A stretch of 53,675 bases of DNA, from positions 1-53,675 of the forward strand of contig CALYBB010000050.1 in the NCBI GenBank assembly GCA_944393715.1. The letters run 5' to 3'. Below, piece after piece: positions 1 through 53,675 of the stretch. A program made the translations under genes and the position numbers. Each line of letters starts with the position of its first letter. Position 1 is the stretch's first letter. Source of the stretch: an uncultured Alphaproteobacteria bacterium (GTDB lineage: Bacteria > Pseudomonadota > Alphaproteobacteria > RF32 > CAG-239). Below the pieces are notes generated by a model, which worked only from the letters and a program-made list of their open reading frames with translations, was not told where the DNA came from and did not search any database.

Positions 1-43
1 GCCAGCGCCAGCGCCGCGAACGAAATACCTAGTCGGAATTGAC

Positions 44-68
44 CGAACCCGTTCGGGTTCGAATCCCG
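44..68. repeat. Inverted copy of the tRNA-Lys T-arm, partly within a small hairpin
   Basis: 53-68 tcgggttcgaatcccg is the exact reverse complement of 122-137 cgggattcgaacccga; 44-61 cgaaccc-gttc-gggttcg forms a hairpin. Confidence 0.75.
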
Positions 69-80
69 TTATTTATAAAT

Positions 81-105
81 AAAAAAGCCTTGTAAAACAA
101 GGCTT
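81..105 (-). terminator. Rho-independent terminator after tRNA-Lys
   Basis: aagccttgt-aaa-acaaggctt stem preceded by an A-run (U-tail on the minus strand). Confidence 0.8.
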
Positions 106-109
106 AAAG

Positions 110-185
110 TGGTGAGCGCGTCGGGATTCGAACCCGAGACCCTTTGATTAAAAGTCAAATGCTCTACCAGCTGAGCTACGCACCC
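110..185 (-). tRNA. tRNA-Lys (UUU)
   Basis: Reverse complement is GGGTGCGTAGCTCAGCTGGTAGAGCATTTGACTTTTAATCAAAGGGTCTCGGGTTCGAATCCCGACGCGCTCACCA; cloverleaf, anticodon TTT, CCA end. Confidence 0.97.
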
Positions 186-204
186 TCTAAACAAATCGGA
201 ACCA

Positions 205-233
205 TATATAGAAGATAAAAAATTTTTAGTCAA
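205..233 (-). promoter_or_regulatory. Sigma70-type promoter of tRNA-Lys
   Basis: Minus strand TTGACT-N17-TATATA. Confidence 0.7.
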
Positions 234-337
234 CTAAAAAAACAAAAAAGTTAAAAAAATTGAAAATGTAAGATATTTGTTAATAATTACGTATTATCAT
301 ATCCCTAAAATTGTAAACGAAAATTTATGAGGCAGAA

Positions 338-661
338 ATGGAAAATAATCAAATTTCCGCAGAAGACAACGAAGGAACGTACGAAATTTTGCAGAATGCC
401 GCCGGCGAAATTCTGATTATGATCAAGCAACGCCGCGGCGGGCCGGAAAATCCACGCTTTGTTTATGATGGCGGCGAGGCGGCATTGCTGTATCGGAGTC
501 GTGAAAGTTCGGTTTTTTTAAGCGGCATCAATCAGGAGGCACGTCAACCTCTTAAAGCTGTTGACGAAGTGCTGGTCGCAGAGATTGACGGCGATGAAGT
601 AGCGCGTGAGTACACAGTTCCTGTTCGTTTGATCAGGGATTTAAAAACTGTTTTGAACTAG
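338..661 (+). CDS. Hypothetical protein (107 aa)
   Basis: ATG with GAGG RBS; globular acidic composition; no family recognised. Confidence 0.8.
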   Translation: MENNQISAEDNEGTYEILQNAAGEILIMIKQRRGGPENPRFVYDGGEAALLYRSRESSVFLSGINQEARQPLKAVDEVLVAEIDGDEVAREYTVPVRLIRDLKTVLN

Positions 662-752
662 CGTACTTATGCAGTCGTTTAAAATAGGGGCTTTAAAAGC
701 CCTTGTTTTTTTTATATATTGAGAAAAACTTAAAAGAACAAAGGCTTTTTTT

Positions 753-2411
753 ATGGTTTTACAACTGTTTGTTTGTCTTCTGACCATAGCGGCGGCATCT
801 TTATTAATTACACAAGGGCGTCGTCGGCGAATCTGGTCGGTTCTGATCTTTGCGGGTCTCAGCATAATGGCCTATTTGTTCATGAACACACTGAGCGGCG
901 TTCAGGGCGGCAGTTTTATCTATCAATGGCTGCCTTATGATACACTGAAAGCCGATATCAGCATTTCGTCTTCTTTGCGAATGCGGCAGATGTTTATGCC
1001 TCTGATATGTCTGCTTGCAGGATTGGTCTATCTAAATACGATATTTGCCTCAGAACGTCATTCATTGCACTTTAATATTTTAATGCTGTTAAATTTTGTC
1101 AGCCTTATTTTGTTGGCATCCAGCCACGATTTTTTGCAGTTGTTATTTGCTGGCAGCATGCTTTCGGTCATCAGCTTTTACATGCCTGATCTGATTTTGC
1201 CCAAAAAAAAGATTTTTATTTTCAATTTTTTGGCAGAGATGGCGGTGTTTATGGCATTGGCAATTGTATACAGCCGGACGAAATCTGTCAGTCTGGTATC
1301 TCTGTCGGAATATGCAGCTGATGGCAGGCACAAAGATCTGACGGCCTTTTTGCTGTTGTTTGCCATCGGCATCAAATGCGGGTTGTTTTTGCTTAACGGA
1401 CAATATTATAATCTGAAAGACATAGCCTTTAATCGCATTATCGGCATTATGGCTTTATCGGTTCCTCTTTCTGGTCTGTTTCTTGCCGACAAGCTTCGTC
1501 CGTTGTTGGAGGCTTCTGATTTGGCAGAGGCCGGTCTTCCGGTATGGTGCACTCTATCGGTTATCATCGGATTGATAAGTTCATTAATAAATAACAACCT
1601 GAAATCCAAAGTCATTTCTTTGTCACTGGCAATTTATGGTCTGGCATTGTTTTTGGTTTGGAAGGATGCCCGCCTTTTGCAGACTTTGGCCTTGGATGTT
1701 TTAATATTAAACACCTTCGTGCTGGCGGCTTTTCTTTTTGTATCACAAGCCGCCTCAGAAGAAAGCGATGTATCGCGTCTTGGTGGTTTTATTCGCTACA
1801 CCAAAGGCAATTTTGCCTTAACTTGTTTGATTATGATGCTTGTCGCCTCAGGTCTGTCCTCGTGGTCTGATAATTCATTAGTCTTTAAATTTGTGGTGGC
1901 TTATTTGACTGTTTTGGCAGCGAATTTTAGGATTATTTATTGGGGAAGAACCAGAGCGGACGAAAAAGTCCTGGCCTTTGCTCGCAGTGCCGGTGTGTTA
2001 TATAGTGTGCCTTTAGCGGGGATTTGTATATGGTTGCTGTGGCAACAACAGATCTGGAGAAATATGGCGGCTTATGAATTTTTTGGATGGTCGGCGGCGG
2101 TATTTTTGCTTTGCCCCGTTTTGTGGATAGTTAATCTGGGCAATCGGGAAATCTTAAAAGCCGATATTTTATCAACCGTATACGAAAGATTGGTCATTAG
2201 GCCTCTTAAATTTTGTGGCCGGATCCTCTGGTTGGTTTTTGACGTCGTCGTTATTGAACGCAGTGTCATCGCTACATTATCTGCCGCAGCCTCGATGGTG
2301 GTTTCCGCAATGCAAAAAGCCCAAGAGGCACGGATAAAAAACTATATTTTGAGTATCTTGGGTGGTTTGAGCATCATGCTGCTGTATTGGGGATTTTATG
2401 TTTATGAGTAG
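753..2411 (+). CDS. nuoL: NuoL/MrpA-like antiporter-type membrane subunit, highly divergent
   Basis: Polytopic hydrophobic protein; SHDFLQLL and AIGIKCG segments and C-terminal 'KAQEARIKNYI' resemble NuoL; position before nuoM-nuoN-birA. Confidence 0.75.
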   Translation: MVLQLFVCLLTIAAASLLITQGRRRRIWSVLIFAGLSIMAYLFMNTLSGVQGGSFIYQWLPYDTLKADISISSSLRMRQMFMPLICLLAGLVYLNTIFASERHSLHFNILMLLNFVSLILLASSHDFLQLLFAGSMLSVISFYMPDLILPKKKIFIFNFLAEMAVFMALAIVYSRTKSVSLVSLSEYAADGRHKDLTAFLLLFAIGIKCGLFLLNGQYYNLKDIAFNRIIGIMALSVPLSGLFLADKLRPLLEASDLAEAGLPVWCTLSVIIGLISSLINNNLKSKVISLSLAIYGLALFLVWKDARLLQTLALDVLILNTFVLAAFLFVSQAASEESDVSRLGGFIRYTKGNFALTCLIMMLVASGLSSWSDNSLVFKFVVAYLTVLAANFRIIYWGRTRADEKVLAFARSAGVLYSVPLAGICIWLLWQQQIWRNMAAYEFFGWSAAVFLLCPVLWIVNLGNREILKADILSTVYERLVIRPLKFCGRILWLVFDVVVIERSVIATLSAAASMVVSAMQKAQEARIKNYILSILGGLSIMLLYWGFYVYE

Positions 2412-3834
2412 TTCTTTTGCCATTTTGACATTGATCATCTGCGTCCCTTTTGTTGGGATGTTATTCGTGTTGACGGCCAAGGAAACGGCAGACCATACGT
2501 CGCACAATAGTTTTAATGTTGCTCTTTTTACCATTATTGCCAATTTGGTTATGATTTGGCGCGTATTTATGCTGATAGACGAAAAACAGCTGAGGTTGCA
2601 GTTGTTTGAAAAATTTGACTGGCTTTCGGTTCCGGATATCAATTTAGTATTTGCGGTGGACAATTTGTCGTTGTTGATGATATTGGCCGTTCATCTGGTT
2701 ATTTTAACGGGAGTGATTTTCAATCGCACGGAGACAAAGCGCCAAAAACCACAGATGGCAATGACGTTGCTGTTTTTAAGCATGACGACGGGTTTTTTTG
2801 TCGCGGCAGATATTTTTTCGTTTTTTATCTTTTTTGAAGCAATGTTGCTGCCGTTGTTTATGTTGACCGGAATGTTTGGCGATTTCAAAAGGCCGGAACG
2901 CCTGAATGGCTTTTTCCTGTACAACTTGCTGGGTGCTTTCATATTATTTTTTGCCGTTTTGCTTATTTACAAATTTTACGGCAGTCTGCCTCTAAATCGT
3001 TCAAACGAAATTCTGTGGACCCAAAATTATGGAGGAATTATCTGGAGTGCTTTGGCTGTCGGGCTGATCTCCAGAATTCCGATCTGGCCTTTTCACCACT
3101 GGATATCTTCGGTTACGGCAAAGATTCATGATCCTTTGGTGTTTATAGCGTCATCAATTCTGCCGCTGAGCGGAATTTACGGTTTGGTTCGTTTTTGGCC
3201 GGATAATATTCCGACTCAAGTCAGCGATTTCTTTTTTTTAATAAATATTGTTGGTACCGTGACAATGTTATTTATCAGCCTAATAGGTTTTATTCATAAA
3301 GATACGCAGTACAAGATTTTTTCTTTCGTAACGGTATATTATGTTATGTATCTTTTAGGAATTTTCAGCGGAGAAAATTTAATTCTTCAGGATATTGGCT
3401 ATGCCCTGTTTGGTTTTTTGATCGTTTTTGCATCATTGGAAGTGGTCTCGGCCTATATTTACCGCCAAGAACGCTTGCACGACAGCAGTTCTTCGGGTTT
3501 TCTTTGCCGAGCCAAAAGACTATCGCTGATATATTCTTTTTTGACTTTTGCTTCGGCCGGTTTTCCCATTTCGGCTATGTTTACCAATAATTTTTTGATT
3601 TTATCGCAGCTGTTGTCAAAGAATATTCAGTTAGGGACAATTTTAATGTTAGCCGGCATTATTGCTGCCGCAGCATTAATTCGCGAGATGTTTCGCCTAA
3701 AAACGGACAGCAAAGAGTGTATACTGGGCAAAGCAGAAGATTTGCCGGTAGCTCAATTCCTCTATATGCTGTTTATGGTATTTTTGTTGCTAATGTCATT
3801 TATCAGACCATTATGGTTTGTTATCAATGAGTAG
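2398..3834 (+). CDS. nuoM: NuoM-like membrane subunit, divergent
   Basis: AVDNLSLLMIL, FFIFFEAMLLPLFML, PIWPFHHW and YGLVRF motifs of NuoM. Confidence 0.88.
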   Translation: MFMSSSFAILTLIICVPFVGMLFVLTAKETADHTSHNSFNVALFTIIANLVMIWRVFMLIDEKQLRLQLFEKFDWLSVPDINLVFAVDNLSLLMILAVHLVILTGVIFNRTETKRQKPQMAMTLLFLSMTTGFFVAADIFSFFIFFEAMLLPLFMLTGMFGDFKRPERLNGFFLYNLLGAFILFFAVLLIYKFYGSLPLNRSNEILWTQNYGGIIWSALAVGLISRIPIWPFHHWISSVTAKIHDPLVFIASSILPLSGIYGLVRFWPDNIPTQVSDFFFLINIVGTVTMLFISLIGFIHKDTQYKIFSFVTVYYVMYLLGIFSGENLILQDIGYALFGFLIVFASLEVVSAYIYRQERLHDSSSSGFLCRAKRLSLIYSFLTFASAGFPISAMFTNNFLILSQLLSKNIQLGTILMLAGIIAAAALIREMFRLKTDSKECILGKAEDLPVAQFLYMLFMVFLLLMSFIRPLWFVINE

Positions 3835-3848
3835 GGGGATAAGGGAAA

Positions 3849-5273
3849 GTGTTGCAAAATTGGTTTATTTTATTGCCGGAGTTTTGTTTGCTGAGTTTTT
3901 TTCCTATTGCTTGGCTGGTTGATATTTTTCGTCGGGAAAAAACAGCCAAGACTTTTTTTACATTGGCTCAGGCTTTTCTTTTGCTTACCATCGGCACAAC
4001 GATTTTATTTTATGATAAAAGCGCTTTTCCGTCATATTGGCGCAATACGGCGTTGACAACGTTGTTTAAAATTTTTGTTTATTTGTTGGCTTGGGCGTGG
4101 TTTTATCTATCCTCAAAATGGTTTCTGAACAAAAAACGTGCATCTTTCAAATTTTACGCGGCATGCTTTATATTGCTTTTGGGGTTTGATATGTTAGCTT
4201 CATCGGCTTCTCTTTTGGCTCTTGGTACGGCTGTGCCGCTCATTTGCAGCGGATATGTTTGTCTGATACTGCGACATTGGGATATTGATAAAGTCAAAAA
4301 ACCGGCGGCGGCTTTTGCGGTGAGTGCGCTGTCTTTTTGTGCATTGCTATGGATAGGTATAAGTTTCATCCGCTTTTATGCGGGCAGTTTTGAATATGAA
4401 GAGATCAGTCGTTTTTTTGCAAAAGATCCTACTGCTGACGCGCTGCCATTGGCCGGTGTTTTGATGGTTATATCGGCTTTAATGTTCATGATGGCGGTGG
4501 TTCCGTTTCACACATGGTTCATCTCTTTTATTTCAACGGCAGTTTTACCTGTCTGTGGTTTTATTACGTTGATTCCGCCATTGATATATTTCTGTGCGCT
4601 GATCAATTTGGTAAAAGGCGGATTTGAACCTTTGGGGGATTTTATTGTGCCGGTTCTAACTATTTTCTCCCTGCTAACGTTGATAACGGGAGCTTTATCA
4701 GCCAATCACGAAAATAATCTACGACGGTTGTTTGGTTTTTTGAGCCTCTACATTCAGGGTTTTACACTCATCGGCGTAATGGATTTTTCCCGCGGCAGTA
4801 TGATGGCTGCATTCGCCTATATTGTAATATCTGTCTTATCATTGGCAGGAATTTATACGGTTTTTTTAGGTCTCAAGTCTCGAGGCGAATATTTAAGCGA
4901 GCAAGCCGATATAACGGGCTTTTCCGAAATCCGGCCTTATATGTCGGCAGCGCTTTTGGTTTTTATGTTTTCACTGATTGGATTGGCTCCGACTTTAGGT
5001 TTTTTTGGTAATTTGTCGATTATTAACGTCTTAATTGAAAACGAAGCTTGGGGCAGGGCAGCGATATTATTGCCAAGTCTGTTGTTTGTTGCCGGCGCAT
5101 GTCTTCAGGTTGTCGGAACATTTTATTTTAAACCTCTATCTAATAAATTTGATCGCGTTGATAAAGCTGTTTACATCTGTCTGTTCATCAATATGGTGTT
5201 TATCCTGCTGGCGCTGATTAATCCGGCATGGTTGCTGCGTGACGCTTTTGTTATATTGGGAGATGTGTCATAA
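3849..5273 (+). CDS. nuoN: NuoN-like membrane subunit, divergent
   Basis: LLPE N-terminus, AVVPFHTW, NLRRLFGF and FMFSLIGLAPTLGFFG motifs of NuoN; GTG start. Confidence 0.85.
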   Translation: MLQNWFILLPEFCLLSFFPIAWLVDIFRREKTAKTFFTLAQAFLLLTIGTTILFYDKSAFPSYWRNTALTTLFKIFVYLLAWAWFYLSSKWFLNKKRASFKFYAACFILLLGFDMLASSASLLALGTAVPLICSGYVCLILRHWDIDKVKKPAAAFAVSALSFCALLWIGISFIRFYAGSFEYEEISRFFAKDPTADALPLAGVLMVISALMFMMAVVPFHTWFISFISTAVLPVCGFITLIPPLIYFCALINLVKGGFEPLGDFIVPVLTIFSLLTLITGALSANHENNLRRLFGFLSLYIQGFTLIGVMDFSRGSMMAAFAYIVISVLSLAGIYTVFLGLKSRGEYLSEQADITGFSEIRPYMSAALLVFMFSLIGLAPTLGFFGNLSIINVLIENEAWGRAAILLPSLLFVAGACLQVVGTFYFKPLSNKFDRVDKAVYICLFINMVFILLALINPAWLLRDAFVILGDVS

Positions 5274-5992
5274 TACAGGAACAGCAAATAGCCTCATGGA
5301 TATGGCGCGATTATCGGGAGGTTGGTTCAACCAATGATTTGGCCAAGGCGCATAGTTTGTCTTTTGACGGGCATCCTCTCGTCTTTACGTCAATTTCCCA
5401 AACCGCCGGTCGCGGCCGTTTGGGACGCAGATGGATATCCCGTTCCGGCAATTTATTTATGAGTCAGTTATTAAATCCAAAATTACCGATGTCGGATCTG
5501 GTTTTTATTGTGGCTGTCAGTGTAGCAGAAGCCCTTTCTTCCGTAGCACAGGGGATAGACATTGCAATAAAGTGGCCTAATGACATTTTGGTCTCCGGCG
5601 CCAAGATCTGCGGTATCTTGATTGAAGGAGCTTCTTCTGAAACGGTTGTGATAGGCATCGGTATTAATTTGGTTTCTGCGCCGCCGGCTGATCAGATTAT
5701 GTATCCGGCGGTTGACTTGCTTTCGCTTGGTTTCAGGGTAGAGCGCGAAACATTACTAAAAGCCTATTTATCATATTTTGATGCCAATATCAAACAATGT
5801 CACGAACAAGGTTTTCAATCAATTCGCGACAAATGGCTGCGCTATGCTTTTAATCTCGGAAAAAACATCAAAATAAACAGTGGCGGAAAAATTCTCGAGG
5901 GCATATTTAAAGGTGTTGACGAAAAAGGTTTTTTGTTGTTAAAACAAGACGAAACAATTACGAGAATAACCGTCGGAGATGTGTTTGTATAA
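5270..5992 (+). CDS. birA: Biotin--[acetyl-CoA-carboxylase] ligase (no HTH domain)
   Basis: QTAGRGRLGRRW, KWPND and KICGILIE motifs; in-frame EVGSTND motif lies upstream of the 5339 TTG, so the start is placed provisionally at ATA 5270. Confidence 0.93.
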   Translation: MIQEQQIASWIWRDYREVGSTNDLAKAHSLSFDGHPLVFTSISQTAGRGRLGRRWISRSGNLFMSQLLNPKLPMSDLVFIVAVSVAEALSSVAQGIDIAIKWPNDILVSGAKICGILIEGASSETVVIGIGINLVSAPPADQIMYPAVDLLSLGFRVERETLLKAYLSYFDANIKQCHEQGFQSIRDKWLRYAFNLGKNIKINSGGKILEGIFKGVDEKGFLLLKQDETITRITVGDVFV

Positions 5993-6003
5993 AAAGGTAT
6001 AAA

Positions 6004-7671
6004 ATGGAAGGTTTTGAGAAAGAAGGAATTTATTTCGTCGCGTTAGGCGGCGCTGAAGAAGTCGGCTTTAATATGTTTGCTTATATTGTTGATGGTCGGA
6101 TTATCGTAGTTGATGCCGGATATGGTTTCCTGCGCGATGATTTTCCGGGGATTGAAATGGGGCTGGTCGATGTATCTTTTTTAGAAAATTATCGCGACAA
6201 TATTGAGGCGATGTTTATTACCCACGGTCATGAAGATCATTATGGCGCCATAGGTCATATTTTGCCCAAATTGCAATGCCCTGTTTATGCCAATGATTTT
6301 ACGTTAGGACACATTCGGGAGCGTTTGCGTGAATACCATTGGGAAAATTTTGCAGATTTACATTCGGCAACGGCCGAACCCATCGTTAAATTAAATAATT
6401 TTGAGATTGAATTTGTTTCGTTGGTGCATTCGGTGCCGCAAAGCTCAGGCTTGTTTATCCGCACGCGCTACGGTAATATCCTTCACGCAACGGATTGGCG
6501 TTTTGATGACGGTAAAACGGCTATGTTGCCGACGGATTTTCCGTCATTGCGCAAAATTGCCGCAGAAGGCGTGGCTCTTTATGTCGGAGATTCAACAAAT
6601 ATGTCCGAAACATTGCCGGAACCGACCGAGTATGAAATTCGTGAAAGTCTGATAAAATTAATTCCGTCTCTGTCAAATACGGTTGTGGCAACGTGCTTTG
6701 CGTCCAATATCATGCGTCTCGAAAGCTTGATCATGGCGGCCGATGCTGCTTCACGCACCGCGGTTATTGTTGGTTATTCACTCAATCAAAATTTTAAAAT
6801 AGCCCGCGAATGTGGCTATCTACAATCTTGTCCACCGGTTTTTGATATCAAAGAAGCCAAAGATATTCCGTCGGATAAAGCTGTCTATATCTGTGCTGGC
6901 TCTCAGGGAAACTACCGTTCGACATTGAGCCGCATAGCAAACGGCGAGAGCAAAGATATTGTTTTAAGCAAAGGAGACAATATCATCTTTTCTTCAAAAA
7001 TCATTCCGGGAAACGAAGAAAAAATTGAGAGGATGCAGGAGAAACTACGGGATGCCGGCGTAACGGTCATCTCGGCAGAAGACTATTTGGTTCATGCTTC
7101 GGGGCACGCAACACCCGAGCAGATATCAGATATGTACCGCTTACTTAAACCGCAAACCGTTATTCCTGTTCACGGAGACAAACGCAATATCCGCCGGCAA
7201 AAAAAGCTGGCGTTGGAGAACGGCGTTGGTAATGTCTTGACGGTGCGCAACGGCGAGGTCGTGTTATTAAAAGACAGCCGTGCCGAAATTGTTTTCGAAA
7301 TTTTTACCCACAAGCTCGGTGTTGACCGCCGCCAGCTGACGCCGCTTGATTCGCCGCTGATTAGGAGTCGCCGCCGCATCGCCTATAATTGCTCAGTCTT
7401 TATCAGTGCTTTTTTTGCTCGAGACTGGCGTTTGGTCAATTTGCAAATAAGTTCAATCGATATTTTAGAAGAAGAAGCTTTCACGGAGCTGCGAGATAGA
7501 ATCATCATGGATGTTTCAAAAGATATTGATAAAGAAGTTATCAAACTCAATCATAACGAAAACCAAATAAAAGAATATCTGGCAGCCCGCATCCGTCGTC
7601 AAATATTTAAGGCTACGGATATTAAGCCGGTTGTCTTTATGCATTTCTATAAAGAGCCCGACGAAAGCTAA
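6004..7671 (+). CDS. rnj: Ribonuclease J
   Basis: ALGGAEEVGFN, THGHEDH, HASGHA and PVHG metallo-beta-lactamase/beta-CASP motifs; typical position after birA. Confidence 0.95.
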   Translation: MEGFEKEGIYFVALGGAEEVGFNMFAYIVDGRIIVVDAGYGFLRDDFPGIEMGLVDVSFLENYRDNIEAMFITHGHEDHYGAIGHILPKLQCPVYANDFTLGHIRERLREYHWENFADLHSATAEPIVKLNNFEIEFVSLVHSVPQSSGLFIRTRYGNILHATDWRFDDGKTAMLPTDFPSLRKIAAEGVALYVGDSTNMSETLPEPTEYEIRESLIKLIPSLSNTVVATCFASNIMRLESLIMAADAASRTAVIVGYSLNQNFKIARECGYLQSCPPVFDIKEAKDIPSDKAVYICAGSQGNYRSTLSRIANGESKDIVLSKGDNIIFSSKIIPGNEEKIERMQEKLRDAGVTVISAEDYLVHASGHATPEQISDMYRLLKPQTVIPVHGDKRNIRRQKKLALENGVGNVLTVRNGEVVLLKDSRAEIVFEIFTHKLGVDRRQLTPLDSPLIRSRRRIAYNCSVFISAFFARDWRLVNLQISSIDILEEEAFTELRDRIIMDVSKDIDKEVIKLNHNENQIKEYLAARIRRQIFKATDIKPVVFMHFYKEPDES

Positions 7672-9098
7672 TCCTTACCGTCAAAAACCGGCAGATAAAT
7701 AGTAAAGGTTGTTCCGTTATAGCCGTTTGAATTAACCGTAATGTTTCCCTGATGTCGGATAATAATGTGTTTGGCAATCGCCAACCCGAGTCCGGTTCCC
7801 TTAATATTTTGGTCTTTATGCTCCTGCAGGCGATAAAAACGCTCGGTCAGTCGCGCCAGTTTTTCTGCAGAAATTTTTGCCCCTTTGTTATTAACGGAAA
7901 TAGCCACCGCTTTTCCCTTTGCTGTTTTAATTGTTTTTGACGGAGGAATCTTATCGGCATTATTAATGCGGATGGTTATTTCTGTTCCCGATATGCCATA
8001 CTTAATGGCATTATCGGCCAGATTTTGCACAACCTGACGAAGTTGTTGCGCATCGGCTTTTACAGGGTGTATCGTCGCATCTTTAATGACATGAAAACGC
8101 ATGTTATGTTCTTTAGCTCTTATTTCCAGAGATTTGACAACATCATCCACAATTTCTTCAGCATCAGCTTTTTCTTGCGGATGCTCGTCCTGATTTAGCT
8201 CAATTTTGGACAGAGACAAGAGATTCTCAATCAGATCAGACATATATTCAGCTTGATCAGCAATAATTTGCAAAAATTTTTTTTGCGCATCCGGATCATC
8301 TTTGGCTGATGTTTGCAATGTTTCTACAAAACCTGAAATAACGGCAAGAGGCGTCCGCAATTCATGGCTGGCATTGGCCACAAAATCTGATTGCATTTTT
8401 TCAATTTTCATCGATTTTGTCAGGTCATAAATAGAAATAACCGCCACGGCACGGCCTTTCGACAGCCAAGGAAGTTGCTTGATGTGGGCATAAAATTTTT
8501 GGTCAACCGGTTTCTCGACATAAAATATGAGGTTCTCAGAAGAACTTTCCTTATTAAGAACTCGTGACACCGCATTAATAAAATTGTTGGAATGAAAAAT
8601 CTGATCAATATTTTTATCGGTAATTTTATCACCGAAAGAAGCGCGTGCAGATAGATTAGCGCCCAAGATATTTCCTGCCCGATCAATCATAATGATCGGA
8701 TCAGGCAAACTATCAAGAACGGCAGTGTCTGAAATCGTTTGAGCCTCCAAAAGGTCGGCTTTTTGTGCCCAAAAATGGTGCATGTTATTAATGGCTTCAA
8801 CAAGTTCCTTGGTTTCGTCTTCGGACAAAGCCAACAGATCTTGTTCGTCAATATTGCCGCTTGTCAGCTTGGTAACATATTTTTTTATTTGTTGCAGCTC
8901 AAAAGTTAACGGAAACAACAGCGCAATATTAAAGAGTACAACCGCCGCCAGAGAAATAACCGCCAACATGGGATCAACCATATTAAAGGCAGCCAGAATA
9001 ATAAAGACCAGCGCTGTCGGAAAGCTCAAAAACAAAACTCTTTCGACAAACTGGGTGTTTTTCTCAAAACCCAAAGCCTCACGCGACTTTTTGAACAT
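7668..9098 (-). CDS. PhoR-like sensor histidine kinase (2 TM, PAS, HisKA, HATPase)
   Basis: DFVANASHELRTPL H-box; NLADNAIKY, RLTERFYR and GTGLGLAI. Confidence 0.9.
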   Translation of the reverse strand: MFKKSREALGFEKNTQFVERVLFLSFPTALVFIILAAFNMVDPMLAVISLAAVVLFNIALLFPLTFELQQIKKYVTKLTSGNIDEQDLLALSEDETKELVEAINNMHHFWAQKADLLEAQTISDTAVLDSLPDPIIMIDRAGNILGANLSARASFGDKITDKNIDQIFHSNNFINAVSRVLNKESSSENLIFYVEKPVDQKFYAHIKQLPWLSKGRAVAVISIYDLTKSMKIEKMQSDFVANASHELRTPLAVISGFVETLQTSAKDDPDAQKKFLQIIADQAEYMSDLIENLLSLSKIELNQDEHPQEKADAEEIVDDVVKSLEIRAKEHNMRFHVIKDATIHPVKADAQQLRQVVQNLADNAIKYGISGTEITIRINNADKIPPSKTIKTAKGKAVAISVNNKGAKISAEKLARLTERFYRLQEHKDQNIKGTGLGLAIAKHIIIRHQGNITVNSNGYNGTTFTIYLPVFDGKD

Positions 9099-9199
9099 CT
9101 GACGATTTCCACTATCTTAAAAAATGTTCTAGACCAAAACTTTCAAATATAATATACTTGCTAACAAGTTTAAAAATACTAAATTTTTGTTTGAACGAA

Positions 9200-11887
9200 A
9201 TGAAAAAAGATTTTGATTTTGATAAATTGGCTGCCTCAACGCCAATGATGGCTCAGTATATAAAGATTAAGCGCGAATATCAGAATTATTTGTTGTTTTA
9301 TCGGATGGGCGACTTTTATGAGTTGTTTTTGGATGATGCTGTTGAGGCTTCAAAAGCGCTGGATATCGCTCTAACCAAACGCGGCAAAGTCGAAGGTGAA
9401 AATATTCCGATGTGCGGCGTGCCGTTTCACGCATATGAGAGCTATCTAGCAAAGCTGATACGTTTGGGCTACAAGGTAGCCATCTGTGAACAGACTGAAG
9501 ATCCTAAAGAGGCCAAGAAGCGTGGCGGCAAATCAGTGGTTAAACGCGAGGTCATCCGATTGGTAACGGCGGGAACCCTGACAGAAGAACCTCTTTTAGA
9601 TGCCAAACGCAATAATTTTTTGTTAGCCGCAGCCGAAATTTCCGGTGAGCTCGGCATGGCTTGGGTTGATATCTCGACAGGCGAATTTTTTACCCAAAAA
9701 TTTGTTGTAAGCGGCAGCGAAGAAAGCGTCTTTTCGGCCGTTTTATCAAGACTTCAACCGGTTGAATTGGTTATTGCCGATTCTCATGTGCGGCGGCCGG
9801 ATCTTTTTTCCGTACTGAAAAATTATAAAGAGCAACTGAGCGTCTGGCCTGATGCACGTTTTGACAGCGCCGCGGCCAAAGAGCGTCTGCAAAAATTCTT
9901 TAAGGTCAATACGTTAGCCTCTTTCGGTAATTTCTCGCGTGCAGAAATCAGCGCCGCTGGTGTTTTAGTCGACTATGTTAAGACATCACAAAAAATCGGT
10001 ATGCCGTTGTTGTTGCCGCCGCAGAAGATTGATGAAGGCCGCATTGTTGAGATTGATGCCGCTACCAGAAGGTCGCTTGAATTGACAGATTCGTTATCTG
10101 GTGATAAGGCGGGAACATTATTAAAATCTTTAGATCGCACGGTAACCGGTTCCGGTGGCAGGTTGTTAGCATCTCGTGTAGCCAATCCGCTGAAAGACAT
10201 TGCCGAAATTAACCGTCGGTTGGATATGGTTGAATTTTTTGTCGGACGCCGAGAGCTTTGCAATGATGTCCGAGGGCTCTTAAAAGATACAGCCGATATT
10301 GGCCGAGCCGTGTCACGGTTGTGTGCCGGTCGCGGCGGACCGCGAGATCTGCTCAATATTAAAAATACGTTGGGTATTATTCCGAAATTACGCAATTTGT
10401 TGCATTTCAACACCAAAAATCAGGAAAGCATATTAACCGAAAAATCCGATGCATTAAACAAAACCGTTACCGAATTGGGAGAGCATTCTGCTCTGGTTGC
10501 CAAGCTTTCAGACGCACTTTCGGAGAAAGATTTGCCCCTTTTAAGCAGAGACGGCGGTTTTATCCGCTCTGGTTATTCTCCGGCGTTGGATGAGCTAAAA
10601 GTATTGAAAGATGACAGCCATAAGTTGATAGTCGAATTGCAGGATAAATATACGCAGCAAACCGGTATTTCGCATCTCAAAATAAAATATAACAATGTTA
10701 TCGGCTATTTTATTGAAATTCCGGCCAAACATGCCGCACAGATCATAGAGGACAAAAATTTTATTTTCCGCCAGTCAGTTCTGAACGCCTCGCGGTTTAC
10801 CACGGTTGAACTGACCGAACTTGAAGATAAAATTCGCGGCGCCGCCGAAAAAGCGCTGGCGTTGGAGCTGCAGCTTTACGATGAGCTAGTTAATTCTGTT
10901 AAGGCATCATCGGAAGACATCATCAAAACGGCCAATGCTTTTGCCGAGATAGATGTTGCAGCCGGTCTGGCGGATCTGGCGGTTGAATATGATTATTGCC
11001 GGCCAATTGTCGACGATTCTTACGCTTTTGAAATCAAAGAAGGGAGACATCCGGTTGTCGAACAGTTTTTGCATCGTGAAAATGCCGGTCCTTTTGTCAG
11101 CAACGATTGTTGCATGGAAGAAGCGCAAAGTAATCTGTGGCTGTTGACCGGACCAAACATGGCCGGTAAGTCGACCTATCTGCGCCAAAACGCCATTATT
11201 GCCATCATGGCGCAAATGGGGTCTTTTGTGCCTTGTAGCAGCGCCCGAATAGGAGTAATAGACAAGATATTTTCCCGCGTTGGCGCTTCTGACGATTTGG
11301 CGCGTGGTCGTTCAACTTTTATGGTTGAGATGGTTGAAACCGCCGGTATTTTGAATCAGGCCGGCGAGCGTTCTTTTGTTATTCTGGACGAAATCGGTCG
11401 CGGCACGGCAACCTTCGACGGCTTGTCAATTGCGTGGGCCGTAATAGAATATTTGCACGAAATCAACCGTTGCCGCACGCTGTTCGCCACACATTATCAC
11501 GAGCTTGCTTCGTTGAAAGGTAGGTTGTCTCGCCTCAGCCTTCATTGCATGAAAACCAAAGAGTTTAACGATGAAGTTGCCTTTTTGCACGAAGTAACGG
11601 ACGGAGCGGCAGACCGCAGCTATGGGATTCATGTTGCCAAGCTGGCCGGAATGCCAAAATCGGTTATTCGGCGGGCAGATCAGGTTTTGCACAATCTGGA
11701 GCATCAGGGAAAAGGCCTGTCGGTTAAAGACATTACCGAGGAGCTGCCGCTATTTGCCTCTGTTCTAGAAAAAACAAAACCGGAAGAAAAATCCCCCGTT
11801 GCCAAAGCATTAGAACAACTGAATCCGGACGACCTGAGTCCCAGAGAAGCGCTTGAAAAATTGTACGAACTTAAAAAAATGACATAA
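9200..11887 (+). CDS. mutS: DNA mismatch repair protein MutS
   Basis: TPMMAQY, FYRMGDFYELF, TGPNMAGKST and DEIGRGT; ATG 9200 preferred over TTG 9158. Confidence 0.98.
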   Translation: MKKDFDFDKLAASTPMMAQYIKIKREYQNYLLFYRMGDFYELFLDDAVEASKALDIALTKRGKVEGENIPMCGVPFHAYESYLAKLIRLGYKVAICEQTEDPKEAKKRGGKSVVKREVIRLVTAGTLTEEPLLDAKRNNFLLAAAEISGELGMAWVDISTGEFFTQKFVVSGSEESVFSAVLSRLQPVELVIADSHVRRPDLFSVLKNYKEQLSVWPDARFDSAAAKERLQKFFKVNTLASFGNFSRAEISAAGVLVDYVKTSQKIGMPLLLPPQKIDEGRIVEIDAATRRSLELTDSLSGDKAGTLLKSLDRTVTGSGGRLLASRVANPLKDIAEINRRLDMVEFFVGRRELCNDVRGLLKDTADIGRAVSRLCAGRGGPRDLLNIKNTLGIIPKLRNLLHFNTKNQESILTEKSDALNKTVTELGEHSALVAKLSDALSEKDLPLLSRDGGFIRSGYSPALDELKVLKDDSHKLIVELQDKYTQQTGISHLKIKYNNVIGYFIEIPAKHAAQIIEDKNFIFRQSVLNASRFTTVELTELEDKIRGAAEKALALELQLYDELVNSVKASSEDIIKTANAFAEIDVAAGLADLAVEYDYCRPIVDDSYAFEIKEGRHPVVEQFLHRENAGPFVSNDCCMEEAQSNLWLLTGPNMAGKSTYLRQNAIIAIMAQMGSFVPCSSARIGVIDKIFSRVGASDDLARGRSTFMVEMVETAGILNQAGERSFVILDEIGRGTATFDGLSIAWAVIEYLHEINRCRTLFATHYHELASLKGRLSRLSLHCMKTKEFNDEVAFLHEVTDGAADRSYGIHVAKLAGMPKSVIRRADQVLHNLEHQGKGLSVKDITEELPLFASVLEKTKPEEKSPVAKALEQLNPDDLSPREALEKLYELKKMT

Positions 11888-11924
11888 AAAAGACCGGATA
11901 TGATTCCGGCCGTAACAACAAAAT

Positions 11925-12059
11925 TTAAGCGTCGCGTTGTTCAAAAAATGACTTATCAACACCGCAAACCGGACAGGTCCAATCATCCGGCAGTTCTTCA
12001 AACGGCGTTTCTCCGTCATAGACATAATTACAAACAGTGCATACCCATTGTTTAGCCAT
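11925..12059 (-). CDS. Rubredoxin (44 aa; absent from the ORF track)
   Basis: [44 protein letters not shown]; two CxxC motifs; AAGGAG RBS; start overlaps the end of the flavin reductase gene. Confidence 0.95.
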
Positions 12060-12567
12060 TGGTTCTCTCCTTTATATGTTGTTGAAAACTTTTGATAACA
12101 TCGTCCTTAAAACTGTTGCGGTAATCCTCATACAGCAGACCGGCAGCATCACGGACGTTTTCCGCCGCCGTAATTTCGGCAATAAAAACAGTGTTGCTCT
12201 CAAAGGCGTATTGTGATACCACCTTGGCAGTAATATGCGCCAAAGCCTGTGGCAAAACCGGCAGATTGTTTAACTCAGAAAAGTTGACACAGTCCCATTT
12301 ATTGATATTTTTACTCGACTGGAAACCAAAGTTTGCCACCACAAACGGGTCAATATCTTTCGGCAGAACCGACAATGAGAATTCACGCCTCTTTTCAACA
12401 CAGGCCTTTGTGTAGCTGGCATTGTTGCAGGAGAGAACCAGCGCACAAGGCTTATTCGCGGCAATCATTACGGCGTCGACAATACTGCCTACGGGACGGT
12501 TACCATCCTTAGCGCCCAAGACATAAAGTCCAAGCGGTATTTTATAAAGAGCATTCCAGTCAATCAT
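12052..12567 (-). CDS. Flavin reductase family protein (split barrel)
   Basis: [18 protein letters not shown] and [12 protein letters not shown] motifs, resembling flavin reductase domains that are fused to rubredoxin in anaerobes. Confidence 0.88.
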
Positions 12568-12619
12568 ATTTTATTTCTCCCCTTCCATTAATATAGCATC
12601 ATAAATGACCGATGCAAGC

Positions 12620-13087
12620 TTAATTGTGTGATGGCGTTTTTGCATCTTTGGATGTTGTTGAAAAGCGCTTAGCAATAAAATTTTTGTGTGTTGCCCATAA
12701 AAGTCCGACCGCTAAAATAACAACATATACATAGCTCATATAATAAGCAAAACGCATGCTTGGAGTCGGATGCCCTTTTCCTATATATTGACCGGTCAGA
12801 ACTTCGTACTCGTGAGCAATTCCGCAAAAACCAAAGACAATAAGCCCAAAATATTTGGCAGTTCCGAGAGCCTGCAGATAATCGGAAATTACCGAATGCT
12901 TGCATTGAAAACGTGTTAACCAGCCGAATTTCCCTCTAAAATACAAAAGAATCAGTAAAATCATGAAACAGATAAAGAGCACATCATCAAGCCGCAACAA
13001 ATAAAATTTCCTCAAATGCGAGAATAAAAAGTAAATAACAAAATAAAAACCGGCTAATATCAACGCTTGTGGTATAAAAATCTTCAT
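12620..13087 (-). CDS. Hypothetical membrane protein (about 4 TM)
   Basis: Hydrophobic segments; ATG with AAGG RBS. Confidence 0.7.
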   Translation of the reverse strand: MKIFIPQALILAGFYFVIYFLFSHLRKFYLLRLDDVLFICFMILLILLYFRGKFGWLTRFQCKHSVISDYLQALGTAKYFGLIVFGFCGIAHEYEVLTGQYIGKGHPTPSMRFAYYMSYVYVVILAVGLLWATHKNFIAKRFSTTSKDAKTPSHN

Positions 13088-13114
13088 AAAGCAGCCTTCT
13101 TTAGCATTGTGTTT

Positions 13115-13312
13115 TTAATAATGGGGCGGCGGTGTTTCTTCGGACAGAGGCTTAACAACATCTTTGTCCAGCATATCCGTCAAATATTTATTTATTTCAA
13201 TCAGCCGGCCAATTTCTTTGCCTTGTTCATAAACAATTTTACTCAGCTCATCCAATGCACGTTCATGATTAGCCAAGGCTGTTTCAATCTCAATCAGTCT
13301 TTGTTCATCCAT
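13115..13312 (-). CDS. slyX: SlyX family protein
   Basis: RLIEIETALANHERALDELS coiled coil and C-terminal ETPPPHY. Confidence 0.92.
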   Translation of the reverse strand: MDEQRLIEIETALANHERALDELSKIVYEQGKEIGRLIEINKYLTDMLDKDVVKPLSEETPPPHY

Positions 13313-13447
13313 TTCAGAATCCTTTTTTTGAATCTTTTCCAGCATAAAGCCGTCAAGTTTTTTTGGCAACAAATTTTTTTCAAATTACCGGATTATGCCA
13401 ATTATTAAAAAACGCACATAAAGTGAATAAATCTAACATCAACCACG

Positions 13448-13478
13448 AAAAAAAAGCCGCCTATCGGCAGCTTTTTTT
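13448..13478 (-). terminator. Terminator after tRNA-Pro
   Basis: A8-gccgcc-tatc-ggcagc-T7 hairpin. Confidence 0.75.
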
Positions 13479-13485
13479 GAATAAA

Positions 13486-13562
13486 TGGTCGGATTGACTG
13501 GACTTGAACCAGCGACCTCTTCGTCCCGAACGAAGCGTTCTACCAGGCTGAACTACAATCCG
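13486..13562 (-). tRNA. tRNA-Pro (CGG)
   Basis: Reverse complement CGGATTGTAGTTCAGCCTGGTAGAACGCTTCGTTCGGGACGAAGAGGTCGCTGGTTCAAGTCCAGTCAATCCGACCA. Confidence 0.96.
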
Positions 13563-13754
13563 CTATTTTACAACGCCTGTTAGTAATAACATATTTTTTT
13601 GAGAACTCAAGCAAAAATTTAAAAAAAATAATAAAAACTTGTTCACTCTTAAAAATAACCAGAGCAATAAAAGAAAAAATATTTTTTTATTAATAATGTT
13701 CTAACTTTTTTTCGTTAAATTAAAAAATCAGGAATAAACTTTTTTTGAGGAAGT

Positions 13755-15071
13755 ATGTCAGAATATTCAACCGTTGAACTTTTATTGTTTCAACTTTTTT
13801 TGATCTTTTTAAATGCCGTTTTTGCCGGAGCGGAAATTGCTGTCATCTCAGTCAATAACAGCAAGCTCAAAAGGTTGGCCGATCAAGGAGACCGCCGTGC
13901 CAAGCGGTTATTGTCGCTGACAGTGCAACCGGCCAAATTTTTGGCAACCATTCAGGTTGGTGTTACGCTGGCCGGTTTTTTAGGCAGTGCTTTTGCTGCC
14001 GACAATTTTTCCGATAAAGTTACGGACTGGCTCATCTCTTGCGGTATCCCTCTGGCTCCTGCCAAGCTTGATGTGCTGGCAGTTATCGGCATCACGCTCA
14101 TATTATCCTATATTACGCTGATTCTCGGTGAGATTGTCCCCAAACGCGTTGCCATGAAAAATCCCGAGAAAATATCTTTGGCCGTATCATGGTTTCTTTA
14201 TGCAATAGCCGCAATTTCAACCCCGTTGATATGGTTTTTAACCGTTTCAACCAATGCAGTGTTGCGGCTTATCGGTATCAATCCCAATGCCGAAAATCGT
14301 AAAGTTACGGAAGAGGAAGTCCGCATAATGATTGACGCCTGCAGTGAGGGCGGTGGTATTGATGATATTGAAAAAAAGATGCTCAACAATGTGTTTGAGT
14401 TTGATGACAAACGGGTGCGTGATGTCATGACATACCGTTTGGATGTTGCCTTTTTGAACGCTGATGATTCGAAGCAAAAGTGGGAAAAAATAATGGTCAA
14501 ATCCCGCTATTCCGTCTATCCATTTTATCGCAGTACCAGAGATAATGTTATCGGCGTTATCACAATTAAAGATTATTTCAAGTACAAGCAATTTTCAGAA
14601 AATGAAATTATCAAAAAGGCAGTTAAACCGGCGCAGATAACGCTTGATACGCTGCATATTGACGAACTGTTTGTTAATATGCAAAAAAGCCGTAATCACT
14701 TTGCCGTTGTGGTGGATGAATACGGCAGCATCACCGGAATTGTTACCATGAAAGATCTTTTGGAAGAACTGGTTGGCGAACTCAGTAATGACACGGTTAT
14801 TCCGCCGGAAGGGCCGATGGTCGAAAAAATAGATGACCATACATGGCTGATTAAAGGGGCGGCCTCGCTCAAAGAGGTCTCTGAGGCATTAAAAATAAAA
14901 TTTCCGCCAAACGATTGCACGACTTTTGCCGGATGGCTGTTTGCACTGATGGACAACATTCCGCAAAACAAAAAAAATGTCAAACTACAATATGGCCGGC
15001 TGAAAATAAAAATACCGCAGATCAAATCTCGACGCATAGAAGAAGCAGTCGTCCGCTTGATGGACAACTAA
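13755..15071 (+). CDS. HlyC/CorC (CNNM) family transporter: DUF21, CBS pair and CorC domain
   Basis: FAGAEIAVIS, LATIQVGVT, GEIVPKR and VVDEYGSITGIVTMKDLLEELVG. Confidence 0.93.
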   Translation: MSEYSTVELLLFQLFLIFLNAVFAGAEIAVISVNNSKLKRLADQGDRRAKRLLSLTVQPAKFLATIQVGVTLAGFLGSAFAADNFSDKVTDWLISCGIPLAPAKLDVLAVIGITLILSYITLILGEIVPKRVAMKNPEKISLAVSWFLYAIAAISTPLIWFLTVSTNAVLRLIGINPNAENRKVTEEEVRIMIDACSEGGGIDDIEKKMLNNVFEFDDKRVRDVMTYRLDVAFLNADDSKQKWEKIMVKSRYSVYPFYRSTRDNVIGVITIKDYFKYKQFSENEIIKKAVKPAQITLDTLHIDELFVNMQKSRNHFAVVVDEYGSITGIVTMKDLLEELVGELSNDTVIPPEGPMVEKIDDHTWLIKGAASLKEVSEALKIKFPPNDCTTFAGWLFALMDNIPQNKKNVKLQYGRLKIKIPQIKSRRIEEAVVRLMDN

Positions 15072-15072
15072 T

Positions 15073-15540
15073 TCAGCAACCTTTGCAAACATCAACCCAC
15101 TTGACGGGGCGGGCATATTTTTCAAGCTCTGCAAGCGACAGCTCAATGGCGCTGTTGCTGCTGCCGCAGGCCGGAAAAACCGTCGTGAAGCGCCTCAACG
15201 ATATGTCCAGATAAACTTTTATTCCGCAAGGAATTCCGAAAGGACAAACGCCGCCGACGCCGTGTCCTATCTTTGCTTCAACCTCCGGTGCCGGCAACAT
15301 ACGGGCTTTTGTACCGAAAGCGGCCTTATATTTGGCATTGTCGATCTTTACGTCACCGGCAGTTACAATCAAGATTGTCTCATTGTCCAGCAAAAAAGCC
15401 AATGTTTTGGCGATTCGTGCTGGCTCACAACCAAGCGCCGCGGCAGCCAGATCAACAGTTGCACTGGATGCATCAAATTCCATGATTTTATCTTCAATCC
15501 CGAAAGTCCTAAAATATTGCCGGACTTTTTCAATAGACAT
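15073..15540 (-). CDS. YbaK/EbsC family aminoacyl-tRNA deacylase-like protein
   Basis: IAKTL, GGVCPFG and ACGSSNSAI motifs. Confidence 0.92.
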   Translation of the reverse strand: MSIEKVRQYFRTFGIEDKIMEFDASSATVDLAAAALGCEPARIAKTLAFLLDNETILIVTAGDVKIDNAKYKAAFGTKARMLPAPEVEAKIGHGVGGVCPFGIPCGIKVYLDISLRRFTTVFPACGSSNSAIELSLAELEKYARPVKWVDVCKGC

Positions 15541-16493
15541 TATTTCGTATCCTCCAAGCCGATTTTATCATCAATAATAAAAGAAGGCCGTTGCTTGACT
15601 TCCATAAATATTTTAGCCATATATTCGCCGATAATGCCGAGCGACAAAAGTTGCAGACCGCTAAACATTGTGATGATGGTTACAGTGGAAGCCCAGCCGA
15701 CGATAGTGCCTTGCAACGACCAGCGATAGATGACATAGGCAATAAAACACAAACTGATAAAACAAACAAAAAATCCGGTAAAAGTAACCAGCCGCAGAGG
15801 AACGATCGAAAAATTAGAAATACCGTTCCATGCCAAAGCAATCATGCTCTTGAGCGGATATTTCGTCTCGCCGGCTGTTCGCGGCGTTCGGTCATAAAAT
15901 ACATTGGCTGATTTAAATCCGATTAGCGGCACAATGGCGCGCAAAAACAAATTGCGTTCGGGAAAACGTTTCAGCGTTTCGACGGCGCGTTTGGTCATCA
16001 TCCGAAAGTCTGCATGGTTATAGACGATATTCAATCCCAAAACTTTCAACAGACGATAGTAGAGCAAAGCCGTCGCCCGTTTAAAAAAGCTGTCGCTTTT
16101 TCGAGAATTACGCACGCCGTAAACAATATCGCAACCGTTTTTAACCACTTCATCAAGCATTTGTGGAATACAATCCGGATTATCCTGCAGATCGGCGTCA
16201 ATGGTAACATAGATATCGGCAGCCGTATCATACATTCCGGCCAAAATGGCGCTTTGGTGTCCAAAATTGCGAGAAAGTTTCAGCGCACAAAAAAGCTTAT
16301 TGTCGGCACAGGTATCGGCAATAATTTTCCATGTTTTGTCCTCACTGCCGTCATCAACAAAGCAAATCCGGCTGGCCGGTGATATTTTTTTGTTCTTTAT
16401 CAATCCCCTTAAAAGCGATTCCATTTTTTTTATTGTTCGAGGAAGGATTTCTTCTTCATTGTAGCAGGGCAGAATGATGATAAGCTTTTTCAC
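15540..16493 (-). CDS. GT2 glycosyltransferase, GtrB/polyisoprenyl-phosphate glycosyltransferase type
   Basis: PCYNEE, VDDGSEDKT, LSRNFGHQ and DADLQD; two C-terminal TM; GTG start at 16493 with AGGAG RBS. Confidence 0.93.
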   Translation of the reverse strand: MKKLIIILPCYNEEEILPRTIKKMESLLRGLIKNKKISPASRICFVDDGSEDKTWKIIADTCADNKLFCALKLSRNFGHQSAILAGMYDTAADIYVTIDADLQDNPDCIPQMLDEVVKNGCDIVYGVRNSRKSDSFFKRATALLYYRLLKVLGLNIVYNHADFRMMTKRAVETLKRFPERNLFLRAIVPLIGFKSANVFYDRTPRTAGETKYPLKSMIALAWNGISNFSIVPLRLVTFTGFFVCFISLCFIAYVIYRWSLQGTIVGWASTVTIITMFSGLQLLSLGIIGEYMAKIFMEVKQRPSFIIDDKIGLEDTK

Positions 16494-16503
16494 AATATTT
16501 CTC

Positions 16504-17346
16504 CTAACGGCGGATTCGCAGTTTTTCCAAAATCGGGCACAATCCAGCCAATTTGGTAACAATAAACCGCTTCAGAACAAACGTAAATTTCTTTTTGTAA
16601 TCAACAGCGGTAACAATATGTTGCAGCGTATGCAGATTAGCCGAATAGATGTTACGGCGTCGGTATACCGGTCGGCAGCACATAACATACTGCATAATAT
16701 GCGAGTGGACGTCATCCGTAATAAACCGCTGCACAACCGGTGGCAATTTGGCAAACGGATAGGGCTGGTAGCCGTCTGCCGGCATGGTTACCGTCGACAC
16801 CCCGATAATCTCCAGCCCAACATCGGCCAGCAAACGGGCGATGCTGCGATAGGTATAAAAATGCAAATGCGTTTTGTCCAAGATGCCCAGAGGCGTATAT
16901 GAAAAATCATCCAGCAGCAGATTGGCCTTAATGCTGGCATGCGCGACATTAGGCAGCGAAATAATCATCTTTCTTCTGCCGGTCGGTTTGAGATAAGTTT
17001 TCAGTTCGGTAAGCACGGTTTCTGGGTTAAGCAGATGTTCCAACACATCGCCGCAGACAATGTAGTCAAATTTTCCCTTATAATCAGGATAATCCGTTGC
17101 CTTAAATAAATTAAGATCCTGAAGCAGCACCTCAACAAAGGCACCGGATTTTATGCATAAGTGTACATTTTGCGGATTCCCTTCCAACCCGAAGATCGAA
17201 CACCTCTTATCTCGTTTCAATGCTATTGCCAGAGCTCCGCTGGCACAACCAATATCCAAAACCGTGCTGTCAGCGCGGATAAAGTCATAAATCCGCGTCA
17301 GACTGTCATTTTTGTTTTCCGAATTAAAGAGCTTGTAATAAAGCAT
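16504..17346 (-). CDS. Class I SAM-dependent methyltransferase (glycan-associated type)
   Basis: VLDIGCASG, GDVLEHL, ISLPNVAH and GILDKTHLHFYT. Confidence 0.88.
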   Translation of the reverse strand: MLYYKLFNSENKNDSLTRIYDFIRADSTVLDIGCASGALAIALKRDKRCSIFGLEGNPQNVHLCIKSGAFVEVLLQDLNLFKATDYPDYKGKFDYIVCGDVLEHLLNPETVLTELKTYLKPTGRRKMIISLPNVAHASIKANLLLDDFSYTPLGILDKTHLHFYTYRSIARLLADVGLEIIGVSTVTMPADGYQPYPFAKLPPVVQRFITDDVHSHIMQYVMCCRPVYRRRNIYSANLHTLQHIVTAVDYKKKFTFVLKRFIVTKLAGLCPILEKLRIRR

Positions 17347-17442
17347 AAATATCCTTTCGATATCAGGGCTTTATAATTGACATACCGCCCACTTTTAAAT
17401 ATATTATGACTTGTTGCAGAAATGTAAAAAGTTTTTATAAAA

Positions 17443-18252
17443 ATGTTCACAACCGCCAATCCTAAAATTTCCGTCTGTGTTCCGGTATATAATGCTGCGC
17501 CGTTTATTGCCGAGACTGTTTCCGCGGTATTGCGGCAGGATATGACCGATTTTGAATTACTGTTGCTTGATGATGCATCGACGGACGATTCTGTCGCCGT
17601 CATAAAACGATTTAACGATAAACGCATTCGCCTGTTTCGGCATAAACATAACCAGGGCATTGCTGCTTCGCGCAATTTTTTGATTAAACAGGCGCGTGGA
17701 GAGTATATAGCCGTTTTGGATCATGATGACATTTGCTTACCGGAACGTTTGCGGGTTCAGGCAGCTTTTTTGGATTCTCATCCGGATATTGCTTTGGTAG
17801 GCTCAAGATTTGAACTTTTTGCGCCGCCGTCTGCGGCACTGTGGCGGCGCCTGCTGATCAACTTAGGCTGGGTTTGGTGTCATCCGCTGTTTCCGACATG
17901 GCAAGATACCCGAAAAGGCAATGTGGTTATGCATCCGACGATTATGTACCGTCGACAGATTTTTGTCGATTGCGGTATCAACTATGATTCCCGTTATACA
18001 CCGGCGGAGGACTACGACTGGGTAGTGCAGGCCTTGGCTGCGGGACTTAAACTGGCCAATATTCCGCAAGTTTTACTCAAATATAATTTGCATGGAGCCA
18101 ACTGTTCCTTCATCCGTAAAAAACAGATGAAACAAGCCGATGCCATGGTCAAACAAAAAATCACCGGTATTTTGTCGTGTCCGGTGCTGCATTATCCGCG
18201 AATTTTAACGATATTGCAGAAACTTCGCCTTAAATTTATGATAGGAAAATAA
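17443..18252 (+). CDS. GT2 family glycosyltransferase
   Basis: PVYNAA, DDASTDDS, LDHDD and AEDYD motifs. Confidence 0.93.
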   Translation: MFTTANPKISVCVPVYNAAPFIAETVSAVLRQDMTDFELLLLDDASTDDSVAVIKRFNDKRIRLFRHKHNQGIAASRNFLIKQARGEYIAVLDHDDICLPERLRVQAAFLDSHPDIALVGSRFELFAPPSAALWRRLLINLGWVWCHPLFPTWQDTRKGNVVMHPTIMYRRQIFVDCGINYDSRYTPAEDYDWVVQALAAGLKLANIPQVLLKYNLHGANCSFIRKKQMKQADAMVKQKITGILSCPVLHYPRILTILQKLRLKFMIGK

Positions 18253-18253
18253 G

Positions 18254-19960
18254 ATGTTTGATACACCGCTGTTTCAGGAACATATTTTTGAAAACATTTT
18301 AAGATTTAATTGGATGACTCTAAGCAGCCGCCTGTGGTTGCCTTGGTTGCTTATTGTCGGTGCAGTGTTGGCGTTGTCGGTCTGGCTTTTGCGTCGTCAG
18401 CTGAAAGACATTTCTTGTGCCGATGTGTTTTATCAGAAAAATTGGCTTTTCAACCGCCGTTCAATCAAAGATTGGTTGGGAGCGGCATTTCTGGCGGTTG
18501 CATTCATCCTGACCGGCATATACGTTTTTTCAACCGAAAATTCTTTTTTTGAAAGTTTTGATACGATGGGCTTTGGCACCATGCGCAGTCTAAAGTACGG
18601 TGTTGTTCCAAATTTTGATTATATTCGCGTTGCGCCGCTGGCTTTTTGGAATTTAAGCACCCTGTATGCCATCACACAAAATATGTTTGTGATCAAATCG
18701 TTTTTGTTACTTCAACTGGCAGCGGCGGTCGCCTGCATGTATTTCTTTTTTAGCTATATTCCAACGTGTAGACGGCTTGTCTTTCTGGCCGTGCTGTTAT
18801 TAACGCCGGCTATGTTGCAAACAGCACAGATTATTTATCCGGATCGAGACATTATCATTACTCTGATGCTGAGCTTTATTTGTCTGCGTTATTTTTGCCA
18901 AAATAAAAGATTCCGTTGGCTGGCCGGTTTTTTGTTTTTTATGATAGCCGCCATATACACCAAAGAAACCTGCGTCTTGTTTTATAGCGGAATTCTGATT
19001 GCGGCACTGTTGTGGCGTATATGGAATGAAGATATTGTTTTGAAGAGTTTTATACATCCTTTACAAACCATAAAAAAAATGCCGCTGGAATTTTTAATAT
19101 TCATCGGGTTACTGTCGTATCTTATTATTTATTCCCTTTTAACGCCGCCGACATCAAAAAACATCTATATAATGGATAACAGCAATTATGGTTTTCAAGA
19201 AATCCTGCGTTATTACTGGTTTGAGCTGGTTTTGCTTGCAGCTACTTTTGTGATGTTATTGAGATCAATGTTTCGGAACTTAGCTTCTTCGGTCAATCCG
19301 ATGTTTCGTGACGGCGGATTCTTATTGGGCGGAATAACTGTCGCGGCGGGTATTTTGATGCTGCACCTGATTCCGACAAGCTGGCATCTTATCGGACGAA
19401 CATACTATCTTTTGTTGCCGGTGCTTTTTGCGTTGGCATGGATATTCAAAAATATTCATCGGCCAATCGTATTAGTACTTATTGTCGCGGCTGTTTTGGC
19501 CTATTCTCTGAAAACAAATATGGCGTGTTATGAAAGAGAAGAAGGGCTATATTACCGTCAGGTTGCCGACTTTATGGCCAAAAAGATAAAAGAAAATAAG
19601 AGAAAAACAACCAGTATATTTTTAATTGAAAGGCCGTCGGAATTAGGAAGAGCTTTGTGGGGCGAGGAATGCTGGAGCTCTGTTTATCATTATTATTTTT
19701 ATCCGTATCAGGTTGTTTTCAAATCAAATATCTACGGCAAAAAAGATTTACCATCAATAATTTTGCGAGAGGTTAAGTTGAAGCAACTTAAAAGTTTGTT
19801 TTTTCCCATAGTAACGCAAGACAAGCCTTCCAGCGGTGATTGGGTTATCATTCACAAGCAAAATAAAGAGCCTAAAACCATGGACATTATTCGTTCTTTG
19901 CCCAAAAATCCGGTTTACGAAAACAAATTGTTCCGAATATATCATGCGGAAAATAATTAA
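18254..19960 (+). CDS. Polytopic membrane protein, probable GT-C fold glycosyltransferase
   Basis: About 11-12 TM; AIYTKET motif; soluble C-terminal domain; located in a GT2 cluster. Confidence 0.6.
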   Translation: MFDTPLFQEHIFENILRFNWMTLSSRLWLPWLLIVGAVLALSVWLLRRQLKDISCADVFYQKNWLFNRRSIKDWLGAAFLAVAFILTGIYVFSTENSFFESFDTMGFGTMRSLKYGVVPNFDYIRVAPLAFWNLSTLYAITQNMFVIKSFLLLQLAAAVACMYFFFSYIPTCRRLVFLAVLLLTPAMLQTAQIIYPDRDIIITLMLSFICLRYFCQNKRFRWLAGFLFFMIAAIYTKETCVLFYSGILIAALLWRIWNEDIVLKSFIHPLQTIKKMPLEFLIFIGLLSYLIIYSLLTPPTSKNIYIMDNSNYGFQEILRYYWFELVLLAATFVMLLRSMFRNLASSVNPMFRDGGFLLGGITVAAGILMLHLIPTSWHLIGRTYYLLLPVLFALAWIFKNIHRPIVLVLIVAAVLAYSLKTNMACYEREEGLYYRQVADFMAKKIKENKRKTTSIFLIERPSELGRALWGEECWSSVYHYYFYPYQVVFKSNIYGKKDLPSIILREVKLKQLKSLFFPIVTQDKPSSGDWVIIHKQNKEPKTMDIIRSLPKNPVYENKLFRIYHAENN

Positions 19961-19984
19961 AATTAAAAATATCACGGCGGAAAG

Positions 19985-21121
19985 ATGCTTGATTTTCTAT
20001 TCAAAATATCAAATCAAAAAATCAAAGAGTTATTGAAAAAGGCCAATGATTTTTATAATCAAAAAGATTTTGCCCGCGCCGCCGGAATATATCGGAAAAT
20101 ACTTAAAGCGGATCCTTTGTATTTCGCAGCTTTAGCTAATCTTGCCGTATCATATTTTGAGTTGAAAGATTATAAAGCTGCGCGGCCTTTGTTTGAAAAA
20201 TTATGCCGCGAAGATGCGAATAATCCGTGGTGGCATAATTATCTGTCTCAGGTTTGTCAGCAAACCGGTCATTTACCTGAAGCCCTTGAGGAAGCATGGC
20301 AGGCGGTTGTTTTAAGCGACGGTCAAAAAGAGCATCAGTTAAATTTGGCTTATACCATTTACGAAACGGCGGATATGGGCGGTCGTTCTGCCGTAGATTC
20401 CGTCCTTCGGCAATGGCGCCGCAAATATCCACGCAATGCCATAGTTCGGCAGAGTTACAAATCTTTTTATCCCGATGCCGAATTTACCTGTTCTGAGGCG
20501 GAATATGTCGAAGAGTTGTTTGATGTTTTTGCGCCTGATTTTGATGCCGTTTTGGCCGATTTGCATTATCGCTCGCCGCAAGATATAGCGTCGCTGTTGG
20601 CAGCATTTTTTTCTAAAAATATTTTGCAAAAAAAACAGATTCTCGACCTTGGTTGCGGCAGCGGTTTATGTGCACAGGAAATTGCCGCCAAACTGCCGAA
20701 CGGTTGTTTTACCGGAATAGATATTTCCGGTGGCATGTTGCGGGAAGCTCAAAAGAAAAATATTTATAACAGATTGATTAAATGCAATATTTTTGACTGT
20801 GATAAAATTTTAAAACAACGGTTTGATATTGTGGTTGCAGCAGATGTCTTGACATATTTCGGCGAATTAAAGAAGTTTTTTGCCGTTGTTCGAAAAATGC
20901 TGCCGCAAGGCGGAGTTTTTGCCTTTACCGTTTCAGAAAACATGGTTAATCAAAAAGACTTTTTTTTAATGCCTTCATCACGTTTTGTCCATAGAGCGGA
21001 ATACGTTGAAAAATCCTTGCTGGAGCTTGGTTTTTCAATCCTTGAAAACAAACATGAAGTCTTGCGGGAGGAGGGTGGAAAAAAAGTTTTCGGCAGGATA
21101 TTTTTGGCTGTCGTAAAATAA
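19985..21121 (+). CDS. TPR repeat plus class I SAM methyltransferase
   Basis: N-terminal TPR-like helices; YVEELFDVFAPDFD..L..LHY, ILDLGCGSG and AADVLTYFG. Confidence 0.9.
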   Translation: MLDFLFKISNQKIKELLKKANDFYNQKDFARAAGIYRKILKADPLYFAALANLAVSYFELKDYKAARPLFEKLCREDANNPWWHNYLSQVCQQTGHLPEALEEAWQAVVLSDGQKEHQLNLAYTIYETADMGGRSAVDSVLRQWRRKYPRNAIVRQSYKSFYPDAEFTCSEAEYVEELFDVFAPDFDAVLADLHYRSPQDIASLLAAFFSKNILQKKQILDLGCGSGLCAQEIAAKLPNGCFTGIDISGGMLREAQKKNIYNRLIKCNIFDCDKILKQRFDIVVAADVLTYFGELKKFFAVVRKMLPQGGVFAFTVSENMVNQKDFFLMPSSRFVHRAEYVEKSLLELGFSILENKHEVLREEGGKKVFGRIFLAVVK

Positions 21122-21150
21122 AAAAAATCTCCGCCTCACGACGGAGATTT
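21120..21150. terminator. Terminator between convergent genes
   Basis: aaatctccg-cctcacga-cggagattt stem with flanking A-run. Confidence 0.75.
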
Positions 21151-21171
21151 CACTTCAGAAAAAAGCAAAAA

Positions 21172-21390
21172 TTACTTTGATTTTTTCGCGGAAGATTTCT
21201 TTGCGGAAGATTTTTTTGCGCAAGAAGATGTCTTGGAAGAAGACGATTTTTTAGCGCAGGAAGACTTACCGCATTTTGAAAGCTGCTCAACAGCCATCGA
21301 CCAGAAATATTCATCCTGACCAGATGGGCAGCCGGCATTTTGCCAGATATAATAAGCAGCTTCTCTGATAGCTTGTTCATTGTTTACCAT
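21172..21390 (-). CDS. DUF2934-like small protein with Lys/Ser/Cys-rich histone-like tail
   Basis: IREAAYYIWQNAGCPSGQDEYFW..A motif; tail CGKSSCAKKSSSSKTSSCAKKSSAKKSSAKKSK. Confidence 0.85.
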   Translation of the reverse strand: MVNNEQAIREAAYYIWQNAGCPSGQDEYFWSMAVEQLSKCGKSSCAKKSSSSKTSSCAKKSSAKKSSAKKSK

Positions 21391-21634
21391 AATCACTAAC
21401 TCCAAATAAAATTCAATAAACACTATTCAATATACATACAAAATTTTATCCGTCAATACTTAATCAAAAATAATGCCAAAAAAAGTCAAAAAAAATTTTT
21501 TTGGTAACGAATTTTCGGATTGTTTTTTAATTAAAGCTTGCATTTAAATTGATTAGAAATTATAGATATTTTAAGAAGCGCAAACCGATCAGGAAAACGC
21601 TGCTAATTATGTTGTTAAATTTAAGGAAAAATTC

Positions 21635-23827
21635 ATGCAGAATTTATTATCAAAAGAGGAAATGGAAGCCGTTATCAATGGCGATTACAGCAATATTTTT
21701 GCCGTTTTAGGCATACATAAAAACAAAGGCTCTAAAGAGGTCTTTGTCCGTGCTTACCAACCGCATTCAACATCGGTTGAAGTGCTGGACGGCAGCGGAA
21801 ATTCATTGGGAATGATGACCAAACTTGACGAACGCGGATTTTACCAAATTGAGCTCGGTCGCACGGATGATTTTGATTATAAATTCCGCATCACAAATGA
21901 TCAAAACTATACATATATCGCCGAGGATGTTTATCGCTTTGGGCCAACATTGGGTGATATGGATATTTATCTTTTGGCCGAGGGCAGCCATCTTGAGATG
22001 TACAAAAAACTCGGTGCGCATATCCGCGAGATGGAAGGAGTCAAAGGCGTCAGCTTTGCCGTTTGGGCACCTAATGCCAAACGCGTCAGCGTCGTCGGCG
22101 CTTTCAACAACTGGGATGGTCGTGTCAATGTTATGCGCAAGCATCCTTCCTGCGGCGTATGGGATATTTTTATCCCCGGCATCGGCGAGGGCGAACTTTA
22201 TAAGTTCGAGATAAAGACACAAAACGACAACATTTTTCTAAAAGCCGATCCGGTCGCCTTTTATGCCGAAAAGCGCCCCAACACGGCCTCTGTTGTTTAT
22301 GATCTGAATCATTATCTTTGGAACGATGCCGAGTGGATGAATTATCGCCGCGACCACAACTCTTTTGATCGTCCGATGTCTGTTTATGAGGTTCATCTTG
22401 GTTCATGGCGTCGCAAAGAAGGAAACGAATACCTGACTTATCGAGAACTGGCAGACAGTTTAATTCCTTATGTTTCCAATATGGGCTTTACCCATGTTGA
22501 ATTTTTACCGGTAGCCGAACATCCGCTGGATGCATCTTGGGGTTACCAGGTTATCGGTATGTTTGCACCGACATCGCGTTTCGGGACGCCGGATGATTTT
22601 CGCTATTTGATTGACAAATTTCATCAAGCCGGCATCAGCGTCATCATGGACTGGGTTCCGGCGCATTTTCCGAAAGACGCCCACGGGCTGAATGAATTTG
22701 ACGGCACCCATCTTTATGAACATGCCGATCCGCGCAAGGGCGAGCATGCTGATTGGGGAACCAAGATCTATAATTACGGCCGCGCCGAGGTCTCGAATTT
22801 CCTTTGTGCCAGCGCGCTTTATTGGCTAAAGGAATACCACGTGGACGGCTTGCGGGTTGATGCAGTTGCTTCAATGCTATACTTAGACTATTCGCGCAAA
22901 AACGGTGAATGGATTCCCAACCAATACGGCGGCAACGAAAATATTGAGGCCATTGCTTTTCTGCGTCGCATGAATGAATTGGCCTATTCTCAGGTCGATG
23001 GTGCCATAACCATTGCCGAAGAATCAACCGCATGGCCGATGGTTTCCAGACCGACGTCAATGGGCGGTTTGGGCTTTGGCTATAAATGGAACATGGGGTG
23101 GATGAACGACACGCTGCGCTATATTTCGCATGAGCCGGTGCATCGCAAATATCATCACGGTATGCTCACTTTTGGGTTGCTATATGCCTTTAATGAAAAT
23201 TTTATTTTGCCGATCTCGCATGACGAAGTTGTCCACGGCAAGGGATCAATGTTGTCCAAAATGCCCGGCGATGAGTGGCAGAAATTTGCCAATCTGCGTG
23301 CTTATTACGGTTTTATGTACACCCATCCGGGGAAAAAATTGCTGTTTATGGGGTGCGATTTTGGGCAGGATTATGAGTGGAATTCGGAAGAGGGACTGCG
23401 TTGGTTTTTGCTGGACTATCCTATGTATAAGGGGCTGCAAAACTGCGTTCGGGATCTAAACTTGATGTACAAGGGAAATGCGCCGCTCTATCAGCAGGAT
23501 TTTGATTACCGCGGTTTTGAATGGATTGATCATTCCAATGCCGATGACAGTGTTGTTTCCTACATGCGCAAAGGTTACAACCCTGGAGATTATCTGATCG
23601 CCGTGTGCAATTTTACGCCGGTCGTACGCAACAATTACCGCATTGGTGTTCCGGAAGAAATCCAATATCAAGAAATTTTTAATAGTGATGACGTAAACTA
23701 CTGGGGAAGTGGCGTTAAGAATGAAGGTTTTATGCAGGCAGAGGCCAAAGAATGCAACTATAAACCGTATTCAATCAATCTGACGCTTCCGCCGTTGTCA
23801 ACGATTGTTCTTAAGCCTGTCCGCTGA
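21635..23827 (+). CDS. glgB: 1,4-alpha-glucan branching enzyme
   Basis: FAVWAPNA, YEVHLGSW, DGLRVDAVASMLY, AEESTAW and SHDEVVHGK. Confidence 0.98.
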   Translation: MQNLLSKEEMEAVINGDYSNIFAVLGIHKNKGSKEVFVRAYQPHSTSVEVLDGSGNSLGMMTKLDERGFYQIELGRTDDFDYKFRITNDQNYTYIAEDVYRFGPTLGDMDIYLLAEGSHLEMYKKLGAHIREMEGVKGVSFAVWAPNAKRVSVVGAFNNWDGRVNVMRKHPSCGVWDIFIPGIGEGELYKFEIKTQNDNIFLKADPVAFYAEKRPNTASVVYDLNHYLWNDAEWMNYRRDHNSFDRPMSVYEVHLGSWRRKEGNEYLTYRELADSLIPYVSNMGFTHVEFLPVAEHPLDASWGYQVIGMFAPTSRFGTPDDFRYLIDKFHQAGISVIMDWVPAHFPKDAHGLNEFDGTHLYEHADPRKGEHADWGTKIYNYGRAEVSNFLCASALYWLKEYHVDGLRVDAVASMLYLDYSRKNGEWIPNQYGGNENIEAIAFLRRMNELAYSQVDGAITIAEESTAWPMVSRPTSMGGLGFGYKWNMGWMNDTLRYISHEPVHRKYHHGMLTFGLLYAFNENFILPISHDEVVHGKGSMLSKMPGDEWQKFANLRAYYGFMYTHPGKKLLFMGCDFGQDYEWNSEEGLRWFLLDYPMYKGLQNCVRDLNLMYKGNAPLYQQDFDYRGFEWIDHSNADDSVVSYMRKGYNPGDYLIAVCNFTPVVRNNYRIGVPEEIQYQEIFNSDDVNYWGSGVKNEGFMQAEAKECNYKPYSINLTLPPLSTIVLKPVR

Positions 23828-23843
23828 AAAATAAGGAGGCCGT

Positions 23844-25922
23844 ATGGCGAGATTTAGGTCATTTTCCGGTTCGCCGGTTCCGCTCGGATCATCTTATGAT
23901 GGTCAAGGAGTGAATTTTGCCCTATTTTCGGCGCATGCCTCTAAAGTAGAACTCTGTTTGTTTGATGCCAGCGGATCAGAAGAATTGGAACGTTACGCAA
24001 TTACGGAAAATACCGACGGCATCTGGCATATTTATTTATCACAGGCCAAGCCCGATCTGGTCTATGGCTACAGAGTCTATGGTCCGTACAAACCGTCGGA
24101 AGGTATGCGCTTTAATCCAAACAAGCTGCTGATAGATCCCTACGGCAAAAAGCTCGTCGGCACATTGATCTGGAATAAAGCCATCTTCGGCTACGATATC
24201 GACAGTCCCGAAAAAGATTTGTCTTTTTCGCCGTTGGATTCAGCACCGTATGTTCCCAAATCGGTTGTGGTTGATGACAATGCCTATAATTGGGAAGGCG
24301 ACAAAACGTTGCTATATCCGTTAAGCAAGAGCGTTATTTACGAAGCGCATCTGCGCGGTTCGACCAGACTCAGCCCCTTTTTGCCGGATTCCAAACGGGG
24401 AACCTTTGCCGGTTTTGCGGAAGATTCGACGATCAATTATCTGAAACATTTAGGAATTACGGCGGTAGAATTTCTTCCTGTTCATGCTTTTTTTGGCAAC
24501 CGGCACAAGCGTGGATATATTATTGATAATTATTGGGGCTATGAAAGTTTTAGTTTTTTCGCACCGGAACAATCATACCTTGCAACAGGGGATTTTGACG
24601 AAATCCGCGACATGGTCAAAAAGCTTCACGCTCACGGCATCGAAGTAATCTTGGATGTCGTTTACAATCACACCGGCGAAGGCAACCATTTGGGACCGAC
24701 TTTGTGCTATCGCGGCATTGATAATGCCTCTTACTACGTGCTTAATCCGGATAACCGCCGTTTATACATGGACACGACCGGTTGCGGCGCCTCTTTAAAT
24801 TTGCAAAACCCGAACGTTATTCGTCTGGTAATGGATTCTCTGCGCTATTGGGTTGAAAAAATACACATTGACGGTTTTCGTTTTGATCTGGCAACGACGC
24901 TCTGCCGCCGTGATGGGGAGTTTAAACAAACAAGTGGCTTTTTATATGCTGTGGCGCAGGATGAGGTCTTGCGGAGAGTTAAACTGATTGCTGAACCATG
25001 GGATGTCGGAGTAGGTGGCTACCGGCTGGGGGCGTTTTTACCCGGTTGGGCTGAATGGAACGATAAATACCGCGATAACATCCGCCGCTTTTGGAAAGGA
25101 GATCCGGGGCAGGTTGCCGAACTGGCATCGCGTCTGACCGGCTCCAGCGAGATCTTTAATCATAACAATCGCTCAATTTCCTCAAGCATCAATTTTATTA
25201 CCGCGCATGACGGTTTCACACTGAATGATCTCGTCAGCTACAACATAAAACATAATATGGCCAACGGTGAAAATAACCGCGACGGAACGGATTCAAACTG
25301 GAGCTGGAACTCCGGTGTCGAAGGAGAAAGCAACAATGCCGTAATCATCAAAAACCGCCGCGATCGCTCACGCGCCATGCTGGCAACCCTAATGCTGTCT
25401 TTTGGCACGCCGATGCTGGTTTTTGGTGATGAATTTATGCGTAGTCAGCTGGGCAACAACAATCCTTATTGCCAAGACAACGCTATTACTTGGGTAACAT
25501 GGGAAGGAATTTCGGCAGCGCAAAAGCAGATGATCGGCTTTGTTCGCCGATTAATCCGTCTGCGGCATAAGCTCAAAATTTTTGACCGTAGCCGTTTCTT
25601 TACTGGAAAGGTTGTTGATACCTGCGGGAACAAAGATTTAGCATGGTATACCGAAACGGGCAAAGAGTTTTCAGAAAGCGATTGGCACGATGCCAATCGG
25701 CGGACGTTGTCCTATTTGGTTAAAAACGGTAAAGAATTTGTGCTGGCAATTTTTAATGCTGATTATCAAAAAAAAGAATGGAAATTGCCGACTGTCGGAG
25801 AAAAAAAATCATGGTCGTTGCTTTTGGATACTTCAGAAACATTTGCCGATAAAGATAAACTCTGTGCGGGAAAAACTGTTTTAGTTCCGGCTTGGAGTGT
25901 TTTATTAATTGAGATCAAATAG
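23844..25922 (+). CDS. glgX: Glycogen debranching enzyme
   Basis: GVNFALFSAHA, NYWGY, DGFRFDLA, AEPWD and FITAHDGFTL. Confidence 0.97.
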   Translation: MARFRSFSGSPVPLGSSYDGQGVNFALFSAHASKVELCLFDASGSEELERYAITENTDGIWHIYLSQAKPDLVYGYRVYGPYKPSEGMRFNPNKLLIDPYGKKLVGTLIWNKAIFGYDIDSPEKDLSFSPLDSAPYVPKSVVVDDNAYNWEGDKTLLYPLSKSVIYEAHLRGSTRLSPFLPDSKRGTFAGFAEDSTINYLKHLGITAVEFLPVHAFFGNRHKRGYIIDNYWGYESFSFFAPEQSYLATGDFDEIRDMVKKLHAHGIEVILDVVYNHTGEGNHLGPTLCYRGIDNASYYVLNPDNRRLYMDTTGCGASLNLQNPNVIRLVMDSLRYWVEKIHIDGFRFDLATTLCRRDGEFKQTSGFLYAVAQDEVLRRVKLIAEPWDVGVGGYRLGAFLPGWAEWNDKYRDNIRRFWKGDPGQVAELASRLTGSSEIFNHNNRSISSSINFITAHDGFTLNDLVSYNIKHNMANGENNRDGTDSNWSWNSGVEGESNNAVIIKNRRDRSRAMLATLMLSFGTPMLVFGDEFMRSQLGNNNPYCQDNAITWVTWEGISAAQKQMIGFVRRLIRLRHKLKIFDRSRFFTGKVVDTCGNKDLAWYTETGKEFSESDWHDANRRTLSYLVKNGKEFVLAIFNADYQKKEWKLPTVGEKKSWSLLLDTSETFADKDKLCAGKTVLVPAWSVLLIEIK

Positions 25923-25931
25923 GAGAAACAG

Positions 25932-28055
25932 ATGGACGAAAATCTGCAAAAACTGGCTGAAAAAGCAGGCATCGCTGTTTCTTTTTCAGATGCGGGACTA
26001 CAGCATCGAAATTACGAAGTTGATGAAAAGACCATCAGATTTTTTCTTAAAGCACTCGGATATCCGGCCGATACGGATAGTCAGATTAAAACGTCGTCGG
26101 AGCGTTTGGAAAAACGCCGTTGGCAAACGGTATTGCAGCCGATATACACTTGCCGGCAAAACAATGTGATAATCGATATAGTCGCAGAAGATTTATCAAA
26201 CATTAATTTAAGAGTACGGAATGCTTCGGGATGCGATTACGAATTAGGCTATGAGTATCAGCGCAACGCAGTGAACTTTGGACGTCTTTACAAAGAAGAT
26301 TTGAAAATCACCACGTCGTTGGATATCGGTTATTATGATTTAACGGCAACCGTCGGCGGCAAAGATTTTAAGACGCTTTTGGCTGTTGCACCGGACAAAT
26401 GCTATAATGCACTGCCGCCGGAAAAAAAATTGTGGGGTTTTGCGCTTCAGCTTTATTCCGTCAAGAGCAAACGCAACTGGGGCATTGGCGATTTTACCGA
26501 TTTAAAAAATTTTATCAGACTCTGTCAAAAATCCGGTGCCGATGTCATAGGTGTAAACCCCCTGAATGTCTTGAGTCATGACTATCCGGAAGAAGCCAGT
26601 CCATACGCTTCTACCTCACGGCAGTATCTTAATCCGATTTATATAGATATCGAGGCAGTTCCGGAATTCAATCCGGCAGATGCGGCACAATTTAAAGATC
26701 GTCTTGATGAATTACGCGCCTCTCCGCTGATTAACTATACGGACATCTATGAATTAAAGATCAAAATGCTGGAAAAATGTTTTGCTCGTTTTAGCAAGAA
26801 TAAGGATTCTGAGCGGCAGCACGCTTATGATGAGTTCTGCCTCAGTCAAGGCGAAAGTTTGCAGCGTTTGGCTGTTTTTCAAGCATTGTATGAGCAGCAA
26901 ACCAAAACCGTTTGGGGTGGATGGCGGGCATGGCCGAAAGAATACCGTTCGCCAACAACCCTCGGAACCAGAAAATTCGCAGCAGAAAACAAAACAAGAA
27001 TTGAATTTTTCAAATTCATGCAATTTGAGGCGGCTCGTCAGTTGAATGAGGTAGGCACCGAAAGCAAAGCTTGCGGGTTGCGAATAGGACTTTATTGTGA
27101 TCTGGCGGTCGGTGTTGGCCGCGACAGCGCCGAAAATTGGAGCAATACGGGGCTTTTTATTAAAGACGCAGGAGCCGGTGCGCCGCCGGATGCTTTTTTT
27201 TCCAGCGGGCAAAAATGGGGATTGGGTGCTTTTTTGCCGCGAGAACTTAAAGAGCAAAAATACCAGCCTTTTATCAGAATCTTGCGCGCCAATATGCAAA
27301 ATGCCGGCGCTTTGCGTATAGATCATGTGATGAGCTTGATGCGGCTGTACATTATTCCTGATGCCGGCAATTTGGGAACTTATCTGTATTACAACTTTGA
27401 GGATATGTTAAATATTGTGGCCTTGGAAAGTTGTCTGAACAAATGTATGGTTGTCGGTGAGAGCATCGGTAATGTACCACAGGGGTTTATGGAGGCTATT
27501 CGTTCGCGGGGTATTTATTCGCTGAGTGTTTTATGGGCTGAGCGCTGGAATGATGGTCGGGGAGACTTTAAAGCGCCAGCGCAGTACCCGCCAGCGGCTT
27601 TTGCTTCTGTCGGGACACATGATATGGCGCCATTGCGGATGTGGTGGTTTGGCTATGATATTGAACTGAACTTTTCGCTGGGTATTATCAAAACGCCTGC
27701 AGAACGCGAAGGCGCTTATCATCAAAGAGAAGCAGATCGAAAAAAACTTTTGACGGCTTTAGATGAAGCCGGAGTTTGGCCGACGGACAAACCGCGTTGC
27801 GGCGATTATCTGTTTGGCGAAAAATATCCCGAAGGGATTGAGGAAGCCGTAATGCGGTTTATGGCCAAATCGGCGGCGCCGGTATTTTTGGCACAGCTTG
27901 AGGATATTTTGCACGTTGAAAAAATGCAAAATGTTCCGGGAACCGACCGTGACAAATATCCCAACTGGCGTCACAAACTTCCGGTAAATCTTGAAGATTT
28001 GCCGGAAGATCCTGCCTTCATCCGCTGCATTGATGCAATTTGTAAGGAGCGGTAA
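25932..28055 (+). CDS. malQ: 4-alpha-glucanotransferase (GH77)
   Basis: WGIGDFTDL, DLAVG, GAPPD, LRIDHVM and GTHDM. Confidence 0.96.
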   Translation: MDENLQKLAEKAGIAVSFSDAGLQHRNYEVDEKTIRFFLKALGYPADTDSQIKTSSERLEKRRWQTVLQPIYTCRQNNVIIDIVAEDLSNINLRVRNASGCDYELGYEYQRNAVNFGRLYKEDLKITTSLDIGYYDLTATVGGKDFKTLLAVAPDKCYNALPPEKKLWGFALQLYSVKSKRNWGIGDFTDLKNFIRLCQKSGADVIGVNPLNVLSHDYPEEASPYASTSRQYLNPIYIDIEAVPEFNPADAAQFKDRLDELRASPLINYTDIYELKIKMLEKCFARFSKNKDSERQHAYDEFCLSQGESLQRLAVFQALYEQQTKTVWGGWRAWPKEYRSPTTLGTRKFAAENKTRIEFFKFMQFEAARQLNEVGTESKACGLRIGLYCDLAVGVGRDSAENWSNTGLFIKDAGAGAPPDAFFSSGQKWGLGAFLPRELKEQKYQPFIRILRANMQNAGALRIDHVMSLMRLYIIPDAGNLGTYLYYNFEDMLNIVALESCLNKCMVVGESIGNVPQGFMEAIRSRGIYSLSVLWAERWNDGRGDFKAPAQYPPAAFASVGTHDMAPLRMWWFGYDIELNFSLGIIKTPAEREGAYHQREADRKKLLTALDEAGVWPTDKPRCGDYLFGEKYPEGIEEAVMRFMAKSAAPVFLAQLEDILHVEKMQNVPGTDRDKYPNWRHKLPVNLEDLPEDPAFIRCIDAICKER

Positions 28056-28690
28056 TGCAAAATAAAATACTGGTATTTGATGTGGATAATACCCTGTACT
28101 ATGCAGGAGACAAGGTTGAAGACGAGGTCAATATAAAAAGAAATCTCTTTTTTATGGAAAAATTACACCTAAGTGAGGATGAAGCGCTTGGGTTCATCAG
28201 CAAAATCCGCAAAAACAATTTGTACGAGGTCGAAGCAATAACGGATGACATGCCTTTTACCAAACAGGAGTTTATGGACGACGTGTGCGATGTTGATGTG
28301 AGCTTTTTGCCGCGCAATAAAAAGTTAAATGAGCTGCTCAAAAAACTACCGCAACGCAAATTTATCATCACCGACAGCATCATAAAACATGTGCATGATG
28401 TTTTAAAAGCAATCAACGTTGATGAAGATAATTTTGAAGATATTTTCGACGGTCATGCCATGAATTATACTTTTAAACATGATCCGCAGTGCTTTGTCAA
28501 TTTTTTGCGCCGGTATAATCTCAAGGCTCAAGACTGCCTTTTGTTTGAAGATAATCTGGACAATTTGTGCGCGGCCAAAAGTGTCGGTCTGGCCACGGTT
28601 TTAATTACCCCTGAGCCGACAAAAAAACATCCCTTCGTTGATCAATCTTTTCCGGATATTGTTACCGCATTGGCAACACTGACAAAATAA
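28055..28690 (+). CDS. HAD hydrolase, pyrimidine 5'-nucleotidase-like
   Basis: FDVDNTLY motif I; FEDNLDNL motif IV. Confidence 0.85.
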   Translation: MQNKILVFDVDNTLYYAGDKVEDEVNIKRNLFFMEKLHLSEDEALGFISKIRKNNLYEVEAITDDMPFTKQEFMDDVCDVDVSFLPRNKKLNELLKKLPQRKFIITDSIIKHVHDVLKAINVDEDNFEDIFDGHAMNYTFKHDPQCFVNFLRRYNLKAQDCLLFEDNLDNLCAAKSVGLATVLITPEPTKKHPFVDQSFPDIVTALATLTK

Positions 28691-28746
28691 TCCCAAAGGT
28701 ATAATTTTTTTTTTTTTTGTTATTGATTTTTAACTAATTCTATGTA

Positions 28747-28769
28747 TACATACTCCGTGAATGTATGTA
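28747..28769. promoter_or_regulatory. AcrR-type operator palindrome
   Basis: TACATAC-tccgtgaat-GTATGTA inverted repeat upstream of the TetR gene, overlapping the likely -10 region. Confidence 0.8.
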
Positions 28770-28794
28770 GATGTTCTTAATATGGAAGTTAAAA

Positions 28795-29412
28795 ATGGCC
28801 AGAAAAACAAAGGAAGATGCCGAACAAACCCGTCAGGCAATTCTCGATTCGGCGTTGCAGACTTTTTATGAAAAAGGTTTTGCTCGTGCCACGTTTGACG
28901 AGATCGCCAAGCGCATAAATCTCACTAAAGGGGCGGTTTATTGGCATTTCCGCAATAAAACGGATTTGATTGCCGCATTAATACAACAAAAAATATCCGA
29001 TCACCGCAGGGTAACGCCGGTTATCAGCTTAGAAAATTTGGCAGAGCTTCGGCAGGCAGTAGTCAGTCGTTCAAAAAATATTGAACACGATGCGGACTAT
29101 CGCCGCTTCGTATTTTTTATGATCTATCGCATGGAGTGGTCGGAGGCGGTGCTTGCCAAAGTCTGGCCGGAAATCGGTGAGTTGGTAGAGTTGCCCGAAA
29201 AAATATTGTGCGAAGCCTTGCAAAAGATGCAAAAACAAGGCGAAATAAAAAAAGATGTTGATATTCCTGTGTTGCGAGACACTCTGGTCAGTTTGTGGAA
29301 AGGAATTTTAGGTAAATATGTTGCCGGCTACCAAGCTAAAGAGAGCCTTTCGGAAATGGTAGGCAAAAGTTTTGATATGGTAATTAATAGTGTGAAGGTG
29401 GAGAAGAAATAA
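28795..29412 (+). CDS. acrR: TetR/AcrR family repressor
   Basis: MARKTKEDAEQTRQAILDSA...TKGAVYWHFRNK, the AcrR-type N-terminus. Confidence 0.9.
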   Translation: MARKTKEDAEQTRQAILDSALQTFYEKGFARATFDEIAKRINLTKGAVYWHFRNKTDLIAALIQQKISDHRRVTPVISLENLAELRQAVVSRSKNIEHDADYRRFVFFMIYRMEWSEAVLAKVWPEIGELVELPEKILCEALQKMQKQGEIKKDVDIPVLRDTLVSLWKGILGKYVAGYQAKESLSEMVGKSFDMVINSVKVEKK

Positions 29413-29413
29413 A

Positions 29414-30571
29414 ATGCAGGTTGTAAAAGTACAAAAAAGAAAAATTGTTTTGAATTTTCTGATAATCCTTTTTTGCATCAGCTTGGGCTGGTACTTAAAA
29501 GCCAAACTGACGCCCCAGACTGGTGCCGCAGCCGGAGCAGCCGGCAGCCTGCCGCATGTTTTGGTTGAAGAGGCAATAAAAACGGACGTTTCGCCGCAGA
29601 AAAAATATATTGCCGAGGTTGAAGCAATTAAGAGTGTTGACTTGATTCCTCAGGTTTCCGGCTATGTTGACCAGGTCTTGTTCCAGGAAGGTTCCGTCGT
29701 CAAAGAAGGTGACATTTTGTTTGTGATAGAACAAGATCGTTATATCGCCAATGTCGACTTGGCCAAGGCAGCTCTGGCCAGTGCCAAAGCCAATCTGGTC
29801 AAAACCGAGCGTGACTACAAGCGCCAAAAAGCCTTGAGCAGTCAGCAATACGCATCAAAATCAACTCTGGATACGGCCGAAAGCGCCTATCTGCAGGCCA
29901 AGGCTGCCGTAACCCAGGCCGAGGCCAATTTGGAACTGGCCAAGATTGATATGGAGCATACCGAGATCAAAGCGCCGTTTACCGGCTTGATTGGTAAAGC
30001 CGAAATCACCGAAGGCAACTACGTTAGTTCCAATAGTCAGACACTGGCGCGTATTATCCAAACGTCTCCAATTCGGATTGCCTTTTCGGTTCCGGACAAA
30101 GATGCTTATATGTTCCGTGATTTTAATACCAGCGGTTTAAAAACCCGTCTGTTGATGCCGGACGGTTCAATCTTGAATGAAAATATGACCTCGTTCTTTG
30201 TCAACAACGAGATTAATATCAACACGGCGACGCTTCCGGTTTATCTGGAATATGCCAATGCCAAGCGTGATTTGCTTGCCGGTGGTTATGTCAACGTCAT
30301 TTTGTCATCGGCCAAAGAAACGCCGGCGGTAATTATCAATCCGGCGGCAGTTATGCAAGATGCCAATGGCGCTTATGTCTATACGGTTGATGCCGAAGGC
30401 AAGGTTACCGAACAAAGAGTTCAGCTCGACGGTATGTTTGATGACAAACAGATTGTCTTATCTGGTCTTGAAGGACATGAAAAAGTTATCGTCAGTGGTC
30501 TGCAAAAAGTAACCGACGGTGCGACGGTTCGAGCCAGTCTGGTGTCCAACACAACTGAGGAGGCCAAATAA
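29414..30571 (+). CDS. RND efflux membrane fusion protein (AcrA-like)
   Basis: PQVSG, EGSVVKEGDILF and IKAPFTG lipoyl/hairpin motifs. Confidence 0.93.
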   Translation: MQVVKVQKRKIVLNFLIILFCISLGWYLKAKLTPQTGAAAGAAGSLPHVLVEEAIKTDVSPQKKYIAEVEAIKSVDLIPQVSGYVDQVLFQEGSVVKEGDILFVIEQDRYIANVDLAKAALASAKANLVKTERDYKRQKALSSQQYASKSTLDTAESAYLQAKAAVTQAEANLELAKIDMEHTEIKAPFTGLIGKAEITEGNYVSSNSQTLARIIQTSPIRIAFSVPDKDAYMFRDFNTSGLKTRLLMPDGSILNENMTSFFVNNEININTATLPVYLEYANAKRDLLAGGYVNVILSSAKETPAVIINPAAVMQDANGAYVYTVDAEGKVTEQRVQLDGMFDDKQIVLSGLEGHEKVIVSGLQKVTDGATVRASLVSNTTEEAK

Positions 30572-30573
30572 AT

Positions 30574-33500
30574 ATGTTTTCAAGAATTTTTATTGAACGC
30601 CCGCGTTTCGCGATGGTTATTTCCATCGTGTTGTCTATCGCGGGGCTTATTTCTGTCTTCTCGTTGCCGATTGCCTTGTATCCGGAAATTACGCCTCCGG
30701 AGATCGTCGTTTCGGCGACCTATCCGGGCGCCTCGGCAGAAGTTGTCGCGCGTACGGTCGGTATCCCGCTGGAAGAGCAGATTAATGGTGTTGAAGACAT
30801 GATTTATATGTCTTCATCGTCGGAAGACTCTTCGTATCAGCTGACAATTACCTTTAAGGTCGGCACTGATTCCGATATGGCACAGGTTAAGGTGCAAAAC
30901 CGTATCCAACAGGCGACTTCGATGCTGCCGACGGAAGTGCAGCGCCAAGGCCTGACGGTGCGCAGTCGCTCGTCAAATATTTTAGGCTTTGTCTCGGTAT
31001 TTTCACCGGACAACAGCCTAAACAGCAACGAACTCTCGGACTATGTCCAAAACAACATGAAAAACAGCTTGTCGCGTGTGGATGGTGTTGGCGAGGTTAA
31101 TGTCTATTCCGCCAGCCTAAGCATGCGCGTCTGGCTCGATGCCGATAAGATCGCCTCATTAAATTTGCCGATCGAAACCATTGTTTCAGCCATCGAAGGG
31201 CAAAACTATCAGCCTTCTTTAGGTAAAGTCGGCGCCATGCCCGGCGACGGCAAGCAGCAAATGGTTTATGCTTTGCAAACTCAAGGCCGTGTTAATGAGG
31301 TCGAAGACTTCAAAAACATCATTGTCCGCACCGCGGAAGAAGGCGGTATGGTTCGCTTAAAAGATATCGCCCGCATTGAAATAGGGGAGGAGTCATATCG
31401 TGCGGCATCATCCTATAACGGCGTGCCAAACGTGGCCATCGCCATTAACCAGTTAACCGGTGCCAATGCTCTGGACGCCATGAAAAATCTAAAAATCGAA
31501 CTGGAAAGACTAAAAGCCAATTTCCCCGAAGGTGTTGACTATCTGATCGGTTATGACTCGACCGAATACATTCGCGCATCGATCGAAGAGGTGGTCTTAA
31601 CCTTGTTCTTTACCTTTGGTTTGGTTATCTTGGTTTGTTATGTCTTTCTGCAAGACTGGCGCTCAACCCTTATCCCGTTGCTGACCATTCCGGTATCGTT
31701 GTTGGCAACCTTTGCCGTGATGCTGGTTTGCGGTTACAGCTTGAATATGTTAACTTTGTTCGGATTGGTTCTGGCAATTGGTTTGGTGGTGGACGACGCC
31801 ATCGTGGTGGTGGAGCGTGTTTTGTTCCTGATGGCGGAAGAAAATCTTTCGCCGAAGGAAGCGACGATCAAAGCCATGGAGCAGATTTCCGGAGCAGTTG
31901 TTGCGACAACCATGGTGCTGTTGGCGATTTTTGTTCCGGTCGGTTTTATGGGCGGCATCACCGGCAAGATTTATCAGCAATTTGCGGTGTCGATCTCGGT
32001 CTCTGTTGCGTTTTCGGCGTTGAATGCGCTAACGCTGTCGCCGGCGTTGTGCGCCACGCTGCTCAGGCCGTTAAAACCTTTTCAGCACGGGCCTTTGTTC
32101 TGGTTTAATCAGGCGGTGGGAAAAGCACGCGATACCTATGTCGGCATCGTCGGCATCTTTGGCCGCAAGATTGGTGTTGTTGCGGTGGTTTATGGTTTGG
32201 CATTGATTGTTATAGCCGGCATCCTAAACATCAGCCAGACGTCCTTTATCCCGTCGGAAGACCAAGGTGTTATCATGGGCAACATTCAATTGCCAGAAGG
32301 CGCTTCGCGTGAACGCACTACGGCATTTACCAACAAGATTTTGCCGATTATAATGGAAGAACCTGGTGTTGACGCTGTAATGGTTATTAATGGCGTCAGC
32401 ATGATCGGCGGTACCGGCGAAAACGTCGCCATGATGATTGCCACCTTAAAACCGTGGAATCAGCGCAAAGGCGATGAGCTGTATTCGACCAATATTATGA
32501 ACCGCCTGCGTGCTAAAATTGGTGAATATTCCGAGGCCGAGGTACAGATGTTTGAACCGCCAGCCATTATGGGATTAGGCATGAGCGGCGGTATGGATTT
32601 CCGCCTGCAGTCGTTGAATACGGATGATCCTCAGGTCATCGAAGCGGCCTTGTTGTCTTTCTTGAGCAAGATGAATCGCCTGCCTGAGGTTTCTTATGCC
32701 TATACAACCTATACGGCCAAAACGCCGAACGTTTATGTCGATATTGACCGCGTCAAAGCAGAAGCGCTGAAGGTCGGCGTCGGCAGCATTTTCTCAACCT
32801 TGCAGTACTATCTGGGGTCAGCCTATATCAACGACGTCAACTTTGGTACGCAGGTTAACAAGGTTATGGTGCAGGCCGATTGGAAAAATCGCAAGGATAT
32901 TGAATCGATTAAAGACCTTCATGTCCAGAGCCAGAACGGCGAGATGGTTCCGCTCGGCAGCGTCGTTTCGCTGAGCAAAGTTTTGTCGCCGCGCGTGGTT
33001 ACCCGTTACAACCAATATCCATCAGCCACTATTACCGCGGTACAAAACCCTGCGGTCAGTACCGGTGAGGCCATGGCCGCGGTTGAAAAATTAGCGCAAG
33101 ACATGCCGGACGGTTTTGGCTATGAGTGGTCAGGCATCAGCTATCAGGAGAAGAGCTCTCAGGGGCAAATCGGTTACCTGATTGCTCTGGCGATTTTGTT
33201 TGGTTATTTGTTCCTGGTGGCTCAGTACGAGAGCTGGATTACGCCGCTGCCGGTGTTGACTTCCGTGGCGGTAGCAATGCTCGGTGCTCTGGTCGGGTTG
33301 TTTATCACCGGTCTGCCGTTGAGTATTTACGCGCAGTTAGGTCTGATCCTGCTAGTCGGTCTGGCCAGTAAAAACGCCATTTTGATTGTTGAGTTTGCCA
33401 AGGAAGAACACGAAAAAGGCGCCTCTCTGGTCAAATCGGCCATGACCGGAACCAAAGAGAGGTATCGTGCCGTGTTGATGACAGCCTTTACCTTCATTTT

Positions 33501-33684
33501 GGGTGTATTTCCGATGATTGTAGCGACCGGCGCCGGCGCGGCCAGCCGTGTTGCCATCGGCGTGCCGGTTTTCTACGGCATGTTGGTGGGAACGGCGCTG
33601 GGGCTGTTGGTTATTCCGCTTTTGTATGTTTTGTTTGAAACAATATACCAAAAGCTTTCAGGCAAGGACAAAAACAATAAATAA
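30574..33684 (+). CDS. RND efflux permease (AcrB/BepE-like, HAE1)
   Basis: FIERPRFA, GLVVDDAIVVVE, KNAILIVEFA and RAVLMT. Confidence 0.96.
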   Translation: MFSRIFIERPRFAMVISIVLSIAGLISVFSLPIALYPEITPPEIVVSATYPGASAEVVARTVGIPLEEQINGVEDMIYMSSSSEDSSYQLTITFKVGTDSDMAQVKVQNRIQQATSMLPTEVQRQGLTVRSRSSNILGFVSVFSPDNSLNSNELSDYVQNNMKNSLSRVDGVGEVNVYSASLSMRVWLDADKIASLNLPIETIVSAIEGQNYQPSLGKVGAMPGDGKQQMVYALQTQGRVNEVEDFKNIIVRTAEEGGMVRLKDIARIEIGEESYRAASSYNGVPNVAIAINQLTGANALDAMKNLKIELERLKANFPEGVDYLIGYDSTEYIRASIEEVVLTLFFTFGLVILVCYVFLQDWRSTLIPLLTIPVSLLATFAVMLVCGYSLNMLTLFGLVLAIGLVVDDAIVVVERVLFLMAEENLSPKEATIKAMEQISGAVVATTMVLLAIFVPVGFMGGITGKIYQQFAVSISVSVAFSALNALTLSPALCATLLRPLKPFQHGPLFWFNQAVGKARDTYVGIVGIFGRKIGVVAVVYGLALIVIAGILNISQTSFIPSEDQGVIMGNIQLPEGASRERTTAFTNKILPIIMEEPGVDAVMVINGVSMIGGTGENVAMMIATLKPWNQRKGDELYSTNIMNRLRAKIGEYSEAEVQMFEPPAIMGLGMSGGMDFRLQSLNTDDPQVIEAALLSFLSKMNRLPEVSYAYTTYTAKTPNVYVDIDRVKAEALKVGVGSIFSTLQYYLGSAYINDVNFGTQVNKVMVQADWKNRKDIESIKDLHVQSQNGEMVPLGSVVSLSKVLSPRVVTRYNQYPSATITAVQNPAVSTGEAMAAVEKLAQDMPDGFGYEWSGISYQEKSSQGQIGYLIALAILFGYLFLVAQYESWITPLPVLTSVAVAMLGALVGLFITGLPLSIYAQLGLILLVGLASKNAILIVEFAKEEHEKGASLVKSAMTGTKERYRAVLMTAFTFILGVFPMIVATGAGAASRVAIGVPVFYGMLVGTALGLLVIPLLYVLFETIYQKLSGKDKNNK

Positions 33685-33693
33685 CCTTTATCC

Positions 33694-33724
33694 AAAAGCC
33701 ATCGTTCAAACGGTGGCTTTTTTT
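33694..33724 (+). terminator. Terminator after the RND operon
   Basis: aaaagccatcg-ttcaaa-cggtggcttttttt. Confidence 0.85.
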
Positions 33725-33837
33725 GTCAAATTTAGCTAAGAAACATTGCAAAACTTGAGGAATCTTATTGCAAATAAAGGGATAATAATTATTATATAGG
33801 CAAAATACCTTTTTAAAACGCGGGATAAATAGGCATA

Positions 33838-36800
33838 ATGTCTCGAATTAAAATAATATTTTATGCAGCTTTAGCTCTAATTGTCGGTAGTCATGAAGGT
33901 TATGGTGCCGTCCGCCCGATTACTGAGGCCGGAAACGGTTTTGCCGTGTTCGGGACGGCCGTTCCGCAGCGTCAGAGCAGCGAAGGCTGTGGGGATATAG
34001 CGGCCTGCACGACAAGCTGTAGCCTGAGCGATAATGCCACAGGCTACCAATGCGAAGAGGCAGGACAATGTTGCGACAATGGTCAAGTCGTTCCGGCTTA
34101 TAAATGTCCGGCAGACTTCCGATACGACGCGTCGGTAGATTATCCAAAAGAAGCTGATTTCCAAATCTGTACGGGCACTAATACCGGCGGCTACGACGGC
34201 CGTTGGGCCACTAAGGATCCGGAGGCGTGTTCCAATTGGACGGACAATGGGACATATCTGACTAAATTATCTACAAATTCTAGCTGCGATGGGAACTGGG
34301 GAGAACACTATGTGTGTATTTACAGTGGCCAAACCAGAGATTTTTGCGTATTGAACCGAACAATCGGACTACAAAAGTGTCCGGACAATAATAATTACAC
34401 AACCACCCCCCAACAATGTTCAGGGGGCTACAACTCGGCGCTGTGTTACGTTGACTGCGGAAACGGTATGTTTTGTGAGGGCTATACCTGCGATCTGGGC
34501 AATATACCAAATTGCAATGATCTGATTAAAGAAAAGCGGGAGCAGGGTATTCTATACCCCACCAGCTTGGGCGATTCCGGCAGCAGTTTGAGACCTTATG
34601 CTTGTTTGGATCAGGGGGTTGAAAAATTTATCGGCTTCGGCATGGACAAAGACGGCAATGAATGCCACGGCGAATACCCGATCGAAGATGAGTATACATG
34701 TGAGGAAGGCAACGGAAAAAACGCAAACACCTGTAAAGTTGATGGAGGCACTGATCGTTATCGTTGTGGTTGCAATTATGAGGGAGAGCCCCAAACATAC
34801 AAAACGCTGCAAGAACACTGCGGAAACAATGCCACCTGTCTGCAGACCAATTACGGAACCGGTACGTTGTGCACAGCCGATAAAGATGCAGACGGCAATG
34901 CTTTGTACAAATATGAGACTTTTGAATCCGAAATAGAATTGTGTTCTGTTTTGGAGCAGACATCTATCCTAACAGATCTGGACGGCGGGACGTGCGAACC
35001 AGTTAAAGATGATGTTTACGAAGATATAACCTATCCTTTATTAAAAGTTCAATGTCGCATCCTGCATGAAGATACTTACGAAACGGAAATCCTTGATAAA
35101 TGTCAGGGCTGCCTCGCGTTGCGGGATCTTACCGAAGCCGGCGGAACATGTTCTCCCGGAACAGCTCTTGTTTGCCCGTATCAAGCGGCAGGCTCATCTC
35201 CGGTGGCGGCAGGATGCCAGTGTCCGGCTGATGACGGCTGGATGACCATTGCGCAATGGTGCGAAGCTAACGGCAGCGATATAGATAATTGCCAATCAAT
35301 CATTGCAGGAAAAGGCGAAGAATGCCAAATTGCTTTGTTTGACGGGAGTTATACGGACGGAGGCTATTATAAAGAATTTGAGTGCGGCGAAGGCTATCAG
35401 ACATTGGCAGAATTTTGCGCAGCCAATCCGGATATTTCCGAAAATCACAACTGTGAAACAGACTATATTGGTCTGGGAGCCGTTTGCAAAGCAGAAAGCC
35501 CCGATGATGAAAAAGGCTGGAAGTACAGAGGCTTTGGCTTGTCCTGTTCGGCGCTGCCGGAGGAATCCGTCATGAGCGACACGGAAAATTGCCTTCTGGA
35601 AGGAGAAGAAGAGGCCTATTACGAAGCCTGTTATGAAAAAGTTGAAGGAGAGCTTCCGGTTGAAAAATATGTCTGTAAATGTCCGCCGAGCTACGGAACA
35701 GAGTGCGAAAATGATTACGAAATTCGCGGTGGTACAAAGTGTGTTTTCGATTATGATGCCGCAGGCAGCTCAATAACCAAATATGCCCAATGCTATCTCG
35801 TCTGCGGTCATGAATATGCTTCGGCCTCTTCGGCGACGGCTTATGGATGTCCGGAAATTTTCGGCGATTATGTGTCTTCGATTCGCGGCGGAACTTCAAA
35901 TCCTGAGATGTGTGCCGTCTCGGACAGTCGAGAGTTGAGTTATATCTGCGGTTGCCCTGATAATTTCAAGACAATTGATGAATGGTGCGAAAGCAATTAT
36001 AAAGACGAAGGTTTGGATTCTGCGTCCGAGTGTATAAGCAGTTATAACGGTATCGGTACATCCTGTAGCAGGGACATCAAAACCGATGCAGATGGAAAAC
36101 CGGTTGAAGTCCTGACCAAATATGCCGGCTATGCCCGTTATTGCCCGACAGATAGGCCTCTTTACTACGGCGAAGAGGACTGTACCTATGCAAGGGGTGA
36201 GTACGCCTACGGCTGTTTGGACAAAGACAATGTTGAAAGAGTCGTATGCCAATGCCCGCTGACATGGTACGCGGTAGACGGCACCGTTCAGGAAGGTGAT
36301 ATTTGCACGACACAGGGCCTCGGCGATCGCAATTTTGAGGCAGAGCCTTCAGGAAATTATTGCGAATTAGATGGCACCGAAGGCATAAAATACGAAGAAT
36401 GCACGGCAAAATGCCAGCCGTTGTTGGAAGAAGTAGCTCTGCCGTCGTCCTACATTTATTTGGATGCATCGACCTCAACGCCGACGCAGAATATGTGTGC
36501 CAAAGAGCTGGGCAACGGTGCCGTTTTGGGATACGGCAATCAGGCTTATTGTTCTCAAAACAATACAAAGATGTATCCTTGTTATTGTCCGGCAGACTTT
36601 AGAGAATGCCTCAAAGAAGAAAACCAAGAGGCAGCAAAAGATGCAACATCCTGCAGTATCAACGGCGTAACATATTGGAGTGAGTGTGTTCCGATTGCCT
36701 GCGAAACACCGGGACCAAATTTAGCGGTGGTTGATATATCAACGGATGTTGAAGCAGTTTTTGGCGCAGGGGCAGAATTCCGAATTTGCTCGTCCGGAGA

Positions 36801-39800
36801 TAAGGTCATGAAGCAGGTCAGCTGCGATACGTCAGTCTATACCGACACCTGTGAATATCCGTATGAAGCGCCTAAAGACGGTAGTTGGTGCAGATACAAT
36901 ACCTCCGGTTCTATGGAAAGCGGCTCCCAATATTATCAGGCCGGCGCCTGTCAGGTCAAAAAAGTCCTTGGTGCCTGTGGTCAAAACATCATCGAAGGAG
37001 AAACAACACGGACGGATTATGCCATCTTTGTTGCTCCATCCGAGAGTGAATGTTCTGCTTTATATGGCCCCGGCGTTTCAGCTCAGCTGTGTGAGTATGG
37101 GGCAGATCAGGGCTACAAGCGTGCCTACAACTGCTACTACGATCCTGATGAATTTAAATACACAACGGCCAACTGTGCTGTTCGGCATAATTTAGGCGGC
37201 GACTATGTCATCGTCAACGGCCAAAAAAGATGGCGTGAATGCAATTGTTCAAGCGCCTACCAGCATCATAAATTTAATTGCGGCGGTTTGCTGTCCGGCA
37301 ACACCTGCCAGCAGGAAATTACTCGGTCGTTGATTGCCTCTGATCCAACGCTTGACGAAAGCATGCTGGGTCAGACACTGCCTTTTTATCCTTATTGCGA
37401 ATGTTCGGCCGATTATACCGAAGTTTGTGATGAAGACGGCAGCGGGCGCTATAAAGGGGTCGGGCAAGCCTGCAACGGTAAGTACAAGTCCTGCGAATGC
37501 GTTCCCGACGAATTACCGTTAAATTGGGCGGATAATTATTATGGCTGCCCTGGAGGCCGAAAACCAACCGGTGTTTGGAAAGACAATGGGTGTGGGCGTA
37601 AATATTACCAGTGTTCGGTTATTGAATGCAGCTGGGAATACACTGAAATGTGCAATGCGCCTCAGATTCCTGTCGGGCAGCCGTGTCAGGATAATCAGGG
37701 AAATATCGGCGGTTACAAAGCTTGCGCTTGTCCGTCGGAATATAAGCTTTGCCCCGAAGGACAGGTCGGACAGGGCGAGCCATGCAATCTGAAAGGTGTC
37801 TCTTATTATAAAAGCTGCAAAGAAGAAGAAACCTGCAGTTCCACGGTGAACAATACTTGTTCTGGCCCATTGCAGATAGGTATTAATCCCTGTGTTCGCG
37901 ACGATATAACTTATTATGAGCGCTGTGTTTGTGCCAACGGCTATTCGGAAGTTTGCGGCGACGGAGAGGTCGGGGTCGGAAATTATTGCGAGCTTGACGG
38001 TGTCAAATACTACAAAGAATGTGCCAAACCGGAGAAAAATCTGTGCACCCCAGGTCATGTAACGGCTTGTGGAACCAACCAAGAAAGCTATTCGCCGTGT
38101 ACCGAAATTAGCGAGGACGGTCGGCCAGTCGTCAAATATTTGTGCCGTTGTCCGGGAAATTGGAAGTCGTGCGATTCCGGCAGTGGAGAAAAGTGTGTTC
38201 AGAAGAATTCGGATGGTTCAGAAACAACATATTGGAGCGAATGTAACGCACAGGCAGATACTTGTTCCGAATATCAGGAGCAAACTTATCAGGTGTGTAC
38301 TTCTGCCCAAATCGGCGACGGAGGCAGCTGCGCCTCAACAATTGAAAACAGTGACGGGTCATCGGAAACGGTAATTAAATATGCAAGCTGTCAGGATACC
38401 ACCAACTGCCTGACAAACGGTTTCAAATATTCTTGTTCGGGTTATGATCCCGCCACACTTGGCGAATTTTGTGTTGATGCCAATGGCAACCGGCTGTATA
38501 AGGAATGTCCGTGTCCATCCGGTTATACGACTTGTAACGGCATAAATACCTCAAAAGGAAAGCGCTGCACGCCGCTTTTAGCAGATGGCAGTTTTGGCCC
38601 GACGGTTTATGCTTCCTGTGAGTGTGATCAATCAAAATATAAATACACTTGTCAAGCAGAAGAAAGCGGCAATGTCGGCATCATACCGCCAGATACACAA
38701 GATTATTGCGAAATTACCGAAAAAGTAACCCAAACCAGTACCGATCCCGAAACCGGCGCAACAGTCAGCTCTACTGAAGAAAAGAAGGTGCGGTATTATG
38801 CATCATGCAAATGCGACAGCGATTACCAATACACTTGCCAAAACAGCAGCAAGGGAGAAAGAGTGCCTGACGATTATAAAAATGACTATTGCGAAATTAA
38901 TTCAACAAAATTTTATAAAGGATGCGATTGCTCCGCTGAGTATAACATAACGGCGGAAGAATGTGCTTTGAATAGTGGGCAAAAAGCCAATTCCGAAGGC
39001 GGATCATGCACAATCAGAGGACTGGTTCCGGAAATCTCTGCCGAAGGGGAAAAAACGTATAAAGCCAAGGAGACTTTATACCAAGGGTGTATTTGCAAAC
39101 CAAGTTATTCGCTGACTTGTACCGGCAACTTTTATGATCAGAGCGACATAGAGGCCTGCACGCTTAACACAAATAGGCCGCTGTATCCACGCTGCCAATG
39201 CTCTGCCGAAGCCCAGAAAAAATGTATAGCCAGCGGCAAAAATCAAGGTGTTATTCCGGACAAGAACACCGTTTGTACGGAAATGATAGCAGACAATTCC
39301 GGCGGCTATACGACCGAAGACAAATACATGGCCTGTACTTGCAAGGATGAATACACGCTGTTTTGTGTCGGTGACGACAAATGGGATCAAAGCAATGAAG
39401 ATTATTGCGATACCGGTGAAGAAGGTGCGGATCGTACATACCGAAAATGCGCCTGCAATAGGCAAATCTACGATAATATGGTCGATATGGGAGGAACGGA
39501 CGCAAAAACTTATTGTGAGAGCCTGGGGATGATCGTCTCCGAAAAAGTCGCGAGTAATGAACAATATTGCACAGAGTATGAAAACTCCCGCGGGACACTT
39601 ATATATCGCTATCGTCCGAACCGAAATTTATGTTGTTCCGGCAGCAATACAGAAGGCTATACTCAACTGGATCCTTCTCCGTACGAAAACCTCACGGAGC
39701 TGATAAAAAGCTATTCGCAGCAAGGGCTTGAGGCAAAAATAAAGAACCTGTGCGGTCATGAATATAATGCGGTCATCATTTTTGATTGCAACGGCTACCC

Positions 39801-39993
39801 GTATTACAAATGCAGCAATACCGATGTCCAGTCCGAAGCCTCTGCCGGAACAAACTGGTATACACAGGAGCAGTGCAGGGCGCAAGGCAGCGCGTGTTCT
39901 GTTTCGGGGATAGCCGAGACAATAAGCAGTTCTTGGACGCAGTCGGCTCAGGTTTATCCAAATTGCAGTTGTTCTGCCGGTGGCGGCAGCTGA
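33838..39993 (+). CDS. Giant secreted cysteine-rich repeat protein (2051 aa)
   Basis: N-terminal signal peptide; roughly 8-10% Cys by eye; acidic and Tyr/Gly-rich; many CxC..Y..C..GxG..C..YxxC modules. Confidence 0.92.
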   Translation: MSRIKIIFYAALALIVGSHEGYGAVRPITEAGNGFAVFGTAVPQRQSSEGCGDIAACTTSCSLSDNATGYQCEEAGQCCDNGQVVPAYKCPADFRYDASVDYPKEADFQICTGTNTGGYDGRWATKDPEACSNWTDNGTYLTKLSTNSSCDGNWGEHYVCIYSGQTRDFCVLNRTIGLQKCPDNNNYTTTPQQCSGGYNSALCYVDCGNGMFCEGYTCDLGNIPNCNDLIKEKREQGILYPTSLGDSGSSLRPYACLDQGVEKFIGFGMDKDGNECHGEYPIEDEYTCEEGNGKNANTCKVDGGTDRYRCGCNYEGEPQTYKTLQEHCGNNATCLQTNYGTGTLCTADKDADGNALYKYETFESEIELCSVLEQTSILTDLDGGTCEPVKDDVYEDITYPLLKVQCRILHEDTYETEILDKCQGCLALRDLTEAGGTCSPGTALVCPYQAAGSSPVAAGCQCPADDGWMTIAQWCEANGSDIDNCQSIIAGKGEECQIALFDGSYTDGGYYKEFECGEGYQTLAEFCAANPDISENHNCETDYIGLGAVCKAESPDDEKGWKYRGFGLSCSALPEESVMSDTENCLLEGEEEAYYEACYEKVEGELPVEKYVCKCPPSYGTECENDYEIRGGTKCVFDYDAAGSSITKYAQCYLVCGHEYASASSATAYGCPEIFGDYVSSIRGGTSNPEMCAVSDSRELSYICGCPDNFKTIDEWCESNYKDEGLDSASECISSYNGIGTSCSRDIKTDADGKPVEVLTKYAGYARYCPTDRPLYYGEEDCTYARGEYAYGCLDKDNVERVVCQCPLTWYAVDGTVQEGDICTTQGLGDRNFEAEPSGNYCELDGTEGIKYEECTAKCQPLLEEVALPSSYIYLDASTSTPTQNMCAKELGNGAVLGYGNQAYCSQNNTKMYPCYCPADFRECLKEENQEAAKDATSCSINGVTYWSECVPIACETPGPNLAVVDISTDVEAVFGAGAEFRICSSGDKVMKQVSCDTSVYTDTCEYPYEAPKDGSWCRYNTSGSMESGSQYYQAGACQVKKVLGACGQNIIEGETTRTDYAIFVAPSESECSALYGPGVSAQLCEYGADQGYKRAYNCYYDPDEFKYTTANCAVRHNLGGDYVIVNGQKRWRECNCSSAYQHHKFNCGGLLSGNTCQQEITRSLIASDPTLDESMLGQTLPFYPYCECSADYTEVCDEDGSGRYKGVGQACNGKYKSCECVPDELPLNWADNYYGCPGGRKPTGVWKDNGCGRKYYQCSVIECSWEYTEMCNAPQIPVGQPCQDNQGNIGGYKACACPSEYKLCPEGQVGQGEPCNLKGVSYYKSCKEEETCSSTVNNTCSGPLQIGINPCVRDDITYYERCVCANGYSEVCGDGEVGVGNYCELDGVKYYKECAKPEKNLCTPGHVTACGTNQESYSPCTEISEDGRPVVKYLCRCPGNWKSCDSGSGEKCVQKNSDGSETTYWSECNAQADTCSEYQEQTYQVCTSAQIGDGGSCASTIENSDGSSETVIKYASCQDTTNCLTNGFKYSCSGYDPATLGEFCVDANGNRLYKECPCPSGYTTCNGINTSKGKRCTPLLADGSFGPTVYASCECDQSKYKYTCQAEESGNVGIIPPDTQDYCEITEKVTQTSTDPETGATVSSTEEKKVRYYASCKCDSDYQYTCQNSSKGERVPDDYKNDYCEINSTKFYKGCDCSAEYNITAEECALNSGQKANSEGGSCTIRGLVPEISAEGEKTYKAKETLYQGCICKPSYSLTCTGNFYDQSDIEACTLNTNRPLYPRCQCSAEAQKKCIASGKNQGVIPDKNTVCTEMIADNSGGYTTEDKYMACTCKDEYTLFCVGDDKWDQSNEDYCDTGEEGADRTYRKCACNRQIYDNMVDMGGTDAKTYCESLGMIVSEKVASNEQYCTEYENSRGTLIYRYRPNRNLCCSGSNTEGYTQLDPSPYENLTELIKSYSQQGLEAKIKNLCGHEYNAVIIFDCNGYPYYKCSNTDVQSEASAGTNWYTQEQCRAQGSACSVSGIAETISSSWTQSAQVYPNCSCSAGGGS

Positions 39994-40105
39994 TGATTGA
40001 TCCTGTTTCTTGCTTAAAAACTTGTGTCGTACCTTTCAAACAAAGAAATGACAGAGCTTTTCAATAAACTGTTCCACGACGGGCAAGGTATAGAATATAA
40101 GTCTG

Positions 40106-43102
40106 TTACCTGCCGTTATTGTCCTGTTTGCTGTTAGGTTGTTGCCGAACCTGTTGCGGCTGAAGCTGATGGGTAACACGTTTGGACTGGTGTTTCTGGT
40201 CAATGACTCGTCCGAGAATTTGCCCGCGCAAAAGTTGTTTCTGTTCCGGTTTCAAATTATCGGCATGTTCCAAATGAAACAGGTTTTCCGCGCCTTGTTT
40301 GGCGTATTTAGGCAACAGCTTATAAGTGTCGTCTTTGCGCAGCTCTTCAGCCCCTTTGTCTTTATATTTATTGGCCAAATTAATGATTCCTGAAACCTTA
40401 AGGGATGATTTTGAATTTGCGTTAGCCAGTTCTATATTTTCATCTTTTAAGGTTTTCTCAATATAACGGTCGTTTTCAGCTTTCTGAGATTTATCCTGTT
40501 GAGTTTGTTTAGCCTCTTTTGCTTCTTTTCGGGCATCATCTTGCAAAGCCTTAGCAGCCGAAATCTCCAAGAGCGTGATGGTATCACTGTTCTTTTCTCC
40601 AAAAGTATTGACAATTTCTTTCGTGAAATTTAAATAGCCTTCGCCGCTTTTATCAAATTCGCCGGATTGAACTTTCTCAATGACTTTTAGTTTGGCCAAC
40701 TGTTCTGCCTCATCCTTAGAGTCTGTAACGGCACGGATCATCACCTTTTGAATGTTCTTTTCCTCATTTTCTTTATCTTTCGCAGGATTTGGTTTTCCTT
40801 CTTCAGGGCGGCCGTTCGACTGTTCTTTTTCGGATGCCTTATTTTCAATATTGAGCTTTTCGGTATCTTTTAGACGATTCTCATTCTCTTTGCGGTTAGA
40901 GTCCGCATCCTTCCTCTCTTCGCTTTTTTTATCTTCCGCAGCATTGGGAGTGTTTTCATTCTTTGCAGCATTTGGTTTTTCTTCTTCAGTTCGGCCGTTT
41001 GGCTGTTCTTTTTCGGATGCATTATTTTCAGTATTGAGCTTTTCGGCATCTTTCAAACGGTTCTCCACCTCTTCGCGGTTGGCGACAGCGATCTTTTGCT
41101 TGTTCAGTTCGGCCAAAAAGGCTTGTTGAGTCTTTTCAGAAAAACCGTTTTCCAAATTAACTTCTGTAATACCGTCTTTACCCAATTGCTCCACCAAAGC
41201 GCTGATTTCTTCAGCGGTCGGTTCACGCGTTTCGCCGTTTTGGTCTTGAGTAACGAGGTCATAACGAGATTTATCCTCAGCAATGTATAAATCCATCTTG
41301 TCGCCATTTGGGTAAGTTTGGCGTATATCGGGTTGAGCATTATCTTCGTTGTTATAATCAGGCACTTCATTTCCGACATTCGCCTGCACCTCGTTAACCG
41401 GTGTTTGTTCATTAACCGCCTTTTGTTCGTTGGCCGGTGTGTCTTTGAGCTCTTCTTCAGAATTTTCCTTTGTTCCTTCTCTGTTTTTAGGCAGCAATTT
41501 TTCTTTAATGGATTCAATTTCGCCGTCAGAAATACCGCGAGATTTCAACAAATTGTCAATATTCGGAAAACCCAACTCTTTGGCAACCTGTTGCAAGACA
41601 GCCTCATGAGTGATAATTTCTCTGTTATGTATTTGGTTATCCGACATCTGAGGATCATCCGTATCCGGCACCTGAGAAGCATTTTTATCCGGCATCTGAG
41701 TCTCAACCGTTTGCAAAACCCGCAACAGAGGATTTTTAGCGCATTCCTCATTATATCTTTGCTTCAGCAGAGCAACTCTGTTGTCAAGATTGACAGTAAA
41801 ACTGTCAAAATTTTTCGTTGCATTTTCAATATCATCATTGCCCAGAGAGCCAATCATCTCCTTTTTTTGTTCAGCCAAAGAATTTTCACGATTTTGGCAC
41901 GATTGCTGAATCTGCTTCAACATATTTTGATACATTGCACGAGCATCGGCTGTAGGCCGGTCAGAGATATATTCATTTTGTGCTTTATTGATCTTTTCCG
42001 ACAAACCACGACTGTAAGACTGCAGCTTTGTAATATTGGCATGATCCATCAAACGATTGGTCAGCTTTTCGGAAGATCCGAGATAAAGCGTTTGATAATA
42101 AGCAAGTTTAGCATTCGTGCCCAACTTTTTAAAAGCGTTTTTGCTCAGCCATTTATAAGATGCATTTTCACTTTTAAGATCAAGAACCTTATCAAGCCTT
42201 ATGGCTATCCGATCAAAACTTTTTCCTTTATAATCAACAATTTTTTTACGCAGCTTATAGTATCCGGTCTTTCGTCCGAGCCAGCTCCCATTAAGCTCTT
42301 TTTCTCCATAATAGGCCGCCGGATCAATGTCTCTTCTGGCTTTTTCCAATTTGCGCCGACGATTAAATTTCCATTTTGAGGTCTTATCTTTTTCTTCCTT
42401 CAAATTATCAATAAATCCGGCATAAGGATTTTTGCCATCTTCATAACCGGTAAAACGATTTGCAATAGCGGCTTTTTGTGCTTCTCGCAGCATGTAGTCG
42501 GCACTGTCCTTGGATTTTCCTTTTTGATATCTGTCCAACGCATCAGTCAATCCGAAATCATTTATTGTCGTAGGAGCGGCACCGGTAGGAGCCATGGAAT
42601 TTATCCTTCTATCCACGGCAAAATCGTTGAGAATCTTCTTAGCAATAGTTTCTTGAGGTTGAGCCTTTTTTACTTGATCATCCAACAAATTTTTCAGTTT
42701 GCCTAAGCTCTTTTCATCCGGAAAGACCAAGTTTCCTTCAGCCAGTTGCTCTATATAAAAATCAACATGAGCTTGAGACGAAAATTCGCCGTTCCTGAAT
42801 TCATTGCCGACAAACTCACGACGTTCGTTGTTGCTGAACATCTCATCAAGCCTGCTGCTCCCATCGTTCACGACAATTCTGTCTTCTCCGTCAGTGTTCT
42901 GAGGCTTTATGGGCTCACTTGCAGGAGCCTCGGAGGTTGTCATAGACTTAATTTTCTCTTCAAATCTTCTTTTGAGATCCTCGCGGTCAAAGGAAATCTT
43001 TCCTTCATCACTGGATAAATCATTCAAAGCATTATTAAGTCTTTCTACCGTCGCATCAGGGTTGCTTAAAATGCTTTCGTATTCTGAAAGATCCAAAGCC
43101 AT
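40106..43102 (-). CDS. Large hydrophilic coiled-coil/low-complexity protein (998 aa), candidate secreted effector
   Basis: K/E/N/Q-rich; no signal peptide or TM; internal repeat; Q-rich C-terminus ending NNGR; GGGGAG RBS. Confidence 0.85.
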   Translation of the reverse strand: MALDLSEYESILSNPDATVERLNNALNDLSSDEGKISFDREDLKRRFEEKIKSMTTSEAPASEPIKPQNTDGEDRIVVNDGSSRLDEMFSNNERREFVGNEFRNGEFSSQAHVDFYIEQLAEGNLVFPDEKSLGKLKNLLDDQVKKAQPQETIAKKILNDFAVDRRINSMAPTGAAPTTINDFGLTDALDRYQKGKSKDSADYMLREAQKAAIANRFTGYEDGKNPYAGFIDNLKEEKDKTSKWKFNRRRKLEKARRDIDPAAYYGEKELNGSWLGRKTGYYKLRKKIVDYKGKSFDRIAIRLDKVLDLKSENASYKWLSKNAFKKLGTNAKLAYYQTLYLGSSEKLTNRLMDHANITKLQSYSRGLSEKINKAQNEYISDRPTADARAMYQNMLKQIQQSCQNRENSLAEQKKEMIGSLGNDDIENATKNFDSFTVNLDNRVALLKQRYNEECAKNPLLRVLQTVETQMPDKNASQVPDTDDPQMSDNQIHNREIITHEAVLQQVAKELGFPNIDNLLKSRGISDGEIESIKEKLLPKNREGTKENSEEELKDTPANEQKAVNEQTPVNEVQANVGNEVPDYNNEDNAQPDIRQTYPNGDKMDLYIAEDKSRYDLVTQDQNGETREPTAEEISALVEQLGKDGITEVNLENGFSEKTQQAFLAELNKQKIAVANREEVENRLKDAEKLNTENNASEKEQPNGRTEEEKPNAAKNENTPNAAEDKKSEERKDADSNRKENENRLKDTEKLNIENKASEKEQSNGRPEEGKPNPAKDKENEEKNIQKVMIRAVTDSKDEAEQLAKLKVIEKVQSGEFDKSGEGYLNFTKEIVNTFGEKNSDTITLLEISAAKALQDDARKEAKEAKQTQQDKSQKAENDRYIEKTLKDENIELANANSKSSLKVSGIINLANKYKDKGAEELRKDDTYKLLPKYAKQGAENLFHLEHADNLKPEQKQLLRGQILGRVIDQKHQSKRVTHQLQPQQVRQQPNSKQDNNGR
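40776..41065 (-). repeat. Two diverged ~105-nt direct repeats, 183 nt apart, within the 998-aa gene
   Basis: ENRLKDAEKLNTENNASEKEQPNGRTEEEKPNAAK versus ENRLKDTEKLNIENKASEKEQSNGRPEEGKPNPAK. Confidence 0.9.
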
Positions 43103-43153
43103 TTTTCCTACTCCCCAAGATAAAACTATAACATCATAATACCAAAAAAATGA

Positions 43154-43179
43154 TTAAATGTCAGTTAATGTTTTGTTAA
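43154..43179 (-). promoter_or_regulatory. Tandem CtrA-type boxes (TTAA-N7-TTAA-N7-TTAA)
   Basis: TTAA at 43154, 43165 and 43176; minus strand reads TTAA-caaaaca-TTAAC. Confidence 0.65.
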
Positions 43180-43300
43180 ATTTTGTCAAAACAACGTCGC
43201 AGCATAAAAACATGTGCATAAATCCAGAGGATGCTTGTACTTTTTGACGCTATAATTTAGGCTTATAGCCAGAATTGAGTAAAATATTTAAGGCTCTTGA

Positions 43301-44182
43301 ATGAGAAAATTCGTTTACATAGCAGTTATAGCGCTGGGATGTATATTCCAGACGGATTCTTTTGCTGTGCAGTATGGCGATTTATATGGCGTTGAATGGT
43401 GCCCGTGCAATCCGGATGATCAATATGACCAAAACGGTTCTGTCGTTTTGGGCAAGACGGTAATGTGTCCTTGTGATTCAATGTACGAAGGTTACGATCG
43501 GACTATGGAAAAAGACCTCCGCAAAGTGCAGCATAAAGTTAAGCAAAAGGTAGAGCAGGCCAAAAATTTTAAATATTATGTCGGTTTTGATTACAACAAA
43601 TCGCAGATGGAAACATCGGCGGAAAAAATAGGTTTCAACAATCTGGTGTTTTCCCCGACCAACGGCTTTGAAGTCCCTTCGGATACTATTTTTGATGATC
43701 AAGATAATATTGGTATCGTAATCGGAACCCGTCCGCACAACAATTTTGGTATTGAGCTGTTCTACAACCGCACGTACAATGACAATACCGTTACCCAAAT
43801 TGACAACACCTCTCTCAACAATACCGACTACCATATGGTAAATACCTATATCACCAAATATCAGGCCTTTGGTCTGGATCTTTTGGGTTATCTTCCGGTA
43901 ACGGAATACTTTGATTTTATTGCTTTTGTCGGCTTGGGACAATATAACTTTGATACCGAAGCGCGTTTCGAAACGCATTATCTGGAAAGCGGCAACGCCG
44001 CACTTGACCAAGCGGAGTTTGATCTAAGCGAAGACAAAATTGCTTGGCGCGTCGGTTTAGGCTTTCAGTTCAATATTGCTCGAGGACTGGTTTTGCGCAG
44101 CATGTATCGTTATATCAGCTTAAATACCGATGCGATAGACTATCTGCAAGAGTTTTCGGTCGGGTTGAGGTTCTTGTTTTAG
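43301..44182 (+). CDS. Outer-membrane beta-barrel protein (OmpA-like 8-stranded family) with N-terminal CPC motifs
   Basis: Signal peptide; amphipathic strands; C-terminal GLRFLF BAM-type signal. Confidence 0.88.
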   Translation: MRKFVYIAVIALGCIFQTDSFAVQYGDLYGVEWCPCNPDDQYDQNGSVVLGKTVMCPCDSMYEGYDRTMEKDLRKVQHKVKQKVEQAKNFKYYVGFDYNKSQMETSAEKIGFNNLVFSPTNGFEVPSDTIFDDQDNIGIVIGTRPHNNFGIELFYNRTYNDNTVTQIDNTSLNNTDYHMVNTYITKYQAFGLDLLGYLPVTEYFDFIAFVGLGQYNFDTEARFETHYLESGNAALDQAEFDLSEDKIAWRVGLGFQFNIARGLVLRSMYRYISLNTDAIDYLQEFSVGLRFLF

Positions 44183-44206
44183 GAGCGCGGAAAAGGAATT
44201 TTGCAA

Positions 44207-45064
44207 ATGAAAAAAACATTTGTTTCAACAGTGGTTTTCAGCAGCCTTTTTCCGGCGATAGCCTTGGCTCAGACCTATTACAACGGTGGCTATTCCAATG
44301 TAGGAGCCTACGGTATTTCCGGCTATGCCAAACCACAGCCTTCTTATACTCCGGCGCAGGCAGTTTCGGGAAACGGCAATGCATCGTTGATGCAAAACTA
44401 TTTTCCGGGAAGCAGTTATTATGCGCCTCAGAAGCCTGAAGCCAGAAAACAGCGCGAAATAGGCTCAATATCTGTCGGTGCGGATTATGTTTTAGGATAT
44501 GCTTCCTACGAAACGGTTGATTATACGATTGAATCGGCGCTTAACGGCGGCAACGACTATACATCAGACACCAGAAATTTTGACCGTAGTTTTAATTCTA
44601 TTTCGCTGAATATCGGTTGGCGGCCGCTCAGATATGTGGGCATTGAGGCTTTTTATTCAACATCTCTGGATGAAGATAAAGTTACTCATACCGAGAGCTA
44701 CAGCCAGTATCCTGAATTTGCTCGTGGTGAATATACAGTCTCATATAAGGTCTATGGTCTTGATTTGTTGGGCTATGTTCCCATAAATGACGATATTGAG
44801 TTTATAGCCTCAATCGGTGTCGGCAAATACGATGCCACGGCAAAGGTCAAGATCATGGCTTATGAGGGTATTTCAACCAACGAACTGCGTTCAACCAGCA
44901 AAGAATTTGAAGACTCTTCGGTCGCCTACCGTATCGGCGGTGGCTTCCAAATATGGTTGAGCAAGCATTTGACCCTGCGCGTCATGGGGCGTTGGAGCAG
45001 CATCGGCGGCGATTTTATGAGCTATATAACGGAAATCAATGCCGGTGTCAGGTACCATTTCTAA
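44207..45064 (+). CDS. Outer-membrane beta-barrel protein, paralog of the upstream gene
   Basis: Signal peptide; shared GIE.FY, GLDLLGY.P and A.R.G.GFQ segments; ends GVRYHF. Confidence 0.9.
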   Translation: MKKTFVSTVVFSSLFPAIALAQTYYNGGYSNVGAYGISGYAKPQPSYTPAQAVSGNGNASLMQNYFPGSSYYAPQKPEARKQREIGSISVGADYVLGYASYETVDYTIESALNGGNDYTSDTRNFDRSFNSISLNIGWRPLRYVGIEAFYSTSLDEDKVTHTESYSQYPEFARGEYTVSYKVYGLDLLGYVPINDDIEFIASIGVGKYDATAKVKIMAYEGISTNELRSTSKEFEDSSVAYRIGGGFQIWLSKHLTLRVMGRWSSIGGDFMSYITEINAGVRYHF

Positions 45065-45849
45065 AGCAATCTCTTATCATTTACCACCTCTTTGAGGCGC
45101 TTTTCAGCCAAAAGGCAATACTCAGGGTTGTTATCAATCCCGACAAATTTTCGCCCGAGTTTTAACGCCGCCACACCGGTCGTTCCGCTTCCCATAAAAG
45201 GATCAAAAACCGTATCACCCTCGTGAGTAGAAGCTTCAATAATTCGGGTCAGCAGTGCCAAAGGTTTCTGTGTCGGATGACGGCCGAGCTTTTTTTCCTC
45301 CGGCGGTGTGGCGGCAATGGCCCAGACACTGCGCATCTGATGATGCGGTTTTTTTAGAATATCTTTGGGAAAATTACCGTCTTTCATTGCCGGATAATTA
45401 AAATAATGTTTGGCCTTTTTGGCCTTGCGCGCCCAGAGCAAACTTTCATGACTGGCGGTGAAATATTTGCACGACAGATTAGGGCTGGCATTGGGCTTAA
45501 ACCATATAATATCATTCAAGATATGGTATCCGAGCTGTTGCATGGCATAGCCGCAGGGGTGAATACTGTGATAAGTCCCCGAAACCCAAAGAGTTCCGTT
45601 AGGCTTTAACAACCGCCGACATTCTTTGAGCCAACGTTTGTGAAATTCGAAATTTGCTTCAACCCCTTGGCAATAATCCCAATTTCCTTTATTGATTGAT
45701 ACCAGTTTACCGTTTTGGCAGCTGGTGCCAACATTGGAAATCATATAAGGCGGATCGGCAAAAATCATGTCAAAACTTTCGTCAGACATGTCCTGCATAA
45801 CCTCAAAACTATCCTGATTATATATTTTATAATCCGCCGCCATAGTCAT
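45061..45849 (-). CDS. Beta-class N6-adenine DNA methyltransferase, DpnA-like (probably GATC), orphan
   Basis: IFADPPY N-terminal; HPTQKP and DPFMGSGTT C-terminal; PNLSCKYF and LWARK..KAKHYFNY resemble DpnA rather than CcrM. Confidence 0.88.
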   Translation of the reverse strand: MTMAADYKIYNQDSFEVMQDMSDESFDMIFADPPYMISNVGTSCQNGKLVSINKGNWDYCQGVEANFEFHKRWLKECRRLLKPNGTLWVSGTYHSIHPCGYAMQQLGYHILNDIIWFKPNASPNLSCKYFTASHESLLWARKAKKAKHYFNYPAMKDGNFPKDILKKPHHQMRSVWAIAATPPEEKKLGRHPTQKPLALLTRIIEASTHEGDTVFDPFMGSGTTGVAALKLGRKFVGIDNNPEYCLLAEKRLKEVVNDKRLL

Positions 45850-45922
45850 CCCTTTCTGTTTTTGCAGGCAGTATGCTCTTTTCAGACTTTTTGCGCAACC
45901 TTAAATTAGCTTTAATCCAAAC

Positions 45923-45956
45923 AAAAACCCGCCGAAACGAAAATCAGCGGGTTTTT
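45923..45956 (-). terminator. Terminator after the Cys-rich lipoprotein gene
   Basis: aaaaacccgc...gcgggttttt stem. Confidence 0.75.
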
Positions 45957-45972
45957 AAGGGGTTATAGAGGT

Positions 45973-46464
45973 TTATTTGACATCATTGAGGAGAATTTTT
46001 TCATCGTCAATAACCTCTATTCTCTCAGGCTGTGATGCCACGGAATGATAAGGGGCCTTTTCGTAGCTGACCTGAGAATAGGTCTTCGGCTCGTAAACCG
46101 TTTTATAGGTTGTCTTTTTATAGACGATTTCTACTGGTTCGCGAGTTTCGGTAATTTTTGCCTCACACGGATTGCAAGTCCCGCAGGCATTGCAGCTGCC
46201 GCATGCCGGCTGGGCACAGACAACCGGAACCGGCTGACAAGCAGGGCAGGGACGTGACTCGCGGTAACGAATCGGACGTGCAACCGGTCGGGGTGTTCTC
46301 TTATAAACATAGCGATAGCAAGTTTTGCCGTCAAAATAATCGCAATCCGTCGCAGGAGCAGCAGCAACAGTACGATAAGTCGTTACGGGAGCCTCTTCTT
46401 CACATTCAAAACAGGCACAGGCCGAAACAATGGCGGACAAAGCGATAACGAACAGTTTCTTCAT
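45973..46464 (-). CDS. Cysteine-rich lipoprotein
   Basis: MKKLFVIALSAIVSAC lipobox; CPACQPVPVVCAQPACGSCNACGTCNPC segment. Confidence 0.85.
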   Translation of the reverse strand: MKKLFVIALSAIVSACACFECEEEAPVTTYRTVAAAPATDCDYFDGKTCYRYVYKRTPRPVARPIRYRESRPCPACQPVPVVCAQPACGSCNACGTCNPCEAKITETREPVEIVYKKTTYKTVYEPKTYSQVSYEKAPYHSVASQPERIEVIDDEKILLNDVK

Positions 46465-46586
46465 ATTAATTCCCCATAAATAGAATTGTCAATTTTGTCT
46501 AAAATGCTGTCATTTTTGTTTAATATATACTTTTTATATAAAAAATCAACCTTTTTTTCTATTTTTTTGTCATTTTTGTAAAAAAA

Positions 46587-47054
46587 CTAAAATGTGCCCG
46601 CTGGTGCTGGAAAATGCAAAATCTTTTTTTTCTTTGCCGGCTTTGCGATCTCTGGTTTATAGCCTCCTTCGGTGCATACAAGTTTATCGGCGTCATAATT
46701 TTTGCATTTTACCGGTTCGACCGAATCAAGTTCCACCAAATCACCGTCTTCATCCCGAACAAAAACAACAGTGTTGCAGCCGAGCTGCCCGCAGTTAAAA
46801 GGAGCATCAAGAATAAAAACAAAGCTCTGATCAGGGTATTTTGCCACGTAAAAATCGTCAAACTTGACTTCCAGCGGCAGTTCATCGGCCGCAGGACCAA
46901 ATTCTCCGTCAAAAATATCGGCAGTTTCTTCTTTGCTGATACCAAGCTCGCCAAGGTTATCGCTGGCAGCATTATAAAACAGGTAAAGATCGCCGGCTCT
47001 GGCGGAAAAGACGGAAAACAACACGATCAAAAGCGTCGGAAATAAATGTTTCAT
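46587..47054 (-). CDS. Secreted/periplasmic hypothetical protein with CGxxGC motif
   Basis: Signal peptide ending SARA; NCGQLGC. Confidence 0.78.
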   Translation of the reverse strand: MKHLFPTLLIVLFSVFSARAGDLYLFYNAASDNLGELGISKEETADIFDGEFGPAADELPLEVKFDDFYVAKYPDQSFVFILDAPFNCGQLGCNTVVFVRDEDGDLVELDSVEPVKCKNYDADKLVCTEGGYKPEIAKPAKKKKILHFPAPAGTF

Positions 47055-47170
47055 CTCAGGACCTTTCATGCTTGTAATCAAAATATTAGTCGATAATGGT
47101 TAAAAATTAAATACTTTTTTAGAGATTATGCTTAAAAATTAAACCATATTTTATTACAAAGGAATAAGCC

Positions 47171-48580
47171 ATGAAACTAAACCAATTGATCAACACAAAA
47201 AAAGAAACGGAAATTACGGGCATAACGAGCGATTCGCGCAAAGTCGAACAGGGCTTTTTATTTGGGGCAGTTAACGGCGATTATGCGGCTGATGCCGCCG
47301 CCAGAGGCGCCGCGGCAATAATCGTGGCTCAAGACTATGCCGGTAGCCTTCCTCCGGAGGTTGAGGTTATCCGTTCGGCAGATCCTGTTTATGCTTATGC
47401 CAGAGCCGTTGCCGCTTTTTTTGATAATGCTTGCCCGTCGCATTTGGCGGCCGTTACCGGAACCAACGGCAAAACATCTATTGCCGATTTTGTGCGGCAG
47501 GTATTGTCCATGATGGGCTATAAGGCAGCTAGTATAGGCACTTTGGGATTAATAAAAGGAGACGCCGCACCGATACCTTCACCCAATACCACACCGGATT
47601 GCGTCAGCATCCATCAGGAACTGAAAGAGCTTGCTGACGAAGGGGTTACATATACCATAATGGAGGCTTCCAGCCACGGGCTACATCAGGGGCGCATGGC
47701 CGCTTTGTCGTTTGACGTTGCCGGCTTTACCAATTTGACGCGTGATCATCTGGATTACCACAAAACATTTGAGGATTATTTCAATGCCAAAATGATTTTA
47801 TTCCGCCACAATCTGAAAGAAGGCGGAACGGCGGTTCTGAATGCCGATATTGAGTGTTTTGGTCGTATAGTCGCCATCTGTGAACAGCGAGGGCAAAAAA
47901 TTATTTCTTACGGTTTCGGAGGGCAGGATATTAAATTGTTGTCCGCTACGCCTTTGGAATATGGGCAAAAATTGGATATTGAGTATTTTGGCCAACCGAA
48001 GACGATTGAAATTCCGCTGGTCGGAGAGTTTCAAGCCATGAATGTTCTCTGTGCACTGGGAATGCTTGCTGCAATGACCGGCTTGCCCGATGATGTCATT
48101 AACTACATCGACAAAATCAAAGGTGCCAAAGGAAGATTGGAACTTGTCGCTCATACGCCGAACGGTGCGGCTGTTTATATTGATTATGCCCACACGCCGG
48201 ATGGTTTGGAAAATGTTTTAAAAGCGCTGCGGCCGCATACTCCTGGGCGTCTGCACGTCGTTTTCGGCTGCGGCGGCAATCGCGACAAAGGCAAACGTCC
48301 GTTAATGGGAAAAATCGCACATGATTTGGCCGATGTCGTATACGTAACCGATGATAACCCGCGCTTTGAAGAGGCGGAAGATATCCGCAACGAAATCATG
48401 CCGGCTTGTCAGGGGGCCTATAATATTGCAGATCGAGCCAAAGCCATTAAATTTGCCGTTGAAAGGCTGATGCCCGGCGATGTTTTGGTCGTCGCCGGCA
48501 AAGGACATGAAACCGGGCAATATATCAAGGGAAAAATTCATCATTTCAGTGATCATGAAGAAATTTTGAAAAATATTTAA
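47171..48580 (+). CDS. murE: UDP-MurNAc-tripeptide synthetase (meso-DAP specific)
   Basis: VTGTNGKTS, EASSHGL, DYAHTPD, DNPR (DAP-specific motif) and GKGHE. Confidence 0.97.
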   Translation: MKLNQLINTKKETEITGITSDSRKVEQGFLFGAVNGDYAADAAARGAAAIIVAQDYAGSLPPEVEVIRSADPVYAYARAVAAFFDNACPSHLAAVTGTNGKTSIADFVRQVLSMMGYKAASIGTLGLIKGDAAPIPSPNTTPDCVSIHQELKELADEGVTYTIMEASSHGLHQGRMAALSFDVAGFTNLTRDHLDYHKTFEDYFNAKMILFRHNLKEGGTAVLNADIECFGRIVAICEQRGQKIISYGFGGQDIKLLSATPLEYGQKLDIEYFGQPKTIEIPLVGEFQAMNVLCALGMLAAMTGLPDDVINYIDKIKGAKGRLELVAHTPNGAAVYIDYAHTPDGLENVLKALRPHTPGRLHVVFGCGGNRDKGKRPLMGKIAHDLADVVYVTDDNPRFEEAEDIRNEIMPACQGAYNIADRAKAIKFAVERLMPGDVLVVAGKGHETGQYIKGKIHHFSDHEEILKNI

Positions 48581-48586
48581 AATCCG

Positions 48587-48620
48587 ACAGGGTTTCTGCC
48601 AAAAAAAGCAGAAACCCTGT
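48587..48620. terminator. Strong hairpin between convergent genes
   Basis: Perfect 13-bp stem acagggtttctgc/gcagaaaccctgt. Confidence 0.75.
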
Positions 48621-48623
48621 TAC

Positions 48624-48986
48624 TTATTCATACAGCGTCGGATTGACAAACAAAAGGCAGCATACCTTTCTAAAATACTCGGGGGTATAATCAATCCGGT
48701 GTCCGTCACGATCCCAGAATATCCAGCCTCCGTCATCCTTTTTAACAATAGAAACTTTCTTTTCCAGCGTGACGCTGCACATGCGAGAAGACTCCAAAAG
48801 CACAAATTTGCCTTCAGACAAATCATAGGCATATTTTGTAATTCCCCGCACAGTTAGACCGGGATGTCTAAAAACACTGCCATCTGCTTTTCGCCAGCGA
48901 ATGATAGTGTAATCTAAATTCTTTTCTTCTGTCCGTAATAAATACGCGAAAAAAGACAGAGATGGTTTTTTCATATCCATAGGCAC
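48624..48986 (-). CDS. Hypothetical protein (about 120 aa)
   Basis: Fills the gap between ftsB and the hairpin; start uncertain. Confidence 0.55.
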   Translation of the reverse strand: MPMDMKKPSLSFFAYLLRTEEKNLDYTIIRWRKADGSVFRHPGLTVRGITKYAYDLSEGKFVLLESSRMCSVTLEKKVSIVKKDDGGWIFWDRDGHRIDYTPEYFRKVCCLLFVNPTLYE

Positions 48987-49054
48987 AAAAATTTAGAAGT
49001 GAATATCCGTCTTATAGCATATTTTTTTGTTTGCGACAAGTCTTTTTGACAAAA

Positions 49055-49375
49055 TTAATCAAAATTGCCGTCCAAAATAATAAATTCATCGTCGGCAGCC
49101 ATATTTAGAACCACACGCGCTCTTTCGTCCAAAAGGTCAACATCCAAACCGACATCGGACAGATGCTGCACCTTGCGCTGCAGCTTTTGTTTTTGTGCGG
49201 CATACATTGCGGCTGTTTCCTGTGCCTGAGCAATCTCTCGTTTGAGCGTAAAATAACGATAAATATTTCGCTCGCCGCAAAAACTGTGAAAACCGAAATA
49301 GATAATGATAAAACCACTGATCAGCATCAACCAGTATTGTCTGAATTTTCGCTGAATATCCAACCCAAACACCAT
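49055..49375 (-). CDS. ftsB: Septum formation initiator (FtsB/DivIC)
   Basis: TM ending YFGFHSFCGER; coiled coil; LDVDLLDERARVVLN...DE. Confidence 0.9.
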   Translation of the reverse strand: MVFGLDIQRKFRQYWLMLISGFIIIYFGFHSFCGERNIYRYFTLKREIAQAQETAAMYAAQKQKLQRKVQHLSDVGLDVDLLDERARVVLNMAADDEFIILDGNFD

Positions 49376-49506
49376 TTTTACCTTCTTATTTTTTTAGTTG
49401 TTCGCTTCTTTTCTGGAATTAGCCGACTCGTTATTCTAACATCTATCGAGTCAAACAGATTTTGGTTAATATATGGTTTAATATTTAGGCACTCAATAAA
49501 CAAAAA

Positions 49507-49926
49507 CTAGCGAGCGACACAGTTGTTTCCCTGCCACCGCCAAGCAGTTACTTTGCCTTTCTCGAGCAAGAACATAGTCTTGCAGATATAATCGGCTTCA
49601 TAACCGATGGCAGCAGGGTTCTCGGCAAATAAATATGTGTTCAAAAACGGCGAAAACATCCCATCCATGCCATAGATTTCTTCACCCTGCTCATAAGTGT
49701 AAAATTCCGACGGCACAAATATGTCGTCAACTTTTGTATAAGCCAAAATTTTGGTATCACTATCAATAATTTTAACCGCCGACGGTTTTCCGAAATGTTG
49801 AACAATCTGTGCCTCAGAGGCTCCCAAAAAGCCATTGAGCATATTGTCATAACCTTTCGTCGTGGCACAGGCAAACAGCAATGCCGCCACAATCAGCAAA
49901 AAAGCAATCCTACCGTATTTTTTCAT
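49507..49926 (-). CDS. Lipoprotein of unknown function
   Basis: MKKYGRIAFLLIVAALLFAC lipobox; G.SE..IV..FGKP; GGAG RBS. Confidence 0.82.
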   Translation of the reverse strand: MKKYGRIAFLLIVAALLFACATTKGYDNMLNGFLGASEAQIVQHFGKPSAVKIIDSDTKILAYTKVDDIFVPSEFYTYEQGEEIYGMDGMFSPFLNTYLFAENPAAIGYEADYICKTMFLLEKGKVTAWRWQGNNCVAR

Positions 49927-49989
49927 CTCCTGCCTCCGTTTTATAAAGAAACACTCTACAACAGATAAGCAGCAGAACATTTTTTTCAA

Positions 49990-50646
49990 TTAATGATAAG
50001 TTCTAATCAACGAACTTAATATTCCCTGAATCCGCACTCGGTCGGCAGACAGGCGGCGGGTTTCATAAGCGCTGTTTTTCGGAATCAGCAAAATATCACC
50101 GCCTTCTTTTTTAATTTGCTTCAAAGTAGCCTCATGACCGTCTACCAATGCAACAACAATATCACCATTGTGTGCGGTATTGCTTTTTTTGATGACAACG
50201 GTGTCGCCGTTCATAATGCCGGCGTCGATCATCGAGTCGCCTTCAATTGTCAACGCATAATATTCGCCGCCGCGGATCATATTCAGCGGAATATTAATTT
50301 TTTCGGTTTCGTTGGCAATAGCTTCAATCGGTGTTCCGGCGGCAATTTTGCCATACAACGGAATTTCGACTGTTGAACCGGCCAGCGCCGCTTCTTTGGC
50401 TTTTTCTTCGGCAATGATGCTTGAGGGCTTTAATTTTGGCAGCCGCAAAACCTCCAAAGCTCTGGCTTTGTGTGGAAGTTTACGGATAAAATTACGTTCA
50501 ACCAAAGCGTCAATCAGCGCATGAATGCCGGATTTTGATTTTAGCCCAAGAGCATCCTTCATCTCATCAAACGAAGGGCAACATCCGTTTTCTTTAAGTG
50601 TTTTATTGATAAACATCAACAACTTATATTGCTTCGGCGTCAACAT
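49990..50646 (-). CDS. lexA: SOS repressor LexA
   Basis: PSFDEMKDALGLKSKSGIH (alphaproteobacterial type); IAAG cleavage site; GDSM and ATLK. Confidence 0.97.
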   Translation of the reverse strand: MLTPKQYKLLMFINKTLKENGCCPSFDEMKDALGLKSKSGIHALIDALVERNFIRKLPHKARALEVLRLPKLKPSSIIAEEKAKEAALAGSTVEIPLYGKIAAGTPIEAIANETEKINIPLNMIRGGEYYALTIEGDSMIDAGIMNGDTVVIKKSNTAHNGDIVVALVDGHEATLKQIKKEGGDILLIPKNSAYETRRLSADRVRIQGILSSLIRTYH

Positions 50647-50683
50647 AAAACTTCCTCCTGCTCGGATTGATATATATATAAAC

Positions 50684-50698
50684 GTTCTACTTTAGTTC
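50684..50698. promoter_or_regulatory. Alphaproteobacterial LexA box GTTC-N7-GTTC
   Basis: gttc-tacttta-gttc, about 38 bp upstream of the lexA ATG. Confidence 0.88.
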
Positions 50699-50835
50699 TT
50701 TTGTTATGTCAACCCATAAAAACATAAGGTAATCAACAAAAAGCCGCTGAGGGGAAATAGTTATTGAAAAATTTTTTGCTTGTGCGTATAGTTGTAAGCA
50801 ACTGTTAATTTAACTAAAAATATAAGGAAATATCA

Positions 50836-52308
50836 ATGACGACAGAAACCAACATCCATCGGGAATCCCGCCTAGTAAAGCTTCAAAATTTGCAAAACAA
50901 GGGCTATAATCCTTATCCATATTGCTTCAAGCCTGATGCGTTTGCGGCGGATCTGCAGGAAAAATATAAAGATCTGCCGGCAGGCGTTGATACCGAAGAT
51001 CGCGTTACCGTTGCCGGTCGTGCCATGGCTGTCCGCAACAGTGGCATGTTTATTGATATCAAAGACCATAGCGGCAAAATTCAAGCTTTCTGTCATAAGA
51101 ATCACTTGCCGGAAGAGGCCGTTGAGCGCCTAAAAGATCTTGATGTCGGCGACATTGTCGGCGTCTCGGGCTATGTTCGCCGCACGCCGCGCGGCGAGCT
51201 TTCGGTTGCTGCCGAAAAGTTTGATATTATCTCAAAATCGCTGCAGCCGCTGCCGGAAAAATTTCATGGGCTGACCGATATTGATGCGCGCTACCGCCAG
51301 CGCTATGTCGATTTTATTATGAACGATGAAAGCAAAGAGATTTATCGCAAGCGCTGCGCCATTACTTCGGCCATTCGCCGCTATTTTGAAGAACACGGTT
51401 TTTTAGAGGTTGAAACTCCGATGCTGCACCCGATTATGGGCGGAGCTAATGCCAAACCGTTTATCACGCACCACAACGCGTTGGATATGGATTTGTACTT
51501 ACGCATTGCGCCGGAACTATATCTTAAAAAATTGATTGTTGGCGGCTTTGATCGAGTGTTTGAAATCGGTCGCAACTTCCGTAACGAAGGCGTCGACAAA
51601 ACGCATAATCCGGAGTTTACGGCGCTGGAAGCCTATCAGGCCTATGCCGATTATAACGATATGGCTGAGTTGATACCGTCACTCTTGGCTTATGTGGCGC
51701 AAGCGGTCAACGGTACAACCAAAATCAACGTTAATGGTACAGAAATTGATTTGGGACAACCTTTTGCCAGAAAATCCATGATTGAATTGGTTAAAGAAGC
51801 TACCGGTGTTGATTTTCTGGAAGCCAAGGATTTAGAAGAAGCCAAGGCAATGGCCAAGTCAATAGGCATCGATGCTTCCGACTGCATTTCTTGGGGACGC
51901 GTTGTTTCAGAGGTCTTTGACGAACGGGTCGAACCAAATCTTATTCAGCCGATTTTGGTAATGGATATGCCGCGAGATATTTCGCCGCTGGCCAAAACGC
52001 ATCGTTCCAATCCGCGGCTTGTGGAGCATTTTGATGCCTATGTCGGCGGTATGGAAATGGGCTGTGCTTATTCGGAGTTGTCCAATCCTTTGGAACAGCG
52101 CGAACGTTTTGAAGCACAATGCGCAGACCGTGAAAAAGGTGATGATGAGGCACAAATGCTGGATGAAGACTTTATTAACGCGCTGGAAAACGGTTTTCCG
52201 CCAACCGGCGGTATGGGCATGGGAATAGACCGTTTGGCTATTTTGCTGACTGGCGCCGAAACTATCCGCGATGTTATCGCTTTTCCGACCTTAAGAAAGA
52301 AAGAGTAG
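50836..52308 (+). CDS. lysS: Lysine--tRNA ligase, class II
   Basis: [30 protein letters not shown] and GIDRL. Confidence 0.98.
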
Positions 52309-52312
52309 TCTT

Positions 52313-53497
52313 TTGCCAAAACTGACGCCGATCCAGTTAAAATACTTACTCCTCAAGGGAGTGCATCTGCTGGCAGTCATTTTGATTATGGCCGTTTTGG
52401 TGGCGTATTTTCATAAAGAAACGCCGCCAAAACCAGATAAGCCGGAAGCAGAACCAGTTCCTGTGATGATGAATCCCGAACTCTCAGCTTATGAACAATT
52501 TTGTCTGAATAATCAAGATGCCGGATGTGTCCTGCCTGATGACAATAAAAAAAGCGCTGTCAAAGTTATTTTGATGGATACCGGCGAACTTGACGATGAA
52601 TTGCGCGAAAAAATAGCAAAAATTGCACTCAACGGATGCAACACCGCACCGCGGGTTGACGGAGATATGCAAAAGTTTTTGGATTATCTGTACGAAGAAG
52701 ACTTGCCGGAAGATATTATTGATGAAACGGCGGCTATCAAGAACCCAAAGCTGAAAAATATGCATATCATTCCGGCGCGCAAACCACCTTTTTGGGGCAA
52801 AACGCCAAAGGTCGTGTTGATAATTGATGATATGGGTATCAGCCAAAAACGCACGGCCGATATTGCCGAGCTGCATTATCCGTTGACGGTGGCATTTTTG
52901 ACTTACGGCAGAAACCTCTCGCAACAAATTGAAAATTCTAAAAGAGCAGGGCAGGAGATTATGTTGCACACGCCGATGGAAGCTCTTGGTAAAGTTGATG
53001 TGGCACCGGATGTTTTGACAACAAAGATGAGCCTCGAAGAAATCAAACATAATTTTAAGGCAATGCTGGATAAATTTCCAGACATCCAAGGAATTAATAA
53101 CCACATGGGCAGCAAGCTGACCGAAGATCTGTCGCGCATGAATGTCATAATGGAGATATTGAAGGAAAGGAATATGTTCTTCCTTGATTCTAAGACTTCC
53201 GCCAAATCTCGGGCAGAAGAGGCGGCCAGAGCAGCCGGCATTGCCTATGCTCATCGACATGTATTTCTAGACAACAATAATGACAAGACTTATATTTTAG
53301 GACAGCTTGATAAGGTTGAAAAACTGGCTAGAAAGAACGGTTACGCCATTGCCATCGGCCACCCTAAAAGCCAGACTTATGCGGCACTGAAAGAATGGTT
53401 GCCCAAGATGAAAGACAAAGGATTGGAACTAATTCATTTGAGCGAGGCAATAAAAGTCTTGCATCCGTGGTTTGGCCGCAAGGCAGCGGAAAAATAA
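52313..53497 (+). CDS. Divergent polysaccharide deacetylase (YibQ-like)
   Basis: IIDDMG, HTPME, GINNHMGS, FLDS.T, VFLD and AIGHP; N-terminal TM. Confidence 0.92.
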   Translation: MPKLTPIQLKYLLLKGVHLLAVILIMAVLVAYFHKETPPKPDKPEAEPVPVMMNPELSAYEQFCLNNQDAGCVLPDDNKKSAVKVILMDTGELDDELREKIAKIALNGCNTAPRVDGDMQKFLDYLYEEDLPEDIIDETAAIKNPKLKNMHIIPARKPPFWGKTPKVVLIIDDMGISQKRTADIAELHYPLTVAFLTYGRNLSQQIENSKRAGQEIMLHTPMEALGKVDVAPDVLTTKMSLEEIKHNFKAMLDKFPDIQGINNHMGSKLTEDLSRMNVIMEILKERNMFFLDSKTSAKSRAEEAARAAGIAYAHRHVFLDNNNDKTYILGQLDKVEKLARKNGYAIAIGHPKSQTYAALKEWLPKMKDKGLELIHLSEAIKVLHPWFGRKAAEK

Positions 53498-53524
53498 AAA
53501 AATTCGTTTAAGCTAAAAAAAGAC

Positions 53525-53553
53525 TTGACCGAATAAAAAAATATCGTTATATA
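53525..53553 (+). promoter_or_regulatory. Sigma70-type promoter of tRNA-Glu
   Basis: TTGACC-N17-TATATA. Confidence 0.7.
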
Positions 53554-53571
53554 TGCCCTAGTTATTTTGCT

Positions 53572-53646
53572 GGTCCCATCGTCTAATGGTTAGGACATCA
53601 CCCTTTCACGGTGGTAATATGGGTACGAATCCCGTTGGGATCACCA
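53572..53646 (+). tRNA. tRNA-Glu (UUC)
   Basis: GGTCCCATCGTCTAATGGTTAGGACATCACCCTTTCACGGTGGTAATATGGGTACGAATCCCGTTGGGATCACCA; anticodon TTC; atypical T-loop. Confidence 0.93.
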
Positions 53647-53656
53647 ATATTAAAAC

Positions 53657-53675
53657 ACCCTCCCTTGCGGAGGGT
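53657..53675 (+). terminator. Probable terminator after tRNA-Glu (cut by the window edge)
   Basis: accctcc-cttgc-ggagggt hairpin. Confidence 0.6.

Follow-up and report, generated by a model that had tools for sequence, protein, structure and literature searches.

Three consecutive genes in the window (the whole 53,675-nt stretch of DNA analysed here) probably encode a NuoL-M-N distal arm of complex I that still assembles, no longer pumps, and has been kept for a non-pumping, non-essential role. The window comes from a 96.4% complete genome of a gut-associated alphaproteobacterial family, and no published description of the trio was found. The three genes would be the in-place remnant of an alphaproteobacterial nuo operon after the loss of nuoA-K.

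The NuoL-like gene (positions 753-2411, 552 aa), the NuoM-like gene (2398-3834, 478 aa) and the NuoN-like gene (3849-5273, 474 aa, GTG start) are uninterrupted reading frames on the plus strand. The first two have 14 nt in common, and the 14-nt gap between the second and third contains a purine-rich stretch resembling a ribosome-binding site. The intact frames, tight spacing and nuoL/nuoM overlap pointed out in the earlier sequence-only reading recur among relatives. In loci of 80 related species, the trio was intact, tightly spaced and length-conserved in 76 of the 76 with enough flank, with the NuoL-like product near 550 aa except in four loci, where it has 436-473 aa, the NuoM-like at 473-481 aa and the NuoN-like at 469-490 aa; these lengths are constant over 19 genera. 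The NuoL-like and NuoM-like genes overlap or abut in these loci, and the following gap is mostly 8-14 nt.

Upstream, orfU (338-661, plus strand) encodes a conserved soluble protein of 107 aa with no Pfam or NCBIfam match and so no known family; its median dN/dS is 0.02, and in 60 of 80 related loci it lies immediately 5′ of the three genes. It is a synteny anchor rather than an obligate partner for them; it also lies 5′ of a reduced nuo cluster in a sister family (G001, 50% identity) and still sits beside birA in four genomes without the trio. A consensus scan placed a putative terminator-like hairpin of orfU at 681-709 and, overlapping it, a putative promoter-like site (TTTAAA-17-TATATT) at 692-720, both on the plus strand, the latter ending 33 nt before the NuoL-like start. 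The downstream anchors, birA (5339-5992) and the RNase J gene rnj (6004-7671), both on the plus strand and identified by Pfam/NCBIfam matches, are markers of the ancestral nuo operon end. The order orfU-L-M-N-birA-rnj recurs in related loci, birA is 3′ of the trio in all 80, and 18 of 20 canonical alphaproteobacterial loci have the order nuoM-nuoN-birA; the trio occupies the ancestral slot, directly before birA-rnj. Besides orfU and the housekeeping genes birA and rnj, no conserved neighbours were found in related loci, nor did the conserved locus contain small membrane ORFs, and PADLOC defence-protein models returned 0 families for the three proteins and orfU.

The NuoM-like and NuoN-like proteins each matched PF00361 at 80 bits (cut-off 21.5). 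Their best NCBIfam models, NuoM TIGR01972 (160 bits, cut-off 263.8) and NuoN TIGR01770 (165 bits, cut-off 332.6), were matched below cut-off, with affinity to Nuo rather than Mrp models. The NuoL-like protein had no Pfam, NCBIfam or PDB match in single-sequence searches, just 10 of 73 family members reached PF00361 singly, and public copies are annotated as hypothetical proteins with no domain. A profile built from the 73 NuoL-like orthologues matched the solved NuoL chains 8e9g_L (E = 4.7e-21) and 8qby_L (E = 3.5e-18), the latter including the C-terminal lateral helix and last TM, with profile positions 468-549 aligned to Paracoccus NuoL 616-697. The three proteins are diverged NuoL, NuoM and NuoN; the trio keeps the PFH motif in the broken TM7, and 14-TM antiporter-like folds are implied.

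HMMER alignments to the E. coli and Paracoccus chains, with further control from MAFFT alignments including 20 canonical alphaproteobacterial NuoN and NuoM sequences, reproduced every substitution that the sequence-only reading had listed for these two subunits and did not rescue Lys, Glu or His at shifted positions. In the NuoN-like protein E133, K217, K247, H305 and K395 are replaced by P130, M214, P244, I302 and N388. Canonical NuoN carries the Glu and the three Lys in 20/20 sequences and the His in 17/20, and all four of these Glu/Lys are missing from the copy in this genome. The N388 state is specific to the clade of the window; among 81 family members 28 have K at this site, 28 have R and 16 have Y, and along the tree the residue drifts in the order K>R>Y>N/C/H/G. 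The decay of the NuoN-like protein is stepwise, and residues 86-97 and 434-439 form conserved, lineage-specific loop motifs.

In the NuoM-like protein K234, H248, K265, H322 and E407, with E144, are canonical in 20/20 sequences at each position; the first five have become R226, T240, L257, Y315 and N398, and E144 is kept as E147, along with D138 and H233. The replacements that have become fixed are K234R, K265L, H322Y, H348F/Y and E407N. P256, Y314, N397 and E348 are newly conserved, and N397, N398, Y314, Y315 and E348 are conserved new polar residues on the former axis. A search for new lineage-conserved residues, proposed in the earlier reading, yielded 31 newly conserved positions in this protein, next to 27 canonical-invariant positions switched to a different conserved residue; 58 conserved positions are family-specific. 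The NuoM-like change is redesign rather than decay. Some 70-85% of canonical NuoM/NuoN invariant positions are relaxed in the trio. The NuoM-like TM5 Glu is lost in 7 of 10 full-length sequences among the more diverged representatives of 50% clusters, where E348 is not kept either, and at NuoN-like position 388 the four species lacking E147 all carry G, G, D or L.

The NuoL-like protein also bore out the earlier description, in which it lacked the TM5 Glu and a GFxSK motif and kept K229. The canonical TM5 GWEGVG stretch has no counterpart, the TM7 Lys is kept as K208 (conserved in 71/73), and the family alignment has no conserved Lys in the TM12-like region. Residues 344-464 (1782-2144, plus strand) form four TM-like segments by hydropathy that replace TM12-15, hold no conserved charge, and are the least constrained part of the protein (dN/dS 0.204 versus 0.088 and 0.074 for the flanks). 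These four helices are deleted in frame in four species (L004, L005, L042 and L043) with the clamp kept, and a 436-aa form occurs in at least nine protein clusters; residues 344-464 are dispensable. Residues 465-552 (2145-2411, plus strand), which appear to form the lateral amphipathic helix (HL) and terminal TM anchor of NuoL, are the best conserved part (dN/dS 0.074), with P484, G489, R490, D497 and E502 invariant. Of the conserved TM5 Glu, TM7 Lys, TM8 Lys/His, TM10/11 His and TM12 Lys/Glu, the trio in this genome retains only NuoM-like E147 (plus R for K234) and NuoL-like K208.

The suspected loss of complex I was confirmed, and the lineage has lost the respiratory enzyme. Models for NuoH, NuoD, NuoB and NuoK (PF00146, PF00346, PF01058 and PF00420), the scope of this family-model search among the subunits NuoA, B, D-I and K, found none of the four in the 96.4%-complete genome, and of 149 family genomes sampled, none yielded NuoD and 145 had PF00361 (NuoM/N-type). 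The same genome has an F-type ATPase and an Rnf/Nqr-type complex; cytochrome bd was not found in it. G001, a single genome (79% complete) from a sister family in the same order, has a reduced nuoB-C-D-H-J-K-M′-N cluster between the same orfU and birA-rnj anchors. All its nuo subunits fall below curated cut-offs. Unlike the trio, it keeps Q-module and E-channel subunits and lacks NuoL, with NuoM truncated to 348 aa and a NuoN that keeps the E133, K217 and K395 equivalents. tblastn of the trio's genome with these diverged B/C/D/H/J/K sequences gave a best E of at least 0.19.

Selection rather than pseudogenisation, the earlier expectation, is what the relatives display. Orthologues from the 80 species contain no frameshifts or stops, and dN/dS (0.04-0.1) is like that of the neighbours. 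Over 21 disjoint species pairs (82 pairs in a separate computation), median dN/dS was 0.105 for the NuoL-like, 0.038 for the NuoM-like and 0.083 for the NuoN-like gene, compared with 0.098 for birA and 0.037 for rnj. The trio is under purifying selection as strong as these housekeeping genes, and the NuoM-like gene is its most constrained member. Retention of the three genes is all-or-none. Four of the 149 sampled genomes of the family lack the trio, as a result of at least three independent clean deletions, which indicates that its role is dispensable; the sole decayed copy seen is a NuoL-like remnant in G022.

Under the reading we prefer, the products of the trio most likely continue to form the distal membrane arm, in which the lateral helix and last TM of the NuoL-like protein would act as a clamp on the NuoM-like and NuoN-like subunits. 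Such an arm would have ceased to move protons, because all three subunits have lost the central-axis Lys/Glu/His chain. Selection equal to that on neighbouring housekeeping genes suggests a non-pumping role, useful and not essential, with the NuoM-like protein as its apparent functional core; our preference is for a 'pseudo-antiporter' that has a structural or organising function in the membrane and might serve as a docking platform. Hints of assembly are the all-or-none retention, the overlap or tight spacing of the genes, the conserved clamp, its survival when four TMs are removed in frame, and one NuoN-NuoM co-variation. No partner of the trio was identified.

An idea that we consider unlikely is that the NuoM-like axis has been rebuilt (R226, P256, L257, Y314, Y315, N397, N398, often E348) so that it binds or moves a non-proton cargo or senses a membrane property, with the NuoL-like and NuoN-like proteins as clamp and support; if true, a neofunctionalised complex I arm that stands alone would be seen here for the first time. 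Rather unlikely, in our view, is a trio that still conducts ions as a leak, uniporter or simplified cation/proton antiporter, using leftover and new polar residues. Charges do persist (NuoM-like D138, E147, R226 and H233, NuoL-like K208, and K or R at NuoN-like 388 in 56 of 81, a basic residue in most clades), and with the new polar residues on the NuoM-like axis they make residual or new transport possible. The NuoM-like dN/dS of 0.04 is tighter than expected for a mere scaffold, and an ion-converting device would be useful in a membrane-potential economy of the kind encoded here. Isolated NuoL and NuoN reportedly move cations or replace MrpA/MrpD, which also speaks for conduction. Yet the canonical Lys of TM8, His of TM10/11 and Glu/Lys of TM12, present in 20/20, have given way to L, Y, F and N in the NuoM-like protein, and the NuoN-like protein has M, P and others in their place. 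The NuoL-like segment deleted in four species corresponds to the exit side of canonical NuoL, the drift at 388 and the loss of the TM5 Glu together with E348 in diverged representatives run the same way, and no MrpC/NuoK-like subunit was found in the genome.

Another reading, which seems unlikely, makes the trio a membrane module within a new enzyme: an unrelated partner encoded elsewhere would have taken the place of the lost Q and N modules and would dock either on the free NuoN-like face or on conserved cytoplasmic loops. Modular re-use is described as general across the complex I superfamily (PMC4453560), and the strong selection and strongly conserved NuoN-like loops fit such a partner. 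The sole conserved neighbours, however, are birA/rnj and orfU, and orfU stays after trio deletion; Rnf did not co-vary with the trio in the 10 genomes tested; DabA (PF10070), NuoD/NuoB-type hydrogenase subunits (PF00346, PF01058) and the NuoK/MrpC family were not found in the genome; and without titratable residues there would be little for a partner to drive. A functionless relic, kept through its position upstream of essential birA/rnj or through toxicity of mutant membrane proteins, is very improbable. The clean deletions show that the cell is viable without the trio, and the relaxed invariant positions and drifting sites such as 388 would suit a relic, but polarity would guard reading frames rather than amino acids, and dN/dS equals that of birA/rnj. 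Constant lengths over 19 genera, a single decayed copy and the family-specific positions of the NuoM-like protein also argue against it.

Among known systems, the closest is the complex I distal arm itself (NuoL/NuoM/NuoN; ND5/ND4/ND2), to which the trio is tied by direct descent, gene order, the slot before birA, the TM7 PFH motif, and the NuoL lateral helix and terminal TM. It differs in having no detected NuoB/D/H/K or redox module and no Glu/Lys/His axis, and in sequences that fall below NCBIfam cut-offs or, for the NuoL-like protein, are unrecognisable singly. Mrp antiporters (MrpA/MrpD with MrpB, C, E, F and G) are stand-alone membrane complexes of PF00361 subunits without a redox module, as the trio would be; unlike them, the trio lacks the charged residues common to Mrp and complex I, and the NuoK/MrpC family (PF00420), the part of the MrpB/C/E/F/G set that was searched for, was not found in its genome. 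DAB (DabB/DabA) and the arms of group 4 [NiFe] hydrogenases, FHL and Mbh also re-use antiporter-like subunits outside complex I. These systems retain proton-path residues, and their DabA or NuoD-like large and NuoB-like small subunits are what the trio's genome lacks in our searches. Yeast 'transceptors' and ND2, a Src adaptor outside mitochondria, are transporter-derived proteins that have stopped transporting. They resemble the trio in a transporter fold selected after transport loss, but are single proteins with known signalling partners rather than a proposed three-subunit bacterial complex.

Accounts of the antiporter-like subunits of complex I usually treat them solely as proton pumps powered by the redox arm. 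This family has long kept three of them without that arm or the pumping residues, one as constrained as RNase J, and public annotation misses the NuoL-like member. If the trio forms a complex, it would be a natural 'pump-dead' membrane arm, in which residues for folding and assembly (TM7 PFH, interface charges, NuoL clamp) are separated from those for proton transfer. The trio points to a second use of the antiporter-like fold.

Three uninterrupted open-reading frames, diverged from nuoL, nuoM, and nuoN and referred to here as L, M, and N, lie on the forward strand of the window: L at 753-2411 (552 aa), M at 2398-3834 (478 aa), and N at 3849-5273 (474 aa, with a GTG start). L and M overlap by 14 nt, and the 14-nt spacer between M and N contains a purine-rich, ribosome-binding-like stretch, which bears out the sequence-only reading that the three frames are open and tightly spaced, with nuoL and nuoM overlapping. 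Upstream of the trio are a tRNA-Lys gene (110-185, reverse strand) and a 107-aa reading frame, orfU (338-661, forward strand), followed at 681-720 by a terminator-like hairpin and a promoter-like site, both consensus matches only. Downstream are birA, the RNase J gene (rnj), a PhoR-like kinase gene on the reverse strand, and mutS. The orfU product is a soluble protein with no family match and a very low dN/dS (0.02); the gene precedes the nuo slot across the order and is conserved there, also in genomes that have lost the trio, and has two paralogues, roughly 37% identical, elsewhere in its own genome (contigs C36 and C38). Farther along the window, 21635-33684 holds ordinary genes, a glycogen-metabolism cluster (GlgB-like, GlgX-like, and 4-alpha-glucanotransferase) and then TetR and an AcrAB-type RND efflux pair. 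Two very large open-reading frames, at 33838-39993 (forward strand, 2051 aa) and 40106-43102 (reverse strand, 998 aa), adjoin an outer-membrane beta-barrel gene and had no Pfam match at E<=1e-5.

M and N each matched PF00361 with 80 bits. Their best NCBIfam models were NuoM (TIGR01972, 160 bits) and NuoN (TIGR01770, 165 bits), with scores far below the curated cut-offs of 263.8 and 332.6, and the closest solved relatives were Paracoccus and plant mitochondrial NuoM and NuoN. L as a single query matched nothing in Pfam, NCBIfam, or PDB sequences. Of 73 L members, only 10 reached PF00361 when searched singly, and public copies carry the name 'hypothetical protein' and no domain. A profile built from these 73 orthologues matched solved NuoL chains (8e9g_L, E=4.7e-21; 8qby_L, E=3.5e-18), including a second stretch of 8qby_L in which profile positions 468-549 align with Paracoccus NuoL 616-697, the lateral helix HL and last TM that together form the NuoL clamp.

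The pump residues were compared with those of 20 canonical alphaproteobacterial NuoN and NuoM proteins from a class-wide sample aligned with the family, a tally that includes one unpublished genome (G190) on which no claim is based. Every substitution listed for NuoL, NuoM, and NuoN in the sequence-only reading proved real. Canonical NuoN proteins have E133, K217, K247, and K395 in 20/20 and H305 in 17/20 (E. coli numbering); the window N has P130, M214, P244, N388, and I302 at these positions. Among 81 family members, 45 have P in place of E133 and 8 have E or D there; at the K217 site, 50 have M and 2 have K, and no member has K at the K247 site. The K395 position (28 K, 28 R, and 16 Y) shifts stepwise, from K in a distant clade through R in a middle clade to Y, C, H, N, or G in the clade of the window. 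D135, E144, K234, H248, K265, H322, H348, and E407 are present in all 20 canonical NuoM proteins. Family M proteins retain D at the D135 position (78/79) and E144 (75/79), with K234 replaced by R (79/79), K265 by L (78/79), H322 by Y (77/79), H348 by F or Y, and E407 by N (79/79). K229 of L is retained as K208 in 71/73 members, and the 73-member alignment contains no counterpart of the TM5 GWEGVG motif and no conserved Lys in the TM12-like region. In the four species lacking E147 of M, the position of N388 in N is G, G, D, or L (4/4), a co-variation of only about two independent events that fits the contact made canonically by TM12 of N with TM5 of M.

At least 120 NuoN-like relatives of about 474 aa were listed, and 80 of the 94 encoding loci found in a species-genome scan were retained. 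All of these came from gut or faecal alphaproteobacterial metagenome-assembled genomes, such as 'Proteobacteria bacterium CAG:495' and Candidatus Scatocola, a group that we take to be GTDB RF32/CAG-239. N was followed by birA and then rnj on one strand in 80/80 loci, and L, M, and N were all present and open in 76/76 loci with enough upstream flank, the other four being cut by contig ends. In these 76 loci, 72 L proteins were about 550 aa long and the other 4 were 428-473 aa, M was 473-481 aa, and N was 469-490 aa. Two weak NuoN matches in the class sample, considered as further orphans (genomes G168 and G152), were rejected, as they proved to be a complete nuo operon of the usual kind and an Mrp-like cluster. 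When 1.84 billion cluster representatives were searched with a profile, there were 13,202 matches, among which the family stands apart, with about 11 full-length representatives at 762-363 bits and the next full-length matches at about 216 bits; K234R, L264P, and E407N are carried by all family representatives. The same search returned two NuoM-like proteins of unknown source that have partly lost the axis residues, P0202 (508 aa; K234R, H248N, H322Q, and E407Q, with K265 and H348 kept) and P0212 (505 aa), which may be intermediates or independent degenerations elsewhere.

Median dN/dS (NG86) over 21 disjoint species pairs was 0.105 for L, 0.038 for M, and 0.083 for N, with control medians over 21 disjoint pairs of 0.098 for birA and 0.037 for rnj; values were additionally computed on 82 overlapping pairs. 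Ratios so far below 1, together with open frames in 76 loci, uphold the proposal that the trio is under selection rather than undergoing pseudogenisation. Within L, dN/dS was 0.088 for residues 1-343, 0.204 for 344-464, and 0.074 for 465-552. The short L proteins of four loci (L004, L005, L042, and L043) have an in-frame deletion of roughly residues 344-458, four TM-like segments; this number is even and the clamp therefore stays on the same side. A 436-aa form of L occurs in at least 9 protein clusters, and the invariant L residues (P484, G489, R490, D497, and E502) gather where the lateral helix begins. Canonical M sequences show at least 90% conservation at 223 positions; the family keeps 39 of these, has switched 27 to a different conserved residue, and has relaxed 157, and a further 31 positions of M are conserved in the family only; for N, 21 canonical-conserved positions are kept, 5 switched, and 150 relaxed. 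The switches in M include new polar residues at canonically apolar sites: N397 (canonical G), Y314 (canonical A), and E348 (canonical F). A new cation site in M comprising E348, N397/N398, and Y314/Y315 was considered and dropped, as 10 full-length 50%-cluster representatives showed the TM5 Glu lost in 7 and E348, which is thus not universal, replaced in 6.

The 1.40-Mb genome, 96.4% complete, had no match to the NuoH, NuoD, NuoB, or NuoK families, its only PF00361 matches were in the window, and tblastn with the diverged NuoB, C, D, H, J, and K of G001, a sister-family genome, gave a best E of 0.19. Among 150 sampled genomes of the order, NuoD was found in 0/149 genomes searched of the window's family and PF00361 in 145/149. 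These searches support the suspected loss of respiratory complex I from this lineage. The genome encodes F-type ATPase subunits and an Rnf/Nqr-type pair, and a search of it found no cytochrome bd and no clear fumarate-reductase flavoprotein. The Rnf/Nqr-type pair lies on contig C11 of this genome (37042-38189) and is patchy in the family: it was not found in 4 of the 9 members tested, whether or not they have the trio.

Pumping of protons in the manner of complex I is very unlikely judging from these proteins, because the titratable chain is gone, L tolerates deletion of its exit-side helices, and nothing is present that would drive the pumping. With K208 of L and the acidic positions of M in place, the trio could be a residual or new conductor, which we regard as unlikely. 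At the other extreme, the idea that the trio is a functionless relic is highly improbable since constraint acts at the amino-acid level, which excludes pure decay. All-or-none retention, coupled genes, and a conserved clamp instead point to selection on a presumably assembled L-M-N complex. On balance we favor, as the probable reading, that L-M-N would be a membrane arm that is pump-dead yet structurally intact and has a role other than pumping, centered on M. ND2-Src and yeast transceptors are comparison cases.

A docking module for an unknown partner is likewise doubtful, as the partner tests were negative. Rnf/Nqr did not co-vary with the trio (among 10 genomes, two had the trio without Rnf/Nqr and two had Rnf/Nqr without the trio), and orfU was rejected as an obligate partner since it remains where the trio is deleted. 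Neither DabA nor the NuoK/MrpC family or NuoB/D-type subunits were found in the genome, PADLOC gave no defence-system matches, and the upstream neighbors of the trio vary among loci (FeoAB, CsoR-like, YbaK-like, MerR, and DUF4186). The parts of the literature retrieved by full-text search described neither an orphan, degenerate nuoLMN nor the energy metabolism of this lineage; in the portion of PMC4453560 consulted, the partial nuo operons mentioned are only those lacking nuoEFG.

Four complete family genomes lack the trio, even by the M profile. At the syntenic sites, orfU is directly followed by birA in one genome, a 179-aa reading frame holding an N-terminal remnant of L is all that is left in another, and an unrelated, secreted-looking reading frame lies between orfU and birA in two genomes belonging to a single genus (L094, 2382-3242, reverse strand; L095, 6902-7705, forward strand); it encodes an acidic protein of 268-287 aa with a signal-peptide-like start and no family match. 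The trio has thus been deleted independently at least three times and is therefore useful but dispensable.

In canonical alphaproteobacterial loci, birA directly follows nuoM-nuoN in 18/20, with the RNase J gene next wherever the flank extended that far, and the trio occupies exactly this ancestral slot before birA. In a quick maximum-likelihood search, with one canonical row (L111, mis-called at 900 aa) left out, the 27 sampled family NuoN proteins formed one clade (SH-aLRT 100) on a long stem. G001, the sole sampled sister-family genome (79% complete), has a compact, highly diverged nuo cluster flanked by an orfU homologue (50% identity) and by birA-rnj (locus L087, contig C81, 8250-17446), encoding NuoB (139 aa), C, D (365 aa), H (278 aa), J, K, a truncated M (348 aa), and N (484 aa), all Nuo-like and all under curated cut-offs. 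Its NuoB still has its four Cys. Its N keeps the equivalents of E133, K217, and K395, and nuoA, E, F, G, I, and L were not seen in the cluster, parts of the contig being masked. This cluster may represent a second type of reduced complex I. Because G001 keeps B-C-D-H-J-K, truncated M, and N, whereas only the trio is present in the window's family, complex I has been reduced in two separate ways within the order, and the window's family retained L, M, and N alone.

Follow-up and report, generated by a model that had tools for sequence, protein, structure and literature searches.

A giant exported protein of four-Cys modules in an uncultured gut Alphaproteobacterium, tentatively read as a disulfide-stapled fibre

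The longest ORF of a 1.4-Mb genome from an uncultured Alphaproteobacterium (6.2 kb, in a crude set of 1306 ORFs) raises the question of what so cysteine-rich a protein is, and where in the cell it works. The gene lies in a window of 53 675 nt (the whole stretch analysed, contig CALYBB010000050.1 of assembly GCA_944393715.1), and its product, here called the giant (P0001), contains 8.39% Cys as compared to 1.33% in the same ORF set. It encodes a module described in no database, confident models of it match no solved fold, and small-genome uncultured Alphaproteobacteria are regular members of animal-gut communities. The explanation that we favour, tentatively, is a Sec-exported, disulfide-stapled fibre attached to the envelope, adhesin- or coat-like in role, and probably held or handled by a co-occurring outer-membrane barrel that carries a CPC...CPC extension.

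The giant gene and its module

Features of the locus are collected in Table 1. The Cys density of the giant is 7–11 per 100 aa over nearly its full length, and the hand count of about 69 Cys in the first ~860 aa given by the earlier note, which had been made from the letters of the window, was exact (69 found). Orthologues range from 1396 to 2699 aa. The hairpin upstream (z -5.56, with equally good folding in 0 of 200 shuffles) stands between the giant gene and the TetR-MFP-AcrB operon, and the promoter-like site falls in the 153-bp, AT-rich spacer that precedes the gene. Evidence of transcription consists of three short contigs from one RNA library. Within the species the gene is stable across chicken-gut-labelled runs, with 14 differences in 8501 bases in X1.

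Table 1. Coordinates of features in the 53 675-nt window
Feature	Position	Strand	Description
Terminator-like hairpin and U-run	33694..33728	+	Directly after acrB; 12-bp stem, dG -15.8 kcal/mol
Promoter-like site	33768..33795	+	TTGCAA-16-TATTAT; consensus scan, 9/12 matches; pattern match only
Giant gene (P0001)	33838..39993	+	ATG start; 2051 aa, 172 Cys, 42 four-Cys quartets
Signal peptide (predicted)	33838..33906	+	Residues 1-23: MSRIK, hydrophobic core, G-Y-G↓A; read from translation
Mature-protein start	33907..33930	+	AVRPITEA; conserved; family motif [A/G/R]-[V/I]-x-x-I-x-[E/D]-T
Hypervariable N-terminal region	33988..35337	+	Residues 51-500; non-Cys identity 0.12-0.20, Cys 0.63-0.93 (50-residue bins)
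Conserved core	36988..38637	+	Residues 1051-1600; non-Cys identity 0.47-0.79, Cys 0.99-1.00
Dense module array	37396..39450	+	16 HMM-recognised modules, residues 1187-1871, 31-63 aa each, joined through CxC
Variable C-terminal alpha/beta domain	39448..39990	+	Residues 1871-2051; non-Cys identity about 0.2
Outer-membrane beta-barrel protein	43301..44182	+	293 aa, ends ...RFLF; PF13505 6.6e-10
Barrel N-terminal extension	43367..43585	+	YGDLYxVEWCPCNP...GSVVxGKTVMCPCDxxYxGY; four invariant Cys (two CPC), then Lys-rich helix-like stretch
Paralogous second barrel	44201..45064	+	287 aa, ends ...RYHF; no Cys extension; matches first barrel E 3.7e-24, 33% identity

Between successive CxC motifs of the giant there are 4, 8, 12 or 16 Cys. 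When the Cys are numbered along the chain, 20 of the 21 CxC motifs share one index modulo 4, and this register yields the 42 quartets. A set of 24 modules (A4), and likewise 851 unique module copies drawn from 82 proteins, give the consensus C-x-C-[P]-x2-Y-x3-C-x6-12-G-x2-C-x-L-...-[DN]-G-x2-[KY]-Y-x2-C, close to the one proposed earlier. A module HMM recognises 22–24 copies in the giant, 16 of them in the dense array, and the quartets outside its reach are too diverged or are longer variants; the "dozens" of modules of the earlier note call for this qualification. Across homologues, Cys columns are 92.9% identical and other residues 33.2%. The conserved core is also kept in the distant relative P0048, and the C-terminal domain occurs three times in the relative P0051. 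Repetition of the gene in DNA is limited to one 11-nt x 2.1 tandem and imperfect direct matches of 20–32 nt, in agreement with the initial view that the repeats are not obvious in DNA and are probably old.

AlphaFold2 (AF2) models of 917 aa (pLDDT 80.0) and 283 aa (pLDDT 85.9) predict elongated strings of beta-hairpins. The 283-aa model is all-beta, with 21 strand elements and long two-stranded hairpins; the module array is modelled as successive beta-hairpins (e.g. residues 1346–1354/1357–1365), and direct-coupling pairs from the 851 modules (26–35, 25–33, 21–37 and 19–38) independently give the same antiparallel hairpin. The C-terminal domain, modelled with pLDDT mostly 84–96, has helices at model positions 818–838, 861–868 and 876–881 (protein residues 1952–2015). 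Pfam and NCBIfam have no match to the whole giant at E ≤ 1, a PDB sequence search found no relative, and neither Foldseek nor VIA-align gave the confident models a credible match to any fold; the claim of a new family is borne out, as is that of no autotransporter barrel or RTX repeat, and the four-Cys module would merit a new Pfam entry.

The top Foldseek rows are weak matches to Cys-rich repeat ectodomains of eukaryotes (CR1, Delta-like 1, an Entamoeba lectin and TNFR; E ≥ 2e-3, probability ≤ 0.12, TM ≤ 0.09), CR1 being the best (E 2.1e-3, probability 0.12, TM 0.07); no row with an EGF-bearing protein does better than E 0.017, probability 0.08 or TM 0.17, and VIA-align lists no such protein. 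Membership in the EGF or laminin EGF repeats was rejected, the module having four Cys per unit rather than six or eight and the array nothing EGF-like in Pfam at E ≤ 10. A Sushi (CCP/SCR) unit has about 60 aa, four Cys paired 1-3 and 2-4, and a conserved Trp; the giant has no Pfam match to it, and its units are mostly 31–63 aa long and lack a conserved Trp. "Eukaryote-like", as the modules had been called, is therefore apt as a description of style, through these weak Foldseek rows, but not of kinship, there being no EGF, laminin, Sushi or Kazal profile match to this four-Cys unit.

Distribution, relatives and evolution

At E ≤ 1e-3 the module matches 21 of 1.84 billion (1.84e9) sequence representatives. 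It occurs in 49 of 199 genomes of family f1 (uncultured gut Alphaproteobacteria) and in none of 400 from elsewhere in the class, and the named cluster members all bear the label "MAG: Alphaproteobacteria bacterium"; we take the module to have arisen within this single family, whose members have small genomes and live in the gut. The giant is present in 40 of 56 genus genomes and missing in 16, so the gene is dispensable. Its identity ranks track those of a pilus secretin (Spearman 0.85, n = 16), and it therefore looks vertically inherited. It also evolves fast: identity to G035 is 57% for the giant as against 88% for the pilus secretin, and the dN of the giant (0.363) exceeds that of the neighbouring acrB (dN 0.009, dS 0.64) about 40-fold.

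Some relatives end in what may be binding heads. P0048, homologous to the giant (E 9e-75), has about 20 modules followed by a weak Lcl_C match at its end, and P0056 and P0059 have weak matches too, the scores to Lcl_C (PF07603) being 28–31.5 bits, below the Pfam cut-off of 34.9; by eye, "GxW(Y/F)(L/V)P" motifs of the Lcl_C kind lie behind the modules of P0053 and P0054 and of two G173 paralogues out of four. In the giant, Pfam (E ≤ 1) detects neither Lcl_C nor any other domain for binding, and with only these sub-threshold matches in three relatives it was not assigned to the Lcl_C-headed adhesins. In the family at large the module would serve as stalk or spacer of exported proteins, the shorter relatives bearing variable C-terminal domains. 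We see it as a lineage-specific toolkit for exported proteins, comprising giants and multigene families of 300–700-aa proteins with swappable C-terminal domains; the group's adhesins, coat proteins or phage receptors would most obviously be sought there. The "adhesin, surface-coat or filament" family of the earlier note is supported as new, and its role is suggested indirectly, by the weak matches to lectin-like Lcl_C in relatives, by fast evolution in which the Cys are kept, and by elongated models.

Export, cellular site and the neighbouring barrel

An N-terminal hydrophobic, signal-like segment is found in 44 of 44 homologues, mostly ending (Y/F)A↓A, and the giant is therefore an exported protein. 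Beyond the N terminus it has no 19-residue window above Kyte-Doolittle 1.32, and a residue other than Cys precedes the mature end; the signal peptide, the lack of a TM anchor and the lack of a lipobox had all been correctly read from the sequence.

According to the fibre explanation, the giant would be an elongated chain of some 42 small units. A unit would consist of a short lead-in strand and a beta-hairpin, with four invariant Cys that most likely form two disulfides, and adjacent units would be linked via the one-residue spacer of CxC. The conserved middle of the giant (about 1051–1600) lies between hypervariable ends, which would face a changing outside of host, phage or other microbes. 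We infer the disulfides, the site outside the outer membrane, the binding function and the contact with the barrel. We identified no route across the outer membrane for the giant, the only secretin found being that of a type IVb pilus cluster.

A candidate anchor or partner is the first of the two barrels of Table 1, encoded 0.6–4 kb from the giant in close relatives. All 40 genus genomes that have the giant also carry an orthologue of this barrel, as do 4 of the 16 that lack the giant, by a threshold chosen after the data were seen; with phylogenetic control (8 independent pairs, median p 0.0625) the co-occurrence is only suggestive. In its extension, W33 C34 P35 C36 ... C56 P57 C58 are invariant in 21 of 21 aligned orthologues, and in a sample of the order the CPC extension is present in genera g1 (34/42), g32 (1/1) and g43 (1/1) and in 0 of 157 from 19 other genera.

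The barrel also matters for the first alternative, an unlikely one, that the giant stays in the periplasm as a structural or spacing element tethered to the CPC extension. In even-stranded barrels the usual topology places an N-terminal extension in the periplasm, so the conserved Cys extension of the co-occurring barrel would favour a periplasmic giant; the Sec signal unaccompanied by a recognisable outer-membrane export device would fit, and the conserved middle would suit a conserved partner. However, a dN some 40-fold that of acrB together with hypervariable ends is unusual for housekeeping periplasmic proteins, the gene, missing from 16 of the 56 genus genomes, is dispensable, and the lectin-like heads of relatives are typical of extracellular binding proteins (PMC11162425).

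An extension of the fibre explanation is that giant and CPC-barrel form a new two-part envelope system, in which the invariant WCPC...MCPC extension would cap or disulfide-link a fibre of a new two-disulfide beta-hairpin fold, with a dedicated small barrel and an unrecognised oxidative-folding route; we think it doubtful. If true, such a system would have been built in the anoxic gut by a lineage that lacks DsbB and VKOR.

Less probable still, the giant would be a colonisation factor, either soluble or associated with pili, that leaves the cell through the type IVb pilus machine and docks with its mature N terminus on a minor pilin. The complete type IVb cluster (TcpQ-like protein, secretin, PilO-like protein, ATPase, platform and two bundlin/PilS-type pilins) is found in 54 of 56 genus genomes, and secretins pass folded proteins. 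Module proteins of differing, even unrelated, architecture share a short motif at the mature start: in giants its loose form is found in 43 of 45 and its strict form in 20 of 45 (strict in 1 of the genome's own 1306 ORFs), and it recurs in P0048, P0054, P0056, P0059 and a 387-aa protein of the same genome. In TCP and CFA/III the signal for secretion is the flexible N terminus of the mature protein, to which the minor pilin binds (PMC9565799). Yet the TcpF/CofJ signals need aromatic residues, according to the same paper, and the AVxPIxET motif lacks them; the regex for the motif failed in P0052, P0053 and P0060; and the cluster is present with or without the giant, so that its co-occurrence is uninformative. 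As compared to TcpF and CofJ, the giant has a conserved mature N-terminal motif and a type IVb cluster that sits on another contig.

Cysteine pairing and comparison with known systems

Cys 1933 and 1984 are jointly lost in 17 of 35 ungapped homologues while 1932 and 1972 are kept, and Cys 1298 and 1316 are jointly lost in 2 homologues. Loss in pairs with the rest of the quartet retained would fit two separate disulfides per unit, and the paired losses, as the one source on this point, suggest a 1-3/2-4 pairing in the frame C2..C1'. Neither DsbB nor VKOR turned up in any of the 56 genus genomes, with controls responding, so the usual re-oxidation of DsbA is missing; the genome encodes a DsbD-type membrane protein and DsbA-like proteins, one of which has a CSFC site. 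Among exported proteins, by a crude signal-peptide guess, 59 have even and 43 odd numbers of Cys, a trend only (p 0.14). Up to 86 disulfides would have to form in the giant, in a bacterium that lacks DsbB and VKOR.

The missing oxidases, the four invariant Cys of each unit and an anoxic habitat (as gut-labelled runs imply) could instead point to quartets that bind Zn or Fe, in a metal-stabilised or metal-storing exported protein. We consider this very unlikely: the spacing C-x-C...C...C lacks the two CxxC knuckles typical of Cys4 sites such as the zinc ribbon, a unit with two disulfides would survive the pairwise loss seen in 17 homologues whereas a Cys4 site would not, and the DsbA-like and DsbD-type proteins are present.

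Four-Cys domains occur in multi-domain Kazal-like inhibitors such as LEKTI, the habitat is protease-rich (chicken-gut-labelled runs), and the only PDB sequences touched by the module profile are those of the Kazal-type inhibitor SPI-1 (E 1 and 1.5, over the local motif C-P-x2-Y-x3-C-G...C), but an array of Kazal-style inhibitor or decoy domains shielding the cell from gut proteases is highly improbable: a match at E = 1 lacks significance, the Kazal models of Pfam have no match even at E ≤ 10, no Kazal structure is among the Foldseek/VIA-align rows, and the modelled modules are four-Cys hairpins with no helix, whereas Kazal domains have six Cys (1-5, 2-4, 3-6) and a central helix.

Returning to the exported fibre, its likeness to eukaryotic ectodomain arrays (the SCRs of CR1, the EGF repeats of Notch ligands and uromodulin, TNFR, the Entamoeba Gal/GalNAc lectin) lies in tandem beta-rich Cys units of 30–60 residues, with invariant Cys and very short linkers, that form elongated extracellular rods. 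The giant differs in its four Cys with a junctional CxC, as opposed to six or eight Cys or a Trp-bearing Sushi unit of ~60 aa, and in modules that are confined to one bacterial family and have no significant match to these arrays and no Pfam EGF, Sushi or TNFR domain. Like RTX/Bap-type, autotransporter and Ig-like repeat adhesins, it is the product of the genome's largest gene, repetitive, exported, fast-evolving and dispensable. Those giants are typically Cys-poor; ours, at 8.4% Cys, has no T1SS signal, RTX repeat, barrel, or Ig-like or cadherin-like repeat. Assignment to the autotransporter, two-partner or RTX adhesins was rejected for want of any Pfam or NCBIfam domain, and the neighbouring barrel belongs to PF13505, not to the TpsB or autotransporter type. 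A further comparison is with Lcl, the Legionella collagen-like protein, described in PMC11162425 as a "lollipop" adhesin with a stalk and a DUF1566 head, exported by a secretin system. Both Lcl and the giant family have a signal peptide and a long repetitive stalk, with a DUF1566/Lcl_C-like C-terminal head in relatives of the giant; the stalk of Lcl is a collagen triple helix, whereas that of the giant family would be a string of four-Cys hairpins.

A giant exported protein built from a new cysteine module

The giant protein of the window (P0001) belongs to a new family of exported proteins, and the four-Cys module from which it is built is new and lineage-restricted. The giant is most likely a disulfide-stapled stalk or fibre, adhesin-like or coat-like, that is coupled to a dedicated outer-membrane barrel; alternatively, it may be a pilus-secreted, periplasmic, metal-binding or inhibitor protein.

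Features and models considered here. C numbers are contigs of the window's own genome (G000); L numbers are loci.
Feature	Location	Strand	Length (aa)	Remarks
Giant ORF	window 33838..39993	+	2051	ATG start
OMP_b-brl barrel	window 43301-44182	+	293	downstream of giant
Lys/Glu-rich protein	window 40106-43102	-	998	convergent with giant
Cys-rich ORF	window 45973-46464	-	163	8.0% Cys
Second module protein of G000	C16:19356-20519 (L027:857-2020)		387	7.5% Cys
Type IVb (R64/TCP-like) pilus cluster	C39:3097-12315 and 13126-14404 (L026)			complete
Three Lcl_C-like proteins of G000	C43:9426-10205, C31:99-956, C31:15462-16307		259-285	9-11 Cys each
Cys-rich partial ORF of G005	L030:7792-9174	-		12.8% Cys
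Lipoprotein-like start in G020	L028:10085-10723
Structure model 1	giant residues 1135-2051		917	mean pLDDT 80.0, pTM 0.41
Structure model 2	giant residues 1187-1469		283	mean pLDDT 85.9, pTM 0.64

The giant is a real exported protein with its own transcription unit, and its gene is the longest ORF in a crude set of 1306 from the genome (1,399,383 bases in 50 contigs, 96.4% complete, 44.4% G+C). A hairpin with a U-run lies 3' of acrB (-15.8 kcal/mol, z -5.56), and the 153-bp spacer upstream of the giant contains a promoter-like site by pattern match. The gene is nearly identical across several runs labelled as chicken gut metagenome (run X1 differs at 14 of 8501 bases), and the window may derive from one of them. 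Three short contigs from a single RNA library fall inside it, which is a weak hint of transcription; the stretches of the gene lacking RNA contigs in run X20 are evidence of nothing. Judged by eye, the protein starts with a typical signal peptide; a hydrophobic segment is found at that end in all 44 homologues, mostly ending (Y/F)-A|A, and P0001 has no other hydrophobic window.

Cys accounts for 172 residues (8.39%) of the giant, as compared to 1.33% in the crude ORF set, with 7-11 in nearly every 100-residue block; an earlier hand count of about 69 in the first ~860 residues proves to be exact. The number of Cys between consecutive CxC motifs is 4, 8, 12 or 16, and 20 of the 21 CxC motifs share one four-Cys register, yielding 42 quartets, a periodicity far beyond chance. 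From 24 aligned units and a census in 82 proteins (993 domain hits, 851 of them unique), the consensus is C-x-C-P-x2-Y-x3-C-x6-12-G-x2-C-x-L-..-[DN]-G-x2-[KY]-Y-x2-C. HMMs recognize 22-24 units in the giant, 16 of these within residues 1187-1871; the quartets they miss are longer or more diverged variants, one of which, in the N-terminal half, carries an inserted T-x2-E-W-C stretch. Nothing is repetitive in the nucleotide sequence, in agreement with the earlier note.

Pfam and NCBIfam contain no match to the giant at E<=1, nothing relevant to the module array up to E<=10, and no family for the short relatives; a whole-family profile found no PDB sequence at E<=10. Listings and abstracts of the literature on giant Cys-rich repeat proteins or RF32/CAG-239 gut Alphaproteobacteria contained no relevant description of such a protein. 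A word-based search retrieved 44 other relatives (1396-2699 aa, 33-54% identical), none with a Pfam domain; the few that are named read 'MAG: ... Alphaproteobacteria bacterium', and one partial sequence is labelled Lachnospiraceae. A word search for short relatives yielded only 2. Of 1.84 billion representatives, the module profile matched just 21 (E<=1e-3), one of them, P0057, spuriously; the named cluster members are Alphaproteobacteria MAGs. Of 199 whole genomes from the window's family, 49 carry the module (10 of 22 genera sampled in the order; 27 of 42 genomes in genus g1), as against none of 400 from the rest of the class. Within its genus, 39 of 55 further genomes have a match to the giant; a first sample gave such matches in 25 of 36 genomes of the genus and in none of 24 from other families. 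Plasmid and phage collections gave no tblastn match at E<=1e-5.

In five close relatives the giant directly follows acrB, and genomes without it have flagellar-like genes after acrB. Such genomes may hold diverged Cys-rich genes, so that absence here means not found with these queries: G005, which has no giant match, carries a partial ORF even richer in Cys than the giant, with module-like motifs (…KHYSECNC…YPYTSC…) and a nonsignificant match to P0001 (E 0.07). Between the window and G035, dN is 0.009 and dS 0.64 for acrB, whereas dN is 0.363 for the giant and its synonymous sites are saturated. Across the genus, identity is 88-66% for the pilus secretin where it is 57-40% for the giant, and the two values rise and fall together (Spearman 0.85, n=16 related, hence not independent, genomes); on these sequence comparisons, the giant looks to be inherited vertically while evolving very fast. 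Its ends are hypervariable (non-Cys identity 0.12-0.25 in residues 51-500 and 1700-2051) and its middle is conserved (0.47-0.79 in residues 1051-1600).

Export route and the outer-membrane barrel

The giant may be secreted by a pilus machine. The only secretin is part of the type IVb cluster, which lies on a different contig and contains TcpQ-like, secretin, PilO-like, ATPase and platform genes and two bundlin/PilS pilins. Secretion of TcpF and CofJ by type IVb systems via a flexible mature N terminus has been described (PMC9565799), and many module proteins have a common short motif at the mature N terminus, present in loose form in 43 of 45 giants and in strict form in 20 of 45 as compared to 1 of the 1306 G000 ORFs. 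By analogy only, this motif could be a secretion signal for the type IVb machine, the pilins of the cluster being putative partners of the peptide AVRPITEAGNGF. Co-occurrence of pilus and giant is uninformative, because 54 of the 56 genomes of the genus carry the secretin. The cluster is followed on its contig by two TrbC/VirB2-type pilin genes.

Coupling of a stalk or fibre to the barrel is the preferred reading. The barrel has a 73-aa N-terminal extension, YGDLYxVEWCPCNP...GSVVxGKTVMCPCDxxYxGY, whose four Cys are invariant in 21 of 21 orthologues. Its gene lies 0.6-4 kb from the giant in the closest relatives; in a more distant clade the two are on different contigs, even in a 9-contig assembly. 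With a presence threshold (best E<=1e-46) chosen after the data had been seen, the barrel is found in 40 of 40 genus genomes with the giant versus 4 of the 16 without it. Mapped onto a 54-genome secretin tree, the giant shows 11 state changes and the barrel 9; among 8 independent pairs differing in the giant, the barrel shifts in parallel in a mean of 5.4 and in the opposite direction in none (median p 0.0625). Within the order sample, the barrel extension occurs in 34 of 42 g1 genomes and, outside g1, in the one genome each of g32 and g43; precisely these two outside genomes have module hits in giant ORFs (2789 and 2528 aa). It was detected in none of 157 genomes from 19 further genera, among them genera whose only module proteins are small. 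The circumstantial case for a functional link between barrel and giant is good. Complex prediction that paired the mature barrel with residues 24-130 and 1180-1300 of the giant, run without controls, gave no answer (score 0.00) and is uninformative either way.

Two further ORFs of the window were noted. The 998-aa protein is of low complexity, without signal peptide or Pfam domain, and evolves as fast as the giant (dN 0.365 versus G035); tblastn detected no counterpart of it at the loci of G002 and G003, whose barrel gene comes directly after the giant. The 163-aa ORF has a lipoprotein-like start (…SAIVSAC|ACFEC…); a similar start (…LLVPACACFQSDE) in G020 adjoins an ORF judged by eye to be DNA-methylase-like.

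Cysteine pairing and fold of the module

Cys columns are 92.9% identical in 42 homologues, as compared to 33.2% for other columns, and Cys losses tend to be paired. C1933 and C1984 are both gone in 17 of 35 ungapped homologues, with C1932 and C1972 kept; C1298 and C1316 are both lost in two homologues; and the third Cys of a unit (C3) and the first of the following one (C1') are jointly lost in seven cases. As judged from these alignments, the pattern favours two separate disulfides per unit, C2-C4 and C3-C1', over the alternative that the giant is a metal-binding protein. With such pairing, each unit would start at the second Cys of a CxC and end at the first Cys of the following one, leaving a one-residue linker. 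Loss patterns hinting at C2-C3 or C3-C4 pairing conflict with this scheme; they are seen in the poorly aligned N-terminal third, where many single-Cys 'losses' are probably alignment shifts. A point against easy formation of disulfides is that neither DsbB nor VKOR turned up in any of the 56 genomes of the genus, in searches that both responded in control genomes. The window's genome does encode DsbA-like proteins, one of them with a CSFC site, as well as a protein of the DsbD type, and an even-Cys trend among exported proteins is not significant.

The two structure models are confined to the C-terminal half of the giant and its core. The smaller is all-beta, and the module array in the larger is mainly beta-strands. 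A long two-stranded hairpin closes each modelled unit (e.g. residues 1346-1354/1357-1365), with G-x-x-C on strand 1 and (K)YY-x-x-C on strand 2, which continues into the next CxC. Direct coupling analysis of 851 units, which is independent of the models, recovers the same antiparallel pairing (columns 26-35, 25-33, 21-37 and 19-38) and also places a lead-in strand in contact with strand 1 of the hairpin (2-26, 4-21); couplings between Cys columns were set aside as artefacts of near-invariant columns. In the larger model, the C-terminal 180 residues are a confidently predicted alpha/beta domain.

Foldseek gave no PDB match at E<=0.001. The rows ranked highest are weak and come from eukaryotic ectodomains with Cys-rich repeats (CR1, NEL, Delta-like 1, Entamoeba lectin, Argos, uromodulin and TNFR), with probability <=0.12 and TM <=0.09; VIA-align, run on the 917-residue model, is by its design weak with multi-domain models. 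Because these rows are weak only, the eukaryote-like character proposed in the earlier note holds as a matter of style and not as homology. An inhibitor role finds only a Kazal inhibitor, the sole PDB sequence touched by the module profile, at E=1 and unsupported by Pfam or the models.

Module arrays and lectin-like heads

From its conserved core onward, the giant is homologous to P0048 (1692 aa; E 9e-75), which has ~20 modules followed by a C-terminal DUF1566/Lcl_C-like domain (weak match). P0056 and P0059 combine a signal peptide and a similar mature N terminus with a few modules and weak Lcl_C matches (28-31.5 bits, under the 34.9 cut-off); P0053 and P0054 share this build, their Lcl_C-like motifs being recognized by eye only. 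A multigene family of G173, from sister genus g31 (L031-L034), has four paralogues with ~290 N-terminal residues in common (signal peptide, conserved domain and three modules) and swappable C-termini: nothing, one or two DUF1566-like stretches (by eye), or an unrelated domain. Several more copies lie at contig ends, as expected for multicopy genes. From these builds, the module array behaves as a stalk for variable heads.

In the window's own genome, phmmer with the giant finds only the giant, and the module HMM finds no other protein. The second module protein listed in the table (mature start AVTPITEY, end ...CLAWWF) is tied to the family only via the N-terminal part of P0059 (E 1e-10) and uncorrected BLAST. 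The three Lcl_C-like proteins, matched weakly at 24.8-27.5 bits, have no recognizable modules; two of them are near-identical over the first 40-odd residues.

The Lcl adhesin of Legionella is described as a stalk with a DUF1566 head that is C-type-lectin-like (PMC11162425). Unlike its Lcl-type relatives, the giant lacks such a head and ends instead in a variable C-terminal domain of its own.
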